DNA of 64,000 nt, taken from positions 367 through 64,366 of the forward strand of contig CAYPFT010000002.1 of the NCBI GenBank assembly GCA_964410165.1, read 5' to 3'. A program made the position numbers and the translations under genes. Below the pieces are notes generated by a model. The model did not search any database. It had not been told where the DNA came from and saw only the letters and a program-made list of their open reading frames with translations. Positions within the stretch are counted from its first letter, which is position 1, and every line of letters starts with the position of its first letter. Positions 1 to 64,000 of the stretch are shown here, one piece after another. The DNA is from an uncultured Candidatus Saccharibacteria bacterium (lineage in GTDB: Bacteria; Patescibacteriota; Minisyncoccia; Phycocordibacterales; CAIJYI01).

Positions 1-2
1 AG

Positions 3-911
3 AATCCGGATGCTTTTCGGGATATTTTGCGAAAGGTGAAAAAAGAACACCGTGTGAATTTCGCGCGCATATCTTTACCCGAATCATACGCCTACCACGT
101 GGAGATGGAGATTGCGAAGGTAAAGAAAAAAGAACTTCGAGAAAGCATAGAGCTCCAGCTTGAAGAATATGTGCCGCTGAAAGCCGCGGAAGTATTTTTT
201 GATTATGATATTGCGAAAATCGCGCCACAGAGGTCGGATAGTCTAACCGCTATCGTATCCGTCATCCCAAAAGACATCGCGCTTTCTTATATTGATGTCT
301 TCGCCTCCGCCGGAATAACGATTATTTCCATGGATGTGGATGCCAATGCGGTTGCGCGCGCGGTCATTCCGGAGGGTGACCCCGACACATTCATGATAGT
401 TGATCTGGGAAGAGTGAAAACCGGCGTGTATGTGGCGAGCCGAGGGTTCGTGCGTTTTTCGTCGGAAATCGAAATAGGGGGCAAGACGGTTGTTTCCGCG
501 ATAGAGAAAAACGTCGGCTGTTCGACGGAAGAGGCTCAGGCATTGAAAGAGTCATGTTACGGTGAAAATTTTTCCGAAGAGACAATGTCTGAAGCGGTAA
601 AGAAAAGCCTCGTTGCCGTTTTTTCCGATTTGGTTGAAGAAATAAACAAACATTTTGTGTACTGGCACACGCACAAAGACAAAAACGGCGCGGGGAGAGA
701 AAGGATTGAGAAAGTTATTCTTACCGGAACAGAATCGGTTCTGGTCGGCTTTCAAGATTATTTGGCGGGGGGGCTTCATGCGTCGGTTGATTTGGCAAAT
801 GTTTGGACGAATGTGTTTTCCTTCGACGAACACATCCCGAAAATAGGATATCACGAATCGCTTCGTTTTAGTACGGCAATAGGGCTTGCGCTCGCGCCGG
901 AAGAGAATTAG
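3..911 (+). CDS. pilM: Type IV pilus assembly protein PilM (actin-like ATPase); 5' end truncated by window edge
   Basis: Reading frame is open from the window start with no in-frame stop before the annotated TTG. Translation has the FtsA/actin-like PilM architecture. It is followed directly by pilN- and pilO-like genes. Confidence 0.7.
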   Translation, partial: NPDAFRDILRKVKKEHRVNFARISLPESYAYHVEMEIAKVKKKELRESIELQLEEYVPLKAAEVFFDYDIAKIAPQRSDSLTAIVSVIPKDIALSYIDVFASAGITIISMDVDANAVARAVIPEGDPDTFMIVDLGRVKTGVYVASRGFVRFSSEIEIGGKTVVSAIEKNVGCSTEEAQALKESCYGENFSEETMSEAVKKSLVAVFSDLVEEINKHFVYWHTHKDKNGAGRERIEKVILTGTESVLVGFQDYLAGGLHASVDLANVWTNVFSFDEHIPKIGYHESLRFSTAIGLALAPEEN

Positions 912-930
912 TTGCACCACGTTTCTTTCC

Positions 931-1518
931 ATGATTAATCTTTTACCAACGGCGGAAAAATATGTCATCCGCAAGGAATACCACTTGCGGGTCGTTACCG
1001 TGTGTTTCGCCATGTTTTCTTTCGTACTCGTCGTCATGGTGCTCTCGTATCTCCCAACCTATCTCGCCGTTGTTTCCCGGCACGAAACATTTTTAGCCGA
1101 AATGCAGAATGATAAAACGCAAGGGCGCATGTCTCAAATGAAAGAGATGGAGGCGGTAATTCAAGAAACAAATAAAAAAATTGACTTACTGAAGATCGGC
1201 GCGTCAAACCCCGATGTCCCCGGTATTTTTCTGAAGATATTGGAAAGCAAGACGGCGGGGCTCACCCTTACGGGGTTTTCGTACGACTTCGGGGGGTATG
1301 TGGCACAAAAAGGAAAAGAAGAAGCTGTTCCGATAAGCATCAGCGTGCAAGGAAGATCATCCGATCGCGCGGCACTCATTGCGTTTAAGGATGCTCTCGT
1401 TCAACAAAAAGAATTTAAGACGGTTGATCTTCCCATTTCAAGTTTAGTGAAAGAAACGGACTTGAGTTTTTCGATACGCATCTTAATGGCTTTGTCCGAC
1501 AAAAAACAAGCGCCATGA
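931..1518 (+). CDS. pilN: Type IV pilus assembly protein PilN
   Basis: ATG at 931 gives MINLLP..., the INLLP motif typical of PilN. A single N-terminal transmembrane helix follows. It lies between pilM and pilO. Confidence 0.65.
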   Translation: MINLLPTAEKYVIRKEYHLRVVTVCFAMFSFVLVVMVLSYLPTYLAVVSRHETFLAEMQNDKTQGRMSQMKEMEAVIQETNKKIDLLKIGASNPDVPGIFLKILESKTAGLTLTGFSYDFGGYVAQKGKEEAVPISISVQGRSSDRAALIAFKDALVQQKEFKTVDLPISSLVKETDLSFSIRILMALSDKKQAP

Positions 1519-2093
1519 ATAGCAAAAAAAACAAAAGGCTTCTCGCGGTATTTTTCTCGATTAACATCGTCTTGGTCGGCGTGTACGGGTATTTCATTTA
1601 TGCGGTGGAAACAAAAAACAAGGAAACGGCGGTGTTGTACGCCGCATTTCACCAAGCGGCTTCGGACAGAGAAAAAATCCAGGGATTTGAACGCGTACTG
1701 AAAGATACCGAGAAAGACCGCAACCAGCTTTCCGCTTATTTCATTACGAAAACAAATGAAGTAACATTCATAGAGCGGATAGAAAAAATCGGCAAAAGCG
1801 CGGGGGTGGCGTTGTCTGTGAATTCGGTTTCGGACAAAACGAAAGATAGCGGAGCGGTCGAGCTTAACTTTTCAACATCGGGGAAGTTTTCCGATATATA
1901 CCGCCTTATGGCGCTTATCGAGTCCATGCCGTATAAGGTAACGCTGAAGAAAGCCGATATAAGGAAAGCGATGGTCGTGGGGGGAGCGGGGTCGGAATGG
2001 AAAGGGGACTTTACTGTTGCCCTTGAAAGCGTCGTTGCGGTAAATACCAAAGTGGCGCCGCCGGAAGTTTTGGCACACACGGACAAAAAATAA
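1515..2093 (+). CDS. pilO: Type IV pilus assembly protein PilO-like (bitopic membrane protein)
   Basis: N-terminal transmembrane helix followed by a coiled-coil-like region, of typical PilO size and position. Its start overlaps the pilN stop, suggesting translational coupling. Confidence 0.5.
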   Translation: MNSKKNKRLLAVFFSINIVLVGVYGYFIYAVETKNKETAVLYAAFHQAASDREKIQGFERVLKDTEKDRNQLSAYFITKTNEVTFIERIEKIGKSAGVALSVNSVSDKTKDSGAVELNFSTSGKFSDIYRLMALIESMPYKVTLKKADIRKAMVVGGAGSEWKGDFTVALESVVAVNTKVAPPEVLAHTDKK

Positions 2094-2107
2094 AGGTAAT
2101 TATTATT

Positions 2108-2500
2108 ATGCCAAATCCATTTTCTCGATTTACCATACAAGACATCATTGACCGCGATGCGGAGAAACTTGAGCCGCATCCGCGCCGCGTATGGGCTGGC
2201 ATCTTTTTTGCCGAGATTGTTTTGATATTCTTTGTGCTGTTGGCCCACTCGTATGTATACAATTACATGCGCACCAACGGTTCTTTTCAGCAGGATGACA
2301 ACCCGCCGGCGGTGACGGGAGCAAAACTTAACCGCAAAGGACTCGCTGAAGTTACCGCAATGTTTGATAAAAAAAATGCCCGGTTTCAAGAACTTCTTCT
2401 CTCATCTCCAGCGGTGGCGGACCCCTCCGCGATGACCGCGACCCAAAACACTCCCGGGGGTATTTCCGTTCAGTCCGGAACGACAACCTCCGCGCAATAG
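2108..2500 (+). CDS. Hypothetical membrane protein, last gene of the pilMNO operon (PilP-like position)
   Basis: One hydrophobic helix and a Ser/Thr/Ala-rich C-terminus. It is co-directional with and 15 bp downstream of pilO. No recognisable motif. Confidence 0.35.
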   Translation: MPNPFSRFTIQDIIDRDAEKLEPHPRRVWAGIFFAEIVLIFFVLLAHSYVYNYMRTNGSFQQDDNPPAVTGAKLNRKGLAEVTAMFDKKNARFQELLLSSPAVADPSAMTATQNTPGGISVQSGTTTSAQ

Positions 2501-2567
2501 CGAACGATTGACTGGCGGTAGAAATGTTGTTAATGTGGAAGACATTCTCTTTGTGTATAGCGGTGAG

Positions 2568-2587
2568 TTTTCCTCCCATAGTTTAAT
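2568..2587 (+). repeat. 20-nt partial duplicate of the tRNA-Arg 5' end plus 4 upstream nt (TTTTCCTCCCATAGTTTAAT)
   Basis: Identical 20-mer at 2738-2757, which is the 5' acceptor/D-arm of tRNA-Arg with its TTTT flank. The upstream copy cannot be folded into a cloverleaf. Confidence 0.6.
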
Positions 2588-2741
2588 CAAAAGAGGATAG
2601 CGAACGAAAACCATGAAGCCCGAAGCCCTAACAGGAATTCTGACTCACGCCACCACAGGAATTGGAAACGGCTGTCATTTGAGTTTCAGTGTATAGATAA
2701 GGGACGGGCATCATGCTTCAGAAGAGAACGGATAAAATTTT

Positions 2742-2813
2742 CCTCCCATAGTTTAATGGATAAAACGAAAGCCTTCTAAGCTTTAGATCCAAGTTCGATT
2801 CTTGGTGGGGGGA
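2742..2813 (+). tRNA. tRNA-Arg (anticodon TCT)
   Basis: Manual cloverleaf fold. Acceptor CCTCCCA/TGGGGGG. D-stem GTTT/AAAC. Anticodon stem AAAGC/GCTTT with loop CTTCTAA, giving anticodon TCT. T-arm CCAAG-TTCGATT-CTTGG. Discriminator A. No encoded CCA. Confidence 0.8.
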
Positions 2814-2893
2814 TGGTATACAAAAAATTGCAAAAAATGAGAAATGAGGTATTCTATTGCAGTACTTGGTGATATGGAAAACAAATAAATTAA

Positions 2894-2966
2894 GGGCGGT
2901 TAGCTCAGTTGGTAGAGCAATTCGTTTACACCGAAAAGGTCAGAGGTTCAAGTCCTCTACCGCCCA
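2894..2966 (+). tRNA. tRNA-Val (anticodon TAC)
   Basis: GGGCGGT TA GCTC AGTTGGTA GAGC; anticodon loop TTTACAC; T-arm AGAGG TTCAAGT CCTCT; 3' acceptor ACCGCCC; discriminator A. Classic cloverleaf. Confidence 0.85.
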
Positions 2967-3262
2967 CAATAAAATCGTCCCGAAAGGGCGATTTTATTGT
3001 GGGCGGTAAGGAAGGCAACTGCTTGCCTTCCGTGAGGACTTGAAGGGCGCAGCGTTGTTTTTGTTTGCCCTGCAAGGGCAAGGCAAAAACCGCGAGCTGG
3101 GGAAGCGAAAAATTTCCGTCAGGAAATTTATTCGTTGACGATGTCCTCTACCGCCCACAAATTACAAAAATAGCGGAGAGACCGCCAAAGGGTGGACTCA
3201 CCGCATTTTTGAATTTGTGGGCGGTAAGTGAATGAACTGCTTCATTCACGTGAGGACTTGAA
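2945..3262. repeat. Two tandem units (~2945-3043 and ~3143-3262) built from the tRNA-Val T-arm/3' acceptor: a direct copy plus an interrupted inverted copy, forming long hairpins
   Basis: GTCCTCTACCGCCCACAA occurs at 2952 (the genuine tRNA end) and again at 3143. Each is followed by TTGTGGGCGGTAAG, a 7-bp-stem hairpin with loop ACTGCT, and GTGAGGACTTGAA, which is the reverse complement of the T-arm. The hairpin stems are GAAGGCA/TGCCTTC versus TGAATGA/TCATTCA; they differ at several positions but are fully compensated. Confidence 0.6.
3165..3215. repeat. Partial copy (~35 bp core) of the MITE family found at 11284 and 49113
   Basis: AGCGGAGAGACCGCCAAAGGGTGGACTCACCGCA closely matches GGCGGAGAGACCGCCAAAGGGCGGACTCACCGACC inside the 49113-49287 element. 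Confidence 0.4.
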
Positions 3263-3421
3263 CGACGGAGGCATGTTTTTTTCGAGGCCGGCAAAAACGG
3301 CCGAGTTGGTGCCCAGACAAACTTTTTCGCAAAAAAATTTAGTCGATGGAAAGACTTCTCTGTTGCAGGCGTGATTGGAAGGCTCGTGTTGTGTTTTTTA
3401 AATAAAGATATTTCGTGTATA

Positions 3422-4330
3422 ATGTCTAACATGCCAGTCCAAAGTCTACAAAAAGCACAACAGTCAGTAACAGAGAATACCCTTCTAGAAATGGAACTTA
3501 GAACCATTTCCGCTGAAATTATACTCGGAGACTGCCTTGAAACTCTTAAAAGGGTGGAATCCAACTCTATTGATCTTATCGTTACATCTCCGCCGTATAG
3601 CGACCAAAGAAGCTCAACTTATGGGGGAATAAAAGCAGACAAATATGTAGAATGGTTTTTGCCAATAACAGGAGAACTTTTAAGAGTGCTGAAGCCAACA
3701 GGAACTTTTGTTTTGAATATAAAAGAAAAAGTTTCTGATGGCGAAAGACATACTTATACTCTTGAACTTATATTAGAAATGCGGAAACAAGGCTGGTTGT
3801 GGACGGAAGAATTTATTTGGCACAAAAAAAATTGTTACCCAGGAAAATGGCCGAATCGCTTCCGTGATGCATGGGAACGGCTTTTGCAGTTCAATAAAGA
3901 AAGAAAATTTAATATGTATCAAGATAATGTCATGGTACCTACGGGTGATTGGGCAAAAACAAGACTAAAAAAACTAAGCGAAACGGATAAAACGCGAGAT
4001 ACTTCTAAAGTAGGGAGTGGCTTCGGTAAAAACATCTCCAATTGGGTAGGTCGAGATATGGCATATCCAAGCAATGTGTTACATTTGGCGACCGAAAGCG
4101 GGAATAAAAATCACAGTGCCGCTTTTCCAAAGGAGTTGCCGAGGTGGTTTATCAAATTGTTTACTCAACCGGGTGATATGGTGCTAGACCCTTTTTTGGG
4201 TTCAGGTACTACGAGTGTCGTCGCAAAAGAAATGGGAAGAAATAGCATAGGTATAGAAATATTGGAAGATTATTATAATCTTGCAAAAGAAAATGTAGAT
4301 ACTACCCAAAACCAATGCGTTTTGTTTTAA
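3422..4330 (+). CDS. DNA methyltransferase (beta-class; N4-cytosine or N6-adenine)
   Basis: Motif IV SPPY (VTSPPYSDQ) precedes motif I FxGxG (DPFLGSGTT); this order is typical of m4C/m6A beta-class enzymes. The gene is very AT-rich compared with its flanks. Confidence 0.75.
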   Translation: MSNMPVQSLQKAQQSVTENTLLEMELRTISAEIILGDCLETLKRVESNSIDLIVTSPPYSDQRSSTYGGIKADKYVEWFLPITGELLRVLKPTGTFVLNIKEKVSDGERHTYTLELILEMRKQGWLWTEEFIWHKKNCYPGKWPNRFRDAWERLLQFNKERKFNMYQDNVMVPTGDWAKTRLKKLSETDKTRDTSKVGSGFGKNISNWVGRDMAYPSNVLHLATESGNKNHSAAFPKELPRWFIKLFTQPGDMVLDPFLGSGTTSVVAKEMGRNSIGIEILEDYYNLAKENVDTTQNQCVLF

Positions 4331-5097
4331 AATATATGCCAAAGCTAGATTATATAGAAATAAATAAATATATTGCCGAGGAGGTTATGAAACCATTTTA
4401 TGAAATCAGGCTTAAGAAACTGACCGAATTAAACCTAAACGCTATTCTGAAAAGAAAAAACCCGTACTTGTTTAAAGCAAAAAACATTGAGACAAGCGGA
4501 GAATTCATCAAGTATATTTTAGACGCGTATCTTTCTTCACAGGAAGAAACAATGTTTGGGAATCTTCTGGAACATTTAGCAATATTTGTTTGCGGTAAAG
4601 CTTTTAAGGGAAGAAAAGCGGAACAGGGTTTGTTGAAAAGCGTTGATTTGGAATTTGAAAGAAATAAAAAATATTATATTGTCGGAATAAAGTCTGGGAT
4701 TTATTGGGGCAACAAGGACCAGATTGACAGAATGAAGTCGAATTTTAAACAGGCAAAAAAAGTACTGAAAAAAAGCGGGGTTTCAAAAGAGATTATCGCC
4801 ATTAACGGTTGTATTTACGGAAAGGACAATAAACCGTTCAAAGCAGATGCCGACCAAGAGCAGAATTATTATAAAATATGCGGACAAGAATTTTGGGAAT
4901 TAATCTCTGGCGACAACGAGCTTTACAAGAATATAATTTTACCTTTGGACAAAGAAGCAAAAAAGAGAAGCGACCACTTCAAGGAGGCATATGCGGAAAA
5001 AACCAATGAAATGGTTAAGGAATTTTCAGATTCTTTCTTAACAAAAAAAGGCGCAATTGACTGGGAAAAAATGATTGATTTTGTATCTAAAAAATAA
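4315..5097 (+). CDS. Putative type II restriction endonuclease (cognate partner of the methyltransferase)
   Basis: Overlaps the methyltransferase stop by 16 bp with the same strand and the same AT-rich composition. No homology could be asserted from sequence alone. The call rests on position. Confidence 0.4.
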   Translation: MRFVLKYMPKLDYIEINKYIAEEVMKPFYEIRLKKLTELNLNAILKRKNPYLFKAKNIETSGEFIKYILDAYLSSQEETMFGNLLEHLAIFVCGKAFKGRKAEQGLLKSVDLEFERNKKYYIVGIKSGIYWGNKDQIDRMKSNFKQAKKVLKKSGVSKEIIAINGCIYGKDNKPFKADADQEQNYYKICGQEFWELISGDNELYKNIILPLDKEAKKRSDHFKEAYAEKTNEMVKEFSDSFLTKKGAIDWEKMIDFVSKK

Positions 5098-5230
5098 AAA
5101 ATTCGACAAACAAACCGTTTCGCCCGTGCTTGTCATCGAAGTAAACGATTCGTCCCAAGTAGGGGAAAAAAGAAAAATAAAATAATCAAAGTTGTGATAT
5201 AGCGGTTCCAACATCCAAACTCCCCACAAT

Positions 5231-5266
5231 AAAGGCGCCAATGGCGCCTTTATACGGTTTTTTAAG
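5231..5266. terminator. Bidirectional hairpin terminator between the restriction gene (+) and the sigma factor gene (-)
   Basis: AAAGGCGCC-AAT-GGCGCCTTT perfect hairpin followed by a T-run. Confidence 0.5.
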
Positions 5267-6215
5267 TATTCTTTAGAATTTCTCCCTTACACTGGCGCAG
5301 TTTCTTCAGCGCTTTTTCTTTAATTTGTCGAACATATTCGCCTGTTACGCCAATGTATTTCCCAACTTCCCGAAGCGTATGTTCATCATTTCCATTGAAT
5401 CCAAATAGGAGCTCGATAACCAACCGTTCTCGTGGCTCAAGACTGCTGAGAAGTTTCCCGAAGAATTCTTTTTGAGTATGAGAAGCGCAGTGTTCTTCGG
5501 GGGTGGATACACTGTTGTCCCGTATAACACGCGCCCACCCCTCATCGCTGTCTTCAGGGGATAAATCTTCTAACGAAAAATCGTTTGTTTTCCATGCGAG
5601 TTGGAGTAGCTCAATAGTTTTTGTGTCATCCTGAATGCCTAAGTATCGCATGGTTTCGTCGTCTGATGGTACGCGTCCGAGTTTTGTTTCAAGAACGTTT
5701 TTAGCGCGAAAATATACTCGCTTTTGTTGTTGAAGATGTACCGGGAGTCGAATAGTTTTCCCAAAATCCTCAATCGCTCGCGTTATCCGTTGGCGAATCC
5801 AATGGTCGGCATAAGTGGAAAACCTCCACCCAAGCTCAGGGTCAAATTTATCTACCGCACGCATTAATCCTATATTTCCTGCTTGGATAAGGTCGAGCAA
5901 CTCAAGCCCTCGGTTTTGGTATCGGTATGCGATATGGAGTACGAGGGTGAGGTTTGAGGTGATAAACTCAGTTCTTGCTTTTTGGTCGCCAGCTTTGATT
6001 TTTTTTGCCAGCGCTTTTTCTTGCTCGGCGGTGAGTTGCGGTGTTTTTGGGAACCCTGCCTTATAGAGATTTAAGATGTTGTAGGGAGGTATTTTTTTGG
6101 TATTCGTTTTTTTTGTGGTGAGTGGATTATTTTCCAAAATCGTTTCATCTTCGACGCTAGATTCCGGAATAAGTTCGGTATCAAAATCACCGGTAGTTTC
6201 AATAGGGAAAGACAT
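5262..6215 (-). CDS. RNA polymerase sigma-70 family factor (RpoD-like)
   Basis: Regions 2.1-2.4 are present (LTLVLHIAYRYQNRGLELLDLIQAGNIGLMRAVDKFD, YADHWIRQRI), and region 4.2 has an HTH (HTLREVGKYIGVTGEYVRQIKEKALKKLR). Confidence 0.8.
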   Translation of the reverse strand: MSFPIETTGDFDTELIPESSVEDETILENNPLTTKKTNTKKIPPYNILNLYKAGFPKTPQLTAEQEKALAKKIKAGDQKARTEFITSNLTLVLHIAYRYQNRGLELLDLIQAGNIGLMRAVDKFDPELGWRFSTYADHWIRQRITRAIEDFGKTIRLPVHLQQQKRVYFRAKNVLETKLGRVPSDDETMRYLGIQDDTKTIELLQLAWKTNDFSLEDLSPEDSDEGWARVIRDNSVSTPEEHCASHTQKEFFGKLLSSLEPRERLVIELLFGFNGNDEHTLREVGKYIGVTGEYVRQIKEKALKKLRQCKGEILKNT

Positions 6216-6340
6216 GGCAATTTCCTTTATTGGTAATGATCAGAAACTGTATTCATGTATACACCATACTTTTTGTTCCGTCAATTTTTTCGGGATATTT
6301 TCCCCTGCATTTTTTGCGACGCGTATGCTACTATAGCCTC

Positions 6341-7675
6341 ATGAAGCAAGCGTTAAAAACCCCTGTGCCGTTTTGGCTGGTCGTGCTCCTTCTTTTCGTG
6401 ATGGGCGCCGGAATGCTCATCCTTTTTTCTCTTTTTCGCCAAACTATTTTTAATTACGCGCTTTCTCTTCCTCCGGGCGCGGGCGGCAGGGCAGCCGTGT
6501 TTTCATACGGCGAACAGCCGGCGCTTTCCGATTCTGATTTTTTCAAAAAGACAAAAGACGGATTTATCGCGCAAAAAGCGAATTTCATCGAAGCGGATCT
6601 TTCGGAAATGAAGCTCCGCCTGTATACGGAGGGGGCGCTTATGAAAGAAGTCGCCATTCTGACGAAAGGAAAAGAAGGGTCGTGGTGGGAAACGCCGGCG
6701 GGAATTTATAAAATCGGGAACAAGGAGAAAAACCACTTTTCTTCATTCGGGAAAGTGTATCAGCCGTGGAGCATGACGTTCCAGGGAAATTTTTTCATCC
6801 ACGGCTGGCCGTATCATCCCGACGGGAGTCCGGTAGCATCCACGTATTCCGGCGGGTGCATTCGCCTTTCCGATGATGACGCGGAAAGCATTTTTGGGCT
6901 TGCAAGCGTCGGCATGCCGGTGCTTGTGTTTGAAAAAGATTTCGCCTCTGACGAATTTTCTTACCGCACCCGCACTCCTGACGTAAGCGCGACGACGTAC
7001 TTTGCGGCGGACATAAAGAACAATTTCGTATTTTTAGAAAAAAAGGCAAAAGAATCAACGGCGTTCGGCGATTTTTCACAACTGCTCGGAGCGCTCGTTG
7101 CGACGGATTACATTAATATTGAAAAGAAAATAATTTTGAGCGAGAAAGAGCTTTCCGGCGCGGAAGACGGGCATCTTATCGCCGGCGGCGAAGTAACGCC
7201 TTATGATCTCCTTCACCTCGGGATTGTCGGCACATCCACCGCCGCTACTCGCGTATTTTCCAATATGTTGGGAGAGAAACGCTTTGCATCGCTCGTGAAC
7301 GATAAAGCGCACTCGGTTGGAATGAGCCACACGACGGGCGGCGAGACAACTCCGGAAGACTTGTTTTATCTCGCAAAGTATATTTACCATAGCCGAAATT
7401 TCATATTCAAAATGAGCGCGGGCGACCTCAAAAGCGCCACGTATGGCGAATCAAAATTCAAAGACGTTCCGAACGGCAATCTTTTTTCAGAAGATCCGAG
7501 CTTTTTCGGCGGGAAGCGCCAGGTTTCAAGCGACGGCACGGAAAGATTCATGGGCGTGTTCAATCTGGAAATAGGTGGCGAGACAAGACCGATATTTATT
7601 TTTCTCGACGGTTCATTAAGCATCACGGAAGACATGCCGTCCATGATACAATATATACGAGGTTCTTATCGGTAA
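6341..7675 (+). CDS. L,D-transpeptidase (YkuD) domain protein with a signal-anchor and an uncharacterised C-terminal domain
   Basis: N-terminal transmembrane helix. Catalytic motif FIHGWPYHPDGSPVASTYSGGCIRLS, with His and the Cys of the SxGCIR signature. The ~250 aa C-terminal half has no recognisable motif. Confidence 0.65.
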   Translation: MKQALKTPVPFWLVVLLLFVMGAGMLILFSLFRQTIFNYALSLPPGAGGRAAVFSYGEQPALSDSDFFKKTKDGFIAQKANFIEADLSEMKLRLYTEGALMKEVAILTKGKEGSWWETPAGIYKIGNKEKNHFSSFGKVYQPWSMTFQGNFFIHGWPYHPDGSPVASTYSGGCIRLSDDDAESIFGLASVGMPVLVFEKDFASDEFSYRTRTPDVSATTYFAADIKNNFVFLEKKAKESTAFGDFSQLLGALVATDYINIEKKIILSEKELSGAEDGHLIAGGEVTPYDLLHLGIVGTSTAATRVFSNMLGEKRFASLVNDKAHSVGMSHTTGGETTPEDLFYLAKYIYHSRNFIFKMSAGDLKSATYGESKFKDVPNGNLFSEDPSFFGGKRQVSSDGTERFMGVFNLEIGGETRPIFIFLDGSLSITEDMPSMIQYIRGSYR

Positions 7676-7694
7676 CATATTCACACCAAAAAGT

Positions 7695-7955
7695 ATGAAA
7701 GAAATAATTTTGGAGGAACTTTCGTCGCCGGGGTGCCACAACTGCGCCGAGTTTGAAAAGTGGTGGCACACTATTGAGAGCGAATGGCCGAATGTAAAGG
7801 TCAAGAAAATAAGCATTCTCGACCCCGAAGGGCAGGAGCTCGCGGGGAAGCACATGATCATGGCGTCGCCCGGCATTATTTTGAATGGCGAACTCTTTTG
7901 CACCGGCGGGGTGGATAAGGCGAAGCTTGTGGCGAAATTGAAGGAGTTGTCGTAA
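7695..7955 (+). CDS. Thioredoxin-fold small redox protein (CxxC)
   Basis: 86 aa with a CHNC active-site-like motif near the N-terminus, of the MJ0307/glutaredoxin-like small disulfide protein type. Confidence 0.6.
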   Translation: MKEIILEELSSPGCHNCAEFEKWWHTIESEWPNVKVKKISILDPEGQELAGKHMIMASPGIILNGELFCTGGVDKAKLVAKLKELS

Positions 7956-7967
7956 GTTTGTAAAAAA

Positions 7968-8375
7968 TTAGAGCATTTCCACTGTAATTTCCCGCACTTT
8001 TTTGAGCGCTTTATCGTTTGTGATGAATTTTTTCGCTCCGGCGTCAATCGCGGTCGCTATATGAATGGCATCCGGGGTTGTGATGCTGTATTTCGCGCGA
8101 AGGTCGGAGGAAAGCCAGACGATGCGCTCGTTTATTCCGATAATGGAGAGGTTTGGAAATTTTCGAAGGCGATATTCATATTCCGCCGCAATGTTCGCCC
8201 GCCCTTTCTTTTTTGGGCCCGTCAATATCTCAATCATGCCAATCACGGAAAAAACGCCTTTGTATTTCCCGCTTTCTATGGCGTGGAGGACTTTTGCGGA
8301 TGGTGCGAGATACGCCGGATTCTCCTCAAAAAGATAGATAAAGAGGGAAGTATCAAGCGCGATTATTTTTTCCAT
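7968..8375 (-). CDS. vapC: PIN-domain ribonuclease toxin VapC
   Basis: 135 aa with the PIN signature acidic residues (ALDTS..., EIL, TPDAIHIATA). It overlaps the downstream antitoxin gene by 13 bp. Confidence 0.75.
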   Translation of the reverse strand: MEKIIALDTSLFIYLFEENPAYLAPSAKVLHAIESGKYKGVFSVIGMIEILTGPKKKGRANIAAEYEYRLRKFPNLSIIGINERIVWLSSDLRAKYSITTPDAIHIATAIDAGAKKFITNDKALKKVREITVEML

Positions 8376-8605
8376 GATGCGCGTTCTGTTTTAATATATT
8401 TCTCCGTACCCCCAAGCGACCGCCACACGTCTTTTCCGAGTCCCGAAAGCGCGGATACGGGGTTGGTGTGAGAACGCACAAGAACCGCTTTATCTTTATC
8501 CACCATATGCACCGAAACCTCCTCGCCCGCGCGAAGCCCCATGCCTTTTCGCACGGCTTTTGGAATGACGACCTGATATTTTGTCGAGAGCGTGGTGACG
8601 GGCAT
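8363..8605 (-). CDS. vapB: AbrB/MazE-family (swapped-hairpin) antitoxin VapB
   Basis: 80 aa. The N-terminal segment YQVVIPKAVRKGMGLRAGEEV matches the AbrB/SpoVT looped-hinge helix. It lies upstream of and overlaps vapC. Confidence 0.65.
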   Translation of the reverse strand: MPVTTLSTKYQVVIPKAVRKGMGLRAGEEVSVHMVDKDKAVLVRSHTNPVSALSGLGKDVWRSLGGTEKYIKTERASWKK

Positions 8606-8739
8606 AATGTTTTTTTGTTTAGCCTAATATGTTTTACATTATACTAAAAGTAAAACGATAGTCAAGCTGCGGATAGGCGAAGTTTTTAGTGAAATTGAAG
8701 GAGCTCTCATAGAGGATAAGATTTTGTGCTATACTCGGA

Positions 8740-10515
8740 GTGATGCCGTCACTAACCGCAAATCAAGAACCTCTCTATACCACACGGAATCTCTTGCAGG
8801 ATATCCGGCCTTTTTTGTTGCCGTATAAGTGGAAATTCATTGTCGCCACGCTGTTTCGTCTTGCGTCCGATATCGCGTGGCTCTATCCGGCATACGGGCT
8901 TGCGGTGTTGGTTACTTTTTTCACGAAATACGCTCCCGGCGTGTCTCTTGCGCCCGTAAAACAAGTTTTTATATTTTGGATGCTTGCGAGTATCGTGCGC
9001 TATGTCGGCATGTATGCGGCGAAACGAATCATGTTTGCCGTGAGCGAGCAGATGGCTTTGGATGCACAGCTTGAAACCGTCAACCATCTTTTTTTGCTTG
9101 ATATGGGGTGGCATGAGCATGAAAACTCCGGCAACAAGCTCAAGAGAATTCAACGCGGAGGAGAAAGTATTGATCGGATTTTTCGAATGTGGATAAATGC
9201 TTTTATTGAAATCGGAGTCAATTTTTTCGGGGTACTTTTCATACTGTCCAAGTTCGATGCGGCCACGGCATCGCTCACACTTCTGTTTCTTTCGACGTAT
9301 TATGTCATTGCATTTGTGTTTCGCCGCAAAGCATCGGCGGCAACACAAGTGGTGAATATAAAAGAAGAGGAGATGAACGGTCTTTTTTTCGAATCAATTA
9401 ACAATATTCGGAGCGTGAAAGTCATGTCTATGCGAAGGCCTATTTCCGAGATACTTTCCAACGAGGCGAAAGACTTGTATGGGAAAGTTTTAAAGCGCAT
9501 ATTTTGGTTTCAGATAGGGAACAGTCTCAGGGGGTTTTATGCGAACGCTTTTCGGATCGGGGTAAGCGTCTTTATCGTGTACGGCATTTTGCACGGACAC
9601 TATGAAGTTGGGTTTCTGATCCTTTTCAATACGTATTTTATGCAGATTACTACGTCCATTTCCGAACTCGCGGAAGTGACGCAAGAATTTATCATCGCCA
9701 AATTAAGCATCGGACGAATGACGGATGTTCTTCGCGAACCGGTGGGGATTGACAAAGAAGAAGGGAAAGTGCCGTTTCCGAAAGGCTGGCAAAAAATCGT
9801 CTTTAACAATGTTTCATTTTCGTACGGCGACAACGAAGTTTTGAGCGGCGTGTCTTTTGAGGTGCGCCGCGGGGAAAGAGTCGGAATCATTGGTCTTTCC
9901 GGGGCGGGGAAGTCTACGCTCTTCAAGCTTCTGTTAAAAGAGCGCGCGCCGAGCGGCGGAGAAATTCTGATTGATAGTGTTCCATTGGAGCATATCAGCA
10001 AAGAAGATTATTTCCTTCATTCCGCCGCGGTTCTTCAGGAGACGGAAGTGTTTAACTTCACGCTTCGCCAAAATATCGTTCTTGCTAACAATGAGGAGGC
10101 GGAGAATGATGAACTTTTTGAAAAATCGCTTCACATTGCTCACGTTTCCGACTTTCTTTCCAAACTCCCGCAGGGCGCAGACACGCTTATCGGGGAGAAG
10201 GGCGTGAAGTTGTCCGGCGGAGAAAAACAGCGCCTCGGTCTTGCCCGCGCGGTCTTCAAACAGCCGGAGATCCTGCTTCTGGATGAAGCCACCTCGCATT
10301 TGGACGTAGAGTCGGAAGAGAAAATCCGAAGCTCGCTTCACGAATTTTTCCAAAGCGTTACCGCGCTCGTCGTCGCGCACCGTCTTACCACTGTCCGCGA
10401 GATGGACAAAATCATCGTGATTGAGGACGGGAAAATAATAGAAGAGGGAAGTTTTGACGAACTCTACCAAAAGGGCGGGAGATTTCATGAGTTGTGGGAG
10501 AAGCAGAAGCTGTAA
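8740..10515 (+). CDS. ABC exporter, fused permease-ATPase (MsbA-like)
   Basis: Six-helix N-terminal transmembrane domain. Walker A GLSGAGKST, signature LSGGEKQR, Walker B ILLLDEATSHLD. Confidence 0.8.
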   Translation: MMPSLTANQEPLYTTRNLLQDIRPFLLPYKWKFIVATLFRLASDIAWLYPAYGLAVLVTFFTKYAPGVSLAPVKQVFIFWMLASIVRYVGMYAAKRIMFAVSEQMALDAQLETVNHLFLLDMGWHEHENSGNKLKRIQRGGESIDRIFRMWINAFIEIGVNFFGVLFILSKFDAATASLTLLFLSTYYVIAFVFRRKASAATQVVNIKEEEMNGLFFESINNIRSVKVMSMRRPISEILSNEAKDLYGKVLKRIFWFQIGNSLRGFYANAFRIGVSVFIVYGILHGHYEVGFLILFNTYFMQITTSISELAEVTQEFIIAKLSIGRMTDVLREPVGIDKEEGKVPFPKGWQKIVFNNVSFSYGDNEVLSGVSFEVRRGERVGIIGLSGAGKSTLFKLLLKERAPSGGEILIDSVPLEHISKEDYFLHSAAVLQETEVFNFTLRQNIVLANNEEAENDELFEKSLHIAHVSDFLSKLPQGADTLIGEKGVKLSGGEKQRLGLARAVFKQPEILLLDEATSHLDVESEEKIRSSLHEFFQSVTALVVAHRLTTVREMDKIIVIEDGKIIEEGSFDELYQKGGRFHELWEKQKL

Positions 10516-10527
10516 AATGGGCAAGAA

Positions 10528-10557
10528 AAAATCGGGCGCTATGGGGGCGCCCGATTT
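10528..10557. terminator. Bidirectional hairpin terminator
   Basis: AAATCGGGCGC-TATGGG-GGCGCCCGATTT, between convergent genes. Confidence 0.5.
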
Positions 10558-10574
10558 CGATTTCGTGAGGTTTG

Positions 10575-11243
10575 TTATTCTTCGGTTTTGATTGGAACGA
10601 GAACCGATTTTTTACCGAAGCTCGCAAGCCATTCTTTGATTTTTCCCCTACATGGAGGAAGCGGGTCGCAGCTAATGAAAAATATTAAAAAGGTCACAAG
10701 AAGTTGAAAAACATTGTCGTATATTTGAATTTCCGGAATCGGCAACAGCACGAAGAGGGGCATTGTAACGATAAAATACAGACGAATAAAACGATATATA
10801 ATGTTTATCTTGAGGGGATTAGACAGTCCATGACTCATTCGGTCATATGCCCATGTTTCGTTTGTTTTCCACGCCCACGCGAAATGGTTGGTAAACATAA
10901 AAATGCCGAACCAAAACCATGTCGGATTTTTTCGGTCCAAAATAAGCGTATTTTCTCCGACAAGTTCTTTTGGAAACAGGTGATAATATATCCCCAAAGA
11001 AACCATGACGATTAAAAAACTGCATAATCCGGAGTAATAATAATTCGTTTTTCCCGTCCATCGTTGGAGGAAATGACACCCTTTTTCAAAGAGGGAAAGA
11101 AAGAACCAGTCAATTTTTTGAAACATAACAGTCTCCTTGTGGAAGTTGTGAAAATTCTTTTTTACCAACTTTAATATAGCATTTTTAAGTTTCTTTGTCA
11201 AATTTTTCCGCAAGAACCGGTTTTCCATGTCCACGGTATCCAC
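10575..11243 (-). CDS. Hypothetical polytopic membrane protein
   Basis: Several hydrophobic helices and Trp-rich loops (NHFAWAWKTNETWAYDRMSHG). No assignable family. The true start may be an internal Met (MFQKIDW...). Confidence 0.45.
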   Translation of the reverse strand: MDTVDMENRFLRKNLTKKLKNAILKLVKKNFHNFHKETVMFQKIDWFFLSLFEKGCHFLQRWTGKTNYYYSGLCSFLIVMVSLGIYYHLFPKELVGENTLILDRKNPTWFWFGIFMFTNHFAWAWKTNETWAYDRMSHGLSNPLKINIIYRFIRLYFIVTMPLFVLLPIPEIQIYDNVFQLLVTFLIFFISCDPLPPCRGKIKEWLASFGKKSVLVPIKTEE

Positions 11244-11283
11244 ACCTTTTTCGGCGGGGTTTTCTTTTTCGGTGTATAATTAA

Positions 11284-11498
11284 CTCACCTTACGCACGAT
11301 TACTGTATCGGTTTTTGGTCGGTTTCTCCGCCTCTTGGCGGTGGAACCGCCAAAAACTGATACCGGGGGTCGGAGATTTGGCGGTGAGACCTCCAAGAGG
11401 AGCGACCTAAAAAACAAGGAGTGCAACGACTATGTTTTTGGAAGTACTCTTTGTGGTGGACTCACCGACCAAATCTTTCCAGTCGTGCGTAAGGTGAG
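11284..11498. mobile_element. MITE-like non-autonomous element, copy 1 (215 bp)
   Basis: 16-bp perfect terminal inverted repeats, CTCACCTTACGCACGA and TCGTGCGTAAGGTGAG. Flanked by the 7-bp direct repeat TAATTAA (11277-11283 and 11499-11505). The interior is an extended imperfect palindrome. A second copy with the same inverted repeats is at 49113. Confidence 0.7.
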
Positions 11499-11556
11499 TA
11501 ATTAAAATAACTGCTTTTGAAAAACATTTAACAGTATTTTTTTAATAAAAAAACTT

Positions 11557-14500
11557 ATGCCACCGGACAAATCAAAATCAATTCTCATTTCGTCGATTTT
11601 TGGATTACTTGCCGTTATCGTCTTCGGACTCCTCTGGTTTTTCTTCCTCGCACCCGCCGTTCCCGCCGGTGCCGGATGGTTCATCTTCAGCTTCGCGGCG
11701 GGGCTGACGATGATCGTGCTTCCGTGCACGTTGCCGCTTGCTTTCGTCATCGTGCCGCTTTCTATGGGGAAGGGGGTGGCGAAGGGGATTGGCACGGCGC
11801 TTGCTTTTGCGTTCGGTATCGTCATTACTCTGAGCATATACGGCATCATCGCATCGCTCATCGGGAAAGCCGCTCTCGGCTCTCTCGGCGCTCCGCTTGA
11901 AACGGTCAAAAATTGGGTGTACTTCATAGCGGGAATTTTCGCGTATCTTTTCGCGCTCGGTTCCATAGGGCTTCTCGCCTTCAAAATGCCGACCTACACC
12001 GGCGCGGCTCCTGAGATCATTCAGAAAAAAGAAGACTATCTCAAGGCGTTTCTCATGGGGCTTTTTCTAGGAAATATCGGTATCGGATGTCCGCACCCCG
12101 CAACCCCGCTTCTTCTCATTGAGGCGGCGACGAGCGGCAATGTGCTGTACGGCTGGCTTCTCTTTTTCGTTCATGCCGTCGGACGCGTGCTCCCGCTCCT
12201 CTTCCTTGCCTTCATGGGGATTATGGGCGTGAACGGACTTTCGTGGCTTGTGGCGCGGAAGGAGAAAGTGGAACGCGCGACAGGGTGGGCGATGGTATTC
12301 GTCGGGGCGTTCATCTTGGTGCTCGGACTGTTCTCTCATGATTGGTGGGTCAATTCGGGACAGCACACGTTGCTTGAATCCATCACACAGGAAGAAACAA
12401 TCTTGAACGTCATTGGGGAGAAACTCAACACAGGGAACGCGCATAATCACGGACTTGAGGATGGTACCGGACTGTTCGGACTTCCGCTCTGGCTCGGGAA
12501 TTGGGTGCTGGTACTTCTGTGGGTCATCCCGTTCTTCTGGTATCTCCGAAAAGAAAAAGCGCGAATCGCGCAGATTCCCGAAGCAAACCAAGTACCCGAG
12601 CGCGTGGCGGAAGAAAATACGCGCCACATGAGAAGGAAGTTTTACATCGCACTCGCCATTGCGCTTGGCGCCATCTTTATTTACATTTTGCCGATGCGAT
12701 TTTACAACCAATCAATCGGTATCGGCGCGGGGCACGATGAAATGAAGATGACTGTTTCTGTCGGCGGCGAAACCTTTTCGCAAGACATTATCGGCCTTCC
12801 CGAAGCGAAGCCGTCCGAGGTCGTTTCGCTCAAAAACGGCGACACCTACACCCTCTCTCCTGGCGCGGTCTGGAAAGAAATAAACGGCAAGCGCGTAAAA
12901 ATGCTCGCGTACAACGGCATGATTCCGGGGCCGACGATTAAAGCGAAACAGGGGAGCGAGGTTATCATTCATTTCGTTAATAATTTGGAGATTAAAGATA
13001 CTCTGCATCCTCACGGCGTGCGCCTCAACAACAAATTTGATGGCGTGGCGGGGGTTACGCAAGAGCCGGTACTGCCCGGCGGATCATTTGACTACAAAAT
13101 CAAGTTTCCCGATTCGGGAATTTACTGGTACCACTCGCACATGAACGAGGCGTATACCCAGAATCTCGGCATGTATGGCGCGCTTCTCGTTGCTCCAAAA
13201 AGCGGCGAATTTTCCGGTCGTGAAGAAGTGGTTTTCTTGAGCGACTTGCTGATGAACGAAAGCGGCATCGCGCCATTCCCGAAAGACTTCACCGACCATG
13301 CGATGATGGGGCGATTCGGGAATACGATGCTTGTGAACGGAAGCACGAAGTATCGATTTATCGCGGCTCCCGGCGAGACAGTCCGTTTCCATTTCGTTGA
13401 TTCCGCCGTCGCGCGAACATTCCGATTGAGCATACTCGAAAAATGGGGAGGAGAGAAGGCGCAAAAGACTATTGTGACGCAAGTCGGGAGCGATGGGGGG
13501 GAAATGGAGCGCAAAATTGAGGTAGGCGAAGTAATCCTCAGTCCCGGCGAACGCGCAACGGTAGATATTCGTTTTCCTGAAAAAGAAGGAGCATACCATC
13601 TGTATCATGAATCGTCGAAACAACCATATTTACTTGCAACATTTGACGTAAAAGGCGAGGTACTGAAAGCCGCAAAAGAAATTACGTATGAAGACAAGCC
13701 GATTTTCTCAAAAGAAGAATTGAATCGTTATCGCATCGCGCCGCCCGACAAACGGATCAAGCTTTCTCTTGTGGCGGATATGAATGCGATGATGAAAGGC
13801 ATGGGCGATGGAATGATGATGCCGGCAGGCGCGGAACCCGCGGGGCATGATAATTCCGACGGACACCACGGAAGCGCGGGGATTGTTTCTGAAGCGCACG
13901 CGAGCACACCCATGCCTTTCGCCATGGACATGTCAAATATGCAGAACATGAATATGGGCGGCATGATGGGCGGCACACCGCAGAAGATAGAATGGGAAGA
14001 CGATATGGGCGCGATGAACGCCATGTCCAATTCCAACAGCGTGAAATGGGAAATAATAGACGAGGATAATGGCAGAGCAAACGGCGACATCAACTGGACG
14101 TTCAGTAAGGGAGACATGGTGAAGGTTCGGATTTTCAATGACCCGAAATCCATGCACCCAATGCAGCACCCGATACATTTCCATGGACAGCGATTCGTCG
14201 TGCTTGCGACGAACGGTGCGCCGAACGATAATATGGCGTGGAAAGACACGACGCTCGTGCAGACAGGGGACACCGTTGATATTCTCGTCGAGATGTCGAA
14301 CCCCGGCTTCTGGATGGCGCATTGCCACATCGCGGAACACCTCCACTCCGGCATGATGTTCGGTTTCGTGGTGAAAGACGGCAAAGTGGCGGCTGGGGGC
14401 GAAGAAGACTATAAAATTGTGATGCCGCAAGAACGAAGCCAACTCGCGTCAGCGTACGCATGGGCGCACGGCGATGAAGAAGACGGACATGAAGAACCCG

Positions 14501-14613
14501 CACCCGCCGCACAAGGGCAAGTGCCGATCAAATTCGTCCTCATTCTCGTTTCGCTTCTTCTCATGGGAGCTTTGAGTTACGGCGTCTGGCGGTATTTGGA
14601 TGTGAAGAAGTAA
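11557..14613 (+). CDS. Fusion of a CcdA/DsbD-like thiol-disulfide transporter membrane domain to a multicopper oxidase with a Met/His-rich segment and C-terminal membrane anchor
   Basis: The first ~260 aa have 6-8 transmembrane helices with Cys in LPCTLP and GCPHPATPLL, the CcdA pattern of one Cys in each of two helices. Multicopper oxidase copper ligands are present (HPHG, WYHSHMNE, HPIHFHG, HCHIAEHLHSGMM). There is a Met/His-rich insert (MMKGMGDGMMMP...NMQNMNMGGMMGG) and a terminal hydrophobic helix. Confidence 0.8.
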   Translation: MPPDKSKSILISSIFGLLAVIVFGLLWFFFLAPAVPAGAGWFIFSFAAGLTMIVLPCTLPLAFVIVPLSMGKGVAKGIGTALAFAFGIVITLSIYGIIASLIGKAALGSLGAPLETVKNWVYFIAGIFAYLFALGSIGLLAFKMPTYTGAAPEIIQKKEDYLKAFLMGLFLGNIGIGCPHPATPLLLIEAATSGNVLYGWLLFFVHAVGRVLPLLFLAFMGIMGVNGLSWLVARKEKVERATGWAMVFVGAFILVLGLFSHDWWVNSGQHTLLESITQEETILNVIGEKLNTGNAHNHGLEDGTGLFGLPLWLGNWVLVLLWVIPFFWYLRKEKARIAQIPEANQVPERVAEENTRHMRRKFYIALAIALGAIFIYILPMRFYNQSIGIGAGHDEMKMTVSVGGETFSQDIIGLPEAKPSEVVSLKNGDTYTLSPGAVWKEINGKRVKMLAYNGMIPGPTIKAKQGSEVIIHFVNNLEIKDTLHPHGVRLNNKFDGVAGVTQEPVLPGGSFDYKIKFPDSGIYWYHSHMNEAYTQNLGMYGALLVAPKSGEFSGREEVVFLSDLLMNESGIAPFPKDFTDHAMMGRFGNTMLVNGSTKYRFIAAPGETVRFHFVDSAVARTFRLSILEKWGGEKAQKTIVTQVGSDGGEMERKIEVGEVILSPGERATVDIRFPEKEGAYHLYHESSKQPYLLATFDVKGEVLKAAKEITYEDKPIFSKEELNRYRIAPPDKRIKLSLVADMNAMMKGMGDGMMMPAGAEPAGHDNSDGHHGSAGIVSEAHASTPMPFAMDMSNMQNMNMGGMMGGTPQKIEWEDDMGAMNAMSNSNSVKWEIIDEDNGRANGDINWTFSKGDMVKVRIFNDPKSMHPMQHPIHFHGQRFVVLATNGAPNDNMAWKDTTLVQTGDTVDILVEMSNPGFWMAHCHIAEHLHSGMMFGFVVKDGKVAAGGEEDYKIVMPQERSQLASAYAWAHGDEEDGHEEPAPAAQGQVPIKFVLILVSLLLMGALSYGVWRYLDVKK

Positions 14614-14637
14614 TATGGGAATCAAGAATAAGGAATT

Positions 14638-15186
14638 ATGAATGAGGAATCGTCACCGCCCTCCACCATTATGGAAAATACACAAGAAAAAACAGAGATA
14701 GAATTTATGGTAGAGAAAAGCCCAATGAAGGAAGCGTATAAATTGCTTGGCGCACAGACCCCATTTGAACTTTTTGATTTGTACGATAAAGAAGACCAGA
14801 GATTAATGAAAGCGGGTTTGTGGGATTATGATAACCCCAATCTCATCGTAAACAAGATAAAAAATATTATTGAAAGCATTGACATTAATGAACTTACGGA
14901 AGAGGAAAACGAATGGAGGCAGGAAATTCTTTGGTTTTGGTATCACCATGCAATCAGTTGTGCAATCTGGAGGTATAAAGACAAAGATAAGGCAAAAATA
15001 TACTCCGCCAAAGCATTTCAGTATCATCTAAACGACAACCAAAATCAGATAACTAAACTGCTAGATTTTCTTGTAAATGGTCAGGTAAAAGAAGCCGAAG
15101 AGTGGGCGGAAAAAATTCAAGACGAAGTGGAACAAAAAACAGCATCAGATTTGATTAAGGAGTACAAAGAAAAAGGATTTTTCTAA
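14638..15186 (+). CDS. Hypothetical protein
   Basis: 182 aa, acidic and helical, with no recognisable motif. An RBS-like AAGGA lies upstream. Confidence 0.4.
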   Translation: MNEESSPPSTIMENTQEKTEIEFMVEKSPMKEAYKLLGAQTPFELFDLYDKEDQRLMKAGLWDYDNPNLIVNKIKNIIESIDINELTEEENEWRQEILWFWYHHAISCAIWRYKDKDKAKIYSAKAFQYHLNDNQNQITKLLDFLVNGQVKEAEEWAEKIQDEVEQKTASDLIKEYKEKGFF

Positions 15187-15360
15187 AAATCCTTTTTTGT
15201 TGTAAATAAAAAAGTGCGGGGTGTCGTCTTTTATGGTATCATGTGCTTATGATTGCCCGCGAAAAAATCAAAGAAGTCGCCGACAAAATCGCTCGGGAAT
15301 TCGAGCCGAAATTTGAACAAACACAAGAAATGTTGTAACATACAAACTCCCACCGCTTTC

Positions 15361-15582
15361 ATGATAATCTTCACCAATCATGCTTTATTGAAACTGAAGC
15401 AGAGAAATCTGACGAAAGAGAAGGTGATACAAACGGTTGAAAATCCTGACGAAATAATGCTCACGTACGGAGAGCGAAACGCTGTTCTGAAAAAATTCGG
15501 CAAGCTCTATTTGAAAGTGGTATTTCGCAAAGATGGGAAAGATGTGATTATTATCACGCAACATTGGATAACCAAAACATAA
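15361..15582 (+). CDS. DUF4258-family toxin-like protein
   Basis: MIIFTNHALLKLKQRNLTKEKVIQTVENPDEI... matches the DUF4258 pattern (HAxxRxxER, then vlenPd). It is followed 7 bp later by a DUF2283 gene, a known pairing. Confidence 0.6.
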   Translation: MIIFTNHALLKLKQRNLTKEKVIQTVENPDEIMLTYGERNAVLKKFGKLYLKVVFRKDGKDVIIITQHWITKT

Positions 15583-15588
15583 ACCGCC

Positions 15589-15822
15589 ATGAAAATAACT
15601 TACGACCCATACGCCGACGCGCTTTCCATTTCTTTTAAAGAGGGGAAAGTGAAGAAAACCATCGAGATTGCGCCCGAGGTGAATTTGGATGTGGATGCGA
15701 AAGAACGACCGCTCTATCTTGAAATTTTAGGAGTGCGGGAGAAAATCGGGAAAGCGAATGTGGAGGAGATAACGATGAAGAATATTTTTATCGGTAAAAA
15801 TGCAACACTCGTTGCGACATAA
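15589..15822 (+). CDS. DUF2283-family protein (partner of DUF4258)
   Basis: MKITYDPYADALSISFKEGK... is the canonical DUF2283 N-terminus. Confidence 0.65.
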   Translation: MKITYDPYADALSISFKEGKVKKTIEIAPEVNLDVDAKERPLYLEILGVREKIGKANVEEITMKNIFIGKNATLVAT

Positions 15823-15834
15823 GAGTAGCATCAT

Positions 15835-16134
15835 ATGGAAAACATCCGAGAAAAAATTAAAAAAGCCGTAGAAAAAAACCCGTATAAAAAAGACATACGG
15901 CGTATTTCACTTTTCGGTTCGGAGCTTCATGGTACGGCGAAAGAAGGAAGCGATGTTGATTTGCTGGTGGAATTCATACCGGGCGCGAAAATCAGCTTTT
16001 TTAAGCTGGACGATATTGAAGAAAGTTTTGAGAAAGAGATAGGGCGCAATGTGGATTTGGTCACCCCGTGCGCACTGAGCCATTTTTTCCGTGATAAAGT
16101 GCTTGCCGAGGCGGAACTCCTTTATCATGCATAA
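15835..16134 (+). CDS. Minimal nucleotidyltransferase (MNT) antitoxin of a HepT/MNT module
   Basis: GSELHGTAKEGSDVDLLVEF is the GSx9-13DxD polymerase-beta-like nucleotidyltransferase motif. The downstream HepT-like reading frame is disrupted. Confidence 0.7.
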   Translation: MENIREKIKKAVEKNPYKKDIRRISLFGSELHGTAKEGSDVDLLVEFIPGAKISFFKLDDIEESFEKEIGRNVDLVTPCALSHFFRDKVLAEAELLYHA

Positions 16135-16144
16135 AACATGAATC

Positions 16145-16431
16145 ATGAACGACGAAACATACATCGGTCATATTGCGGAAGCGATTGAAAAAGTCGAACG
16201 CTATATAAACGGATTTACCTGCGAGCAGTTTTCAAAAAAGCGGCGAACAATATCAGCAAAGAATTTCAAAATACCCACGCGGAACTTCCGTGGAGTAAAA
16301 TGATTTCCATGCGCAACCGCTTAATCCATGAATACTTCGGCGTAAACGAAGAAGTGGTGTGGGGTACTTGTACGGAAGATTTACCATCGCTCAAAAAACA
16401 CATCGAAGAATTCTTAACACAAAGAGCTTAA
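16145..16431 (+). pseudogene. HepT (HEPN) toxin pseudogene, frameshifted and internally deleted
   Basis: The first frame gives MNDETYIGHIAEAIEKVERYINGFTCEQFSKK and then terminates. A +1 frame continues ...AANNISKEFQNTHAELPWSKMISMRNRLIHEYFGVNEEVVW with the Rx4HxY HEPN motif (RNRLIHEY). The break is at an A-run, and a ~15 aa segment expected between the two frames is missing. No ORF of 60 aa or more is reported here. Confidence 0.6.
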
Positions 16432-16452
16432 CAATTAATTTCTTTCGAAGAA

Positions 16453-16935
16453 ATGAACAAATATATTTACCTTATCATTGCGATGGTCGTCATACTCGGT
16501 GTCGGCGTCGCGTACAAAAATTTCGGAGCGGATAAAAGCAAGGCCGCTCTGACGACGGGGGAGGTGAAAGAGATTACGATTCGCGCGCAGAAGAACAAAT
16601 GGAACTGGTCGCCGGAGGATATTACTGTCAATCAGGGCGATACCGTCAAGCTCACGATTATCAATGAAGACGAATATGACCACGGCATTGCGATAGACGC
16701 CTACGGCATTTCACAGCGGGTTCCGGCACTCGGCACCATTGAAGCGGAATTCGTGGCGACTCAGCCGGGGGACTTTCCGTTCTACTGCTCCGTCCCGTGC
16801 GGGGAGGGGGAAGTGGACGGCGTGAAGCGCGGGCACTTTGACCAAGTGGGGAAGATACACGTGACCCACATGATGATGGATGGAAAAATGATGGAGGGCG
16901 ACATGCCGCACGACGAAATGATGAAGACGCAATAA
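16453..16935 (+). CDS. Membrane-anchored cupredoxin-like copper-binding protein with Met-rich tail
   Basis: N-terminal transmembrane helix. The cupredoxin-type segment has H...CxxxC...H (DHGIAID...FYCSVPCGEGEVDGVKRGH). The C-terminus is Met/His-rich (HVTHMMMDGKMMEGDMPHDEMM), suggesting Cu(I) binding. Confidence 0.6.
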   Translation: MNKYIYLIIAMVVILGVGVAYKNFGADKSKAALTTGEVKEITIRAQKNKWNWSPEDITVNQGDTVKLTIINEDEYDHGIAIDAYGISQRVPALGTIEAEFVATQPGDFPFYCSVPCGEGEVDGVKRGHFDQVGKIHVTHMMMDGKMMEGDMPHDEMMKTQ

Positions 16936-16947
16936 AAACTCCAAAAC

Positions 16948-16974
16948 CTCCGCTCAAATGGCGGAGTGTTTTTT
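16948..16974 (+). terminator. Rho-independent terminator after the cupredoxin gene
   Basis: CTCCGC-TCAAATG-GCGGAG followed by TGTTTTTT. Confidence 0.5.
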
Positions 16975-17000
16975 AAGCGATTCTATGGTATAGTAGAATC

Positions 17001-17279
17001 ATGCGACACATCCCTGAATTTTTTCAACCCATTTTCTGGTCATATGATTTCAGAGCTCTTGATGCCGAAAAGCACAAGAGAACCATCGTGGTTCAGACGA
17101 TTAACTATGGGAGGTGGAAGCACTGGCGATTTATCGCGGACAGGTACGGCAAAAACGGCGTTGCCGAGATAATAGCCTCCGAACCGGCAAGCGCATTTCG
17201 CAAACCAGCGCTTTTCTTGGCGAAGATTCTTTTTAGCGTTGAGAAACAAGCACATGCACTTCGAAGCACTCACAGATAA
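17001..17279 (+). CDS. Small protein upstream of AbiEii-like toxin; putative cognate antitoxin
   Basis: 92 aa, overlapping the start of the downstream AbiEii-like gene. No HTH recognised. Called on position only. Confidence 0.3.
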   Translation: MRHIPEFFQPIFWSYDFRALDAEKHKRTIVVQTINYGRWKHWRFIADRYGKNGVAEIIASEPASAFRKPALFLAKILFSVEKQAHALRSTHR

Positions 17280-17877
17280 AGGAAAAGAAATATTTCCGAA
17301 ACTCTCGCTGTTTTCGGGTTTTTATCTTGCCGGCGGAACAGCGCTTGCGCTTCAAATCGGACATCGCGTTTCCATAGACTTCGATTTTTTTACCGATGAG
17401 AAGATAAAAAAAACACTGCTCGCGAAAGCGGAAAGCATCTTTTCACCGAGCAGTCTTGAGATTTTTGTAAACAACTCGGGCGAACTCACTTTTTCCGTCA
17501 ACGACGTGAAAATCACTTTTCTTACCTATCCTTTTCCGGCGTTGCTTCCAAAAGTAAAAGTAGAAAAAGGCGAGTTTTGGCTCTTGGGCGTAAAAGAACT
17601 TGCCGCTACGAAAGCTTACACGATAGGAAGGCGAGGTGAACTCAAGGATTACATTGATGTATATTTTCTCCTCAAAGAAGGGCATACGACGCTTTTTGAA
17701 ATTTCCGAACTCGCGGAAAAGAAATACGGTGAAGCGTTTGACACAAGGCTTTTTCTTGAACAATTGCTGTATTTGGATGACATAGAAGACGTACAAATAG
17801 AATTTTTGAAAGACCCTGTCGGAAAAGAAGAACTCAAAAAGTTTTTTGAAGGGGAAATAGGAAAAATAAAGCTGTAA
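17254..17877 (+). CDS. AbiEii/AbiGii-family nucleotidyltransferase toxin-like protein
   Basis: FYLAGGTALALQIGHRVSIDFDFF matches the GG-TAL...HR-S-D-D-F signature of the AbiEii family. Confidence 0.65.
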   Translation: MHFEALTDKGKEIFPKLSLFSGFYLAGGTALALQIGHRVSIDFDFFTDEKIKKTLLAKAESIFSPSSLEIFVNNSGELTFSVNDVKITFLTYPFPALLPKVKVEKGEFWLLGVKELAATKAYTIGRRGELKDYIDVYFLLKEGHTTLFEISELAEKKYGEAFDTRLFLEQLLYLDDIEDVQIEFLKDPVGKEELKKFFEGEIGKIKL

Positions 17878-17902
17878 CGCAAACAAAAAAGGAATCGCAA
17901 AA

Positions 17903-17940
17903 AACAACGGTGGGGAAAAGTCCCCGCCGTTGTTTTTTGA
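17903..17940 (+). terminator. Rho-independent terminator after the AbiE-like module
   Basis: AACAACGGTGGGGA-AAAG-TCCCCGCCGTTGTT followed by TTTTTG. Confidence 0.55.
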
Positions 17941-17946
17941 AAGTGT

Positions 17947-17954
17947 TGTATAAT
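17947..17954 (+). promoter_or_regulatory. Extended -10 element (TGTATAAT) upstream of copA
   Basis: TG-N-TATAAT, 40 bp upstream of the copA start codon. No clear -35. Confidence 0.35.
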
Positions 17955-17993
17955 ATAAAGCAAATACTATAAAAACTAAAACCTAATTTTTTT

Positions 17994-20492
17994 ATGACCA
18001 AACTCGTACTTAAGGTAAAAGGCATGCACTGCGCGTCGTGCTCCATCTTGATCGACAAACTGCTCGGAAGTCAGCCGGGGGTGGTGTCAATAAAGACGAG
18101 CTACGGCGCGGAGAAGACGGCGGTTGAGTTTGATGAGTCGAAGATAACTCTTGAGAAAATGGACGAGTTCGTACACAAGCTCGGCTACGACATTATCCGT
18201 CCCGACGAAGAAGGCGCAAGCATTGAAGACCAAGAAAAGAAAGAAGCGCTTATAATCAAACAAGCGAAGCGGCGCGTCATTGCGGCGTTTATTATTGCGG
18301 CGCCTATCATAATTTACTACATGGTTATTCACATGTTTAACGTAACGCATGTGCATGAGCTTTTTGACTTTTTGAATTTGAAACAGCCGGTGGCGGGGGT
18401 CGCATCTGCCGGGTCATACGCGGTGCAGTATATGTTTTGGATGATTGCGAGCGCACTCAAGGCGTTTGTCGGGCTTTTTGTAGACGTAGCGAATCCGCCT
18501 TTCAAAATTGACCTCAATTATATTTACTGGATTCTTTCCACGCCCATACAGTTCGTCATCGGTTGGCCGTTTTACCGCAATGCATTTACCGCTATCCGCG
18601 TCGGCGTGGCGAACATGGATGTACTCGTCGTACTCGGCACTTCCGCCGCGTATTTTTACAGCGCAATCGGTTTTCTTTTTTTCAACATTGACCACCCGTT
18701 TTGGGAAAGTTCCGCCGCGCTTCTCTGCTTCATTCTTCTCGGGCGCTATATTGAAGTACTCGCTCGCGGTCGTGCCTCAAATGCCATTAAGGAACTTTTG
18801 AAACTGGAAGCGAAAGAAGCGCATGTGGTTCGTGATGGGCAGGAAGTTACCGTGCCGATAGATAAAATTCTTCTCGGGGATGTCGTCATTGTAAAGCCGG
18901 GTGAAAAAATACCCGTTGACGGCGTGATTGTTGAAGGAAAATCGCATATTGACGAGAAAGTGGTTACGGGGGAATCGTTTCCGGTAGGAAAGGGTGTCGG
19001 CGAAGAAGTTATCGGCGCGACGGTCAATCAGGAAGGCTTGATAAAATTCCGTGCGACGAAAGTCGGGAAAGACACGCTTTTGTATCAAATCATCAAAATG
19101 GTGGAAGAGGCGCAGGCGACGCGCGCGCCAATTCAAGACTTAGTGGACAAAATCAGTGAGTACTTCGTGCCTGCGGTTGTTTTGCTTTCCATGATGACGT
19201 TCGTCGGGTGGTATTTCTTCACCGGCATTGATTCATTCCGTTCGGCTTTGATGAAAATGATCGCGGTGCTCGTCATCTCCTGTCCGTGCGCCATGGGGCT
19301 TGCGACGCCGACCGCGCTTGTGGTGGGTATCGGCCGCGCCGCGAAGTTCGGCATTATTTTGAAAGGCGGAGAAGCGCTGGAAAAGGCCTATCGCGTTACA
19401 ACTTTCGTTTTCGATAAAACCGGCACGCTTACCATCGGCAAGCCCACCGTCACGGATGTGGTATTTCTTTCCGACTGGCATGACCGCGATAAAATTATTC
19501 ATCTTGCCGCCTCCATTGAACAAGGCTCTGAACATCCTCTTGCCCGCGCGGTGGTGGAAGAAGGGAAGAAACTCGGGCACCTCGGAGAATTGCGCGATTT
19601 TGAAGCCGTAGCCGGAATGGGGATTCATGGATGGACGGGCGCGCATGATGAGATTTATATCGGCAACGAGGCGTATATGGCAAAACTCGGTATTGATATA
19701 GCGGCGCATAAGCCGGCACTTGAAAAACTGCAAGGAGAAGCGAAGACCGCCGTGTTTATGTGTACCGCCAAAACCCCCGTGGCGCTTATCGCGATGGCGG
19801 ATACCTTGAAGCCGTTTGCGCTTGAGGCGATAGCTGAGCTCAAAAAAATGGGGAAAGAGATCGTGATGATTACCGGCGACAATCAAAAGACCGCGGAAGC
19901 AATCGCAAAGCAGGTCGGCATTGACCGCGTGATGGCACAGGTGCTTCCGCAAGATAAAGCAGAACAGGTGAAGAAACTCCAAACAGAAGGAAAGAATGTG
20001 GCGATGGTGGGCGACGGTATCAATGATTCTCCGGCGCTTGCGCAGGCAAATCTCGGCATTGCCGTTGGAAGCGGTACGGACGTTGCCATTGAGACAGGAG
20101 AGATCATCCTTGTGAAAGACGATCTTCGCGACGTAGTTACCGCGATCCAGCTTTCTCAAAGAACGATGCGAAAAATTTGGCAGAATCTTTTTTGGGCATT
20201 CTTCTACAACGTCATCGCCATTCCGGTCGCCGCCGGCGCGCATCTCCTCGTTACCCAGACCACGTTCGGCATTGCGGCAGGATGGACACTCGCCATGAAA
20301 GAGAGCATGGGCTGGTTCGGAAACGTCCTCTTCTCCCTCTCACAAACCACCCTCCGCCCGGAGATTGCCGGATTCGCGATGGCGTTCTCGTCCGTTTCGG
20401 TTGTGGCGAACTCGCTCTTGCTGCGCCGCTACGTCCCCACCATGGAGCGGGAGAGTGTAAGGGAGGTTGAAAGTGCCGACCAAAAAACTTGA
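17994..20492 (+). CDS. copA: Copper-translocating P1B-type ATPase CopA
   Basis: N-terminal heavy-metal-associated domain GMHCASC, transmembrane CPC motif ([12 protein letters not shown]), DKTGTLT phosphorylation site, [10 protein letters not shown] hinge. Confidence 0.9.
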
Positions 20493-20860
20493 CAAACGCA
20501 TATTAATAATGATAAACTCTAACTTAGAGACCCAGCTATTAGGGTTAAAAAACAACATATCCCAAATTCCAAATAGGGGGCAGGCCATGAATAGAAAATT
20601 AGTAAGGGTAAACAGAAAAAAACGCAGGTTTTTGCAGAATATTGGCAACAACATAGTCGATGGACTAAAAATCGCCGAAGATCGGAACAGTATCATCAGT
20701 ATCCGGTTCCAAGATTGCGCTATCATGTTTATCCCCGGCTTTCGAGGTTAAAATACCGAAAGCTCAAAATAAGGCTCTGTGCAGACATGTTCTGCGCGGA
20801 GTCTTTTTTATATCACCATATACCATTTGACAGAACATACCCATTGTATATACTTTAGTT

Positions 20861-21133
20861 ATGAAAACGCTCGTGGCTATAAAAGTTGATAAAGATGTAA
20901 AGGAATCGGCGCAAGAGGCGGCGAGGGAGATTGGTATTCCTCTTTCTACCATCGTGAACGCTTATTTGAAGCAATTCGGGCGCGAGAGACAGGTGCGGTT
21001 TGTTGTCGGTGAGAAGATGACGCCGAAGCTTGAAAAACGGCTCGGCATGATTGATGCGGACATCAAGAAAGGCAAAAATCTTTCCCCGGCGTTCTCCTCC
21101 ATGAAAGAGGCTATCAGCTACCTCCACTCCTGA
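20861..21133 (+). CDS. dinJ: DinJ/RelB-family antitoxin
   Basis: 90 aa with a ribbon-helix-helix-like N-terminus (IKVDKDVKESAQEAAREIGIPLSTIVNAYLKQF), typical of DinJ. It is followed 5 bp later by a YafQ/RelE-like gene. Confidence 0.65.
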   Translation: MKTLVAIKVDKDVKESAQEAAREIGIPLSTIVNAYLKQFGRERQVRFVVGEKMTPKLEKRLGMIDADIKKGKNLSPAFSSMKEAISYLHS

Positions 21134-21137
21134 TTGT

Positions 21138-21395
21138 ATGGATATTCATTTCCATCAAAAATTTAAAAAGAAATACAAGAAGTTTCAAAAAACTTTACAG
21201 GAGAAAGTGGATGAGCGACTGTTTTTGTTTGAAAGCGATTCGTTTCACCCGCTCCTCAATAACCACCCGCTTCATGGAAAGTACGATGGCTATCAAAGCA
21301 TCAACATTACCGGCGACATCCGCGCGATTTACAAGCAAAAAGGCGACACAATTATTTTTGCTGATATCGGGACGCACAGCGAATTGTACGGGTAG
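21138..21395 (+). CDS. yafQ: YafQ/RelE-family mRNA interferase toxin
   Basis: 85 aa; ...LNNHPLHGKYDGYQSINITGDIRAIYKQKGDTIIFADIGTHSELYG matches the YafQ C-terminal pattern (H-L-G...H...D-R-IY...GTHS-L). Confidence 0.65.
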   Translation: MDIHFHQKFKKKYKKFQKTLQEKVDERLFLFESDSFHPLLNNHPLHGKYDGYQSINITGDIRAIYKQKGDTIIFADIGTHSELYG

Positions 21396-21435
21396 CGCAG
21401 GGCTTTTTGCTGTTATTTTTTTCGGTTAAAACAAC

Positions 21436-22512
21436 ATGAACACCCCCGATGACATTTTACAGCTTCTTAAAAAGTACAACCAAGTGGTTGAGCGGGAGAT
21501 TGATGCCTTTTTGAAGCGCAGAAAAGGAAGCACTGCCGACATGTATGGCATGATGCGCTACTTCATGGGTTTTACGGACGAGAAATTTACTGGGCCGAAA
21601 GTGTACGGCGGAAAGCGATTTCGGTCGGGACTTTGTCTTTTGATTGCCGATTTGTACGGCACCGATAAAGAGACAAAGAAAGGAAAAGAAGTGGCGCAAA
21701 AAGGCGCGGCATCTCTTGAGCTCTTCCACAATTTCTCGCTTATTCACGACGATATTGTCGACAAAGATCCGCTTCGGCGCGGGCGTCCAACGGTGTGGAA
21801 AGTGTGGGGGGTTGATTACGCCATCAATACCGGCGATGCCGAGCTCATGCTCTCGCAAACGAAAGCGCTTGAAGCGTGCGAGATTGATTTGAAAAGAGGC
21901 GTTGAAATGAGCCGATTTTTGCTTGAAAAATATCTTGAGGTAATTGAGGGGCAGCATTTGGATTTTTTCTTGACCGCTTTGAAAATAGGGGACGCGCGCG
22001 TGAATGAAAAGAGCCACTATGAAATGATAGGTAAAAAGACCGCCGTCTTGATTGCGGCGGCCGCGCAAACCGCGGGGATTGCCTGCGGAAAAAACGAAAA
22101 AGAACAGGCGCTTTTATGGAAGTTCGGCTACTCTCTTGGCATGGCGTATCAACTAAACGACGACATCGTTTCCATTTGGGGCGCGCCGGAGATTACCGGA
22201 AAGATTTCTTTCAACGACTTGCGCGAGAAAAAGAAAACCCTTCCCGTTATCCGCGCCTTCGCCAAGATTTCCGAAAAAGAGAGGCAAGAATTTGCGGGCG
22301 TATACAATAAAAAAGAATCGCTCAACGAAGAAGACCTCAAGAAAATTCTCGCATACTTGGAATCAACCGGTGCACATGAGCATGCGCGCAAGCAAGTTTT
22401 GTCCCATTTGAAACGTGCAGAGAATGCCATCGCAGAACTTTCTGTTTCAAAAGAGGGGAGAGATATGTTATTGAGCCTCAGTAAAATGCTCTTGGTGGAG
22501 GTGAAAAAATAA
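21436..22512 (+). CDS. Polyprenyl diphosphate synthase (trans-isoprenyl diphosphate synthase family)
   Basis: First Asp-rich motif LIHDDIVD and second DDxxD (LNDDIVSIWG). Confidence 0.75.
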   Translation: MNTPDDILQLLKKYNQVVEREIDAFLKRRKGSTADMYGMMRYFMGFTDEKFTGPKVYGGKRFRSGLCLLIADLYGTDKETKKGKEVAQKGAASLELFHNFSLIHDDIVDKDPLRRGRPTVWKVWGVDYAINTGDAELMLSQTKALEACEIDLKRGVEMSRFLLEKYLEVIEGQHLDFFLTALKIGDARVNEKSHYEMIGKKTAVLIAAAAQTAGIACGKNEKEQALLWKFGYSLGMAYQLNDDIVSIWGAPEITGKISFNDLREKKKTLPVIRAFAKISEKERQEFAGVYNKKESLNEEDLKKILAYLESTGAHEHARKQVLSHLKRAENAIAELSVSKEGRDMLLSLSKMLLVEVKK

Positions 22513-22561
22513 TCAGATGAGGTATAATGAAAGAATTATATAATCAAGTCGTATAAATTTT

Positions 22562-22768
22562 ATGCAAAAAATCACATTACATATCGAAGGCATGCACTGC
22601 GGTTCGTGCGCCACAGGCATTCAAATGCTGACATCAACCATGGATGGGGTAAAATCTTCGTTTATTGATTATGATAAAAAAGAAGGAGTGGTTGAGTTTG
22701 ATGAGGCGAAGGTAACCAAGGAGGCGATTGTGAAAGCTATCGCCGAGCTTGGGTACACGGCTTCATAG
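22562..22768 (+). CDS. copZ: Heavy-metal-associated domain copper chaperone CopZ
   Basis: 68 aa with GMHCGSC metal-binding motif. Confidence 0.8.
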   Translation: MQKITLHIEGMHCGSCATGIQMLTSTMDGVKSSFIDYDKKEGVVEFDEAKVTKEAIVKAIAELGYTAS

Positions 22769-22770
22769 TA

Positions 22771-22920
22771 AATCCTCACACCCCAAAAATATCTTTACTG
22801 TACAGAGCGATATTACACACGAACCCCCTCTCAATCTCCCCCTTTGAAAAGGGGGAGAGGACGCCGGACGTCGTGCCTCCTCCCTCTCTTTAGAGGGGAG
22901 GACTGAGGTGGGGTGTGAGG
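22771..22920. repeat. Nested palindromic C/G-tract element immediately downstream of copZ
   Basis: Outer inverted repeat TCCTCACACCCCA ... TGGGGTGTGAGGA. Inner hairpins TCTCCCCC-TTTGAAAA-GGGGGAGA and CCTCCCTCTC-TTTA-GAGGGGAGG. Confidence 0.5.
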
Positions 22921-23013
22921 AGGTACGCTTCATAGACTTTTCACTTTCGAGACTTTATGTTATGGTAAATAGTAGCAATAGTTCATTAATTTTGGAGCAG
23001 AAGAGGGGGTATT

Positions 23014-23196
23014 ATGCGGGGGTTTTTAGAAGAAGCAATATATGAAGACCGTACTGTTCGGCAGTATGTTCGCTATGCGTTAAGCATGTTTGTGGCCGAA
23101 ATTATGGAAGGGTATCAAGATTATCGGCAATATCCCGAACCGCAGTCGCAGAATAAAAATTATCTGATTGGCTGGCAAATGGCGGAAAAAAATTGA
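23014..23196 (+). CDS. Hypothetical small protein
   Basis: 60 aa ORF with a strong RBS (GAAGAGGGGG) 7 bp upstream. No motif. Confidence 0.3.
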   Translation: MRGFLEEAIYEDRTVRQYVRYALSMFVAEIMEGYQDYRQYPEPQSQNKNYLIGWQMAEKN

Positions 23197-23251
23197 AAAG
23201 CGAAAGACATAAAGAAGAATCCCGCTCGGCTTTTGCCGAAGCGGGAGTTTT

Positions 23252-24166
23252 TTACGCCAAAAGTTTTTTTGATTTCATAAAGAAGTACCCGACGGAGGCG
23301 AAGGTGGTAATGGGGGCGAGCCAGTGGGGGACGTGGATACCAAAGGCTCCGGCGAGCATGATGAGGCCAAGGAAAAGAACGGAGTACATGGCGCCGTTTT
23401 TGAGGTAGACGTATTTTTGAACGCGCTCAATGTTGTTTATGGTGAAGTATCGGACGATTAAAGCACCGAAGCCGTTGCCGACGAGAATAAGCGGAATAGC
23501 GAACGTGAAAGCGAACGCACCGAGTACGCCGTCTATGGAAAAGGTCATGTCTATCACTTCCAGATACAAAATTTTGCTTATATCAGATATATTGCCTTTT
23601 CCATGAAGGAGTTTTTCTTCCGACTGCTCCGCCTGTTGTTTGAAGCCGTGGGTAATGAAAAAAGCCGATGACCCGATGATTGCCCCGAATGCCATCATGG
23701 CATTTATTTTGAGCGCGTACCACACGATGACGGAAAGCATGATGGAAATGACGGCGTAAAACCAAAGTCCTTGGCTGTGCAGGTACCTTTCTCCCGGGAA
23801 GCCGTATTTCTTCGGTTCAAGAAACAGCCAGTGAAAAAAGAGGAATATCAAAAAGACCCCGCCGCCCGCCAGAAGTATCGGTGCGGCGGTTTCAAGCGCA
23901 TTCTTTACCGCAACGCTGTCTTGAAAAGTGGCAAGAAAAGTTCCGGATGCGCCGAGCGATGGCGCCGCCGCCCAGAGGATAAGGAAGGGGAGCACGCCGC
24001 GGACGACGAACACCCCGAAAAACAGTCCCCACGTGAGAAACCACTTGCGAGCCTTTTTCCCAACCGTACCGAGCACTTCCGCGTTGATAATGGCATTGTC
24101 AAAACTGCTGATGCCCTCAAACAGCGCAAGTCCGATGATTATTAAAATTGCGGAGAAGATGTCCAT
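23252..24166 (-). CDS. TerC-family integral membrane protein
   Basis: N-terminal GISSFDNAIINAEVL motif and multiple transmembrane helices. Confidence 0.7.
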   Translation of the reverse strand: MDIFSAILIIIGLALFEGISSFDNAIINAEVLGTVGKKARKWFLTWGLFFGVFVVRGVLPFLILWAAAPSLGASGTFLATFQDSVAVKNALETAAPILLAGGGVFLIFLFFHWLFLEPKKYGFPGERYLHSQGLWFYAVISIMLSVIVWYALKINAMMAFGAIIGSSAFFITHGFKQQAEQSEEKLLHGKGNISDISKILYLEVIDMTFSIDGVLGAFAFTFAIPLILVGNGFGALIVRYFTINNIERVQKYVYLKNGAMYSVLFLGLIMLAGAFGIHVPHWLAPITTFASVGYFFMKSKKLLA

Positions 24167-24238
24167 GTTTCAAATTAAAAAGTAAAATTGAAAAAAGAAA
24201 AATGTCCGGCGTGAAATTCATTTTGGCGACACACCCTC

Positions 24239-24646
24239 TTATTGAGAGCGTAACCACTCTTTACACTGTTCGGATACATTGGAGTTGCGGGTAGAAAATA
24301 AATCTTTTTCTGTAACAGTAAATTTTTTGCCGCTATTCAGGGTTACTGTGTAAGTAAACGCGTTAGGGCTTGTTCTGGTGTATGAAGGAGCGTAACGCGG
24401 GCGTTCTTTTAAAATACCATCCGGCGCCCACTGCTCAAAGGTTGCCGGATATTGCTTATTCGTTTCATAATATTTTTGCAGATATATATTTGAGTGGATA
24501 CAGGCAACCTCTTTGATGGCTTCATCGTTCCTGTTTTTGGCGCTATTTACGCCAAAAGATGCCCTGAGTCCTACATAGGCGGCTGCTGATACCGCTAAAA
24601 GAACAGTCGAAGAAAGAAAAATTACGGTTATTTTTAGAGGTTTACT
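24239..24646 (-). CDS. Hypothetical exported/anchored protein
   Basis: N-terminal hydrophobic segment followed by a hydrophilic domain. No motif. Confidence 0.4.
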   Translation of the reverse strand, partial: SKPLKITVIFLSSTVLLAVSAAAYVGLRASFGVNSAKNRNDEAIKEVACIHSNIYLQKYYETNKQYPATFEQWAPDGILKERPRYAPSYTRTSPNAFTYTVTLNSGKKFTVTEKDLFSTRNSNVSEQCKEWLRSQ

Positions 24647-24992
24647 CATATAGAAAAATAATATCAATAATGACTACGATAATTGTGCCGACTATGAGCA
24701 TGTTACGAAAAAGATTTTCAGGATATTTTCGAGCAGCGAGAGAGGCGAGCACCGCTCCTGTCAAGGCAAAGAATGGCGCGATAAAAATAACTGGTACTAA
24801 AAGTGCCATGCTCCCAAGAAAAAGCAGAAAAATCTGGAGAAAGAAATCTTTCAGAGAAGAAGCCGGGCTTAAAACAAGCTCGCCAATTATCACAACAATC
24901 ATGCCTGCGGGTATGGAAAGTATAAATGCCCAAGCGCCCCGAAACCATGAACGATGTCGTACGGGTATTTTTTGTTTCTGTGTAATGTCCAT
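24642..24992 (-). CDS. Hypothetical membrane protein
   Basis: Three predicted transmembrane helices, 116 aa. Confidence 0.4.
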   Translation of the reverse strand: MDITQKQKIPVRHRSWFRGAWAFILSIPAGMIVVIIGELVLSPASSLKDFFLQIFLLFLGSMALLVPVIFIAPFFALTGAVLASLAARKYPENLFRNMLIVGTIIVVIIDIIFLYE

Positions 24993-25050
24993 GGTTTATT
25001 TTGATACCCTTTTTGTACGGGCTAAGATAAAACGGTGAAAAACCAAAGAA

Positions 25051-25437
25051 CTATAAAGGTTTTTTTAGAGCTTCGGCAAGTTTATGAAACATGTCTAGAG
25101 CATGTGGGAGTTCCGCGTAGATTTTTTCGGCAAATGCTTCCCGGTATGTGTGTACGGTATAATTTCTCGTGCTCGTCAATTCTATCCAGTGCTCATCATA
25201 ATCAATTACGCCAACGCGAAACGCTTCACGAAAGCAGGTTCTCGGAGAAGCGCACGTGGCATTGTGGTTTTCTTCAAGATACGCTTTCATCGCTTTCCAC
25301 CCGAGCTCAAAACACAGCTCGAAGCGTTTGATGGCGGAATCGCGGACAACATCATTTTTTGGCAACTCAAGCACTTCATCAAACCGTAATAGGGCTTTCG
25401 TGAAATCTTCGTGTAATGATTGAAATTTGGTAGACAT
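25051..25437 (-). CDS. HEPN-like nucleotidyltransferase substrate-binding protein (HI0074 family)
   Basis: 128 aa helical protein immediately downstream of and 2 bp from an MNT gene, with HI0074-like conservation (ELCFELGWKAMKAYL). Confidence 0.55.
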   Translation of the reverse strand: MSTKFQSLHEDFTKALLRFDEVLELPKNDVVRDSAIKRFELCFELGWKAMKAYLEENHNATCASPRTCFREAFRVGVIDYDEHWIELTSTRNYTVHTYREAFAEKIYAELPHALDMFHKLAEALKKPL

Positions 25438-25439
25438 AA

Positions 25440-25754
25440 TTATCCGGGTTGAAAAATAAATTCACGAGTATGGGCGACTTCTCGAAACTTTTCCGAAACG
25501 GAGGAAAAATCAACAATATCAATTTTATAAAGCGTCGGGATCTCGTCTATTTCCTCAAGAATATCATCAATGACTCTTTGCGACACGGGATTTTGGCCTT
25601 CAATGCCGACATCAATATCGGAACGGTCCGTTCCACGCCCTTCTACGCGAGAACCGAAAAAAAACACCGAATAAGCATTCATGTTGATATGTCTGCCGAT
25701 AATGCCAAGAATCTCTTTCTTCAGTTTTTCAACACCATAATGCTCAAGTTTCAT
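25440..25754 (-). CDS. Minimal nucleotidyltransferase (HI0073 family) of an MNT/HEPN pair
   Basis: FFGSRVEGRGTDRSDIDVGIE is the GSx10DxD motif. Confidence 0.7.
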   Translation of the reverse strand: MKLEHYGVEKLKKEILGIIGRHINMNAYSVFFFGSRVEGRGTDRSDIDVGIEGQNPVSQRVIDDILEEIDEIPTLYKIDIVDFSSVSEKFREVAHTREFIFQPG

Positions 25755-25792
25755 GAGTGTATGTTACCACAAAAACGACGAAAAACAAATTT

Positions 25793-27145
25793 TTATTCTC
25801 GAATGAGCGCCAGCACTTCGCCCCGCTTCTCCGCCATCATGACCTCTGTTTTCGCTTCAAGATTGAGCCTCAAGAGCGGTTCGGTGTTTGAGGAGCGGAC
25901 GTTGAACCACCAGTCGGGATAGGAGATTTTTATACCGTCGAGTTCGGTGAGGGCACCGTCTTTGTATTTTTCTTTAAGTTTTGCAACGATAGCGGGCGCA
26001 TCTTGTACGGTGCTGTTGATTTCTCCGGAGTGGAAATATTTTTTCACTTCCGCGACGAGTTCGGAGAGTTTTTTGCCGGTTTTTGCCATGGCGTTCAAGA
26101 GGAAGATGGCCGCAAGAGTGCTTGCTTCGGCGTAGGAATTTTCACGGAAGTAGTAATGTCCGGAAAGTTCCCCCGCAAAGGCGGCGTCTTCCTCGCGCAT
26201 TTGTTTTTTGATGTTTGCATGCCCCACCATGCACTCAAGCGCCTTTCCGCCAAGGCTCTCGATAGTTTCTTTGACGCTCAGAGAAGAACGCAGGTCGTAG
26301 AGGATCGTTCCTTCCGGATAGCGCTCAAGCACGGGGCGGGCGAGTATCGCGGTCATAAGATCCATCGGAATAATCGCGCCCGTTTCGTCCACGAAGCCGA
26401 TGCGATCCGCGTCGCCGTCGTAGGCGATGCCGAGATGCGCGCCGGTTTCCACCACCTTCTTGCGAAGTTCATCAAGCGTTTCCGTTTTGAGCGGATTCGC
26501 TTCGTGTGCTTGAAACGGATGCGCGAGGTCGTCGTAGAGAGTAACAAGTTCGATATTTTGTGGAAGGGCTTTGTAGAACGGCAATTCCAACACACCCATG
26601 GCGTTCGCGGTATCAACAATAATTTTGTATTTTGTATCTCCGAGTTTCCAAAATTGAGAAAAATGCTTCATGTATCGGTCGGTGAGAGCAAGGGGGATTA
26701 CGTTTCCGGTGAGGAGCAGTTTTTTGAAATCGCCTTTCATAGCGCGTTCTTTGATTTCATTCATGCCGGAATTTCCGCCGATCGGCACCGCATCTTTCAC
26801 GGTGAGTTTGAATCCGTTGTATTCCGGCGGGTTATGCGAAGCGGTGAGCGAAACGCTTGCGTCAACGCCGGACTGGCGGGACGCGAAATACACCATTGGC
26901 GTCGTTGCGAGCCCGAGGTCAAGGACATTACTGCCGCCCTCCGTGATCCCTTTTGCAAGCGCGGCAAACAGCGCGGGAGACGATTCTCTGGCGTCGCGCC
27001 CGACGGCGATGTTGTCCGCATTCACATATGAAACAAGAGCCCGACCGATGGCGTAGGCTGTTTTTTCGTCGATTTCGGAGGGGTAGATTCCGCGAATATC
27101 GTATGACTTGAAAATATTTGCATTCACCCACTTATCATCGCACAC
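25793..27145 (-). CDS. Phosphoglucomutase/phosphomannomutase (alpha-D-phosphohexomutase)
   Basis: Active-site TASHNPPEYNG, metal-binding DGDADR, sugar-binding GELSGHYYF. Confidence 0.85.
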   Translation of the reverse strand: MCDDKWVNANIFKSYDIRGIYPSEIDEKTAYAIGRALVSYVNADNIAVGRDARESSPALFAALAKGITEGGSNVLDLGLATTPMVYFASRQSGVDASVSLTASHNPPEYNGFKLTVKDAVPIGGNSGMNEIKERAMKGDFKKLLLTGNVIPLALTDRYMKHFSQFWKLGDTKYKIIVDTANAMGVLELPFYKALPQNIELVTLYDDLAHPFQAHEANPLKTETLDELRKKVVETGAHLGIAYDGDADRIGFVDETGAIIPMDLMTAILARPVLERYPEGTILYDLRSSLSVKETIESLGGKALECMVGHANIKKQMREEDAAFAGELSGHYYFRENSYAEASTLAAIFLLNAMAKTGKKLSELVAEVKKYFHSGEINSTVQDAPAIVAKLKEKYKDGALTELDGIKISYPDWWFNVRSSNTEPLLRLNLEAKTEVMMAEKRGEVLALIRE

Positions 27146-27216
27146 TTTCTCCTTCCCGAAAATACTTGACAGATATGTTTGTATGGTATATAAAAGACCT
27201 GTATCCGTTGTACCTT

Positions 27217-27495
27217 ATGCCCAAACAAGGGCGGGAGTTTTTTGTGGGAAAAATTTTATTGTTCATAGTCATCATCGCCGCCGGCGGTTGTCATGATGAA
27301 AAGAAAAATGTGTTCGTGGCGGAGGAAGCGTATACCAATAGCGCTACCACTTCCGCTGGCGATGAGTGCGATGCGGGTGTCGGCTATAAAGCCACACCGA
27401 CTGGTCAAAAAACAAAGGACGGTAAAACCATATACCGTCTGGATAAAATCGGAAAGCATGCGACATGTCCGAAAGGGCTTCTCGTCTCGAAATAA
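27217..27495 (+). CDS. Putative small lipoprotein
   Basis: MPKQGREFFVGKILLFIVIIAAGGC: hydrophobic signal followed by a Cys (lipobox-like AGGC). Confidence 0.4.
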   Translation: MPKQGREFFVGKILLFIVIIAAGGCHDEKKNVFVAEEAYTNSATTSAGDECDAGVGYKATPTGQKTKDGKTIYRLDKIGKHATCPKGLLVSK

Positions 27496-27513
27496 AAGAA
27501 CCATATTGCGTTG

Positions 27514-27544
27514 CGCCCCCGGCAGTTTTGCTTGGGGGTTTTTG
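27514..27544 (+). terminator. Rho-independent terminator
   Basis: GCCCCC-GGCAGTTTTGCTT-GGGGG followed by TTTTTG. Confidence 0.45.
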
Positions 27545-27611
27545 TCGGACACGGTCGCGGAATGCTTAAACACTTGATTATTTATCTATATACCTGTTAT
27601 TCTTAAACAAT

Positions 27612-28484
27612 ATGAAAAAGACAATTAAAAAAGCCATTCTTCCGGTTGCGGGAATGGGAACACGGTTTCTTCCGGCGACGAAAGCTCAACCAAAAGAGAT
27701 GCTTGCGGTGGTGGATAAGCCGGTGGTGCAATACATCGTCGAAGAGCTCGTCGAGTCCGGCATTGAGGAGATCATCTTCGTCACCGGCCGCGGAAAGCGC
27801 GCCATTGAAGATCACTTCGATATTTCCTATGAGCTTGAAAACATGCTCGTGGAAAAGCAGAAACACGAACTCATCGAGCAAGTGCGGAAAATCCCGCACC
27901 TCGCCCGTTTTTCCTATGTGCGGCAAAAGACAGCGCTCGGCGATGGCGACGCCATTGATCAGGTGGCGCACCTTGTGGGAGAAGAGCCGGTACTCGTGGT
28001 GTTCGGCGATTGTCTGTATGACAGCATTATTCCCGGCTCTCTTCAGCTCATTGAGGCCTACGAGAAATACCAAGCGCCCATTATTGGTCTTGCGGAGATA
28101 CCGATGGACGAAGTTTCAAAATTCGGAGTTATAGATGGCTCGAAGATTAATGAAAGAGACTGGAAGATCAGCCGCTTCGTCGAGAAGCCGAAAAGAGAGG
28201 ACGCGCCTTCGAATATCGCCGTACCCGGGAAATATGTTTTGACGCCGGAGATATTCAAAAAACTCAGGACAATGACGAAGTGGAAATCGGGAGAAAAGCG
28301 GCTTGCCGATGTCTTCGACGCTCTGCTTGAAGAGGGAAGCCCCATCTACGGCCGCATTCTCGAGGGCACATGGCTTGACACGGGGGATAAATTTAATTTT
28401 GTAAAAGCGACGATACATCTCGGGTTGAAACATCCGGAGATAGGAGAAAAACTGCGAGCATATCTCAAGGGGCTGGAGATATAA
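27612..28484 (+). CDS. galU: UTP--glucose-1-phosphate uridylyltransferase
   Basis: N-terminus AILPVAGMGTRFLPATKAQPKEML matches the GalU signature. Confidence 0.85.
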   Translation: MKKTIKKAILPVAGMGTRFLPATKAQPKEMLAVVDKPVVQYIVEELVESGIEEIIFVTGRGKRAIEDHFDISYELENMLVEKQKHELIEQVRKIPHLARFSYVRQKTALGDGDAIDQVAHLVGEEPVLVVFGDCLYDSIIPGSLQLIEAYEKYQAPIIGLAEIPMDEVSKFGVIDGSKINERDWKISRFVEKPKREDAPSNIAVPGKYVLTPEIFKKLRTMTKWKSGEKRLADVFDALLEEGSPIYGRILEGTWLDTGDKFNFVKATIHLGLKHPEIGEKLRAYLKGLEI

Positions 28485-28489
28485 TAGGT

Positions 28490-28535
28490 AGGGCTTTTAT
28501 TCTTTTCGGTTTTTGTGGTAAGAAGAGGGGAGACT
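28490..28535 (+). promoter_or_regulatory. Conserved ~45-bp upstream motif, copy 1 (GGGCTTTTATTCTTTTCGGTTTTTGTGGTAAGAAGAGGGGAG)
   Basis: Near-identical copy at 30700-30745. Both follow a terminator and precede an ORF by ~30-40 bp. Confidence 0.4.
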
Positions 28536-28562
28536 TCTCAGCTAACATACGAGGTATAAATT

Positions 28563-29267
28563 ATGAACCGGCGAGAATTTTTGTCGCTTTTTGTGGAAAA
28601 TACAAAGAAACGAAGCAGGACATCATCAGGGGTTGGCGAAACGTCAATAAGTCCAATGAAGAAAGGGTTGTTAAAGGCGGGCGAGGACTTGAAGCGGCAA
28701 GTTCACGAGAATACGCTCATGCTTGCCGAAGAAATATGGGGGGTACCATTCGTATATTTTGAAGCTTCTCGCATACGCTCCTTGTTGGAAAATTGGTTTG
28801 ATATCATTCAAAAAGATATTTTCGACAGAGAGGCGTGTTCCCTCGAACGATCTCGGCAGGGGAAACATTCCGTTACCATGCTCCATGGTTTGAGTTGTCG
28901 GTCCAACAACAAATATCGCTTCTGGGAAGTGAACTATGCGTTCCCTGAACACAACCCGCCGCCGGAGTATCTTGAGGTGTGGATGGATGTTTTTTATGCG
29001 GAAATTGTGAAAAAAATGATACAGACTGACGGTACATCGGTAAATTCGGTCGCTAAGTTGTTGGCGTGGGCGGACAGGGAAATGGATTTCATCATTCACC
29101 CATGGAGCGATGGATGCGGACGAATGTCGACCGCTCTCGTCATGTGGCTTGCGCTTCGGGTATCGAAAGTCGGTTTGCCAAAGTTTGGCAAACGAGAGAA
29201 ACATTACAAAACAATAAAAACAACCACGAAGCATACGGAGTATTTTCTTAAATGCCTCAAGTCGTAA
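28563..29267 (+). CDS. Fic/Doc (Fido)-like protein with non-canonical motif
   Basis: HPWSDGCGRMSTALVMW resembles the Fic motif HPFx[DE]GNGRxxR, with H, P, D, G, G and R conserved and N replaced by C. Confidence 0.4.
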   Translation: MNRREFLSLFVENTKKRSRTSSGVGETSISPMKKGLLKAGEDLKRQVHENTLMLAEEIWGVPFVYFEASRIRSLLENWFDIIQKDIFDREACSLERSRQGKHSVTMLHGLSCRSNNKYRFWEVNYAFPEHNPPPEYLEVWMDVFYAEIVKKMIQTDGTSVNSVAKLLAWADREMDFIIHPWSDGCGRMSTALVMWLALRVSKVGLPKFGKREKHYKTIKTTTKHTEYFLKCLKS

Positions 29268-29326
29268 GCGGCTCACGCGCCTTGTCCCCTTGTCGGACAA
29301 GGCGCTTTTTGCAATACTGAAAAGTA

Positions 29327-29944
29327 ATGACCGAAGACAACACAGAAAAAAACGACAGAGAAAAAATTCTTGCGTATATAAAAAAGAAACACGATGGGCA
29401 GATGCGCGCCGAGAATGTTCCGACGTGGCATCATCTCGCCCGGGTGGCTCATATTTTGGAAACCGTTTTGGAAAAACACAAAGAGGGGACGGCGGAGGAA
29501 AGGCAAGCGATAATCCGCGCCGGTTACGGACACGACCTTTTGGAAGATACGAATGCCACGGAGAAAGAGCTTGTCGAAATTTTTGGTACAGATGGGGCGC
29601 GTATTATCCACGGGGACACAAACGAATGGGGCGATGACGATGTGCGTCCGTATGTGGAGAAAATGCGCCATGAGCCGGAGAGTGTCCGCCTCGCAAAACT
29701 TGCCGACCTCTATGATAATGTCAGCAATGTCACCTATTGCCTCTCCGCGCTTGGAGCGGAGTGGGTAACTTCATATTTTCTTCGCGTTGTGACGCCTATG
29801 TATGAAATGGTTATTGATTCACCGTTTACTGTCTACGAAAAGTCCGGAAATGAATTAAAAGCAATGGCTCAAAACGCTTTTTCGCTCCTTCATGACGAAT
29901 TTTCGCGATATGTCTCCTCGTTGCCGAGCGGAATCCCTCGTTGA
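29327..29944 (+). CDS. HD-domain phosphohydrolase
   Basis: H...HD...D metal ligands (WHHLARVAHI...GYGHDLLEDT), spaced like SpoT/YfbR-type HD hydrolases. Confidence 0.55.
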   Translation: MTEDNTEKNDREKILAYIKKKHDGQMRAENVPTWHHLARVAHILETVLEKHKEGTAEERQAIIRAGYGHDLLEDTNATEKELVEIFGTDGARIIHGDTNEWGDDDVRPYVEKMRHEPESVRLAKLADLYDNVSNVTYCLSALGAEWVTSYFLRVVTPMYEMVIDSPFTVYEKSGNELKAMAQNAFSLLHDEFSRYVSSLPSGIPR

Positions 29945-30001
29945 TTTTTGGCATTGCGCATGCTACTCTCCTTGTAGGTTTGAAAATCTAAGGAGAATAC
30001 C

Positions 30002-30670
30002 ATGTTCCAGTCCATTCCGCTTGAAATTTTTCAAGCACGAACCGGCATATCTCGAGACATTATGACGCCGACATGGGCGCAAGCGTCCGAAGTTGTTTCT
30101 CTTCGCGATATTGTTTCCGTTTCTTCCATACAGGTTATGTCCGAAGAGTATTTGAGAAAACTCATTTGCAGTACGACCCTTGAAGGCGATGAGCACTCTC
30201 TCGTGTACGAAAAGTGTCATATTTCTCGCGCGAGAATTGACCCGCATAATATCCTTGTGGGTCAGGCGTTTGTCGAGCGCGCGAAATATCAGAGGATGAT
30301 TGAAAATCTTTCGAGGGTGTTTGAGGGGTTTTGCGTAAATCACGGCTTTGCCAAAAGTATCGCACTTGTTGTTTTGGGGAAGATTGCCGATGGCTCTGTC
30401 GGGATTGCACACTACGTTCCTCCGATTGTGGAACAGCACCATGGCGGACTCTATCTTCTTGATGGCGTTCACCGTAATTTTCTGGTCGGTTCGGTCGGTA
30501 CTACCATTGAAGCGATTATTTTGAAAAATATCCAGATACCCTTTCCGTGCGATGTGCATACATGGTCGTCGCTTCATCCGGTTGACGAGAAACCGCCAAG
30601 AGCCGAACGATTCTATAATCTTCGTCCGGATATTTTCCGTGATCTCAAACGGGTCGGAGTGGATGGATAG
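30002..30670 (+). CDS. Hypothetical protein with a ParB/Srx-like DGxHR motif
   Basis: LYLLDGVHRNF resembles the DGQHR/DGQQR-type motif of the ParB-like nuclease superfamily. The overlapping antisense ORF 29963-30577 is Arg-rich low-complexity and is rejected. Confidence 0.4.
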   Translation: MFQSIPLEIFQARTGISRDIMTPTWAQASEVVSLRDIVSVSSIQVMSEEYLRKLICSTTLEGDEHSLVYEKCHISRARIDPHNILVGQAFVERAKYQRMIENLSRVFEGFCVNHGFAKSIALVVLGKIADGSVGIAHYVPPIVEQHHGGLYLLDGVHRNFLVGSVGTTIEAIILKNIQIPFPCDVHTWSSLHPVDEKPPRAERFYNLRPDIFRDLKRVGVDG

Positions 30671-30699
30671 GCGCGATACATATTTTTGAAAGCCCGCAG

Positions 30700-30745
30700 C
30701 GACCGGGCTTTTTTCTTTTCGGTTTTTGTGGTAAGAAGAGGGGAG
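30700..30745 (+). promoter_or_regulatory. Conserved ~45-bp upstream motif, copy 2
   Basis: GGGCTTTTTTCTTTTCGGTTTTTGTGGTAAGAAGAGGGGAG directly after the terminator hairpin AGCCCGCAGCGACCGGGCT. It precedes the RBS AAGGGAGG and the ATG at 30784. Confidence 0.4.
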
Positions 30746-30783
30746 TTTATTCTTTTACATCGCAACATAAGGGAGGCAGTACT

Positions 30784-31929
30784 ATGATTTTACACTACGA
30801 CCAACTGTTACAGTTTGCATTTCCGCCAAGCGGACCAAGCCTTATTTCCGGGGAAGTTCCTCTGAAGAGAGGGCAGATGCAGTCCGAATCGGTGGACTGC
30901 CGTTTGGGCGATCGAGTATATCGCATGCGTTCATCGGCTCTTCCGCGAAAGAACGAAACAGTCGAGCAGCTGATAAATGATTACTGCATGTACGATTTTT
31001 CTCTTCCTGAAAAAGAAGCGCGGGTTTTGGAGGCCGGGGCGTGCTACATTATTCCGCTCCAAGAAAAAGTTTTGATGTCTCCGGAATATTCGGTTTTGTT
31101 TTCTCCGAAAAGTTCCACGGGAAGATGTTTCGTTTTTGTGAGAGTACTCACGGACAACAACACCTATTACGACTGTATCAAGGGCGGATATTCCGGTAAT
31201 TTTTATCTCGAAGTTTTACCGCTTGCTTTTACCATAAGCGTTCGGTCAGGGGTATCGTTGACGCAGTTTCGGCTGAAAGATCAATTTGAGGATAAATTAA
31301 CGACTGAGCAGATTCGCTTTATTCACCAGATGAAACTTCGGACAGGGGACGGGCTTGTTTTTTCAAAAGAAGAGAAAGCCCTTTCTTTTGATGAGTTTGC
31401 CATCTCAAACAGCCGCCTGTATTTTACCCTCGACCTCGCCCGTTCGATTGTCGGCTTTGAAGCAAAGCAGTCATGCGTCACGGAACTTCATATGGATAAA
31501 ATGGATTATCATGATGCGGAAGATTTCTGGCTTCCCATTACCAGACCGAAGAACGGACAGATTATTCTTGAGCCGGGGAAATTTTACCTGCTCTCTACAA
31601 AGGAGCGGGTAAAAATACCGTCAAATTTGTGCGGCTCCGTCGTGGATTACGATGCGCGCGCCGGAGAGTTCCGGACGCATTATGCCAGTTGGTTCGGCGC
31701 CGGATTCGGCGGAGAGACAGGAATCCCCGTGGTTCTTGAGGTTCGCGGTTCAGACGCGCCGTTCCGTCTCGTGGACGGCCAACCGATATGCGGTATGGAA
31801 TTTGAGCGTCTCTTCGGCACCCCATCGCTTCTGTATGGAAAAGAAAGAAATTCAAACTATGTAATAGGTGTACCGTCTCTTTCCAAGCATTTCAAAAACA
31901 GAGAGAGTGTTTGGGGAGAAATGATTTAG
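30784..31929 (+). CDS. dCTP deaminase-like protein, long two-domain form (dUTPase-fold)
   Basis: 381 aa, a plausible two-lobed dUTPase/Dcd-like fold with a VDCRLGD Dcd-like N-terminal motif. Sits beside ThyX-like, kinase and dUTPase genes. Confidence 0.45.
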   Translation: MILHYDQLLQFAFPPSGPSLISGEVPLKRGQMQSESVDCRLGDRVYRMRSSALPRKNETVEQLINDYCMYDFSLPEKEARVLEAGACYIIPLQEKVLMSPEYSVLFSPKSSTGRCFVFVRVLTDNNTYYDCIKGGYSGNFYLEVLPLAFTISVRSGVSLTQFRLKDQFEDKLTTEQIRFIHQMKLRTGDGLVFSKEEKALSFDEFAISNSRLYFTLDLARSIVGFEAKQSCVTELHMDKMDYHDAEDFWLPITRPKNGQIILEPGKFYLLSTKERVKIPSNLCGSVVDYDARAGEFRTHYASWFGAGFGGETGIPVVLEVRGSDAPFRLVDGQPICGMEFERLFGTPSLLYGKERNSNYVIGVPSLSKHFKNRESVWGEMI

Positions 31930-31990
31930 AAATATTATTGATGCAATTTGTTTTTGCAAAAAAAGGCGCCGTAATGGCGCCTTTTTCCTA

Positions 31991-33400
31991 TCATACTTTT
32001 TTAACAATATCCTGCTCGCCGCGCTTGATGTCGAAGCGTCCGATTTCTTTGGCGGTGTGGACTTGAAGTCCATATTCGCCGAAATTGTCCGTTAAGAATC
32101 CGGCTATTCGATGGGCTTGTTTTTGGAGCGTCGGGTGGACGAACGGCGTTGCGCGAAGTTCGGCAAGGTAGACAAAAGCGGGTAAGTCTCCGGTGATACG
32201 GTTCGAGACACGGTATCCCATGGGGATATAGTATTGAGCGTCCAGAGGGGAGATATCGCTTAGGAACGAGAGCAAATCCGTTGTTTTGAGGAGTGCCACC
32301 GCCTTCTGCCGGATGTCTTCGGGAAGTTCATTGAGATACCACGGCTCGAATCCGTGTACGGTCGTGAGAAGCGGCATGCGCTGTACGACAGCCCTCTGTC
32401 GCTGAATATCTCGGAACGAACCGAAGTCAAGGAGGAAACGGAACCGAAGCGAAGATGCTTGCGCCAAAAATTTCGGGAGTTCGGTTTTTGGCGGTCTTGC
32501 GACAAGCACCTGACGGTGTTTATTCAGTTCGTCTTCATCTGTAAAGAGAACAGTTCCTTCGAATTCCGGACATTCGCCGTCAAATAAATAGTAATATTCA
32601 TGCATCCACATCTCGTTATAATTTTCCGTAGCCTCGTATCTTTTGTGTGAGAACGAGCTTGGGAAAGCTTCTCTGAGTGCCGATTCCATAGCTTCCGCGA
32701 CTGTCCGGACCTCTTCAAGCGGATGGTGGCGCAATATCGCGATTTTGTCAGCCGTTTGGCGGAGGTTGGCGTGCCACGAAAGATTGGTCATAGCGCCACC
32801 GGGAAGAAAGCTGCGTAAAATGTCAAAGGCTCTCGCCGCGATGGCCTTTTCATATTTTCCAGAATCCTCCTGCTCGGGTCTTGGAAACCGGAACCGCAAG
32901 TCTTTTTTGAGTGGCTCCAAAGATTCAAGATAAAACATCCGCAAACATTCATGAAGGTTTTTCGCCCATGAGAAACCGAGGATGTTAATAAACAGTTGTT
33001 CGGCGAAATCCACGTAGCGTGTCGAGACTTCTTGCCCCGAATACAAAAGCCAGTCTTGAATCGCTTTCGCTACGAGCATCGAAACGCCTTCAATAAAAAT
33101 GGTGACCGAACCGCAGTCGCCGATGGATTTGTGTCCGTAGCCGACGTAAAATTGCGCCATGAATTTTTCCGCGCCTTTTTTCGCAATCTCAACCAAGTGT
33201 TTGAGCACGCTTCCGGGAGAGCGCGAATAGAGTGCCTGAAGCATCGCTTCGGCTTCGGGGCCGATGAGGGCACCGGTGTTTAAGACGAGAACCATTCCGC
33301 CGTTTGGAAGCGGGCGGATGGCGTGTTTGAGTTTTTCAAATGCGCGATATTTTTGCCATTGACTGAGCAAAGCCGAGGCTTTTTGGAAATAGGAAATCAT
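31991..33400 (-). CDS. ThyX-like (flavin-dependent thymidylate synthase fold) protein, divergent and extended
   Basis: GHKSIGDCGSVTIFIEGVSMLVAKAIQDWLLYSGQEVSTRY aligns to the ThyX core GHETPFEH..FTFHVK..RQWFRHRIASYNELSGRY, but RHR is replaced by DWL. The second motif TNLSWHANLRQTADKIAILR is kept. 469 aa versus ~220-250 for canonical ThyX. Confidence 0.5.
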   Translation of the reverse strand: MISYFQKASALLSQWQKYRAFEKLKHAIRPLPNGGMVLVLNTGALIGPEAEAMLQALYSRSPGSVLKHLVEIAKKGAEKFMAQFYVGYGHKSIGDCGSVTIFIEGVSMLVAKAIQDWLLYSGQEVSTRYVDFAEQLFINILGFSWAKNLHECLRMFYLESLEPLKKDLRFRFPRPEQEDSGKYEKAIAARAFDILRSFLPGGAMTNLSWHANLRQTADKIAILRHHPLEEVRTVAEAMESALREAFPSSFSHKRYEATENYNEMWMHEYYYLFDGECPEFEGTVLFTDEDELNKHRQVLVARPPKTELPKFLAQASSLRFRFLLDFGSFRDIQRQRAVVQRMPLLTTVHGFEPWYLNELPEDIRQKAVALLKTTDLLSFLSDISPLDAQYYIPMGYRVSNRITGDLPAFVYLAELRATPFVHPTLQKQAHRIAGFLTDNFGEYGLQVHTAKEIGRFDIKRGEQDIVKKV

Positions 33401-33535
33401 AGAGTGCCTGCCCTTTTTTGTGAAAGAAAAATGTATCCATCTTCCACACTAAATGAATCGGGCGATAAGTCAACTTCCGTTCGCGCGCAGTTTGTGATTA
33501 AATGAAAGAAGATAATTTTTTGGAGACAATATACC

Positions 33536-34126
33536 ATGGCACACAAAGGCAAATTTATCGCGCTTTATGGCATTAACAATATCGGCAAATCAACGCAAAT
33601 AAAGAAATTGCAGCAAAAGTTTCATTATTTATCCATTGGCTGTTATTTTGTTAAATACGGGGTGTATGACCTCATCCCGTCGGGTCCGGAACTCAATGCG
33701 TATTTGCGTAAAGGAAATCCGGAAAATCTCTCTCCGCGCGAATTTCAGCTCATTCATGTCATTAATCGAGCTCAGTATGAGCCTCGCATTGGAGCTATTC
33801 TTTTCGGTGGGACTCATGTAATCGCCGAAGATTATACCGGAACAGGCATCGCTTGGGGTATGGGGGCCGGGGTCAACAAGGAATTCCTTTTGCGCATGAA
33901 CAGTCATTTGCGCAAGGAAGACCTCGCTATTCTTATGGACGGCGAACGATTCTCAGAGAGTATCGAAGTTGGACATGCGCATGAAGAAAAAGAGGAGTTA
34001 GTAAAAAAGGTAAGACAAATCCATCTTGAACTCGCGAAAGAGTTTGGCTGGCATGTTGTGAACGCGAATCAGTCGGACAAGAAAGTGCATAATGACATTT
34101 GGCGTATCGTCGAGCCGATTTTATGA
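33536..34126 (+). CDS. P-loop (deoxy)nucleoside monophosphate kinase, thymidylate kinase-like
   Basis: P-loop GINNIGKST near the N-terminus and a Tmk-like size (196 aa). Adjacent to dut and the ThyX-like gene. Confidence 0.5.
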   Translation: MAHKGKFIALYGINNIGKSTQIKKLQQKFHYLSIGCYFVKYGVYDLIPSGPELNAYLRKGNPENLSPREFQLIHVINRAQYEPRIGAILFGGTHVIAEDYTGTGIAWGMGAGVNKEFLLRMNSHLRKEDLAILMDGERFSESIEVGHAHEEKEELVKKVRQIHLELAKEFGWHVVNANQSDKKVHNDIWRIVEPIL

Positions 34127-34172
34127 AAACAATCTCCGTCCGCAAGGCGGAGATTTTTGCTATACTGTTTTT

Positions 34173-34601
34173 ATGACACTCATCCTCAAAATCAAACGCC
34201 TTACGGAAGACGCGAAAATTCCAAACTGCGCCCATCCGGGGGATGCGGGGCTTGATTTGTATGCGACGGAGGATGTAACGCTTGTGCCGAACGAACGCAA
34301 GGCTGTTCCGACTGGAATCGCGATGGAAATTCCCGATGGTTATGCGGGTCTTATGTGGGACAAAAGCGGGCTTTCCATAAAACACGGACTAAAAACTCTC
34401 GGCGGGGTAATAGACTCCGGTTACCGCGGAGAAGTGCTTGTCGGCATTATAAATTTGTCCGGCGAGGAATACACGATACGAAAAGGCGAAAAAATCGCGC
34501 AGATGATTATTCAGAAAAAAGAAACCATTGAGGTTGAAGAAGCGTCGGAATTAAGCGAAACCGCTCGGGGAGAAGGGGGGTTTGGGAGTACGGGGAAATG
34601 A
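34173..34601 (+). CDS. dut: dUTP diphosphatase
   Basis: dUTPase motifs AGLDLYA, RSGL-like KSGLSIKHG, GVIDSGYRGEV, GERIAQ-like GEKIAQMI and a C-terminal Gly-rich tail. An extended -10 TGCTATACT lies upstream. Confidence 0.85.
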   Translation: MTLILKIKRLTEDAKIPNCAHPGDAGLDLYATEDVTLVPNERKAVPTGIAMEIPDGYAGLMWDKSGLSIKHGLKTLGGVIDSGYRGEVLVGIINLSGEEYTIRKGEKIAQMIIQKKETIEVEEASELSETARGEGGFGSTGK

Positions 34602-34708
34602 TGAAAAAGTCCTGTCTTTGTGCTAGGATAACCGAATGAAGATGAAAGAGAATAATTACGCTTTTATCGACAGCCAGAATTTTGAAATTCACTAGTGATT
34701 GGCGCCAA

Positions 34709-34746
34709 ACAAAAGTGCCATCGGACAAGCCAGACGGCACTTTTGT
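34709..34746 (+). terminator. Rho-independent terminator after dut
   Basis: CAAAAGTGCC-ATCGGACAAGCCAGAC-GGCACTTTTG. Confidence 0.5.
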
Positions 34747-34846
34747 TGGTAGGTCTACATAAGGACGAAACCTTATGCCGACCACACCGTTACCCATGGG
34801 GATAAGTTTATATGGTAACGGTACAGAAAATAAAAGTCAATAGCGT

Positions 34847-36532
34847 ATGGTAAAAATTATTCTCGAAAAAGCAATACGGAGCATTCTTGAGGCGCAAGGT
34901 ATTACTGTGCCGAGTTTTATCGTGGAGAAATCGCCCACTTTTGGCGACTATGCGACGAATGCGGCACTCGTTTCGGCAAAAGAACTCGGAAAGAATCCGC
35001 GTGAAGTGGCGGAGCTTTTGGTTGCGGAACTGGAGAAGTCTGATGATGTGAATGAAGCGATTTTGAAAATGGAAATCGCGGGTCCCGGTTTCATAAATTT
35101 TTTTGTAAAAGACGAAGTCATCCAGAAGCACATCAGTGAGATAGTTTCTCTCGGCGCAGGGTACGGGGAAAACAAAACACTTGAAAGGCAGAAAGTGATG
35201 GTGGAATACACCGACCCGAATCCGTTCAAGGAATTTCATATAGGGCACCTCATGTCGAATGCGGTGGGGGAATCACTCTCGCGCATCGTGGAAGCGCAGG
35301 GTGCGGAGGTGAAGCGGGCGTGCTATCAAGGAGATGTGGGAATGCATGTGGCGAAGACCGTTTTTGGAATCAAGAATCAAGAATCAGGAATCAGGAATGT
35401 TGCCGACCTCGGCCGGGCTTACGCTTTTGGGGCGCAGGATTACGATGAACACAAAATGGAAATTCAGGAGATCAATAAAAAGATTTATAACCGTTCTGAC
35501 GCAGAAATAAATGAGATATATGACGCGGGGCGGAAAATATCGCTGGATTATTTTGAAACTATTTATCAAAAGCTCGGGACGAAATTCGACTGCTATTTTT
35601 TTGAAAGCGCGACTGGCGTGTTTGGAAAGCAGATTGTCGAAGAAAACACCCCGGCAGTATTTGAGAAAAGCGACGGGGCGGTGATTTTCAAAGGGGAAGA
35701 CCATGGACTTCACACGCGCGTATTTATAAATTCCGAAGGCCTGCCGACGTATGAGGCGAAAGAGTTGGGGCTTGCGAAAATGAAATATGACACATACCCG
35801 TACGATGCGTCCATCGTGGTGACTGGCAATGAAGTGAATGATTACTTCCAAGTATTGCTTCGCGCGATGTACCTCATTTTTCCAGAGCTTGAAAAGCGGA
35901 CGAAGCACATTTCGCACGGCATGTTGCGGCTCCCGACCGGCAAGATGTCTTCGCGCACGGGCGATGTGATTACCGCCGAATCGCTCATTTCGGAAGTGAA
36001 AGACATGGCGCTTGAGAAAATGAAAGACCGCGAGCTTGAAGGCAAAGAACAAATCGCCGAACAAATAGCCGTCGGCGCGATTAAATACTCCATTCTGAAA
36101 CAATCCCCCGGCAAAGACATCATCTTTGATTTTGAAAAATCACTCTCGTTCGAAGGCGATTCCGGTGTGTATTTGCAGTACGCGTATGTCCGCACGCAAG
36201 CCATTCTCCGAAAATCCGAGTTTACACAGGGTAGTCCTCAGGAGAATCTCCTGAGGACTACCCTTGGGGAAACTGGGGGGCTAAGTGAGCTTGAAAAACT
36301 GCTCTTTGAAGGATTGCCGAATGTGGTGAAGCTCGCGCACCACGACCTTGCTCCGAATTATATTGCTACTTACCTCATCAATGTTTGCCGTGCGTTCAAT
36401 GCGTACTATGAGCAAAACCCGATACTCGGAAATGAACATACGCCCTATCGCCTCGCGCTTGTGGAAGCGGTTGGTATCGTTTTGAGGAATGGCTTGTATC
36501 TGCTCGGCATCGCCGCGCCGGAACGGATGTAG
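34847..36532 (+). CDS. argS: Arginine--tRNA ligase
   Basis: Class I HIGH motif (HIGHLMSN), ArgRS N-terminal domain and C-terminal DALR-type anticodon-binding region; 561 aa. Confidence 0.9.
   Translation: MVKIILEKAIRSILEAQGITVPSFIVEKSPTFGDYATNAALVSAKELGKNPREVAELLVAELEKSDDVNEAILKMEIAGPGFINFFVKDEVIQKHISEIVSLGAGYGENKTLERQKVMVEYTDPNPFKEFHIGHLMSNAVGESLSRIVEAQGAEVKRACYQGDVGMHVAKTVFGIKNQESGIRNVADLGRAYAFGAQDYDEHKMEIQEINKKIYNRSDAEINEIYDAGRKISLDYFETIYQKLGTKFDCYFFESATGVFGKQIVEENTPAVFEKSDGAVIFKGEDHGLHTRVFINSEGLPTYEAKELGLAKMKYDTYPYDASIVVTGNEVNDYFQVLLRAMYLIFPELEKRTKHISHGMLRLPTGKMSSRTGDVITAESLISEVKDMALEKMKDRELEGKEQIAEQIAVGAIKYSILKQSPGKDIIFDFEKSLSFEGDSGVYLQYAYVRTQAILRKSEFTQGSPQENLLRTTLGETGGLSELEKLLFEGLPNVVKLAHHDLAPNYIATYLINVCRAFNAYYEQNPILGNEHTPYRLALVEAVGIVLRNGLYLLGIAAPERM
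36229..36263. repeat. 35-bp perfect palindrome inserted in-frame inside argS (GGGTAGTCCTCAGGAG-AAT-CTCCTGAGGACTACCC)
   Basis: Reads as QGSPQENLLRTTLGE within an otherwise ordinary ArgRS. A half-site GGTAGTCCTCAGGGG recurs at 48459-48473 just downstream of ileS. Confidence 0.6.
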
Positions 36533-36579
36533 CGCTCATTTTCAAAAAACATTTCCCGCACCACTTCCTTGCTTGTTCT

Positions 36580-36623
36580 CCCCTATAGCTTTTTCTAGCA
36601 TATGCTAGAAAAAGCTATAGGGG
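36580..36623. repeat. 44-bp perfect palindrome between convergent argS and spoVR-like genes; probable bidirectional terminator
   Basis: CCCCTATAGCTTTTTCTAGCATATGCTAGAAAAAGCTATAGGGG, perfect dyad centred on CATATG. Confidence 0.6.
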
Positions 36624-36712
36624 AGTTTGTTCAGACGGTACAATGATACAAAGATAAAAAAAGTACGCACCGTTTCGGCGCGCACTGGTCTAAAGAACAA
36701 ATCATTTCCATA

Positions 36713-38245
36713 TTATTTCTTTCCCGATTTCGACGGACATTCGGCGATAAGTTCAACCTTGTCGTCTTCTTTGACCGCCTCAATCCGCACCGGACACTGC
36801 CAGAGCTGGAAGAGGTGTTTGAGCACTTCCGCCGCGCTTTCTTTGTGGAGCGGAACGCGATTGCGTTCCGTATGCCGCAAAGTAAGCGTGCGGTCGTTGC
36901 GCAAATCAACGTTCCATATCTGAATATCAGGTTCGATGGCGCCGATGTCGTACTGACCGGCAAGCGCTCGGCGTACATCGCGGTACCCGTCTTCGTTGTG
37001 GATTGCATTCACAATATAGTTTGCCGTGTCGAGTCCCGGGTAGTCTATTATATGCCACAGCCGCATGTCGCGCATGACTTTCGGAGAAAGATACTGTGAG
37101 ATAAAGCTCTCGTCTTTGAAGTTTTCCATAGTGAACTTCATTGTGGCAAGCCAGTCCGTACCCGCAATATCAGGGAACCACTTTTTGTCCTCTTCCGTCG
37201 GATTTTGACAGATGCGCGGAATGTCGCGAAACATATCGAAGCCGAGAGCGTAAGGATTTATTCCGGAATAATACGGCTTATCCCACGTCGGCTGAAGAAT
37301 CACATTTGTATGAGATACCAAAAATTCCAGCATAAAGCCGTCGTTCACGTATCCTTCGTCGTAGAGATCGTACATGAGCGTGTAATGCCAGAACGTCGCC
37401 CACCCTTCGTTCATGACTTTCGTCTGCCGTTGGGGATAGAAGTACTGCGCAATCTTGCGAACGATGCGCACAATCTCTCTTTGCCATGGTTCCAGAAACG
37501 GAGCGTTCTTTTCGATGAAATACAGGATATTTTCCTGCGGTTCGGTCGGGAAACGCTCCCGCCACTTTTTTTCCGCCTCCTTTTTGATCTTTGGCACCGT
37601 TTTGTCCCAGAGGTCGTTTACCTGCGACTGGAGATATTCCGCGCGTTCTTTCTGCCGCGCCCTTTCTTTTTCGAGCGAAATCGGCGCGGGGCGCTTATAG
37701 CGATCAACACCATAATTGCTTAATGCATTGCATGAGTCCAAAAAGAACTCCACTTCCTCTCGCCCATATTTCTCTTCGCACTCCGCGATATAGCGTTTTG
37801 CGAAGAGCATGTAATCCACGATAGCATCGGGGCTCGTCCACTGACGGAACAGATAATTTCCCTTAAAGAAGGAATTATGTCCGTAGCAGGCATGGGCGGT
37901 GACGAGTTCCTGCATCGCGGAAGAGTTCTCTTCCATAAGGTAGGCAATGCAAGGATTCGAGTTGATAACGAGCTCGTAGGCAAGACTCACATCGCCTCTC
38001 ATGTACGCGCGCCTCGTATTTTCCGCTTCTTTTCCGAGAGACCAGTGATAAAACGATACCGGCAGTCCGATGGATGAATACCGATCTATCATTTGCTCCG
38101 CGGTGATAATCTCAATCTGATTCGGAAACGTCTTGAGGCCGTACTTTTCGCATGCGATCCGCCCAATCACTTCGTTTGCTTTTTGAATATCCTCAATGGT
38201 CCATGCGGAAGATTCGGTAATTAACCGTGATATGTTGTGTGACAT
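36713..38245 (-). CDS. SpoVR/YcgB-family protein
   Basis: 510 aa. Last gene of a prkA-yeaH-spoVR arrangement, and full-length for the SpoVR family. Confidence 0.75.
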   Translation of the reverse strand: MSHNISRLITESSAWTIEDIQKANEVIGRIACEKYGLKTFPNQIEIITAEQMIDRYSSIGLPVSFYHWSLGKEAENTRRAYMRGDVSLAYELVINSNPCIAYLMEENSSAMQELVTAHACYGHNSFFKGNYLFRQWTSPDAIVDYMLFAKRYIAECEEKYGREEVEFFLDSCNALSNYGVDRYKRPAPISLEKERARQKERAEYLQSQVNDLWDKTVPKIKKEAEKKWRERFPTEPQENILYFIEKNAPFLEPWQREIVRIVRKIAQYFYPQRQTKVMNEGWATFWHYTLMYDLYDEGYVNDGFMLEFLVSHTNVILQPTWDKPYYSGINPYALGFDMFRDIPRICQNPTEEDKKWFPDIAGTDWLATMKFTMENFKDESFISQYLSPKVMRDMRLWHIIDYPGLDTANYIVNAIHNEDGYRDVRRALAGQYDIGAIEPDIQIWNVDLRNDRTLTLRHTERNRVPLHKESAAEVLKHLFQLWQCPVRIEAVKEDDKVELIAECPSKSGKK

Positions 38246-39534
38246 TACGCATTCTCCTTTTTTTTGAAGAGTTCATGAAACACCGGATAGATGTCCTTTT
38301 GTTCTCGGATGAATTTCATCGCGAATCGATCTTTAAATACGCTCTCTTCGGCAATCCGCAGATAGTTCGCCCAGAGTTCATCTTGCTTCTCTTTTTCAAT
38401 CTGAACGTAAGCGAAGTAGCGGAGCACAGAAAGAATTTCATTTACCAACATATCTTCGCAGATGTTGGAATCAAGCGACCAGTTCTCTCCATCGGAGGCT
38501 TGCGCGACATATCTGTTCCAAGAAGAGTCGCTGTATCTTTCGTCAATAATCTCTTTCATAAGGCGGAGCCCCGTGGAGACGACCGTACCGCCCGTTTCCG
38601 TGGACTCAAAAAATTCTTTTTCGACCACTTCTTCGGCGATAGTGTGATGCTTGATGAACACCACATCGGTCCGTTCGTAATTTCGTGTAAGGAACAGATA
38701 TAAAAGCAAGAAGAATCGTTTGGCAATATCCTTCCTGTTTTTGTCCATGGAGATCGAGACATCCATAATACAAAACATCACTGCTTGCGCGGTCGGCTCC
38801 GGCACTTTTGCAAATTGCCTGAAACGAAGGTCCGAAGTGTCTATGAACGGAATGCCGCGAAGTTTTTGTTTGAGCAGGGTAATTTCTTGCGCAACGGCAA
38901 TAACCCGCTCCCTTGCTTTTTCGTCCGGATCAGGCAATGCCAAAAGCAGAGCCATCTCCCCCTCAAGTTTGCAAAGGAGTTCCTCCTTATCTTTTTTCCC
39001 GAATACGATGCGCCTTGCAAGCGATTGACGAAAGGAGCGGACAAGGTCGAGGTTCGTCGGATTTCCCGCGGTGGTTATGCCCGCGCGTTTCCATTTGTAC
39101 TCGTCTATGCCTGAAAAGAGCTCGGTCTTTATCATATTCGGAAGTTCGCAGTCCTCAAAATAGATTTCCAAAAATTCTTTGCGGGTGAGGTGAAAAACAA
39201 AATCATCTTCGCCCTCGCCGTCCGGACTGCCTTTCTTTCCGCCCCCGCTTCCTCCTTTCGGGCGGGGGATTTTGTCTCCTGGAATAAAGCGGTCATTGCC
39301 GGGGTGCACATATTCCCGGTTGCCGCCTGTTCCGTGCCGGAATCGCGGTTCTTGAATGCCCTTTTTCGGGATGGTTATATCTTCTCCGTCTTTATGCGAA
39401 TCGGTAATGCTGCCGATCCCGGCTTTTTTCTGCACCGCTTCTTTTATCCACGGTTTCATTCGTTCAATGAATCTTCCACGATTGACGTGGCTGCCTCCTC
39501 CTTGACCTCTTCTGTCTACAATAACGTCGCTCAT
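38245..39534 (-). CDS. YeaH/YhbH-family (DUF444) protein
   Basis: N-terminal Gly/Arg-rich region (RRGQGGGSHVNRGRF ... GGSGGGKKGSPDGEGEDD) followed by a vWA-like C-terminal domain. Lies between prkA and spoVR. Confidence 0.75.
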   Translation of the reverse strand: MSDVIVDRRGQGGGSHVNRGRFIERMKPWIKEAVQKKAGIGSITDSHKDGEDITIPKKGIQEPRFRHGTGGNREYVHPGNDRFIPGDKIPRPKGGSGGGKKGSPDGEGEDDFVFHLTRKEFLEIYFEDCELPNMIKTELFSGIDEYKWKRAGITTAGNPTNLDLVRSFRQSLARRIVFGKKDKEELLCKLEGEMALLLALPDPDEKARERVIAVAQEITLLKQKLRGIPFIDTSDLRFRQFAKVPEPTAQAVMFCIMDVSISMDKNRKDIAKRFFLLLYLFLTRNYERTDVVFIKHHTIAEEVVEKEFFESTETGGTVVSTGLRLMKEIIDERYSDSSWNRYVAQASDGENWSLDSNICEDMLVNEILSVLRYFAYVQIEKEKQDELWANYLRIAEESVFKDRFAMKFIREQKDIYPVFHELFKKKENA

Positions 39535-39622
39535 GGCATTTCTCCCATATTACTCTGTCTTTGAAAAAAATAGGGGCGGCGTCGAAACTTCGAACCACCG
39601 CCCCTAAGCCTTTGACCCCTTC

Positions 39623-41548
39623 TTAGGAACTCTTTCTTACCCGCAGGTACCATTCCGAAAGCAGGCGCACCTGCTTGGGTGTGTAACCTTTCGCTCCCAT
39701 CCGATTCACGAAATCTTCGTGTTTTTTTTGGTCGTCTTTCGACGCTTTCGAGCTGAAAGAAATGACTGGCAAGAGCTCCTCGGTATTCGCGAACATCTTT
39801 TTCTCAATCACCGCCCGCAATTTTTCGTAGCTCGTCCATACCGGATTTTTCCCGCTGTTTTTCGATCTTGCACGAAGTACGAAGTTTACCACTTCGTTTC
39901 GGAAATCCTTCGGGTTTGAAATGCCCGCCGGTTTTTCAATCTTTTCAAGCTCCGTATTGAGCGCCGTTCGGTTGAAACTTTCTCCGGTGTCAGCGTCTCG
40001 GTATTCTTGATCTTGGATCCAGTAGTCCGCATACGTGACATAACGATCGAAAATGTTTTGCCCGTATTCCGAATACGATTCCAGATACGCCGTTTGGATT
40101 TCTTTCCCGATGAACTCGATATAGCGCGGAACGAGATACTCCTTGATGAAACGGAGATAGCGTTCCTGCATTTCCGACGGGAACTGTTCCTGAGCGATTT
40201 GCTGCTCCAATACATAAACCAGATGCACCGGATTCGCCGCCACTTCAGTGTGGTCGAAGTTGAACACTTTGGAGAGGATCTTGAACGCGAAGCGCGTCGA
40301 GATTCCTTCCATGCCCTCGTCCACGCCGGCGAAATCTTTATATTCCTGATAGGATTTGGCTTTCGGGTCGGTGTCTTTCAAGTTCTCGCCGTCATAGGTG
40401 CGCATCTTTGAATAGATGCTCGAATTCTGCGGTTCTTTGAGGCGGGACAAGACGACGAATTGCGCGAGCATTTGGAGCGTCCCCGGAGCGCACGGCGCTT
40501 CGGAGAGCGAGCTGTATCTGAGCAGTTTTTCGTAGATCTTCACTTCTTCCGAAACACGGAGACAATACGGAACTTTCACGACATACACGCGGTCGAGGAA
40601 CGCTTCGTTGTTCCGGTTTCCTTTGAAGGTTTTCCATTCCGATTCGTTCGAGTGGGCGAGAATAATGCCCTCGAACGGAATGGCGGAAAGCCCTTCCGTG
40701 CCTTTGTAGTTTTGTTCTTGGGACGCCGTCAGGAGCGGATGAAGCACTTTGATCGGCGCTTTGAACATTTCCACGAATTCCATGATGCCGCGGTTGCCGA
40801 GGCATAATCCTCCGGAGAAGCTGTACGCGTCCGGATCGTCCTGCGAATAGTGCTCGAGTTTTCTGATATCCACTTTGCCGACGAGAGAGGAAATGTCCTG
40901 GTTGTTCTCATCACCCGGCTCGGTTTTGGAAACGGCGCGCTGGTCGAGCTGCGAAGGGTGGACTTTTACGACGGTAAATTTTGTAATATCTCCCCCGTAT
41001 TCGTGAAGGCGTTTTACCGCCCACGGAGAGGGGATAATGCCGATATATCGGCGCGGAATGTTGTATTCTTGCTCAAGAATTTCCGCATCTTCCGCCGAAA
41101 AAAGTCCGAGAGGCGATTCGTTCACAGGGGATCCTTTGATCATATAGAACGGCTGTTTCTCCATGAGCGATTTGAGCTTTTCCGCAAGCGACGATTTGCC
41201 GCCGCCGACGGGACCCAAAAGGTAGAGGATCTGCTTCTTCTCTTCAAGTCCTTGCATTGCGTGGAGAAAGAACGCGACGATTTTTTGAATGGTTTCTTCC
41301 ATGCCGTAGAATTCCGCGAAAGAAGAATATACGTCAATGACCTTGTTTGCATGGATGCGCGAGAGGCGCGGGTCAAGCCGGGTATCAATGGCGTCCGGCG
41401 TCCCGATAGCAAGCAATTCACGCTCTTGCGGTGTGGCGTAAGCGCTCGGGTCATTTCGGCAAATTTCAAGATACTCTTCCAGAGAATATTCTTGCGCGCG
41501 GGTTTGGTCGTAACGCTCCGTGAGGCGGGTAAATAAACTGGTGTTCAT
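39623..41548 (-). CDS. prkA: PrkA/YeaG-family AAA+ serine protein kinase
   Basis: 641 aa with Walker A LLGPVGGGKSSL and PrkA-type N- and C-terminal domains. First gene of the three-gene operon. Confidence 0.85.
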   Translation of the reverse strand: MNTSLFTRLTERYDQTRAQEYSLEEYLEICRNDPSAYATPQERELLAIGTPDAIDTRLDPRLSRIHANKVIDVYSSFAEFYGMEETIQKIVAFFLHAMQGLEEKKQILYLLGPVGGGKSSLAEKLKSLMEKQPFYMIKGSPVNESPLGLFSAEDAEILEQEYNIPRRYIGIIPSPWAVKRLHEYGGDITKFTVVKVHPSQLDQRAVSKTEPGDENNQDISSLVGKVDIRKLEHYSQDDPDAYSFSGGLCLGNRGIMEFVEMFKAPIKVLHPLLTASQEQNYKGTEGLSAIPFEGIILAHSNESEWKTFKGNRNNEAFLDRVYVVKVPYCLRVSEEVKIYEKLLRYSSLSEAPCAPGTLQMLAQFVVLSRLKEPQNSSIYSKMRTYDGENLKDTDPKAKSYQEYKDFAGVDEGMEGISTRFAFKILSKVFNFDHTEVAANPVHLVYVLEQQIAQEQFPSEMQERYLRFIKEYLVPRYIEFIGKEIQTAYLESYSEYGQNIFDRYVTYADYWIQDQEYRDADTGESFNRTALNTELEKIEKPAGISNPKDFRNEVVNFVLRARSKNSGKNPVWTSYEKLRAVIEKKMFANTEELLPVISFSSKASKDDQKKHEDFVNRMGAKGYTPKQVRLLSEWYLRVRKSS

Positions 41549-41823
41549 GGCTGTTCTCCTGTGTGTGGCGGTTTTTGGTGAAGCAAAAAGATTGCTTCAA
41601 TAAATGAAGTTTTTGAGTTGTCGAAGAACAACCCTTTCCTGATTAAAAGTATAACAAAGTTCATCTCTGCCGTTGCTGTGCACAAGTTGTGCATAAGTAT
41701 TAAGAGCCATTTTGGGTATAGCACCGTCATCTCGTTGTCTTTTTCCGTCCGAGAAGGTACGCTATAAGCAGTACGGGCGCATTCGTCCATTGAAAAAGAT
41801 TTTACAAAATACAGGAGGGAGAC

Positions 41824-43158
41824 ATGGGTAAAATTATCGTTCCGGAAAACAAACTTATTCTGCTCGACCATACTCGCGCCGGTCCGATGGCGGAGAGATT
41901 TTACGAATTTGCCAAGACGCGCTTCGTCGGACAGCCGCGCGTTGTTCGGTGGCTCGCTCAAATGTCAGAATCTATATTTCAAGGTTTTTATCCCGCAAGG
42001 GGTCCGTTGGGAAGCGTACTTCTGGTCGGACCTTCCGGTGCGGGAAAAACGCTTGCCGCGGAACTTCTCGCGTGGTTTCTTTTCGGCGACCCGGAAGGAT
42101 TTTCCCGGATCGACGGACAGGAGATGGCGTTGCGAGAAAATATCGCGCGTGTGATCGGCGCATCGCCCGGGTATGTCGGGTATGATGATCCGCCGATGAT
42201 TACCCAAAAAAGCCTCGATGAACCCGCATATTTGTGCATACTCGAAAACGCGCTTAACAATGCCACTGAAGGAGTTCGTCGGGAGTACCACAATATTCAA
42301 GAAGAACGGCGCGGACTTTTGGCGCACATTACCGGGCTTGGAAAGACAAAATCCGACCAGGAAGAATTGGCGCTTGCTGTGCAAAAAATCAAATCACTCA
42401 ACCATCGGACGAAAGCGCTTGGCATTCCCGAATATGACCGAAGGAAATATACATATATTTCCATACTTCTGCTCGACGAGATTGAAAGAGCACATTCCGC
42501 TTTTCATAATCTGTTATATCGGATACTCGACGAAGGAAAACTGCCGATCGTGTCAAAGAACCAAAATATGGGAAGCGGTTTTATTGACTTCAGGAGAACC
42601 ATTATTATTGCAACCAGCAATCTTGGCGAAGAAGAACTGAAAAATCTTTTTAAGAGTTCAAGCGGCCGTTCACTCGGGTATAGTTTTATGAGGCAGACGT
42701 ATACCAGCGATGAGCTTGATCAAGCAACTTATCGGATTTGCAACAAAGCGATAGAAAGCTTTTTTCCGATGCCGCTCCTGAATCGTTTCGGAGATAAGAT
42801 TGCCGCGAGGATACATTCTCGGGAAGAACATCTTCAAGTTCTTGATATTGAGCTGAACAAGATTCGGGATTGGCTGTTTGATCCGGAGGGATGTAATTTT
42901 CCGATTGTAATTCGGGTTGAAGACTCGGTCAAAGCATATTTGGCGGACGAAATGTCGGAGAGCCTCGAAAAAGGAGTTCGTTTTTTGCAACAAAAGCTGA
43001 AGACACATCTCGTTGATAGAATTATATCACTCAAGGCGACAGGACAGGTTTGCGCGGGAGACATACTCATCGTGTCCACCGACCCGATTTCGAAAGAGTT
43101 TGTTTTTCACAAAGAACATAATCCCACCGCCGCGGAAAAGATTATAAAAACCAGCTGA
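41824..43158 (+). CDS. Orphan Hsp100/Clp D2-type AAA+ ATPase (single AAA module) with an ~80-aa insertion between Walker A and B
   Basis: FVGQPRVV...GSVLLVGPSGAGKT (Walker A), SPGYVGYDDPP (Clp hallmark), ILLLDEIERAH (Walker B), TSNLG (sensor 1), C-terminal small domain with GVRFLQQ. No N-domain and no D1. Confidence 0.7.
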   Translation: MGKIIVPENKLILLDHTRAGPMAERFYEFAKTRFVGQPRVVRWLAQMSESIFQGFYPARGPLGSVLLVGPSGAGKTLAAELLAWFLFGDPEGFSRIDGQEMALRENIARVIGASPGYVGYDDPPMITQKSLDEPAYLCILENALNNATEGVRREYHNIQEERRGLLAHITGLGKTKSDQEELALAVQKIKSLNHRTKALGIPEYDRRKYTYISILLLDEIERAHSAFHNLLYRILDEGKLPIVSKNQNMGSGFIDFRRTIIIATSNLGEEELKNLFKSSSGRSLGYSFMRQTYTSDELDQATYRICNKAIESFFPMPLLNRFGDKIAARIHSREEHLQVLDIELNKIRDWLFDPEGCNFPIVIRVEDSVKAYLADEMSESLEKGVRFLQQKLKTHLVDRIISLKATGQVCAGDILIVSTDPISKEFVFHKEHNPTAAEKIIKTS

Positions 43159-43173
43159 CGTTTTCTGTTCCGA

Positions 43174-43202
43174 CTCGCCCGTACCATATGGGCGAGTTTT
43201 TA
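43174..43202 (+). terminator. Rho-independent terminator between the two AAA+ paralogs
   Basis: CTCGCCC-GTACCATAT-GGGCGAG followed by TTTTTATTG. Confidence 0.5.
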
Positions 43203-43306
43203 TTGTCGCAAGGATTGTTTTTTTGCCCTATCAGGAGTACTGTTTAGGGCAGGAAAGACAAATTAGTCCATTGAAACAATTTTTCTTAAAAATACAGGAG
43301 GGGAGC

Positions 43307-44659
43307 ATGGATAACCGCAACACAAATTTTGTTCGTCTTGATCATCTGAAGCGAGGACAAACAGCGGAGGCGTTTATGGAATTTGCCGGCACAAAAGTAA
43401 TCGGACAATCGCACATTATTAAAACTATCGGTCAGACGATTGAACAAGAGCTTGCCGGATTCAGCAATCCCAAAAAGCCGATCGGCTCTTTCTTTATTGC
43501 CGGTCCGTCCGGCGTCGGCAAGACATCCATCATTAAAGCGCTTGCGGAGTTCTTATTTGAAGACGAAAAGGCAATGACCCGTCTTGAGGGACAGGAATTT
43601 TCGGAGCCGCATTCGGTAGCGAACCTGAAAGGATCGCCGGCGGGATATGTCGGATTCGATGAACCGCCGAGAATTACTCAAGAAGGACTCGATAAATACG
43701 GGTTCAATGCGATCCTTGATGATTTTTACTCGCGCTTGTTTCCGGGAGAGGAAGAATTCTTTCAAGAGAAAGAGGCAATGATCCGAACGCTTGTTTCGGA
43801 GATAAATTCATTGACTCAAAGGGATGCTCAAACGGCGAGCAAAAGAGAATCCTGCATGGAGAGCATAAAGGCGCTACAGAGAGAACTTGCCGCAAGAGGG
43901 TATCCTCTTTATGATATTACGGGTTCTCGTTCCAAGTATATCTCCGTTTTCCTTATAGATGAAGTTGAACGGGCGGACAAGGCGCTTTGGAATCTTCTCT
44001 ATACCCCTCTTGATGAAGCGTATCTCCCCATTAAGGGGTATAAAAGATGGAACGGAAGTGTCGTTGACAAAATACGATTTAACAGCACTTTTTTCTTTGC
44101 GACCTCAAATGTCGGCGATGATGTTATCCGCGAACTCTTGAACGTCCAAAGCGGCAAAAGTACGGGTTTTAAGTTTCATCATTCGTCCGTTTCAAAAAAT
44201 GTCGCGCAGGAAGTTTACTCGTCCTGCAAAAAGGAAGTGCGCAGGCATTTTCAGTCCAGTTTCATCGGCCGATTTGACCATTTTTTCGTTGCACAGCCAT
44301 TGTTTCGCCTTGAAATCCGGCAGGTTGTGGACTTGAAAATTTCAGAATTAAACAAGCGGTTGGCGAATAAATTGAATTTCCGGCTTTCTCTTGATGTTGA
44401 TGAAAAGGCGCGCGAGTTTATTGTTGATGAATCTGCCGATGATCCGACTATCGGCGCCCGGTTGGTGGAACAAAAGATTAAGAGGCGGTTGACGGATTCG
44501 CTTGTTTCGCTTACGGCAAGCAAACAAATAACAGACGGCGACCGTATTTTCGTTCGTCTGGAAACGCTTCTTGACCGTCCGGTTTTGACCTTTTACAGAG
44601 AAGAATATGCGGCAAAACCGCTTTTGGTACAAAAAGATTTAGCCGGGGGCAGACCATGA
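43307..44659 (+). CDS. Orphan Hsp100/Clp D2-type AAA+ ATPase, paralog 2, with ~100-aa insertion
   Basis: VIGQSHII...GSFFIAGPSGVGKTS, SPAGYVGFDEPP, VFLIDEVERAD, TSNVG. Same architecture as the upstream paralog. The ~40-bp leader/RBS is duplicated (TCCATTGAAA...AAATACAGGAGGGGAGCATGG). Confidence 0.7.
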   Translation: MDNRNTNFVRLDHLKRGQTAEAFMEFAGTKVIGQSHIIKTIGQTIEQELAGFSNPKKPIGSFFIAGPSGVGKTSIIKALAEFLFEDEKAMTRLEGQEFSEPHSVANLKGSPAGYVGFDEPPRITQEGLDKYGFNAILDDFYSRLFPGEEEFFQEKEAMIRTLVSEINSLTQRDAQTASKRESCMESIKALQRELAARGYPLYDITGSRSKYISVFLIDEVERADKALWNLLYTPLDEAYLPIKGYKRWNGSVVDKIRFNSTFFFATSNVGDDVIRELLNVQSGKSTGFKFHHSSVSKNVAQEVYSSCKKEVRRHFQSSFIGRFDHFFVAQPLFRLEIRQVVDLKISELNKRLANKLNFRLSLDVDEKAREFIVDESADDPTIGARLVEQKIKRRLTDSLVSLTASKQITDGDRIFVRLETLLDRPVLTFYREEYAAKPLLVQKDLAGGRP

Positions 44660-44666
44660 TTTTTCA

Positions 44667-44712
44667 CCCTCTCCTTAAACTTTAAGTTTCGGGAGAGGTT
44701 TTTTATTTTTTG
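44667..44712 (+). terminator. Rho-independent terminator
   Basis: CCCTCTCC-TTAAACTTTAAGTTTC-GGGAGAGG followed by TTTTTTATTTTTT. Confidence 0.55.
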
Positions 44713-44864
44713 CAAACAGCCTTAAAAATGGTATATTTTCCCTATGTTAGAAGAACTGAGGGCTCACCCACGAATAAAATCCCCGTCTCGCCTCCATATT
44801 TCCGCAATCTTTTATTTTTTCTCTCCGCCAGCTGGCGGACACAAATCTCTCATCGTAGCTCACT

Positions 44865-47800
44865 ATGCCTCAAAATTTTCTCAATCAAAAAAATAAAATC
44901 TTACAAAAATCTGGAACCGAATCCGGGGAAGTTATTCGTGGGCGAACCCTTGAAAAATCTAAAATCGCCGAAAGCGAAGAAAAAACCCTCGCTTTTTGGC
45001 GCGAGAATAACATTTTCCAAAAAACGCTTGAGGCGACGCGCGAGGGCGAGCCGTTTGTCTTTTACGATGGGCCGCCTTTTGCGACTGGGCTTCCGCACTA
45101 TGGGCATCTTTTGCAGGGGACAATCAAAGACACCGTACCGCGATACCAGACGATGCGCGGGCGATATGTCCGTCGCGTGTGGGGGTGGGACTGCCATGGA
45201 CTGCCGATTGAAAATCTTATTGAAGGAGAGCTCGGGCTGAAGCACAAAAAAGACATCGAAAACATCGGCATCGCGAATTTCAACGAGGCCGCGCGAAAAA
45301 GCGTGCTTCGCTACGATGAGGATTGGAAGAAAATCGTTCCGCGGATGGGGCGATGGATAGACATGGAGGCGAGCTACAAAACGATGGATTGGCAATACAC
45401 GGAATCTATTTGGTGGGCGTTCAAAACGCTCTACGACAAAGGACTTATTTATGAGGGATACAAGCCGATGCATATCTGCCCGCGATGCGAAACGACGCTG
45501 GCGAACTCTGAAGTAACGCTCAATTATCAGGATGTGAAAGATATTTCCGTAACGGCGAAGTTTGAGCTCGCAGATGAGCCGGGAACGTTCGTGCTTGCGT
45601 GGACGACCACGCCGTGGACGCTGCCGGGGAATGTCGCGCTTGCAATCGGTGAAGTTATTGAATACGTAAGAGTAGGAATTTGGAATCAGGAATTAGGAAT
45701 TAGGGAAACGTATATTGTGGCGAAAGAGCGGGTGGAAACGGTATTCGCAGGCAAGGAGTATGAGATACTTGGATTAGTGCATAATCCGGATTTGATAGGC
45801 AAAAAATACAAACCTGTTTTTGACTATTACACTGGCGACGAGAAGCTTCCAAACCGCGAGAACGGCTGGAAAATAGTTGTGGCGGAATTCGTGACGACGG
45901 ATACCGGTACGGGCGTTGTCCACATTGCTCCGGCGTTCGGAGAGGAAGACATGGCGCTCGGCATCGTACAAAATTTGCCGTTCATTCAGCATGTCGGCAT
46001 GGGCGGGGTTTTCAAACCCGAAGTAACAGACTTTGCGGGAATGCCGGTGAAGACGAAAGGCGACACGCAATCGGCGGATGTGGCGGTCATAAAATATCTC
46101 GCGGCACACGGCACGCTGTTTGCAAAAGAAAAAATAGAGCACTCCTACCCGATGTGCTGGCGGTGCGACACGCCGCTTTTGAATTACGCCGCGAGCTCGT
46201 GGTTTGTGAAAGTTACCGCGCTTAAAGAAAAGATGCTTTCAGAAAATGAAAACATTTCGTGGGTGCCGGAGAACATGAAGCACGGTCGTTTCGGAAAATG
46301 GCTCGAAGGCGCCCGCGACTGGGCCATCTCCCGCTCGCGATATTGGGGCGCGCCGATTCCGGTCTGGAAATGCGACAAATGTGAAAAACTTGATGTTATT
46401 GGTTCTGTGTCGGATTTGCGCAAAAACATCAAGCCCAAAAATCAGTATTTTGTGATGCGGCACGGGGAGGCGGAACATAATGCGACCAACACTGTGAGTT
46501 CGAAGCCGGAAAATCCAACACACCTTACAGAAAAGGGAAAAGAGGAAGTTAGGGTGGCGACGGAAGGACTAAAAGATAAAAAAATTGACTTCATTTTCGC
46601 GTCCGATTTCGTGCGCACAAAAGAAACGGCGGAAATGGTTGCGGGAATGCTCGGAATTCCAAAAGATAAAATCGTGTACGATGAACGTTTGCGTGAAATA
46701 AATGCCGGTGATTTCGACGGAAGACCGATTTCAGAATACCGCGCTTATTTTCCCAGACTCCTTGAAAGGTTTACGAAGCCTGCACCGAACGGCGAGAATG
46801 TCGTTGGTGTCAAAGTGCGGGCAATGGATTTTCTTTCGGAAACCGACGCGAGAGAAGCGGGAAAAAATATTTTGCTCGTTACCCATGAATACGTGGCATG
46901 GATGCTTGCCACCGGAGTGAAAGGGCTCTCAAAAGAAGATTCTTGCCGCGAGAAAGAGGGGAAAGATGATTTTATCGTAACCGGAGGAGTGCTTTCTATT
47001 TCTTACGCGCCGTTCCCGCACAACGCCGATTACGAGCTCGACCTGCACCGACCCTACATAGACGACATCGTGCTTCCGTGCAAATGCGGCGGCGATATGA
47101 AGCGCGTGCCGGAAGTTTTTGACTGCTGGTTTGAATCCGGGTCAATGCCGTACGCGCAGTTTCATTACCCGTTTGAAAACGAACAAGAATTTAAGCGCAA
47201 TTTTCCCGCGGATTTTATCGCCGAAGCGGTAGATCAGACGCGCGGATGGTTTTACAACATGCACGCGCTTTCCGTCGGGCTTTTTGGAGAACGGGCATTT
47301 AAGAACGTTATTACGACCGGACTTATTCTTGCGGAAGACGGACAGAAAATGTCCAAGAAGCTCAAGAATTATCCCGACCCGATGGATGTGGTAGAAAAAT
47401 ACGGCGCGGACGCACTCCGGTATTACCTGCTTTCTTCCCCGGTGGTTGTCGGAGAAGAGCTTCGTTTTTCTGAAAAAGGCGTGGACGAGGTGTACAAAAA
47501 GATTGTGATACGCCTGCAGAATGTCGCGGCGTTTTATGAACTGTATCGCGACGTATCAGGGAACAGTATCAGTATCAGGGAGATGACGAATGTTCTTGAT
47601 GAGTGGATTTTGGCTCGGCTCGCAGAGTTAGTTGCTGAAGTGGAAGCGGGGATGGAGGGTTACGAGCTCGACCGCGCGGCTCGGCCGTTTATGCTTTTCA
47701 TTGATGACCTTTCCACATGGTATTTGCGCCGTTCTCGCGACCGAATGAAAGGGAAAGAGGGAAAAGCCGGCGAAGAAGAAGATACGAATAATGCCCGCGC

Positions 47801-48443
47801 AACACTCCGCCACGTGCTTTTGGAGCTCTCAAAAACCCTCGCGCCATTCATGCCGTTTCTTGCGGAAGATGTGTACAAACGCGCGGACGGGGAGAGGGAG
47901 AGTGTACATTTGGAACAAATCACAAATCCCAAATCCCAAATTCCAAACGCAGACGTACTTGTCCAAATGCAGGAAGCAAGGAAGGTTGTAGCAATGGGAC
48001 TTGAAGCACGCGCAAAAGCTGGGATTAAAGTGCGTCAACCTCTTGAAACGATCAAAACAACCATTACATTTTCCGGCGGCGGTATCATTATTTCTGATTT
48101 ATTCGGTACAATAAAAGCTGAACTTAATGTCAAGAATGTTTTGTTGGGACAAGATAAAGATGAGTTGGATACCGTTATAACCCCAGAACTCAAAGAAGAG
48201 GGAATGGTACGCGAATTCATCCGCCACGTGCAAGAGCTTCGTAAAAAGGAAGATTTAAGCCCCGCCGATAAAGATCGCATACTTCTTGTTTCCACCGACG
48301 AAGAGGGAGAAACATTCCTTAAAAAATTTGAAGCGGAGATAAAAAGAGCAACGCTTTTCGCCGCCGTGGAGTATCGGGAACCAAATGAGGGAGAGCAGAC
48401 GAAAGTAGAACATATCTTATTCTCTCTCGCGATAAAAAAGTAG
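44865..48443 (+). CDS. ileS: Isoleucine--tRNA ligase carrying an internal histidine-phosphatase (PGAM-like) domain
   Basis: HIGH (HYGHLL) and KMSKS (KMSKKL) motifs, editing domain and zinc knuckles. Residues ~527-720 (nt ~46440-47030) contain RHGEAEHN, ASDFVRTKETAE, LVTHEYV: the RHG...H signature of the histidine phosphatase superfamily. The insert sits between the CDKC knuckle and DLHRPYIDD. 1192 aa. Confidence 0.85.
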   Translation: MPQNFLNQKNKILQKSGTESGEVIRGRTLEKSKIAESEEKTLAFWRENNIFQKTLEATREGEPFVFYDGPPFATGLPHYGHLLQGTIKDTVPRYQTMRGRYVRRVWGWDCHGLPIENLIEGELGLKHKKDIENIGIANFNEAARKSVLRYDEDWKKIVPRMGRWIDMEASYKTMDWQYTESIWWAFKTLYDKGLIYEGYKPMHICPRCETTLANSEVTLNYQDVKDISVTAKFELADEPGTFVLAWTTTPWTLPGNVALAIGEVIEYVRVGIWNQELGIRETYIVAKERVETVFAGKEYEILGLVHNPDLIGKKYKPVFDYYTGDEKLPNRENGWKIVVAEFVTTDTGTGVVHIAPAFGEEDMALGIVQNLPFIQHVGMGGVFKPEVTDFAGMPVKTKGDTQSADVAVIKYLAAHGTLFAKEKIEHSYPMCWRCDTPLLNYAASSWFVKVTALKEKMLSENENISWVPENMKHGRFGKWLEGARDWAISRSRYWGAPIPVWKCDKCEKLDVIGSVSDLRKNIKPKNQYFVMRHGEAEHNATNTVSSKPENPTHLTEKGKEEVRVATEGLKDKKIDFIFASDFVRTKETAEMVAGMLGIPKDKIVYDERLREINAGDFDGRPISEYRAYFPRLLERFTKPAPNGENVVGVKVRAMDFLSETDAREAGKNILLVTHEYVAWMLATGVKGLSKEDSCREKEGKDDFIVTGGVLSISYAPFPHNADYELDLHRPYIDDIVLPCKCGGDMKRVPEVFDCWFESGSMPYAQFHYPFENEQEFKRNFPADFIAEAVDQTRGWFYNMHALSVGLFGERAFKNVITTGLILAEDGQKMSKKLKNYPDPMDVVEKYGADALRYYLLSSPVVVGEELRFSEKGVDEVYKKIVIRLQNVAAFYELYRDVSGNSISIREMTNVLDEWILARLAELVAEVEAGMEGYELDRAARPFMLFIDDLSTWYLRRSRDRMKGKEGKAGEEEDTNNARATLRHVLLELSKTLAPFMPFLAEDVYKRADGERESVHLEQITNPKSQIPNADVLVQMQEARKVVAMGLEARAKAGIKVRQPLETIKTTITFSGGGIIISDLFGTIKAELNVKNVLLGQDKDELDTVITPELKEEGMVREFIRHVQELRKKEDLSPADKDRILLVSTDEEGETFLKKFEAEIKRATLFAAVEYREPNEGEQTKVEHILFSLAIKK

Positions 48444-48547
48444 AAACTGTTTACTGAAGGTAGTCCTCAGGGGCATTTTTCATTGCATTTTTTGGGTTTA
48501 TGCCGTATAAATGAAGAAGGCTGGTATTCGTAAATTCTTGGAATTAT

Positions 48548-48847
48548 TTGTGGGGAGGTTGTATGGCTGTTTTTCTTGATATGGCGCTGAAGGGTTGTGT
48601 ATTGCTGGCATGGGGTTTTTTGATATGGGGTATGATAAAAGAGTTGAAAGCTCGCAGGCCGGAACATGCTAGGGATCGCAATCTTCAAGTCGGAACTTTT
48701 TGGGTGTTCTTTTTCGGGAGTATTTTGTGGCTTATCATAGGTACAGCGAATGCTTTCTTTGGAGAACCTTTTTTACTGGAGGGTTTCCTCACGATTCTTC
48801 TTGGGCACAGGGCGTATGCCCTGAATAAAACAATTAGAACGCTATAG
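48548..48847 (+). CDS. Hypothetical small membrane protein
   Basis: Two or three hydrophobic helices. No motif. Confidence 0.3.
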   Translation: MWGGCMAVFLDMALKGCVLLAWGFLIWGMIKELKARRPEHARDRNLQVGTFWVFFFGSILWLIIGTANAFFGEPFLLEGFLTILLGHRAYALNKTIRTL

Positions 48848-48937
48848 GACTTACGCGTTTGGCGACATACTTGCCAAAATCTGCGATAATTAAAATCCAC
48901 GAGATTAAAGCTCGGGGATTTTTTGTTTTTCTACTTC

Positions 48938-49112
48938 TCAATCTCCCGTATCACCTCTTCGCTTTGCATGAAGCGGTAGAAGAGTGCCGCGACGATGAAA
49001 GCGATGATCATCATGACGACGGCGTACTTTCCAAAGACGTTCGAGCTTTTGCCGAAGTAGTAGCCGATGCCGAGAAAGGGAAACGTCCAGATGATGGAAG
49101 TGATGAGGATAA
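48938..49112 (-). pseudogene. C-terminal fragment of a DedA-like membrane protein gene, truncated by MITE insertion
   Basis: The minus-strand frame reads ILITSIIWTFPFLGIGYYFGKSSNVFGKYAVVMMIIAFIVAALFYRFMQSEEVIREIEK*, a hydrophobic DedA-like C-terminus with GYYFG. It runs directly into the MITE terminal repeat at 49113, and there is no room for an N-terminal part beyond the element. Confidence 0.4.
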
Positions 49113-49287
49113 CTCACCTTACGCACGATTGTGATACCGTACGGTTTCGGCGTAGAATTTTGGTCGGTTTCTCCGCCCCTTGGCGGTGGAACCGCCAAAA
49201 TAGAGCGTCGGAAGCGGAAGATTTGGCGGAGAGACCGCCAAAGGGCGGACTCACCGACCAAATCTTTCCCGTCGTGCGTAAGGTGAG
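49113..49287. mobile_element. MITE-like element, copy 2 (175 bp)
   Basis: Same 16-bp terminal inverted repeats CTCACCTTACGCACGA/TCGTGCGTAAGGTGAG. Flanked by the 7-bp direct repeat AGGATAA (49106-49112 and 49288-49294). The interior is ~85% identical to copy 1. Confidence 0.7.
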
Positions 49288-49352
49288 AGGATAATTGGTA
49301 TGTAGAGCACGCGGTTCATTTTGGAAAGTCCGGCGGAAAAGGCGATGGCGCT

Positions 49353-50426
49353 TTAATTCCGCGGCAATGCATTTTTGAAAGCCTCAAGCGAGTTCGGGTC
49401 GGAGTTTATGCGCCAATCTTTTTCTTTGTTTTCATTGAACCATATCCATCCTTCGATTTTCGGGTATTTTGGGATTTGCTTGGTGAATGTGTCGCTCACC
49501 CACGCCGCCTTGTTTGATCCTTCGGCGCTGGCGAACGAAAAAATGTATATGGGTTTGTTGTAATTTGCGAGTATGGCGAGCGGGGCGGCGAACATCTCGT
49601 CAAAGGTTTTCCACGGGTCGCCGAAGTTAAAACCGTCGAGTCCGACGTAATCCGCGTACGCATCGCCCGGATAGTATTTGTCGAGGCTGTTTTCGGGTGT
49701 GTTGGGGACGGATTCATTATTGGGCGCCCAGCCGAATTTGACGTTTGGTGCATCCGAAAAAATATCATGAACGCGGCGGTAGGCGAGAATCGCTTTTTCC
49801 GGGCTGTTGCCGTTTTTCGTTCCCGACCACGGAAACCAGTCGCCGTTTGCTTCGGAGAATGGTATCAGTATGACCGGCGCTCCGTACGCTTTCGCATCCG
49901 CGGCAAACGAGCGCATGTATTCATCCCAGTCGCCGCGAAGGATAGCGTCATAAGAGAATCGCGGCTGTTCCGCGCCGCCCGCCGCGTAGTCGGTGGCTTC
50001 CCAGAAAATAACCAAAGTTTTTCCGCGGTCTTTTATCGTGTGCACGAGATAAAAAGGAAACCCGTTTTCATTTCCCCAATGAATGAATACGGCAATCATG
50101 TCGGGACTTTTCCCGAGAGTTTGTTCAAGGGCGAGAATTTTTTCGGGTTCGGAGCGGTTCTCGTAGAAGCCCCACTTCTGCGGACGTGGCAGCGGCATAT
50201 TTATTTTTGGAATCGGAACGATGACGGCGGGGACACTGGTGATTGGTGACTGGTCACTTGTCACTGGTGCGGACGCCGGCAGAGGCGCGGGTGTCGGGCT
50301 TTCGGTCGTGTTTCCGGGGACGGCATCACTTTTCGGCAGAGAAAAAAAAGACAGACCGAAAAGAATGGTACAGCCGAAAAAAAGAAACGCCGAAGTTTTT
50401 TTACGCATCAAGTCTATGGTTCCCAC
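49353..50426 (-). CDS. Secreted glycoside hydrolase, GH26-like (beta-mannanase-like fold)
   Basis: Signal/anchor helix, Pro/Thr-rich linker, catalytic region with FSEANGDWFPWSG and WAPNNE... WIWFNEN, resembling the GH26 acid/base and nucleophile contexts. ~65% identical to the C-terminal half of the 59217 gene. Confidence 0.55.
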   Translation of the reverse strand: MGTIDLMRKKTSAFLFFGCTILFGLSFFSLPKSDAVPGNTTESPTPAPLPASAPVTSDQSPITSVPAVIVPIPKINMPLPRPQKWGFYENRSEPEKILALEQTLGKSPDMIAVFIHWGNENGFPFYLVHTIKDRGKTLVIFWEATDYAAGGAEQPRFSYDAILRGDWDEYMRSFAADAKAYGAPVILIPFSEANGDWFPWSGTKNGNSPEKAILAYRRVHDIFSDAPNVKFGWAPNNESVPNTPENSLDKYYPGDAYADYVGLDGFNFGDPWKTFDEMFAAPLAILANYNKPIYIFSFASAEGSNKAAWVSDTFTKQIPKYPKIEGWIWFNENKEKDWRINSDPNSLEAFKNALPRN

Positions 50427-51433
50427 AGCTGTTCTTCCCGCCTGATTTCGTTGTTCTCGTAACTTACCAGTAGAGGAATTCCAAAACTTGCCAAAAGGAG
50501 CGACAGTCCCAAAAAGAGCATGGTGCGGTCGGAAAGTTCGCCGTTTTGGTTTTGGAGAGAAGTTATCGCAGTCCCGAGCGTCGATCCCGAGCTTTCTTTC
50601 AGTGAAGCGTTTTTCGCAGGTTCTTCTTGCGCATGGGCAGAATACGCGAGCGGTGAAGGTGTTTCGTTTATGGTTCTCAAAACCGCCACAAGAGCCGGAA
50701 TCTGGAGATTTTTTTCAGCGCTTGGAGTCGGTAGTGGTGCGGGAGGAAGAGCGGCGGCGGGCGCGGGCGGCGTTTGCCTGCCGGTGATATAGGAGAGCGG
50801 GACGGCTCCTCCGGCCACAGACATCGGAGGCGGTGCCGGCATTTCTTGCACGGTTGCGGTAAGCGCCGTCGGCGCGGGGAGGCGGATGAGGGAAACGTTG
50901 TCAATGGAAAGCGACCCTATTTCGCGGACGAGATGAAAAACGGTCAGCGAAACCGCACCTTCCGGAATCAGAAAAGGGAAAGTTTCATATCCGGTCCATT
51001 CCGGCGATATGACGGATGTTCCGAGATACGCGTACCGATACGCCCCATCCTGAAGCGTGTAGCGGACGACGACATCCGCCGGAACATTCGCAAGATAGTG
51101 CCCCGAAAAAACGTATCGTTCCATCGGCGCCACAGGAATGTCGTCGAAATACCACTTCGCGTCGCCGCTTTCGTAGGAAGTGATTTCTACTTTCGCGGCC
51201 CTCGTGCCATTCGGGCCAAGCACGGGATAGGTGAATACGGCGTTATTCGTGCCCCAAAAGCCTTGACTCCAATACTCGGGAACGCTTGCGTTGCCCGGAT
51301 CTGCCACCTCAAGTCCCGGATTGGCAATCGGGTTTTGGGCGGTGTCCGCGTAAGTTAAAAAAGGCAACAAAAGAATTCCGCCAACAATCATGGCCGATAC
51401 GCTTGATGTAAATCGCAGTATGTTTTTTTGCAT
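50414..51433 (-). CDS. Cell-surface protein with a CBM_4_9-like carbohydrate-binding module, Pro-rich stalk and C-terminal membrane anchor
   Basis: Module NPGLEVADPGNASVPEYWSQGFWGTNNAVFTYPV...DAKWYFDDIPV...TVFHLVREIGSLSIDNVSL is repeated in the neighbouring giant proteins. Also has a poly-Pro/Ala region and a terminal hydrophobic helix. Confidence 0.6.
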   Translation of the reverse strand: MQKNILRFTSSVSAMIVGGILLLPFLTYADTAQNPIANPGLEVADPGNASVPEYWSQGFWGTNNAVFTYPVLGPNGTRAAKVEITSYESGDAKWYFDDIPVAPMERYVFSGHYLANVPADVVVRYTLQDGAYRYAYLGTSVISPEWTGYETFPFLIPEGAVSLTVFHLVREIGSLSIDNVSLIRLPAPTALTATVQEMPAPPPMSVAGGAVPLSYITGRQTPPAPAAALPPAPLPTPSAEKNLQIPALVAVLRTINETPSPLAYSAHAQEEPAKNASLKESSGSTLGTAITSLQNQNGELSDRTMLFLGLSLLLASFGIPLLVSYENNEIRREEQLWEP

Positions 51434-51600
51434 GTTTGAAAATTTGGTTTATAAACTTTTCTTTTTCTTTCGTATCGGTTGCATCATCGCTTCTTTCACC
51501 CCGCCTTCAAGCCGCGGCGGCCGGGTAAGATGGTCTTGTTCCCGCAACAATCTTTTCTTATCCACGATACGTTCGTTTGCTTTCTTTGTTTTCATGGCGG

Positions 51601-52023
51601 TTATTTCTTAATCTCTATCTTCACCGCTTTTTCTTTCGCCCCCGCAATTGCCGGCATCGTTACGATGAGTTCGCCGTTTTCATATTTCGCATCGGCGCGG
51701 GAAGCATCAACAGACTTCGGCAGGCGTATTGAACGCGAGAAAGAGCCTCTTCTAATCTCTTTGCTGTAATAATCTTTTTTTTCCGTTTCCTTTTCCTCCT
51801 CGTGTTTGCCGGAAACCGTGAGTATGTCTTCCTCAAGCGAAATATCAAGCTCCTCAGGTTTTACTCCCGGTAAACTCATCTTTACTGCGATATTGTCTTT
51901 TTCTTCATATACATCCGCCGCAAAATCCATTCCCAAACGAGGAAATGAAGTAAACGGCTGTAAGAACCGGTCGTCGAAAAAGCGATCGATTTCTCTAAAG
52001 GGATCCCGTTTGATTATTTGCAT
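51601..52023 (-). CDS. Hsp20/alpha-crystallin family small heat-shock protein
   Basis: Alpha-crystallin domain (DVYEEKDNIAVKMSLPGVKPEELDISLEEDILTVSG...GSFSRSIRLP...ENGELIVTMP). Confidence 0.85.
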   Translation of the reverse strand: MQIIKRDPFREIDRFFDDRFLQPFTSFPRLGMDFAADVYEEKDNIAVKMSLPGVKPEELDISLEEDILTVSGKHEEEKETEKKDYYSKEIRRGSFSRSIRLPKSVDASRADAKYENGELIVTMPAIAGAKEKAVKIEIKK

Positions 52024-52178
52024 AGGGGTGATTGCATTAAATTGATTTTAATAAATTTCCTTAACGTGATGCTACCAAGCATTTCTGAAAACTTCGTGAA
52101 GAAAAATCCCCCCCGAGGTGAAGTCAAGCAACAAAAACTTGAGTTTACTTGCTGACCGATGTGTTTTGCATTTTCACC

Positions 52179-54329
52179 CTACGGATTCATCCGAGAGACG
52201 CCTTGCGCGACCGTCACCACATCCACATTCGCGGTCCTCACATAGTCCACTATTTGCTGAAAGAATGCGGGAGTAACGCCGAGGTCGTGTTCGGGGTTGG
52301 CATCTTCTTGGTGGAACATGAGAATGAGCCATTGTTTGTTCGCCGCCGCCTGCGCCACCCACGTTTGCACGTCAGTCATGGTGGTGGTACGGTCCATCTG
52401 CTGTATTTTCAGTTCGTATTTGTTCGTGCTTTTCGTATTGAAGCCGCGGTCAACGCTTCTTGCCGCGATAAATCCCGCGTTTTGCGCCATTGTTTCAACT
52501 GAGGCGTTGTAGTCTCCCAAGGGATACGCCATGGTGTCGGGCGTGGTTACGCCCATTCCGAAAAGGTCGTTTCGCGAGCCGACGATTTCATTGTTCGCCG
52601 CGACAGGCGGAACGTTTGTAAGTGAAATGTGCGTTTGCGTGTGTCCGCCTATTTCATGTCCGGCATTTTGAATTTCAAGCATTTGGTTTTGATTGACATA
52701 TATCGGAACCATTTTTAGAGAATAGTTGTCTACGGTGAGGGAGCCGTTATTCCGAAGCAAATGAAAAATCGTGACGATGGCAACATTCGCGGGAATGTTT
52801 ATGGTCTGTGAAAAGTTTTTCCATACCCCGTTTGAAGGCGGAAGGGAAGCTATATCGACAAACTGCACACTATCATCAAGATAGGTGTATCGTACCGTTA
52901 CGACCGAGGCGACGTCTGATTTGTAACTCTCGGTGAGCACGTAGTCTTCGTTCGGCAAGACGGTCGCGTCTTTGAAATACCACTTCGCATCGCCGCTCGC
53001 GTAATTCGCCACATCAATTTGCGCGGCCTTACCCCCATCCGCCCCCGTTACCGGATAGGTGAACGCCGCCGTATTCGTTCCCCACCCCCCGCGGAACCAG
53101 TTTTCCGGGTCGCCGTTTGCACCGGCGGTTTCGAGGGAAGAGTTTTGTATTCTCTCGGTCGGTACCGCCAAAAGTGTTTCTTGACTGACAATATAAAATG
53201 TTCCCTTGAGTCCCGCGGCGTTCAAGATGGGAAGCGCATCGTTGTACTGCGTAATCCACCCGTCATCGAACGTGAACGATACGAGTCCGCGCGAGAACAG
53301 GTCTTCCGGCGGAGGCGGCGTTTCTCCCGGCGCTAGAGAATAGTTATCAACGGTCAGCATGCCGTTCGTGTTGAGGGCGTGGAACACCGTCAGTGCAGTT
53401 GCTCCCACCGGTACGGTAAGATTATAGTTTGCCGTTTTCCACACGCCGGACGCTCCGAGGGATGCGATGAATTGATAGATGAAACCGCTCGGTGTTTGGT
53501 ATCGGGCAACGAGTTCGGTTGGCGCGGTGGATTTGTATGAGTCGGTGAATGAATAGATTTGCCCGGAACTCACCGGCACATCGGCAAAATACCATTTCGC
53601 ATCGCCGCTCGCGTAATTCGTCACGTTAATTTGCGCCGCCTTTCCGCCGCCCGCCCCCGTTATCGGATAGGTGAAAGTTGCGCTGCTCGCTCCCCATTCT
53701 CCGCGGAACCAGTTTTCCGGGTCGCCGTTTGCACCGGCGGTTTCGAGAGAAGGATTCACAATGAGACCCGGCGGAGCAGTCTTTTCCGTCAAAGAAGAGT
53801 TGTCGGTCGTGAGAAAACCAACCGTTTCAATCAGGTGAAAAACCGTTATGAAAGCCGCATCGCTCGGGGTGGTGAAAGTGAATTGCTTGTCGGTTGCAAG
53901 AGATGTCGCCGGCACCGTTCCGAGAAACACATACGAGAATGTTCCCGATGTGCTTTTATACCGAATAGTATAACTCGTTGCGGCATTGGAAACATATCGG
54001 TCGGAAAAAACATATGTTGTGGAGGGGCTTACCGGCACATCGGCGAAAACCCACTTCGCATCGCCATCGGTGTGTGCGCTCATCTCCACGCGCACCGCGC
54101 GCGCCCCGACAAGCCCCGCCGTCGGATAGGTGAAGGCCGCGGTATTCGCGCCCCAGTTTCCCGTACTCCAAGAATCGGGGAGCGTCGCGCCGGTTTCCAC
54201 GGAAGGATTTATTATGAGATTTTCTCCCGCCGCAGAAGCGATACCGGAATACAAGAATGAAACAAAGAGAATCATTGCGGCAAGAGACGATATTCTTTTG
54301 TCGGCTTTTGTGTTCGCTTTTGTTTTCAT
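52179..54329 (-). CDS. Secreted multi-CBM protein with a NodB-type polysaccharide deacetylase domain interrupted by a CBM insertion
   Basis: Four copies of the ~140-aa CBM_4_9-like module. NodB motif 1 FTFDDGW...FYIVS and the His motif HEIGGHTQTH are separated by one complete CBM module. Confidence 0.65.
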   Translation of the reverse strand: MKTKANTKADKRISSLAAMILFVSFLYSGIASAAGENLIINPSVETGATLPDSWSTGNWGANTAAFTYPTAGLVGARAVRVEMSAHTDGDAKWVFADVPVSPSTTYVFSDRYVSNAATSYTIRYKSTSGTFSYVFLGTVPATSLATDKQFTFTTPSDAAFITVFHLIETVGFLTTDNSSLTEKTAPPGLIVNPSLETAGANGDPENWFRGEWGASSATFTYPITGAGGGKAAQINVTNYASGDAKWYFADVPVSSGQIYSFTDSYKSTAPTELVARYQTPSGFIYQFIASLGASGVWKTANYNLTVPVGATALTVFHALNTNGMLTVDNYSLAPGETPPPPEDLFSRGLVSFTFDDGWITQYNDALPILNAAGLKGTFYIVSQETLLAVPTERIQNSSLETAGANGDPENWFRGGWGTNTAAFTYPVTGADGGKAAQIDVANYASGDAKWYFKDATVLPNEDYVLTESYKSDVASVVTVRYTYLDDSVQFVDIASLPPSNGVWKNFSQTINIPANVAIVTIFHLLRNNGSLTVDNYSLKMVPIYVNQNQMLEIQNAGHEIGGHTQTHISLTNVPPVAANNEIVGSRNDLFGMGVTTPDTMAYPLGDYNASVETMAQNAGFIAARSVDRGFNTKSTNKYELKIQQMDRTTTMTDVQTWVAQAAANKQWLILMFHQEDANPEHDLGVTPAFFQQIVDYVRTANVDVVTVAQGVSRMNP

Positions 54330-54380
54330 ACGGAAGTTGAGTTTACATGAGGCGGATAATGATTGCGTGAAGTTATGAAG

Positions 54381-57300
54381 TTAGTTATTCACCACAATGT
54401 TAATAATCTGCCGTTCATTGTTTCCCGCCGCATCCGTTGCGGTCGCTTTCAGCGTGTGGGCGCCATTTTGAACGGTGGTGGAATCCCAATCAATCGCGTA
54501 TGGTTCGGCCGTCATGATTGGCCCGAACGGGTCGCCGTCAACGGCAAAGAAGAATTGAGTGACGCCGACATTGTCGGCCGCATCCGCGGTAAGCGTTACT
54601 GTTCCCGAAACGGTGTTTCCTTCAAGCGGATTCGTAAATGCGACGGTCGGAGGGACAGTTTCCGCCGGGGTGCATGACCCGCCGGCAGTGAGAGAAACAT
54701 CATCAAGAGAAAGATTTGTTATCGTGCTCAAAAGATGGAAGAGGGTAATGCTTTTCGTTCCAATGGGCGGGCAGAATGAGCCGGTGTTAAACGTCCAGCC
54801 AGTGGTCGGCGGCAGTTCTTTTGTGAGACCGAAATAGTGCTGTGATCCGTCGTCCATGGTGTACCGGCCGATGACATCGGAAATCGTATTCGCTTGGTAT
54901 CGTTCCGCGTAGGTATAGAGCGTCCCCGGCGTCACTGGCACATCGTCAAATACCCATTTGGAATCGCCACTGGTTGCCGGATATGCGGTAATTTGGAGCC
55001 CCACCGCTTTTCCTCCGTCAAACCCGGCAATAGGATAGGTGAATACGGCGGTCTGATCACCCCATCCGCCGCGAGTCCAGCCGAGAGGGTTGCCTCCCGT
55101 TCCCGCAGTTTCAAATGAGCCGTTCGCGATGAGGTTTTCTCCTATCGGCGACGGCGGAGGGGGAGGAGGAGGCGGAGCGCCACTGCCGAGGGTCAAAGAA
55201 AAGTTATCCGTTGTCAGTGTTCCGTTGCCTGCAAGCTCATGGACAACGCTGAGTCTTTGCACATTCGCGGGGATGGTGATGGTACTTTCAATGCGTGTCG
55301 GTGTCGTGGCGGACGGAAATGTTCCAAGGTCGACGTATTTATACGTGCCGTCCGCAAAACCGAATTCGGCGGTAAGGCTCGAGTTCGTATCGGAAGTGTA
55401 GTAGCCGGAGAACTGATAATTTTCACCCGGAGTTACAAAGACCGGGTCATGATACCAATGCGCCGTACCGCTCTTATATCCGGTTACTTGAACTTTCCCG
55501 GCTTTTGCGCCGTCAAACCCGGGAACAGGGTAGGTGAATGCGGTATCATTGTCGCCCCAAAATCCTCCTGTCCAATAGAGCGGACTCTCGGCATTGTTCG
55601 GGTTGACGATTTCCATGGAGGCATTTTTGATCAGGTTTCCGGAACCGCCGGCGGTGCCGTTATTGAGATAGAGGTTAATGCTTCGCGAACCCGTGAGTTC
55701 CGCGCCGTCCGTTACCGCAAGAAGAACTTCCGTGTACACGTCGGTTTCGCCGCCATGATCCGGTGCGGTAAATGACGGACTCGTCGTGTTAAAAAATTCC
55801 TGAAGGAGGTGCGTGTGCGTATTGTGATGAAGGATAATCTGCCAATTGTAGGCTGACGCGGGAAGCGCTCCGCTTTCGGAATCCGTTCCTTGCCCTTGCA
55901 ATTTGATAGTGTCGCCGACTTGATAGAGCGATCCGCTCGCGGGGCTTGTGATATTTGCCTGCGGCGGCTGGTTGCCTACTGTTATCGTAACGCTTTTAAT
56001 GTCAACGCCGCCGCGGACGTCGGAAAGCGTGAGTACCGCATTGTACCTGCCGTTCGCGGAGTACGCATGAGTCGGGTTCGCGAGAGCGGATGTCGCGCCA
56101 TCGCCGAAGTTCCACGAGTAAGCGAGCGGGTCGCCGTTCGGGTCGCTTGAGCCGACGCTTGAGAAACTCACGGAAAGGGGAGTGAGTCCCGCCATTGGCA
56201 TCGCACCGATAGAGGCGATGGGATTTCTGTTGCCGGTCGTATAAACGAGTCGCTTAAGTTCGCCGGTATAAATGGCGATGTAGTACACATTCCCGTCTGG
56301 TCCTGTCGAAAGATCCACCGGCCCGCCCGGATTATCCATCACGTCTTGTTGTACGGAAAGGACATTGTTCGCGCCGTCCAAGACAAGGCGTTTAATCCAA
56401 TTTTGCGCATAGTCGCCGAAGAAAAGCGAGTTCCCATATTGGGAAGGATACGCTCCGCCCGAAGGAAACGCTCCCGCGACAACCGCTCCCGCAAAGGCGC
56501 TGTTGTGCTGATAGAAGTAAAGCGGGTCGGTTGCGCCCGGAGCATCGCAGATGTAACCGGGACCGCCGCTTGCGGGCGTTGAGCGGGACGTCCCTTCAAA
56601 GCACGGCCAGCCGTAATTTTTGCCGGGAAGAATAAGATTTATTTCTTCCCACCTGTCCCAGCCGACATCGCCCAAAAAGAGCGCGCCGTCGGAAGGGCGA
56701 AAGTTGAAGCGGAATGCGTTTCGCACGCCGTAGGCGTAGACCTTTGAACGGTTTGCGTTCGGGTCGCCATTGTAAAACGGATTGTCTGCAGGCGCGGAGC
56801 CATCGGGATTTAAGCGCAGTACTTTTCCGCCGAGGCTGTCTATATCTTGCGCGCGAAGAGCAAGCGGGTCTACGCGGTCAAAGCTCGCCCCTTCTCCAAG
56901 CGTCGCGTACAGTTTCCCGTCGGGGCCGAAGCGGAGTCCTCCGGCACTGTGGCTCGGCGAGTCCGACGGAATGCAGTCATCGGTAACGAGAAAATTCTCG
57001 CATGAAGGACTGGCCGCGTTTCCGTCAACGGTTCCGACGAGTATTACTTTGCTTGACTCGCTCGCCGTATCGCCGATGACCGTCACGCGCGCGATGTGGA
57101 CTGTTTTCGGTCCGGAGAAATTCGCCCCCGGCGTGTTTTCGTACGTATAAGAAAGATACAGGTAGCCGTTTGCGGAAAAGTTCTGGTCAATGGTTATGCC
57201 GATGAGTCCGCGGTCGGCGTAGGTGTTTACGTCAGTGAGCGTAATGACCGGCTCAGGAAGAAGCAATCCATTCTTTACCGCGCGAACCGTACCGCCTTTC

Positions 57301-58424
57301 TCGGCGATGAAAATGCGTCCATCCGGCGCGAAGGACATCGCGGTCGGAAGCACCAATCCGCTCGCTACGGTTTCCGCTTCAAATCCGGGAGTTATCGGCG
57401 GATCCGTGTCTGCGGACAAAGAAAAGTCATCCGTCTCAAGCACTCCGACGGAACGGAGAAGGTGGAAAACCGATACCGCCGTGGCCTCCGCAGGAACGGT
57501 TATGTTGTGCGTGAAAGTCGTCCAGTCGGCCGCAACAGGCACGCTTCTCAGAAATTGGTATGAGAAACCTGTCCCCGTGCGGTATTGCGCGACGAGTTCG
57601 GTGGCGACATTCGCTTTATATTTTTCGGTGAAAGCATACACTGTACCGGCGGTTACCGGAACATCATCGAAAAACCATTTGGCATCGCCATCGACATAAG
57701 AGGTGATTTCCACTTTCGCCGCTTTGTTTCCGTCAAGTCCTGTGGCTGGATAGGTAAAGACCGCCGTATTCGTCCCCCAGCCGCCTCGTCCCCAGTTCGC
57801 CGGGTTTCCCCCGATTCCGGCGGCTTCGTACGAACCGTTGTTGATGAGATTCCCCGTTGTCGGAGGAGGAGGCGGCGGAGTGCCGGCATCCTCGGTCAGA
57901 GAATAATCATCCGTAATGAGATACCCGACTTTGTTGATTAAATGAAAAACAGTAAGAGAGGAAGCATTCTCAGGCGTTGTAAAGGTAAATTGCGCCGTCG
58001 CGTTCACGGCTCTAGCCGGGAGCGTTCCGAGCGAAACATAACTTGTCGCACCGTTCGTCGTTTTATACCGTATGACCGCTTCGGTATCGACATCGGAGAT
58101 AAACCTGTCCGAGAAAATATATTTTGTTTCCGGCGAGACCGGTACATCCGCAAAAAACCACTTGGCGTCGCCGCCCGTGTGAGCGGAAACATCAATCCGC
58201 ATCGCCCGCCCGCCGTCAATTCCCGGAGCCGGATAGGTAAAGACCACCGTATTCGCACCCCAGTTTCCCGTACTCCAAGAATCGGGAAGCGTGGATCCGT
58301 TTTCTGCCGAAGGATTCGCGATAAGGTTGGACGGCGCGGCAAGTGCCTGAAGCGGTAAAAACGAGAGTGGCGATAAAAGTGTTTCCGCAACAAGCAGCGC
58401 GGAGAGAACGGATTTTTTAATCAT
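54381..58424 (-). CDS. Giant secreted multidomain protein: CBM_4_9-like modules, beta-propeller (sugar dehydrogenase-like), PKD domain, C-terminal Ig-like domain
   Basis: Signal peptide MIKKSVLSALLVA.... Repeated CBM modules. Propeller-like DGRIFIAEKGGTVRAV. PKD signature WNFGDG...HAY. C-terminal bacterial Ig-like fold. ~1347 aa. Confidence 0.65.
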   Translation of the reverse strand: MIKKSVLSALLVAETLLSPLSFLPLQALAAPSNLIANPSAENGSTLPDSWSTGNWGANTVVFTYPAPGIDGGRAMRIDVSAHTGGDAKWFFADVPVSPETKYIFSDRFISDVDTEAVIRYKTTNGATSYVSLGTLPARAVNATAQFTFTTPENASSLTVFHLINKVGYLITDDYSLTEDAGTPPPPPPTTGNLINNGSYEAAGIGGNPANWGRGGWGTNTAVFTYPATGLDGNKAAKVEITSYVDGDAKWFFDDVPVTAGTVYAFTEKYKANVATELVAQYRTGTGFSYQFLRSVPVAADWTTFTHNITVPAEATAVSVFHLLRSVGVLETDDFSLSADTDPPITPGFEAETVASGLVLPTAMSFAPDGRIFIAEKGGTVRAVKNGLLLPEPVITLTDVNTYADRGLIGITIDQNFSANGYLYLSYTYENTPGANFSGPKTVHIARVTVIGDTASESSKVILVGTVDGNAASPSCENFLVTDDCIPSDSPSHSAGGLRFGPDGKLYATLGEGASFDRVDPLALRAQDIDSLGGKVLRLNPDGSAPADNPFYNGDPNANRSKVYAYGVRNAFRFNFRPSDGALFLGDVGWDRWEEINLILPGKNYGWPCFEGTSRSTPASGGPGYICDAPGATDPLYFYQHNSAFAGAVVAGAFPSGGAYPSQYGNSLFFGDYAQNWIKRLVLDGANNVLSVQQDVMDNPGGPVDLSTGPDGNVYYIAIYTGELKRLVYTTGNRNPIASIGAMPMAGLTPLSVSFSSVGSSDPNGDPLAYSWNFGDGATSALANPTHAYSANGRYNAVLTLSDVRGGVDIKSVTITVGNQPPQANITSPASGSLYQVGDTIKLQGQGTDSESGALPASAYNWQIILHHNTHTHLLQEFFNTTSPSFTAPDHGGETDVYTEVLLAVTDGAELTGSRSINLYLNNGTAGGSGNLIKNASMEIVNPNNAESPLYWTGGFWGDNDTAFTYPVPGFDGAKAGKVQVTGYKSGTAHWYHDPVFVTPGENYQFSGYYTSDTNSSLTAEFGFADGTYKYVDLGTFPSATTPTRIESTITIPANVQRLSVVHELAGNGTLTTDNFSLTLGSGAPPPPPPPPSPIGENLIANGSFETAGTGGNPLGWTRGGWGDQTAVFTYPIAGFDGGKAVGLQITAYPATSGDSKWVFDDVPVTPGTLYTYAERYQANTISDVIGRYTMDDGSQHYFGLTKELPPTTGWTFNTGSFCPPIGTKSITLFHLLSTITNLSLDDVSLTAGGSCTPAETVPPTVAFTNPLEGNTVSGTVTLTADAADNVGVTQFFFAVDGDPFGPIMTAEPYAIDWDSTTVQNGAHTLKATATDAAGNNERQIINIVVNN

Positions 58425-59083
58425 ACGTTTTATTTTTAATGAATAATAATGATGTACTCCACACAATCTTTGTGAAGCCTCTGTGAAAGATGGATAGAAC
58501 AGATTCGCCGAACATTCGAAAAAAACGCACCGTGTTTCAGGTGCGTTTTGGTTCCTTACTTTCTTCTCACCGACTCTTCGCGATGATTTCCGTCATTTTG
58601 ATTCATAGCGTCTTTTTCTTCCGTGCCGTTTGAAGAAAAGAAAAAACGGTTTCCTTCGGGATTCCTTTGAAACCATATTGAAGACGGACAGCCGGGAAAA
58701 AACTGGTCGCCCGTGCCATCTTGATAGTATTCGGTGAGATAATCGTCGTTATCGTTTTGCATTTTTATTCTCCAAGAGCGTTGACCGGATTCTATCTTCT
58801 TCTTTGAAGATGAAGAGAGCGTTAGCTTGCGGTTTCAGACTTCATGCCCCATGTCAACTTTTTTTATTTTTTCTTCTTCATAAATGTTTTACACGCGCAT
58901 GAAGTCTGTTAGGGTTTATGAGGGTTTGCTGAAGTATTGAGAAAAGATGAAGTTTTCGGTTTTATTGCTCGGCATCATTTTGCACTCATTTTGAACAAGC
59001 GATTTCGGTGGAAATGCGCATTGATTCTCATTTTGAAATGACTGCCCGCGCAAAAAACCGAAAACTTCAACAACCTCAAACTT

Positions 59084-59184
59084 CCCGCACCGCACTCAGG
59101 TAATTTTGGCCTAGAAAAATTTCTCGGTGGAATATTAAAAGACGAGAAATTTTAAGGGCCAAAATTACCTGAGTGCGGTGCGGG
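59084..59184. repeat. ~100-bp extended palindrome upstream of the GH26/FN3 gene
   Basis: 28-bp perfect inverted arms CCCGCACCGCACTCAGGTAATTTTGGCC / GGCCAAAATTACCTGAGTGCGGTGCGGG around a spacer that is itself palindromic (GAAAAATTTCTCG ... CGAGAAATTTT). Confidence 0.55.
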
Positions 59185-59216
59185 AGCAAACTCTCTAACA
59201 GTAACATTAATAATAT

Positions 59217-60896
59217 ATGAATTATAAAAAAATCAAAAAACAAATATTTTTTGTCGCAACCGCCGTTCTGGCGCTTGCCATGAGCGGGCTTTTGTCGCTT
59301 GCTACCGCCAATGCCGCGGAAGCATACAACGCAAACTCTCCGGCGTATTATCCGTTCAGTCTTAATGCTCCCACGACGAGCTGCGTGAACGGCGTGTTTC
59401 AAGTTTCCCTTTCGTGGGGCGCATCCGTCAGTGGAGTTACCTACAGCGTTTCCCGAAAAAGTCCCGGAACCACCGCATGGCCGGTTGTTGCAAGCGGGCT
59501 TTCTTCGCGGAGCTACACCGACGTCCCGACAAGTTCCGGAACATACTCCTATCAAGTCAAAGCGATAAATGCGTACGGCATCGGGTACTCAAGCATTCAG
59601 AGCGTGACGATGGTGGCATGTTCCGCTCCGGCTCCGGTTATCGCGCCAACGCCGACTCCGGCCCCCGCGCCTGCACCCGCTCCGGCACCGAGCCCGACTT
59701 CCGTATATATGGCAACCAATCCCGCTTTTGTGCCGTATGCTCTTAGTGTTCCAATTGCGAGCTGTGTGAACGGACAGCCGCAAGTTTCCCTTTCATGGGG
59801 CGCTTCCGCAAGCGGAGTGACCTATAGCGTTTCCCGAAAAAGTCCCGGAACCACCGCATGGCCGAATATCGCAAGCGGACTTACCGCCCGACAGTACACC
59901 GACGCGCCGGGAACTGCCGGAACATATTCGTATCAGATTAAAGCGATAAACTCCGCCGGTACGGGGTACTCAAGCATTCAGAGTGTAACGGTGGGGACGT
60001 GTTCCGTTACGGCTCCGGTTATCGTGCCAACACCAACACTGACTCCAGTGCCTGTGCCGACACCGGTCAGTTCTTCGCTTCAATGGGGTTTCACCGCCGG
60101 ATGGCAGCCGGAGAGCATGACAGCGCTTGCGCAAACCATCGGACAGCAGCCGGACATGATTGCGGTGTTCACTCACTTCGGAAACGAAAATCAGTTTCCT
60201 CACTATCTTGCCCCGACCATACGAGACACTGGCAAAACAATGGTCATCTTCTGGGAGTACACTGACTATAATGTCGCGAGCCCTTACCAGCCGAGATTCT
60301 CGTATGACGCGATGCTTCGCGGAGACTGGGATTCGTACATGAGAACATTCGCCGAGGAAGCGAAAGCCTACGGCGGCCCCGTCATCTTGATTCCGTTTTC
60401 CGAAATGAACGGCAACTGGTTCCCATGGTCGGGAACGCTCAATGGGAATACGCCGGCAAAGATGATTCAATCGTACCGCCACATCCACGACCTGTTCGCG
60501 GACGCGCCGAATGTGAAATTCGGATGGGCGCCCAATAACGGCTCCGTCCCCGATACCGCCGAAAACAGCATACAGAGCTATTATCCGGGAGATGCGTATG
60601 TAGACTATGTCGGCGTCGACGGATTCAACTTCGGATACCCGTGGGAGACCTTCGACCAAGTCTTCGGACGCCCGCTTTCCATTCTCTCCGGCTACAATAA
60701 ACCGATTTATATCTTCTCCATGGCATCCGCCGACGGTCCGAACAAGGCGGCATGGATTACGGACGCGTTCAAAGTACAGATTCCCAAGTATCCGAAAATC
60801 GCCGGCTGGATCTGGTTCAACGAGAACAAAGAACGCGATTGGCGAGTAAACTCCGACCCGAATTCTCTCGCCGCATTTCAGGCGATAGTGCCATAG
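59217..60896 (+). CDS. Secreted protein with two fibronectin-III-like repeats and a C-terminal GH26-like catalytic domain
   Basis: Signal peptide. Two ~100-aa repeats (…CVNG.PQVSLSWGAS.SGVTYSVSRKSPGTTAWP…YSYQ.KAIN..G.GYSSIQSVT…C) separated by Pro/Ala/Thr linkers. The C-terminal half is paralogous to the 49353-50426 gene. Confidence 0.6.
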   Translation: MNYKKIKKQIFFVATAVLALAMSGLLSLATANAAEAYNANSPAYYPFSLNAPTTSCVNGVFQVSLSWGASVSGVTYSVSRKSPGTTAWPVVASGLSSRSYTDVPTSSGTYSYQVKAINAYGIGYSSIQSVTMVACSAPAPVIAPTPTPAPAPAPAPAPSPTSVYMATNPAFVPYALSVPIASCVNGQPQVSLSWGASASGVTYSVSRKSPGTTAWPNIASGLTARQYTDAPGTAGTYSYQIKAINSAGTGYSSIQSVTVGTCSVTAPVIVPTPTLTPVPVPTPVSSSLQWGFTAGWQPESMTALAQTIGQQPDMIAVFTHFGNENQFPHYLAPTIRDTGKTMVIFWEYTDYNVASPYQPRFSYDAMLRGDWDSYMRTFAEEAKAYGGPVILIPFSEMNGNWFPWSGTLNGNTPAKMIQSYRHIHDLFADAPNVKFGWAPNNGSVPDTAENSIQSYYPGDAYVDYVGVDGFNFGYPWETFDQVFGRPLSILSGYNKPIYIFSMASADGPNKAAWITDAFKVQIPKYPKIAGWIWFNENKERDWRVNSDPNSLAAFQAIVP

Positions 60897-61307
60897 CTTG
60901 CAGTGAAGCAATAATCGAAAAGCAATAAAACCCAAAACCCCCTCCGAGAAATCGGTGGGGGTTTTGGGTGAAAGTTTTTTCGGATTTTAGCGATAGGGGC
61001 GCGTGTTGATCGGGCCGACATGGCCGTAGGTATCATCCCAAACGCTTTCCATGTCGTAGAGTGAAAAATCAAGTTTGCCGCGGAATTTTTTGTCGTATTG
61101 CCGATCCTCATATTTGAGGAACTTGTCTTCTTTTTTGTATTTTCTCATAGAGTTATGCAACAGAATTATGCGTGGTAATTTTTTGCCGTGCGCTTTGCTC
61201 GGGCGGAGAAAGAATCCGGTTTACAATTTTTCTTTCAATTTTTATCGTCATTTCTTCTTTTTCTATCGGTATGATGAGAGTTCCATGAGAAATCAAAATA
61301 GCAAATC

Positions 61308-61552
61308 CTAGCATATACGTAATAGCCGGATTAATTTGGTTGATAGCGTAGTCGTTTTAGTTCGGTAGCGTAAGCATTTTTTTCGTTTTTTTGAAACAAT
61401 TCGCGTGTATAAAAAAAATACATGCGAAATCATCGTGTTGCGAGCTTAAAATCGTTCGTTTTGAGGAGAGAAGAAGCCGGTGTACGAGGCACATTACCTG
61501 CAATCCGAGTTGATTATCAACCAAATTAATCCGGCTAAGTGGCATATACTAG
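61308..61552. mobile_element. Candidate MITE-like element with 22-bp perfect (~38-bp imperfect) terminal inverted repeats
   Basis: AGCCGGATTAATTTGGTTGATA (61324-61345) and its exact reverse complement (61515-61536). Flanks extend imperfectly (CTAGCATATACG... / ...CATATACTAG). ~170 bp AT-rich non-coding interior. No clear target-site duplication found. Confidence 0.4.
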
Positions 61553-61558
61553 AGTTTG

Positions 61559-61906
61559 CTATTTTTGCGGAGTATCGGATTTGAGTTCGGCGGACATTAT
61601 TGCTTTCGGCGTTTCATATGCTTGCAAGTTGCCCAGCGCGCTTTCTACGAGATCAAAAGTATTCGGCTTGCTTCGGTAGCTTAATCCTATGGAAAAAAAC
61701 GCAATGCCGGCAATTATGGAAAAGATTGATCCGATGGTCACTGCCGGGAGAATGGTTTCATTGCGGGCGCGGACAAGAAGAGTAAGATTTTCATCCGTTT
61801 TCTTTTTGAACCCGAAAAACAATCCGCGAAAGAAACGCAGTATTTTATAGAGGAGGCAGATGAAGAGATGTGTTATGAGCGACATGCCCGCGAATGGTGA
61901 TAGCAT
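61559..61906 (-). CDS. Hypothetical membrane protein adjacent to GT2
   Basis: Two or three transmembrane helices, 115 aa, 20 bp downstream of the glycosyltransferase gene. Confidence 0.4.
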   Translation of the reverse strand: MLSPFAGMSLITHLFICLLYKILRFFRGLFFGFKKKTDENLTLLVRARNETILPAVTIGSIFSIIAGIAFFSIGLSYRSKPNTFDLVESALGNLQAYETPKAIMSAELKSDTPQK

Positions 61907-61925
61907 AATGTTAAATATTGATTAT

Positions 61926-62942
61926 TTATATGATCTTCCTCTCAGGCTTGAACCAATAAAGATTTTTTTTGCGCAAGATGACTTCTCGCACCATTTGTTC
62001 CAGAAATATGTAAGAGTTTATATACATAAGAATGAGATATGCCGGTGAGATAAACACGATATCCCATCTCCTTTCTTTTAGCCCCGAATAGACCGAGAAA
62101 ACAGTGGTAAGAACGAGACAGGAAATCATAAATTGAAGAAAAAAACGGACATTGATAAACGGGAGGAGAAAAAGCAATGTTGAAAACATCACGCCCTCTC
62201 CATACGAAAGCGAAAGTTCAAGCGCCATGTTGAAACGACGCACGACGAACCTGCGATGTTTCATCAGGTTCTGCCATCCGCCACCGTACCATCGGCGCAT
62301 TTGGTTTACATAAGCATGTAGCGTCATCGGATCTTGGGTGTAGACTATCATTCGTCGATCATAAGCGATCCGCAGTCCGTATTTGTGAAAGCGATAAGTG
62401 AAGTCAAGATCCTCCGTCAGCGTGTCATGATCAAAAGAAATATATTTTTTGAATGATTCCGTACGAAACGCGCCGGCGGCACCCGGTATGACAAGCATAA
62501 ATCCAATGTAGGATTGCCCGAGTTTGTAAAGGTTTTGCCCGATGGCGTATTCAAAAGCGCGGCACGCGGTTATCCAGTTATATCGCATGCTTCGGACATA
62601 TCCGCCGACGGCGTGAATATCGGGATTCTCAAAATTTTCCAATGCGTATTCCACAAAATGCGGTTCAAGAACAGTGTCGCCGTCGGTTGCGGCAAATATG
62701 TCGGTCGTGACGAATTGCAATCCGTATTCCTGCGCATGGCTTTTGTTTCCCGTTGCGGTCGGAATGGCAATGACCGTAATTTTATTCCCGAATGCTTCCA
62801 AAATTTCGGCAGTGCCGTCGGTGCTCCCGTCATCCACCACGATTATTTCATCCGCAAGCCTGGTTTGCCGAAGACACGAATCAATGGTCGCTCGGATGGA
62901 TTTTTCTTCGTTATGGCAAGGGATGAGGATGGAGATGGTCAT
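61926..62942 (-). CDS. Family-2 processive glycosyltransferase (cellulose/chitin-synthase-like) with C-terminal membrane helices
   Basis: GT-A motifs VVDDGSTDGT and DGD (ATDGDTV). Q(R/Q)xRW motif QMRRWYGGGW. Hydrophobic C-terminal segment. Confidence 0.8.
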   Translation of the reverse strand: MTISILIPCHNEEKSIRATIDSCLRQTRLADEIIVVDDGSTDGTAEILEAFGNKITVIAIPTATGNKSHAQEYGLQFVTTDIFAATDGDTVLEPHFVEYALENFENPDIHAVGGYVRSMRYNWITACRAFEYAIGQNLYKLGQSYIGFMLVIPGAAGAFRTESFKKYISFDHDTLTEDLDFTYRFHKYGLRIAYDRRMIVYTQDPMTLHAYVNQMRRWYGGGWQNLMKHRRFVVRRFNMALELSLSYGEGVMFSTLLFLLPFINVRFFLQFMISCLVLTTVFSVYSGLKERRWDIVFISPAYLILMYINSYIFLEQMVREVILRKKNLYWFKPERKII

Positions 62943-63060
62943 GTGGTGGATATTTCATTCTGTGCCCGTGAAAATTCTATGAAAAGCATTTTTGCAATGT
63001 TTCTTCACAAGGAAATCATTTGAGGCGCGTATGATTTTACTTTCACCACGCGCATATTCT

Positions 63061-63645
63061 ATGTCAAAAAATGTAATATTCATTGCCAATTGGTTCAAGA
63101 AATGGCGCGACCTCGCCGAAGTTTTTTTGAACCCGCTTTTTATCATTTCTGCGGGGATAGCAGTGGTGACGCTGTTCTTTTATCACACGATCCGCGACAA
63201 CCATCTTTTTGCGAACACGATGCTTATCATCGGGAGCTTGTTCGCAGGCATTGCCGGCGTATTTTTTAAAGACGAATACGACGAGCATACCGGAAAAGGA
63301 GTTTTGGAAAAGAAGGGGCGTTCCGCGCTGCGCAATCTTGAGACCATCAGCACCCAGCTCTATATCATCAAAACGTGGGCGGAGGTGTTTTCACGCGATG
63401 TTCCCGAAGGCAAAGAAAACAAGCGCGCTTTTGAAGAAATCTCGCGCCATATTTTGGCGATTGAATTGAACATCGCTTCCGGCATAGAAGATTGGGTCGA
63501 TATTATTCCCGAAGTGAAGTCGGGAGGACAGCCGGAGTTCGCCATAGACAAGAAATATAAAGAAGTGGCGGAATCCATCATGGCGGAGCTGACCGAAAAA
63601 AAACAGAATCATGCCAATAGAGCAAATGGGGAAGCAAAACCGTAG
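63061..63645 (+). CDS. Hypothetical membrane-anchored protein
   Basis: Two N-terminal transmembrane helices followed by a helical soluble domain. No motif. Start is uncertain: 62992, 63031 or 63061. Confidence 0.4.
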   Translation: MSKNVIFIANWFKKWRDLAEVFLNPLFIISAGIAVVTLFFYHTIRDNHLFANTMLIIGSLFAGIAGVFFKDEYDEHTGKGVLEKKGRSALRNLETISTQLYIIKTWAEVFSRDVPEGKENKRAFEEISRHILAIELNIASGIEDWVDIIPEVKSGGQPEFAIDKKYKEVAESIMAELTEKKQNHANRANGEAKP

Positions 63646-63793
63646 ATTGACAGATAACATACTGTATGGTAGTATGCAAAAACGCCAAAAAATCGTTATG
63701 AATTTCATCAAAACTTCATAATTGGATTGTTATCTGGAGAAACCTTTATCCCCGTATCCCAAAATTTTTTAGCGAAAATAAAAAATAAAACAT

Positions 63794-64000
63794 ATGAGAA
63801 TATTGATTGTTGAAGACGAAGAAAAATTAGCGCAATCCGTAAAGGTGTATTTGGAAAAAGAAGGATACGCTACGGATATTGTTCTTGACGGAGATACGGC
63901 AGAACGGCGAATCCGCATGTCAAGGAAAGACTATGACCTCGTCATACTTGATTTGATGCTGCCGAAAAAAAGCGGATATGAAGTGTGCAAAGCGGCACGG
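63794..64000 (+). CDS. OmpR-family response regulator, receiver domain; 3' end truncated by window edge
   Basis: MRILIVEDEEKL...DLVILDLMLPKKSGYEVCKAAR, a canonical receiver domain with the phospho-accepting Asp context. Confidence 0.8.
   Translation, partial: MRILIVEDEEKLAQSVKVYLEKEGYATDIVLDGDTAERRIRMSRKDYDLVILDLMLPKKSGYEVCKAAR

Follow-up and report, generated by a model that had tools for sequence, protein, structure and literature searches.

Canonical ThyX (PF02511), exemplified by T. maritima TM0449, M. tuberculosis Rv2754c and PBCV-1 A674R, is a homotetramer. In PBCV-1 ThyX, one monomer supplies the Ser-loop residues, and the uracil-binding Arg comes together with the RHR helix from a different one. 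The fold is shared with its homologue PolB, a polyoxin UMP/dUMP methylase (PDB 4p5a), which is a single-domain protein from an antibiotic gene cluster. The chlamydial ThyX CT632 reportedly is an active thymidylate synthase of ~530 aa, and the 469-aa protein described here resembles it, on length alone, in being of roughly double size. Valas and Bourne (2009; PMC3224940) devoted one sentence, without motif analysis, to Chloroflexi "and a few other species" in which one protein contains the ThyX domain twice, a form that they called uncharacterised. Judged by that description only, our protein is likewise a ThyX duplication within one polypeptide. We found no other literature precedent for this architecture, and no published biochemical characterisation of any member of the family to which our protein belongs.

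The 469-aa protein is encoded within a 64-kb stretch of DNA (the window). All six open reading frames between positions 29327 and 34601 lie where the initial annotation had placed them, on the same strands (Table 1). The HD-domain phosphohydrolase matches Pfam HD (1.8e-5) and HD_4 (4e-5) and, among PDB entries, Lmo0812 (4yf1, 1e-6) and HDDC3/MESH1 (6e-4). The dCTP-deaminase-like protein is two-lobed as proposed: it contains DCD_N (7e-42) and DCD_C (4e-43), reaches 283.9 bits with NCBIfam PRK07559, for which the cutoff is 283, and aligns along its whole length with the Agrobacterium protein of PDB 2r9q (6e-57), and we noted no difference from these long-form enzymes. Like the 469-aa ThyX, long-form dCTP deaminase contains two tandem copies of a fold that belongs to an oligomeric enzyme. 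The P-loop dNMP kinase was also correctly identified (Pfam Thymidylate_kin, 4.8e-13, 49.6 bits, GA 27) and scores 49 bits against TIGR00041, under the cutoff of 83. The dUTPase assignment is supported by a match at 3e-36 and by TIGR00576 (158 bits, cutoff 102.6), but the listed start needs correction. Alignment with Dut from a close relative (locus L087; 82% identity over 142 aa) begins at M28, which is most likely the true start and lies 3' of a terminator-like hairpin. Another such hairpin, 3' of the ParB-like gene, is the boundary of the HD and ParB-like unit. Beyond the coordinates first considered lies a Fic-like gene, a conserved partner of that unit; its family profile matches PDB FICD (8e-12), and four of six members match Pfam Fic. 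Neither a canonical thyA nor a canonical thyX was found in the window by low-sensitivity tblastn.

Table 1. Features of the locus, in window coordinates.
Feature	Coordinates	Strand	Basis
Divergent Fic-domain protein, 234 aa	28563..29267	+	IHPWSDGCGR, Fic motif with N to C
Terminator-like hairpin, Fic-like/HD gap	29277..29305	+	11-bp stem, 8 GC pairs, then T run
HD hydrolase, 205 aa, small-alarmone-hydrolase/Mesh1 type	29327..29944	+	Motif GHDLLEDT
ParB/Srx-like protein, 222 aa, Pfam ParB-CE family	30002..30670	+	Motifs and homologues' Pfam matches
Terminator-like hairpin 3' of ParB-CE	30688..30712	+	9-bp stem, then T run
Long-form dCTP deaminase, 381 aa, tandem DCD_N and DCD_C	30784..31929	+	Pfam, NCBIfam, PDB
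Tandem ThyX-ThyX fusion, 469 aa, two Thy1 domains in one chain, probably a flavin-dependent thymidylate synthase	31991..33400	-	Pfam, AF2, Foldseek
C-terminal ThyX domain, residues 255-469	31994..32638	-	Homologues' Pfam matches, AF2, Foldseek
R416, uracil-binding Arg	32153..32155	-	hhalign to T. maritima ThyX, conservation
R334-Q335-R336, RHR motif moved to the C-domain, with Q in place of H	32393..32401	-	Helix position, conservation
N-terminal ThyX domain, residues ~36-254	32639..33295	-	Corynebacterium (Cg) and M. tuberculosis ThyX alignment, hhalign
Ser-loop S121-GQEVSTR-Y129, half of ThyX motif	33014..33040	-	Alignment, conservation, translation
D116-W117-L118, N-domain position equivalent to RHR	33047..33055	-	Translation checked
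Divergent thymidylate-kinase-family P-loop kinase, 196 aa	33536..34126	+	Pfam, TIGR00041
Terminator-like hairpin, Tmk/Dut gap	34131..34155	+	10-bp stem, then T run
dUTPase, 142 aa from M28 (most likely start) of listed ORF 34092-34601	34173..34601	+	TIGR00576, L087 alignment

The initial annotation described the 469-aa protein as a ThyX-fold core with ~120-aa N-terminal and ~150-aa C-terminal extensions. Pfam Thy1 does match (5e-17), but covers residues 65-248 only. The true N-terminal extension is ~35 aa, and the protein retains the N-terminal strands and helix of canonical ThyX. The presumed C-terminal extension is really ~215 aa and forms a complete ThyX fold. When we searched the AF2 model of the full-length protein (pLDDT 82, pTM 0.82) against the PDB with Foldseek, all 50 matches listed were ThyX or PolB. 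The C-half modelled alone (pLDDT 85.5) gave 156 PDB matches at E<=1e-3, the best 50 of which were again all ThyX or PolB (TM 0.5-0.6), and the order of secondary-structure elements repeats across both halves of the full-length model. Comparison by hhalign with a T. maritima ThyX sequence not drawn from a database gave E 1e-4 for the N-domain and 2e-4 for the C-domain. Three results count against our explanation. The window's own C-half gave no reportable Pfam match, whereas 14 of 20 isolated C-halves match Thy1 (best 1.3e-5); hhalign of the two halves gave E 0.025, such that the internal duplication is barely detectable by sequence alone; and the protein scores 28 bits against the thyX equivalog TIGR02170, under the cutoff of 88 in a further departure from canonical ThyX. 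Together, the models and profile matches show that the protein consists of two complete ThyX domains fused in one chain, with the catalytic motifs split between them.

The halves share the canonical fold, and the Ser-loop SxQExSTRY, R-H/Q-R, uracil-binding Arg and pathway context are all alike; in contrast to canonical ThyX, neither domain contains the whole RHRx7S motif. D116-W117-L118 in the N-domain aligns with the RHR of the solved Corynebacterium and M. tuberculosis enzymes, as first reported, and RHR never occurs there in the ~350 of 389 family sequences in which the flanking motif could be located. Across 133 diverse relatives, position 116 is D in 110. This domain retains H90 (129/133), the S121-G-Q-E-V-S126-T-R128-Y129 loop equivalent to T. 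maritima S83-Y91 (S126 and R128 both 133/133), R196 (125/133) and R214. The C-domain has lost the Ser-loop and retains R330, R334-Q335-R336, R416, H422 and R460. In the AF2 model, R334-Q335-R336 directly follows helix 326-333, just as DWL follows helix 108-115. Both R334 and R336 are found in 133/133 relatives. Position 335 is mostly H (117), otherwise Q (15) or N (1), making R-H-R the form in ~88% of the family. The initial annotation had set an improved alignment beforehand as a refuting test; because such an alignment located the motif in the second domain, the idea that RHR is missing from this ThyX does not hold. Replacement of the motif His by Gln is a further point against our explanation. 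Among the 120 nearest homologues, 36 have Gln here, all 14 closest among them, and Q335 may be a tolerated, clade-specific substitute. R330, R416, H422 and R460 are each invariant (133/133). R416 is equivalent to T. maritima R174 (by the hhalign comparison above) and PBCV-1 R182, and its N-domain counterpart, R224, is R in only 37/133.

Because these complementary residue sets come from different monomers in PBCV-1 ThyX, two chains would pair into a pseudo-tetramer in which two active sites, not four, are complete, half of the canonical number. Each site would combine an N-domain, which would provide one monomer's share (the flavin-side His H90 and Ser-loop residues S126/R128/Y129) and lacks RHR and the R174 equivalent, with a C-domain, which no longer has the Ser-loop and would provide the partner's share (R330, R334-Q/H-R336 and the uracil-binding R416). 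We also considered whether both kinds of inter-domain site could be active, giving four per pseudo-tetramer, with the second, non-canonical kind built from the N-domain D-W-x and the C-domain loop, or whether the second could be a regulatory nucleotide- or NADPH-binding site. The latter would fit with the lack of a dedicated NADPH-binding domain in ThyX (PMC3498832). D116, K112 (128/133) and, in the C-domain, P343, Q389 and Y390 are non-canonical yet well conserved, suggesting selection on that surface. Such conservation may instead be structural, and the known phosphate and uracil ligands have been removed from this site with the RHR arginines, the N-domain R174 equivalent and the Ser/Arg of the C-domain loop; we consider a functional second site unlikely.

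The long-form dCTP deaminase would convert dCTP to dUTP, and the dUTPase dUTP to dUMP. The 469-aa ThyX would then methylate dUMP to dTMP, presumably using reduced FAD and methylene-tetrahydrofolate like canonical ThyX, and the Tmk-family kinase would convert dTMP to dTDP. The initial annotation had proposed a dTMP route around ThyX, which our results support; it had proposed a non-canonical one, and these steps would be ordinary. We think it probable that the locus is an ordinary de novo dTTP branch whose ThyX is a complementarily degenerated tandem duplication with two sites per pseudo-tetramer. We surveyed the surroundings of two-domain ThyX in 80 other genomes to a distance of 6 kb and found Tmk (at least 41 genomes), dCMP deaminase (28), Dut (26) and DCD (12), a thymidylate cluster that exceeds chance. 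L087 is closely related to the window (HD 89%, Dut 82% and ParB-CE 71% identity), and has dCMP deaminase, dNMP kinase, ThyA, DHFR and Tmk exactly at the place of the window's DCD, ThyX and Tmk. This in situ replacement by ThyA and DHFR therefore supports an ordinary thymidylate synthase role for ThyX. Another homologue (P0438) is a natural fusion of dCMP deaminase to two-domain ThyX. ThyA lies beside two-domain ThyX in one of the 80 loci (L063) and DHFR in six; therefore the two synthases are not absolutely exclusive.

The initial annotation also raised a different pyrimidine- or DNA-modifying role. The protein could be a neofunctionalised paralogue that makes another modified pyrimidine (5-hydroxymethyl-dUMP, PolB-like UMP methylation or a DNA hypermodification precursor), with the true thymidylate synthase encoded elsewhere. 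Its strong divergence from canonical ThyX, including the low TIGR02170 score, would fit, as would the motif H to Q change, the presence of PolB among the fold matches, and ThyA alongside two-domain ThyX in L063. Base modification is common among phages, and jumbo Vibrio phages and Microcystis phage LMM01 encode full-length homologues. However, the surroundings differ from those of PolB, consisting of dUMP supply and Tmk, with ThyA/DHFR in the same place in a relative. The L087 replacement, the many genomes that embed ThyX between dUMP-supplying enzymes and Tmk, the dCMP deaminase fusion and strong conservation in 404 species genomes all argue against this role, and every dUMP-contacting residue is kept, divided between the two domains. 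We found no DNA-modification genes near the 469-aa ThyX, and no glycosyl-, amino- or other hypermodification-type transferases. Neofunctionalisation is accordingly an improbable reading.

The nuclease-superfamily neighbour had been said to fit a role such as nucleotide or DNA base modification. This 222-aa protein contains LLDGVHRNF, with the reported DGxHR, and AHYVPPIVE. It matched no Pfam model itself, and 26 of 32 homologues match PF24392 "ParB CE domain" (best 2.3e-7), consistent with the ParB/Srx-like assignment. We found 53 homologues, and those with names are all from Patescibacteria. ParB-CE is absent from all 80 other two-domain ThyX loci and has its own conserved partners, either the Fic-like protein with the Mesh1-type HD hydrolase (a trio found at seven loci) or an NT5C deoxyribonucleotidase. 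It adjoins ThyA-based clusters as well. Therefore, the ParB-CE neighbour provides no argument for DNA modification.

Strict peptide patterns place two-domain ThyX in 404 GTDB species, and searches at E<=1e-30 recovered 730 clusters. The 469-aa protein has more than 4446 homologues, many of them labelled FAD-dependent thymidylate synthase, and the two-domain form is also present in Asticcacaulis, Arenicella and jumbo phages. Identity across Patescibacteria is ~60%, which together with the number of species points to strong constraint on the family. A first domain without canonical RHR, in what homologue names suggest is probably a reduced-genome Patescibacterium, could instead mark a decaying or non-functional relic in a cell fed by thymidine or dTMP salvage. 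We regard this as highly improbable: the ORF and its companion genes are intact, and the conservation pattern, with dozens of residues, including every split catalytic residue, invariant over hundreds of species, effectively refutes it. Two-domain ThyX is a large, already annotated family, and in candidate-phyla-radiation bacteria its members most likely synthesise thymidylate.

The 469-aa ThyX-like protein is almost certainly a tandem fusion in which residues 255-469 form a second ThyX domain. The initial annotation described a single ThyX core flanked by extensions of ~120 aa at the N terminus and ~150 aa at the C terminus. The N-terminal extension comprises merely ~35 residues, and the C-terminal one is the second domain, as indicated by Pfam matches of C-halves, AF2 models searched with Foldseek, and hhalign. 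Thy1 (PF02511) matched the 469-aa protein with 62.7 bits (GA 24.8), limited to residues 65-248, and a Pfam scan of the window C-half gave no reportable match; when the isolated C-halves of family members were scanned, 14 of 20 matched Thy1 unaided (best 1.3e-5). An alignment of 24 homologues contains a second conserved block, 'LDFGSFRDIQR[H/Q]RAVxQRMPLL', inside the region that had been read as the C-terminal extension. In the full-length AF2 model (pLDDT 82, pTM 0.82), one order of strands and helices occurs twice: R334-Q335-R336 comes after helix 326-333, and D116-W117-L118 comes after helix 108-115 in exactly the same way. For this model, all 50 listed Foldseek matches in the PDB were ThyX or its homologue PolB. 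Modeled alone, the window C-half (pLDDT 85.5) matched 156 PDB chains at E ≤ 1e-3, and the best 50 of these were again all ThyX or PolB (TM 0.5-0.6 over ~190-210 columns).

A T. maritima ThyX sequence, the numbering of which is consistent with PDB mutant names, aligned to each half in the expected register using hhalign (E ~1e-4 and 2e-4). When the N-half was compared directly with the C-half by hhalign, 24 sequences gave no significant result and 133 gave at most a suggestive one (E 0.025); the duplication therefore rests on the C-half Pfam matches and the fold search. Against the PDB, a sequence search with the full 469-aa protein found nothing, the family profile produced only marginal matches confined to the N-half, and the C-half profile did not retrieve ThyX. 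The TIGR02170 thyX equivalog model scored 28.3 bits on the protein, below its cutoff of 87.9.

The active site of canonical ThyX, an antibacterial drug target, is assembled across subunits. The initial annotation held that the ThyX core lacks the substrate-phosphate-binding RHR motif, which is correct for the first domain. 'QDWxLYSGQExSTRY' aligned over 'VRHRHFSFSQLSQRF' of the solved Corynebacterium and M. tuberculosis enzymes; D116-W117-L118 therefore stands in place of RHR, and the Ser-loop is intact. For the protein as a whole, a better alignment restores the motif elsewhere in the sequence, as R334-Q335-R336 in the second domain, and the loss was apparent only because that domain had been read as an extension. 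We examined conservation in 133 representatives from a search of cluster representatives (50% identity clusters). N-domain residues were kept as follows: H90 in 129, E124 in 130, S126 and R128 in all 133, Y129 in 128, R196 in 125 and R214 in 108. The RHR position of this domain reads D-x-x, and the R174 equivalent is Arg in only 37 of the 133. Nor was RHR found at the N-domain position in any of the ~350 of 389 family sequences with a locatable flanking motif. In the C-domain, R330, D331, R334, R336, R416, H422 and R460 are each present in 133 of 133, and no Ser or Arg is conserved in the loop that follows the motif. Position 335 is His in 117 representatives, Gln in 15 and Asn in one; Gln occurs in 36 of the 120 nearest homologues, including all 14 closest, which places the window protein within the Q clade. 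Thus, neither domain holds RHRx7S by itself, the N-domain having DWL...S126 and the C-domain RQR without a conserved Ser or Arg downstream, and the motif is complete solely when both domains are combined.

Two monomers build the uracil pocket of PBCV-1 ThyX: monomer A supplies Gln75 and the strictly conserved Arg182, and monomer B supplies Ser88/Gln89. Judged by these pocket residues, what the C-domain retains is therefore the set of monomer A, and what the N-domain retains is that of monomer B. Two such chains would probably associate as a pseudo-tetramer with two complete sites instead of four.

This architecture is widespread. The protein has more than 4446 homologues, many of them from Patescibacteria and named FAD-dependent thymidylate synthase, and 404 GTDB species genomes contain two strict peptide patterns; the best 80 of these are apparently Patescibacteria by their record titles, some of which give another taxon name or none. 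Searching 1.84 billion representatives with the profile gave 2661 matches, 730 at E ≤ 1e-30; the best 150 of the 2661 were mostly full-length proteins (~420-500 aa) but also included some fragments and longer fusions. Identical architecture and motif split were found in the cultured Asticcacaulis benevestitus and Arenicella sp. Full-length two-domain homologues also occur in jumbo Vibrio phages (32-34% identity across 88-90% of the query) and in Microcystis phage LMM01, the protein of which (BFVD A0A7D4, 491 aa) is a structural match with TM 0.59; phrog_36506 is among the phage matches. Chlamydial ThyX, of ~530 aa, has been reported to be active. Tandem ThyX is a known, annotated and biochemically uncharacterised kind of protein, and the window gene is a further member. 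Literature searches on fused, tandem or pseudo-dimer ThyX, Patescibacteria ThyX and Chlamydia CT632 yielded only a single sentence on a duplicated, uncharacterised ThyX (Valas and Bourne 2009, PMC3224940), and no later characterisation was found in the searched literature.

Gene context makes it probable that tandem ThyX acts as a thymidylate synthase. Locus L087 of a close relative is similar to the window in its HD (89% identity), Dut (82%), ParB-CE (71%) and Fic-like (68%) genes. Its segment 5743-9349 and window segment 30784-34601 share flanks and differ in contents: dCMP deaminase, dNMP kinase, ThyA, DHFR and Tmk take the place of the window DCD, ThyX and Tmk, and the two Tmk proteins are of different types (29% identical). 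This in-situ exchange of ThyA plus DHFR for two-domain ThyX, and of dCMP deaminase for dCTP deaminase, is to be expected if two-domain ThyX is a thymidylate synthase. We also used tblastn to survey the genes within 6 kb of two-domain ThyX in 80 other genomes. L087-type Tmk was found in 41 (window-type Tmk in 3), dCMP deaminase in 28, Dut in 26, ArgRS in 24, dNMP kinase in 19 and DCD in 12. DHFR, which the ThyX cycle itself does not need, was present in six (L003, L005, L009, L016, L020 and L030) and ThyA in one (L063). In the metagenomic protein P0438 (625 aa), a dCMP/cytidine deaminase domain is fused N-terminally to two-domain ThyX. Within the 64-kb window, tblastn with ThyA, DHFR and canonical ThyX as queries, the sensitivity of which is low for ThyX, found no second thymidylate synthase. 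The context evidence (the L087 replacement, the P0438 fusion and the Dut, DCD and Tmk neighbours) is best explained by a housekeeping tandem-fused ThyX inside a standard branch from dCTP to dTDP.

All of the named open reading frames are present in the window, and the calls of an HD-domain protein, a dCTP-deaminase-like protein and a canonical dUTPase were borne out. The solved Agrobacterium enzyme 2r9q aligned end to end with the 381-aa DCD (6e-57, residues 21-371). This long deaminase carries the dCTP-deaminase/dUTPase fold twice in tandem, and the cluster therefore has two enzymes with oligomer subunits fused in one chain. The predicted P-loop dNMP kinase is a divergent member of the thymidylate-kinase family, scoring above the Pfam threshold but below the TIGR00041 equivalog cutoff. 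The listed dUTPase frame overlaps Tmk by 35 nt; M28 is the most likely start because of the homologue alignment and a terminator-like hairpin upstream of it at 34131-34155. The putative HD hydrolase resembles RelA/SpoT-type, small alarmone hydrolase or Mesh1-like enzymes in its HDxxED motif and its matches to solved SAH/Mesh1 proteins (4yf1, 1e-6; 3nr1 and 3nqw, <1e-3).

Features of the window and related loci
Feature	Position	Strand	Remarks
DsbD/multicopper-oxidase protein, 1018 aa	11557-14613	+	
Heavy-metal P-type ATPase	17994-20492		downstream of the 1018-aa protein
Fic-like protein, 234 aa, divergent	28563-29267	+	family profile vs FICD structures, 8e-12
HD hydrolase	29327-29944	+	Pfam HD, 25.4 bits (GA 22); GHDLLEDT
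ParB-CE protein, 222 aa	30002-30670	+	
Long-form dCTP deaminase (DCD), 381 aa	30784-31929	+	PRK07559, 283.9 bits (cutoff 283); DCD_N, DCD_C
Two-domain ThyX, 469 aa	31991-33400	-	N-domain ~36-254, C-domain 255-469
Tmk, 196 aa			Pfam PF02223, 49.6 bits (GA 27); TIGR00041 equivalog, 49.2 (cutoff 83.25)
dUTPase	34092-34601 (listed ORF); probable start M28 at 34173	+	TIGR00576, 158 bits (cutoff 102.55)
PrkA - DUF444 (YeaH) - SpoVR operon	36713-41548	-	
AAA_2 gene pair	41824-43158; 43223-44659	+	
Aminoacyl-tRNA synthetase, 1192 aa	44865-48443	+	
Vibrio phage BONAISHI ThyX homologue	MH595538.1 260770-262074		vB_VmeM-Yong phages likewise
Fic-like/HD/ParB-CE trio	window 28563-30670; L087; L089/L117; L104; L106; L129		
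NT5C beside ParB-CE, no trio	L083, L085, L090, L110, L111, L114, L116, L122-L124, L130, L132, L135, L138, L144		

The 222-aa ParB-CE protein has no Pfam match of its own at E ≤ 1, and sequence searches yielded no relative in the PDB. Its ParB/Srx DGxHR assignment is good at the family level, because 26 of 32 homologues match PF24392 ('ParB CE domain', best 2.3e-7) and D154-G-x-H157-R158 is invariant. This neighbour had been read as fitting nucleotide or DNA base modification. None of the 80 other ThyX loci carries ParB-CE, which leads us to reject a functional link with ThyX, and the DNA-modification reading is unsupported, the partners of ParB-CE being NT5C or HD plus the Fic-like protein. 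The 5'(3')-deoxyribonucleotidase NT5C is the immediate neighbour of ParB-CE in at least 15 of 68 ParB-CE loci, mostly in divergent orientation. The Fic-like window protein has no Pfam match itself; four of six family members match Pfam Fic (PF02661). The family motif is invariantly IHP[WF]xDGCGR, with Cys for the Asn of Fic HPFx[D/E]GN[G/K]R. Glu49, likewise invariant, could be the Glu of an inhibitory helix. The genes for the Fic-like protein, the Mesh1/SAH-type HD protein and ParB-CE form a trio at seven loci, the window included, in varying order and orientation; three of the seven lie within or beside dTMP genes, two of them with ThyA. In the window, terminator-like hairpins delimit the HD plus ParB-CE unit. 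We rejected the trio as a known anti-phage defence system, since PADLOC matches were weak and confined to the Fic region, and 'ParB-CE' had unrelated uses only in the searched literature. The trio may form a nucleotide-pool-related module.

Some further genes of the window were noted. The 1192-aa protein is a class-I aminoacyl-tRNA synthetase (tRNA-synt_1 at 1e-138, Anticodon_1, DUF5915) with a histidine-phosphatase domain inserted within it (His_Phos_1, 1e-30, residues 529-691); its synthetase matches suggest that it is IleRS-like. The PrkA operon of three genes has very strong Pfam matches throughout, and the genome carrying it is apparently patescibacterial. In the 1018-aa protein, a DsbD-type transmembrane domain is joined to two multicopper-oxidase domains. 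Two adjacent genes each have a partial AAA_2 (ClpB/Cdc48-type) match, the second also ClpB_D2-small, and may encode a split or paired Clp-like ATPase.

The exchange with ThyA plus DHFR, at one and the same locus in close relatives, clearly exemplifies non-orthologous replacement. What remains of value is the complementary motif split, together with the Fic-like/HD/ParB-CE module next to ThyX. The presumed dead half-sites of tandem ThyX may be re-used, for example to bind a reductant or a regulatory nucleotide, and if so its kinetics or regulation would be unlike those of canonical ThyX. Two readings have a low probability: tandem ThyX as an obligate single-chain heterodimer with re-used dead half-sites, and the trio as an undescribed CPR module sensing or regulating the deoxynucleotide pool. 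A very large natural family apparently fixes a cross-subunit active site in one chain, with complementary motif loss, and would test which subunit gives which residue and whether half the sites suffice. Annotation checks for RHRx7S in one domain will misjudge tandem ThyX as defective, and in metabolic reconstructions of candidate-phyla-radiation genomes it should count as a thymidylate synthase.

Follow-up and report, generated by a model that had tools for sequence, protein, structure and literature searches.

The ileS gene of the window, by which we mean the whole 64-kb stretch of DNA that was analysed, encodes a type-2 IleRS that carries an intact histidine phosphatase within its catalytic body. 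Since all catalytic residues of the phosphatase have been kept under strong purifying selection, the protein is, judged by this conservation, almost certainly bifunctional. Gene order in related Patescibacteria identifies the embedded domain as a captured operon neighbour, formerly encoded between argS and ileS, and there is probably a functional coupling between the phosphatase and class I synthetases. The ORF list confirmed the reading frame and the length of 1192 aa given in the first-pass annotation, and the product is identical to protein P0121 present in NCBI. The features are listed in Table 1.

Table 1. Positions of ileS, its parts and its neighbouring features in the window.
Feature	Position	Strand	Basis
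argS (ArgRS), ancestral upstream operon partner of ileS	34847..36532	+	tblastn, 52% identity to L089 ArgRS
Putative sigma-70-like promoter	44709..44737	+	TTGCAA, 16 nt, TATATT and upstream TG
ileS, type-2 IleRS with embedded phosphatase	44865..48443	+	ORF list, TIGR00392, Pfam, AF2
IleRS N-terminal part, residues 1-521	44865..46427	+	aligned to 8C8V residues 11-477
HYGH (class I 'HIGH' signature), residues 78-81	45096..45107	+	motif search
CDKC, first half of the CP3 zinc knuckle (C503, C506)	46371..46382	+	motif search
Inserted His_Phos_1 (PGAM-type histidine phosphatase), residues 522-718	46428..47018	+	Pfam, alignment, AF2, Foldseek
Catalytic-residue span	46458..46886	+	homologue conservation, PhoE register
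R532-H533-G534	46458-46466	+	
R584	46614-46616	+	
E611	46695-46697	+	
H674	46884-46886	+	
IleRS C-terminal part, residues 719-1192	47019..48440	+	aligned to 8C8V residues 480-879 and 938-1019
CKC, second zinc knuckle, CP3 beta-hairpin	47079-47087	+	motif search
DCWFESGS	47121-47144	+	motif search
KMSKK (KMSKS signature), residues 828-832	47346-47360	+	motif search

The insertion notwithstanding, the whole protein scored 881.3 bits with the NCBIfam ileS model TIGR00392 (cut-off 621.4), and Pfam assigned tRNA-synt_1, His_Phos_1, Anticodon_1 (residues 912-1062) and DUF5915 (residues 1101-1192). The AF2 model of the full IleRS reached a pLDDT of 90.4 and a pTM of 0.85, with a pLDDT of 91-98 in the insert, and the predicted body superposed on solved IleRSs with TMt values of 0.79-0.87. 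Using the domain names of PMC7191050, the part ahead of the insert comprises the first Rossmann half, the CP core, CP1 (the editing domain), CP2 and, of CP3, the initial strand and helix; behind the insert follow the CP3 beta-hairpin, the anticodon-binding domain and the C-terminal domain typical of type 2. The editing domain is present, as the protein aligned through that of 8C8V and with the isolated editing-domain structures 1WK8 and 1UE0. In 118 homologues HYGH and KMSKK were invariant or nearly so (H78, G80 and H81 strictly), and C503 and C506 of the zinc knuckle were each at least 90% conserved in the homologue alignment; CP3 of T. thermophilus IleRS is zinc-binding (PMC7191050). The C-terminus is that of type 2, with an anticodon-binding and an ARD2/ARD3-type domain and no C-terminal zinc-binding domain. 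Scores with the models of the mupirocin-resistance IleRSs MupA and MupB (NF000257 and NF000258, 720.6 and 725.9 bits) stayed below the cut-off of 1900. The ileS product is the organism's canonical type-2 IleRS, with HIGH, KMSKS, editing and anticodon-binding domains intact. It would thus charge tRNA-Ile, as indicated by the intact motifs, the argS...ileS...recO position in relatives and the absence of a second ileS from the 64-kb window.

The phosphatase sits in the tip of the zinc-binding CP3 subdomain, the base of which flanks the synthetic active site. Pfam placed His_Phos_1 between two tRNA-synt_1 stretches, and in the alignment to solved IleRS residues 521 and 719 mapped to residues 477 and 480 of the 8C8V chain, so that ~197 aa stand in place of a 2-residue connection. 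An insert of ~190 aa at ~520-725 had been proposed, and these boundaries were right to a few residues. From DWAISR to DCWFESGSM the protein counts 278 residues, versus 80-90 in insert-less Patescibacteria IleRSs, and across fused relatives the spacing of the flanking motifs was 250-277 aa with a median of 255. The length excess was 160-235 aa over insert-less relatives (955-968 aa) and P. megaterium IleRS2 (1032 aa), where ~150-250 aa over typical IleRSs had been estimated from the reading frame. The insert amounts to a whole protein of ~190 aa with linkers of at most 10 aa; linkers this short, together with lengths that vary so little, suggest that the phosphatase is rigidly mounted on CP3. 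With 30 K+R and 32 D+E its net charge is about zero, and it therefore has no obvious RNA-binding surface. Its composition is that of the host gene, as had been claimed (GC 0.470 versus 0.492; synonymous-codon usage r = 0.80).

PF00300 matched residues 529-691 of the whole protein with 107.2 bits, and the excised insert scored 111.6 bits (cut-off 21.7). All four motifs on which the first-pass annotation had based a complete catalytic signature were present, namely RHGEAEHN (532-539), ASDFVRTKETAE (579-590), LREINAGDFDG (609-619) and LLVTHEYV (670-677), and the RHG, the Arg, the Glu and the second His matched the catalytic residues of PhoE column for column. Modelled on its own the insert gave a pLDDT of 93.7 and the PGAM alpha/beta fold, with Foldseek TM values of 0.77-0.83 to PspA, PhoE, GpgP and CobC. 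By profile, catalytic core and fold the insert belongs to branch 1 of the histidine phosphatase superfamily (PF00300). Among 119 homologues of 56-100% identity the frequency was 1.00 for R532, H533, N539, R584 and E611 and 0.99 for H674, while the remaining insert positions drifted, with a mean top-residue frequency of 0.62. The insert did not reach the cut-offs of the dPGM models pgm_1 (TIGR01258, 28.1 versus 81.7) and dPGM_arch (NF038349, 62.5 versus 225), nor those for CobC (TIGR03162, 77.8 versus 162.9), PspA (NF045917, 50.3 versus 350) and SixA (TIGR00249, 39.2 versus 74.5); stand-alone and fused relatives also stayed under the CobC, PspA and SixA cut-offs. The residue directly following the acid/base Glu is Ile in the insert, and we take this position to be Arg in dPGMs.

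The insertion is widespread. PF00133 and PF00300 occurred together in all 120 best full-length homologues, and at 78 of 80 species-representative loci insert and IleRS were colinear in a single reading frame, as had been stated for the window. Matches to two narrow peptide patterns placed a relative in at least 310 species genomes; by these matches the IleRS-phosphatase architecture is conserved across hundreds of Patescibacteria species. The NCBI pipeline names such proteins 'class I tRNA ligase family protein' and their fragments 'histidine phosphatase family protein', and as a result the insertion is impairing how this essential gene is annotated throughout Patescibacteria. Both domains are already on record through automatic Pfam annotation. 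In the literature searched we found no paper describing or testing a phosphatase-bearing IleRS, and none was found among solved or published IleRSs. The earlier statement that such an insertion has no precedent thus holds for this literature; it does not hold for the sequence databases, where the architecture is common, and a further IleRS family in which an enzyme domain is embedded, in that case GNAT, is curated by NCBI (NF040702).

Related Patescibacteria encode the same ~190-aa phosphatase in a stand-alone gene flanked by argS and by an ileS that lacks the insert, the genes lying 2-18 nt apart. In a metagenome sample biased towards this order, as it was seeded with sequences from argS-phosphatase-ileS loci, argS lay upstream of the stand-alone gene at 34 of 34 loci and insert-less ileS directly downstream at 35 of 43. 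This packing was kept among sequences only 37-57% identical. The fused ileS had argS directly upstream at 46 of 80 related loci, and no stand-alone copy was present within 4 kb at 79 of 80 fused loci. Judged from gene order, the stand-alone and the embedded phosphatase are mutually exclusive and the embedded domain is the captured middle gene of argS-phosphatase-ileS. The free-standing phosphatase evidently works without a covalent tether to the synthetase. In the window argS and ileS are separated by a block of ~8 kb that includes a prkA kinase operon; this block is peculiar to the window and outside the conserved neighbourhood of relatives.

Further fusions involved other partners. His_Phos_1 was joined to the C-terminus of ArgRS (two 70-kb contigs) and to TsaC, and one ValRS carried four copies, each of these fusions being represented by one or two contigs. 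Copies were also found at three IleRS sites besides CP3, and some IleRSs had multiple copies; two variant fusion genes contained an in-frame TAA. From these sequences, class I synthetases appear to have been combined with the same phosphatase subfamily repeatedly and in various ways, and because the fusions are so repeated and varied we infer that the phosphatase cooperates with these adenylate-forming enzymes that handle tRNA, and does not merely ride along as an unrelated passenger. The first-pass annotation had offered either a substrate linked to tRNA charging or translation control, or a moonlighting fusion. The link to charging is favoured by the operon capture and by the recurrence in ArgRS, ValRS, TsaC and other IleRS sites, and pure moonlighting is less favoured.

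The best explanation, to which we give about an even chance, is a bifunctional IleRS with a captured operon partner, in which the phosphatase is coupled to class I synthetase function. A phospho-histidine intermediate would arise when H533 attacks a terminal phosphate of the substrate, E611 would serve as acid/base, and the substrate would be a ligand going into or out of the synthetase active-site region. The leading candidate is a 2'/3'-phosphorylated tRNA acceptor end, which would be healed ahead of charging; the second is a nucleotide by-product. Taken on its own, the idea that the embedded domain heals tRNA acceptor ends just ahead of class I charging of the 2'-OH seems rather unlikely to us. 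Such an activity would remove a nuclease-left 2'/3'-phosphate on the CCA end, or the terminal phosphate of a toxin-installed pyrophosphate there, and a Patescibacteria tRNA-repair or anti-toxin step would be built into IleRS, with ArgRS and ValRS served via fusion or operon partnership. Against coupling in general, the nearest relatives in sequence and structure (PhoE, PspA, GpgP, CobC, riboflavin HFP) are small-molecule enzymes, and we know of no PGAM-family enzyme that acts on RNA ends; the near-zero charge of the insert and the untethered free-standing form count against it as well. Operons of streamlined genomes also combine unrelated housekeeping genes, such as recO, which shares the argS/ileS block in relatives, and for the C-terminal fusion to ArgRS the loss of the stop codon alone suffices.

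The small-molecule relatives and the presence of recO in the operon also support a reading that we consider possible, if on the unlikely side, namely that the insert is an independent metabolic phosphatase, a broad-specificity small-molecule phosphomonoesterase of PhoE/PspA/CobC type with no role in aminoacylation. Its place in the argS-ileS operon would then reflect co-expression, and in one large clade a permissive surface loop of IleRS would later have taken it in, which would save a gene start and secure constitutive expression in a streamlined genome. The domain looks generic, as it reached no curated functional family cut-off, and its neutral charge fits as well. CP3 is plastic and peripheral, and its topology varies among solved IleRSs (PMC7191050). 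Such a phosphatase leaves unexplained, however, why at least four IleRS insertion sites, multiple copies in IleRS and ValRS and fusions to ArgRS and TsaC exist and why the argS-phosphatase-ileS packing remained tight through such sequence divergence; short linkers and so uniform a spacing are not accounted for either.

It is improbable that the insert is a protein phosphatase guarding the synthetase, whose target would be either its own synthetase or some neighbouring translation factor and which might, for instance, undo inhibitory phosphorylation by HipA-like or other kinases. The PGAM superfamily does include protein phosphatases (SixA, Sts-1, PGAM5), kinase toxins phosphorylate class I synthetases (HipA acts on GltX and HipT on TrpS), and the weak SixA match and the prkA operon between argS and ileS point the same way. 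Yet the top structural matches are small-molecule enzymes and neither SixA nor Sts-1, the prkA block is specific to the window, and IleRS, ArgRS and ValRS are not known to be phosphorylated in these organisms. Even less probable is a non-catalytic module, that is a structural brace, a docking surface or a ligand sensor (of a phosphorylated metabolite tuning charging, for instance) for which hydrolysis would be irrelevant. Many domains appended to synthetases are non-catalytic, and the high pTM, together with linkers so short, suggests a domain packed tightly on the modelled IleRS body; but the 99-100% conservation of five catalytic residues and N539 in a drifting domain is the signature of retained chemistry, and a phosphate-binding sensor would keep the pocket yet not necessarily the acid/base E611.

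An artefact or selfish element (assembly chimera, frameshift across two genes, intein or recent mobile element) has practically no chance of being the explanation: some related contigs are indeed fragmented or frameshifted (L001, L048, L080), but the identical NCBI protein, the same architecture in homologues of 56-81% identity from many independent assemblies, the species-genome matches, the colinear one-frame loci and the host-like codon usage refute it. An intein was rejected, in line with the first-pass annotation, as Pfam found no Hint or intein family and the junctions lack the Cys/Ser...HN-Cys/Ser/Thr residues; the insert starts ...KPKNQYF and ends ...SYAPFPHN-A, where the 'H' aligns to a residue of IleRS itself (H480 of 8C8V). 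The profile search, the alignment of the catalytic residues and the check for a chimera or frameshift, each of which could have overturned the first-pass reading, all left it standing.

Compared with known systems, the body is that of type-2 bacterial (archaeal/eukaryote-like) IleRSs such as P. megaterium IleRS2 (8C8U/8C8V) and the T. thermophilus enzyme (1ILE), to which it is matched at a phmmer E of 7e-232 and with which it shares HIGH, KMSKS, CP1 editing, zinc-binding CP3, the anticodon-binding and the type-2 C-terminal domain; the solved enzymes have the 2-residue connection where the window protein holds the 197-aa phosphatase. PhoE/YhfR (1H2E, 1EBB), PspA (4IJ5), GpgP Rv2419c (4QIH) and CobC (6E4B) resemble the insert in fold, in size (~190-210 aa) and in the R-H-G...R...E...H set in register, but are free-standing with known small-molecule substrates. 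Members of NF040702 (ileS_w_GNAT) likewise combine IleRS with an extra enzyme domain, although their guest is GNAT and not His_Phos_1; the window protein has no GNAT domain and scored 319.6 bits (cut-off 1999), and one relative, P0328, carries GNAT at a site that holds a phosphatase in other IleRSs. In the bifunctional RNase H/acid phosphatase family (NF005567), with M. tuberculosis Rv2228c and M. smegmatis RnhC, a CobC-like His_Phos_1 is also joined to a nucleic-acid enzyme, but end to end, and the insert scored 67 bits where 326 are required. In E. coli, the HD domain of the CCA-adding enzyme serves tRNA 3'-end repair as a 2',3'-cyclic phosphodiesterase/phosphatase. It offers a functional analogy only, a phosphatase on an enzyme that needs a clean tRNA 3' end, with an unrelated fold and another host enzyme, and the analogy hangs on the favoured candidate substrate.

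Few enzymes have been studied as thoroughly as aminoacyl-tRNA synthetases, and the catalytic extras known to be built into them are essentially editing domains. A catalytically intact phosphatase that is conserved inside the only IleRS of many members of a bacterial superphylum, within its catalytic body, would bring new chemistry to synthetases, and acceptor-end healing, if true, would be a third synthetase catalytic function besides synthesis and editing. A tRNA end or a synthetase-linked nucleotide as substrate would mean a new quality-control or repair step in translation; an unrelated metabolite would still make this a clear case of streamlined genomes merging operon neighbours into essential enzymes. 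New here are the stand-alone argS-ileS phosphatase gene, its exclusivity with the embedded form, the fusions to ArgRS and TsaC, and the copies in ValRS and at other IleRS sites. The evolutionary trail leads from the free gene in the argS-ileS operon to the domain inside IleRS, with ArgRS, ValRS and TsaC fused in parallel, and it opens the question to direct tests with recombinant proteins.

The putative promoter lies 128 nt ahead of the ileS start and is a consensus match only, with two overlapping matches versus 0.5 expected. The AF2 pLDDT was below 50 for IleRS residues 1-27, and because these first ~27 residues were poorly modelled the true ileS start may lie slightly 3' of the annotated one at 44865.

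The ileS reading frame was confirmed in the window at 1192 aa, as the first-pass annotation had it, and with the NCBIfam ileS model, whose cut-off is 621 bits, the protein scored 881. When the whole protein was compared with Pfam, His_Phos_1 matched residues 529-691 with 107 bits (cut-off 21.7), tRNA-synt_1 was split into two stretches around this match, and Anticodon_1 and DUF5915 followed. By all testable measures of membership it is a type-2 IleRS that also belongs to Pfam His_Phos_1. The AlphaFold2 model, computed from a 118-sequence alignment, reached a pLDDT of 90.4 and a pTM of 0.85, with pLDDT values of 91-98 in the insert, and the IleRS body of the predicted structure superposed with TMt values of 0.79-0.87 on experimental type-2 IleRS structures, among them the complex of yeast IleRS with tRNA. 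Insert and host gene were similar in composition, as had also been claimed (GC 0.470 in the insert vs 0.492 in the rest of ileS; synonymous-codon usage, r = 0.80). Elsewhere within the window neither a second IleRS nor a paralogous phosphatase was found. The first ~27 residues of the IleRS (44865-44945) had a pLDDT below 50 and overhang the N-terminus of most homologues; translation may actually start slightly downstream of the annotated position, at an internal GTG or TTG codon.

The insertion point lies in CP3, a small connective peptide that links CP2 with the Rossmann fold's second half; in T. thermophilus IleRS it binds zinc, and its topology varies among solved IleRSs (PMC7191050). The base of CP3 flanks the active site (PMC12077802). 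In the alignment with the type-2 IleRS of Priestia megaterium (8C8V), residues 521 and 719 of our query pair with residues 477 and 480 of the solved chain, which makes the insertion a clean one. This alignment and the Pfam match bear out the initial reading of a phosphatase domain inserted in the IleRS body; all four motifs quoted for it are present in the protein, and its structural interpretation was supported overall. The phosphatase follows the CP3 helix and precedes DLHRPYID, its linkers being no longer than ~10 residues; the zinc knuckle is retained in both halves (CDKC, 503-506; CKC, 739-741), which are conserved across the family. From DWAISR to DCWFESGSM the window protein measures 278 residues vs 80-90 in insert-less Patescibacteria IleRSs. 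Across 58 species the spacing of the flanking IleRS motifs ranged from 250 to 277 aa (median 255).

A protein identical to the window IleRS was already present in NCBI. The best 120 full-length homologues, drawn from NCBI, JGI, ENA and Logan assemblies, all contained PF00133, PF00300 and the IleRS C-terminal domains (56-100% identity, 1077-1231 aa), and a scan of one genome per species with two short peptide patterns taken from the insert found its relatives in 310 genomes. IleRS N-part, phosphatase and IleRS C-part were colinear and in a single frame in 78 of the 80 loci kept, a sample obtained with narrow alignments and hence skewed to close subfamilies. These loci are labelled Paceibacterota, Parcubacteria, Minisyncoccia, Berkelbacteria, Yonath-, Lloyd-, Nomura-, Vogel-, Campbell-, Kaiser- and Taylorbacteria, among others. 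The homologue set and the single-frame loci rule out a chimera or frameshift. An intein is likewise ruled out, as Pfam detected no intein or Hint domain and the junction residues are unlike those of an intein; the His of the C-terminal 'PHN' is a residue of the IleRS itself. The domain is thus in frame and without intein termini, as first proposed, and the probability that it is an artefact is negligible.

Some loci deviated from this pattern. In L001 (3235-6725) gene calling broke the fused ileS into four successive, overlapping ORFs, and in L048 and L080 the frame changes within it; assembly errors are the probable cause, the alternative being gene decay in some lineages. In three IleRS fragments (P0023, P0038 and P0064) the embedded phosphatase lacks ~35 cap residues (profile positions ~91-126), and the cap region is usually the seat of substrate specificity in the histidine-phosphatase superfamily. 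A 1277-aa IleRS of Candidatus Berkelbacteria (L078, 969-4799) has an extra, partial N-part of the phosphatase (residues 547-605) preceding the complete domain (618-776).

Among 119 homologues R532, H533, N539, R584 and E611 occurred at a frequency of 1.00 and H674 at 0.99, and the insert evolved at about the rate of the anticodon-binding domain (mean top-residue frequency 0.62 vs 0.63). Its catalytic residues align column for column with those of PhoE (1EBB/1H2E). Modelled by itself, the insert reached a pLDDT of 93.7 and TM values of 0.77-0.83 against the small PGAM-type phosphatases PspA, PhoE, GpgP Rv2419c, CobC and a riboflavin-pathway phosphatase. It did not reach the curated cut-off of any characterised family compared (dPGM, CobC, PspA, GpmB, SixA); its identity as a true phosphoglycerate mutase, CobC, PspA or SixA was ruled out on these scores, and we therefore assign it to an uncharacterised subfamily. 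Judged from its sequence, the window protein is predicted to be bifunctional, an intact IleRS carrying an intact-looking phosphomonoesterase, and the insert is apparently a live enzyme; a non-catalytic role is highly improbable. The chemistry of the histidine-phosphatase family, in which a His attacks the phosphate and a phospho-histidine is formed, is established. In the insert, H533 would attack the terminal phosphate to give the phospho-histidine, the arginines and N539 would hold the phosphate, and E611 would protonate the leaving group.

With only the insert as query, an exhaustive HMMER search yielded 1002 cluster representatives at E < 1e-10. The best 150 of these comprised 90 IleRS fusions or fragments thereof and 60 phosphatases alone, many of the latter being complete ~190-aa proteins that matched from residue 1 with ~33-45% identity. 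P0241, a candidate for the closest stand-alone relative, was ruled out as a fragment of an IleRS fusion called as four ORFs. Of four free-standing genes inspected, three are the immediate upstream neighbours of an ileS without the insert (955-968 aa), in the order argS, phosphatase, ileS, recO, and the fourth lies 6 nt 3' of argS; gaps between genes at these loci measure 2-18 nt. Three free-standing sequences served as seeds for a metagenome scan, which gave 69 loci, 67 of them classifiable (56 free-standing, 11 embedded); this sample is biased because the seeds were taken from the argS-phosphatase-ileS arrangement, and the narrow alignment used skews it to close subfamilies. Wherever a free-standing locus had adequate upstream sequence, argS lay within 2.5 kb upstream (34 of 34; within 200 nt in 28), and an insert-less ileS on the same strand started within 600 nt downstream in 35 of the 43 with adequate downstream sequence. 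Immediately upstream of the fused ileS, argS was found in 46 of 80 loci, and 79 of these 80 had no free-standing copy nearby. Given the argS adjacency of both forms and this absence of a free copy, the two forms therefore interchange at one conserved chromosomal position, and the embedded phosphatase is a captured operon neighbour. In one stand-alone operon (L092, 3915-5004) argS and the phosphatase are separated by a NUDIX hydrolase and a 205-aa protein that matches no Pfam family, the hydrolase being a second nucleotide-phosphate-handling enzyme within that operon.

In the window, argS and ileS are separated by a block of ~8 kb that looks like an insertion (table below). The PrkA-YeaH-SpoVR stress module in it is unexpected for a Patescibacteria-type genome.

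Features around ileS in the window
Feature	Position	Strand	Remark
argS	34847-36532		separated from ileS by the ~8-kb block
~8-kb block between argS and ileS	36713-44659		breaks otherwise conserved argS-ileS adjacency
prkA / DUF444 (yeaH-like) / spoVR triad	36713-41548	minus	
two paralogous ClpB-D2-like AAA+ ATPase genes	41824-43158, 43223-44659	plus	
ileS leader	44660-44864		sigma-70-like promoter with extended -10 at 44709-44737
inverted repeat and T-run	~44667-44711		
ileS	44865-48443	plus	1192 aa

The same subfamily also occurs on other proteins. It is carried at the C-terminus of an ArgRS (P0337; TIGR00456, 405 bits vs a cut-off of 262; two ~70-kb contigs) and of the t6A enzyme TsaC (P0327; TIGR00057, 147 bits vs 123; one 3.7-kb contig). 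The ValRS-like P0281 has four copies, one following SPQWF and a tandem of three at the position equivalent to CP3; ValRS is its best NCBIfam match, at 411 bits vs a full-length cut-off of 704, the shortfall being due to truncation of the protein. In the IleRSs P0338 and P0396 the phosphatase occupies non-CP3 sites, namely downstream of the second zinc knuckle, between SMPYA...HYPF and ADFIAEG, as well as at the junction preceding the anticodon-binding domain. In GCA_028277205.1 (L083, 4654-8982; JANQGT010000004.1) every gene of the locus is fragmented under the standard code; with UGA read as Gly, ileS forms one open frame of 1442 codons (~1,420 aa from the first Met), and the lineage evidently uses code 25. 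This IleRS lacks the zinc-knuckle cysteines of CP3 and carries phosphatase copies at 531-709 (CP3) and 896-1079 (before the anticodon-binding domain). CP3, free, ArgRS and TsaC copies of the domain intermingled in a quickly built NJ tree; as the tree is star-like and unsupported, it was rejected as a count of insertion events. P0382, which combines the phosphatase with a weak AlkB-like domain, was dropped as tRNA-linked evidence, since the AlkB match was under the cut-off and the phosphatase grouped with an outgroup in this tree.

P0338 is a complete 1419-aa IleRS (L164, 5001-9260) with phosphatase copies at two non-CP3 sites; its neighbours are purA, a DAHP synthase, a phosphoribosyltransferase and a large SLH-domain protein, a context atypical for Patescibacteria, so the phenomenon may reach another phylum. 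In P0328, a 1066-aa IleRS fragment, the CP1 region contains a REP/IS200-type Y1 transposase-like segment (residues ~326-472), CP3 contains a phosphatase (680-854), and the site where P0338 and P0396 hold a phosphatase is taken by a GNAT domain (935-1063); the fragment is either a chimera or an IleRS with heavy decoration. In-frame TAA codons occur inside phosphatase copies of P0396 in two assemblies (L165, ~4972-4974; L166, ~4831-4833) and of P0281 (L086, 3849-3851). Past each of them the domain sequence resumes perfectly in the same frame (e.g., ...GNVKN*HHLTEKGRAQ...); the codons could be read through or recoded, the genes could be split or young pseudogenes, or the assemblies could share a sequencing error.

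From Rosetta-stone and gene-neighbourhood arguments we infer that the phosphatase works together with class I synthetases. The argument is strengthened by internal insertions that repeat at differing sites, by synthetases holding several phosphatase copies, and by the uniform spacing at CP3. The favoured substrate class would be something transiting the active-site region of the synthetase, the most interesting candidate being a 2'/3'-phosphorylated tRNA acceptor end and the next a nucleotide by-product. However, the nearest relatives are all small-molecule enzymes, the insert is not basic, the free-standing form dispenses with the tether, and fusions outside IleRS are known from few contigs. 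We therefore consider the case for coupling evenly balanced, and a tRNA-end-healing activity in particular rather unlikely. That the domain is a metabolic phosphatase unrelated to aminoacylation is a tentative alternative to be taken seriously, while a role as a protein phosphatase seems quite improbable.

The nearest conceptual precedents are the NCBI family 'ileS_w_GNAT', in which an acetyltransferase is embedded in IleRS, and the fusion of RNase H with an acid phosphatase in mycobacteria. The window protein scored under the curated cut-offs of MupA/MupB and of the GNAT-containing IleRS family. In the literature searched in full text no synthetase was described as containing a phosphatase, and the main text of a 2026 survey of 96,219 IleRS architectures contains neither 'phosphatase' nor 'Patescibacteria'. 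The databases already hold the sequences together with automatic Pfam matches, under generic NCBI protein names, and a fusion common within one superphylum is to this extent ordinary. A conserved phosphatase, catalytically intact by its residues, inside the catalytic body of an essential synthetase nevertheless appears to have gone unnoticed. Synthetases with an accessory enzyme domain are already known as a broader kind; the new information lies in the history from operon to insertion and in the parallel fusions.

The ileS leader matched no T-box, other known leader or other Rfam family. The terminator scanner passed over one hairpin because its loop (16 nt) is too long; it is a GC-rich inverted repeat (CCCTCTCC...GGGAGAGG) with a T-run after it, spotted by eye just upstream of the sigma-70-like promoter.
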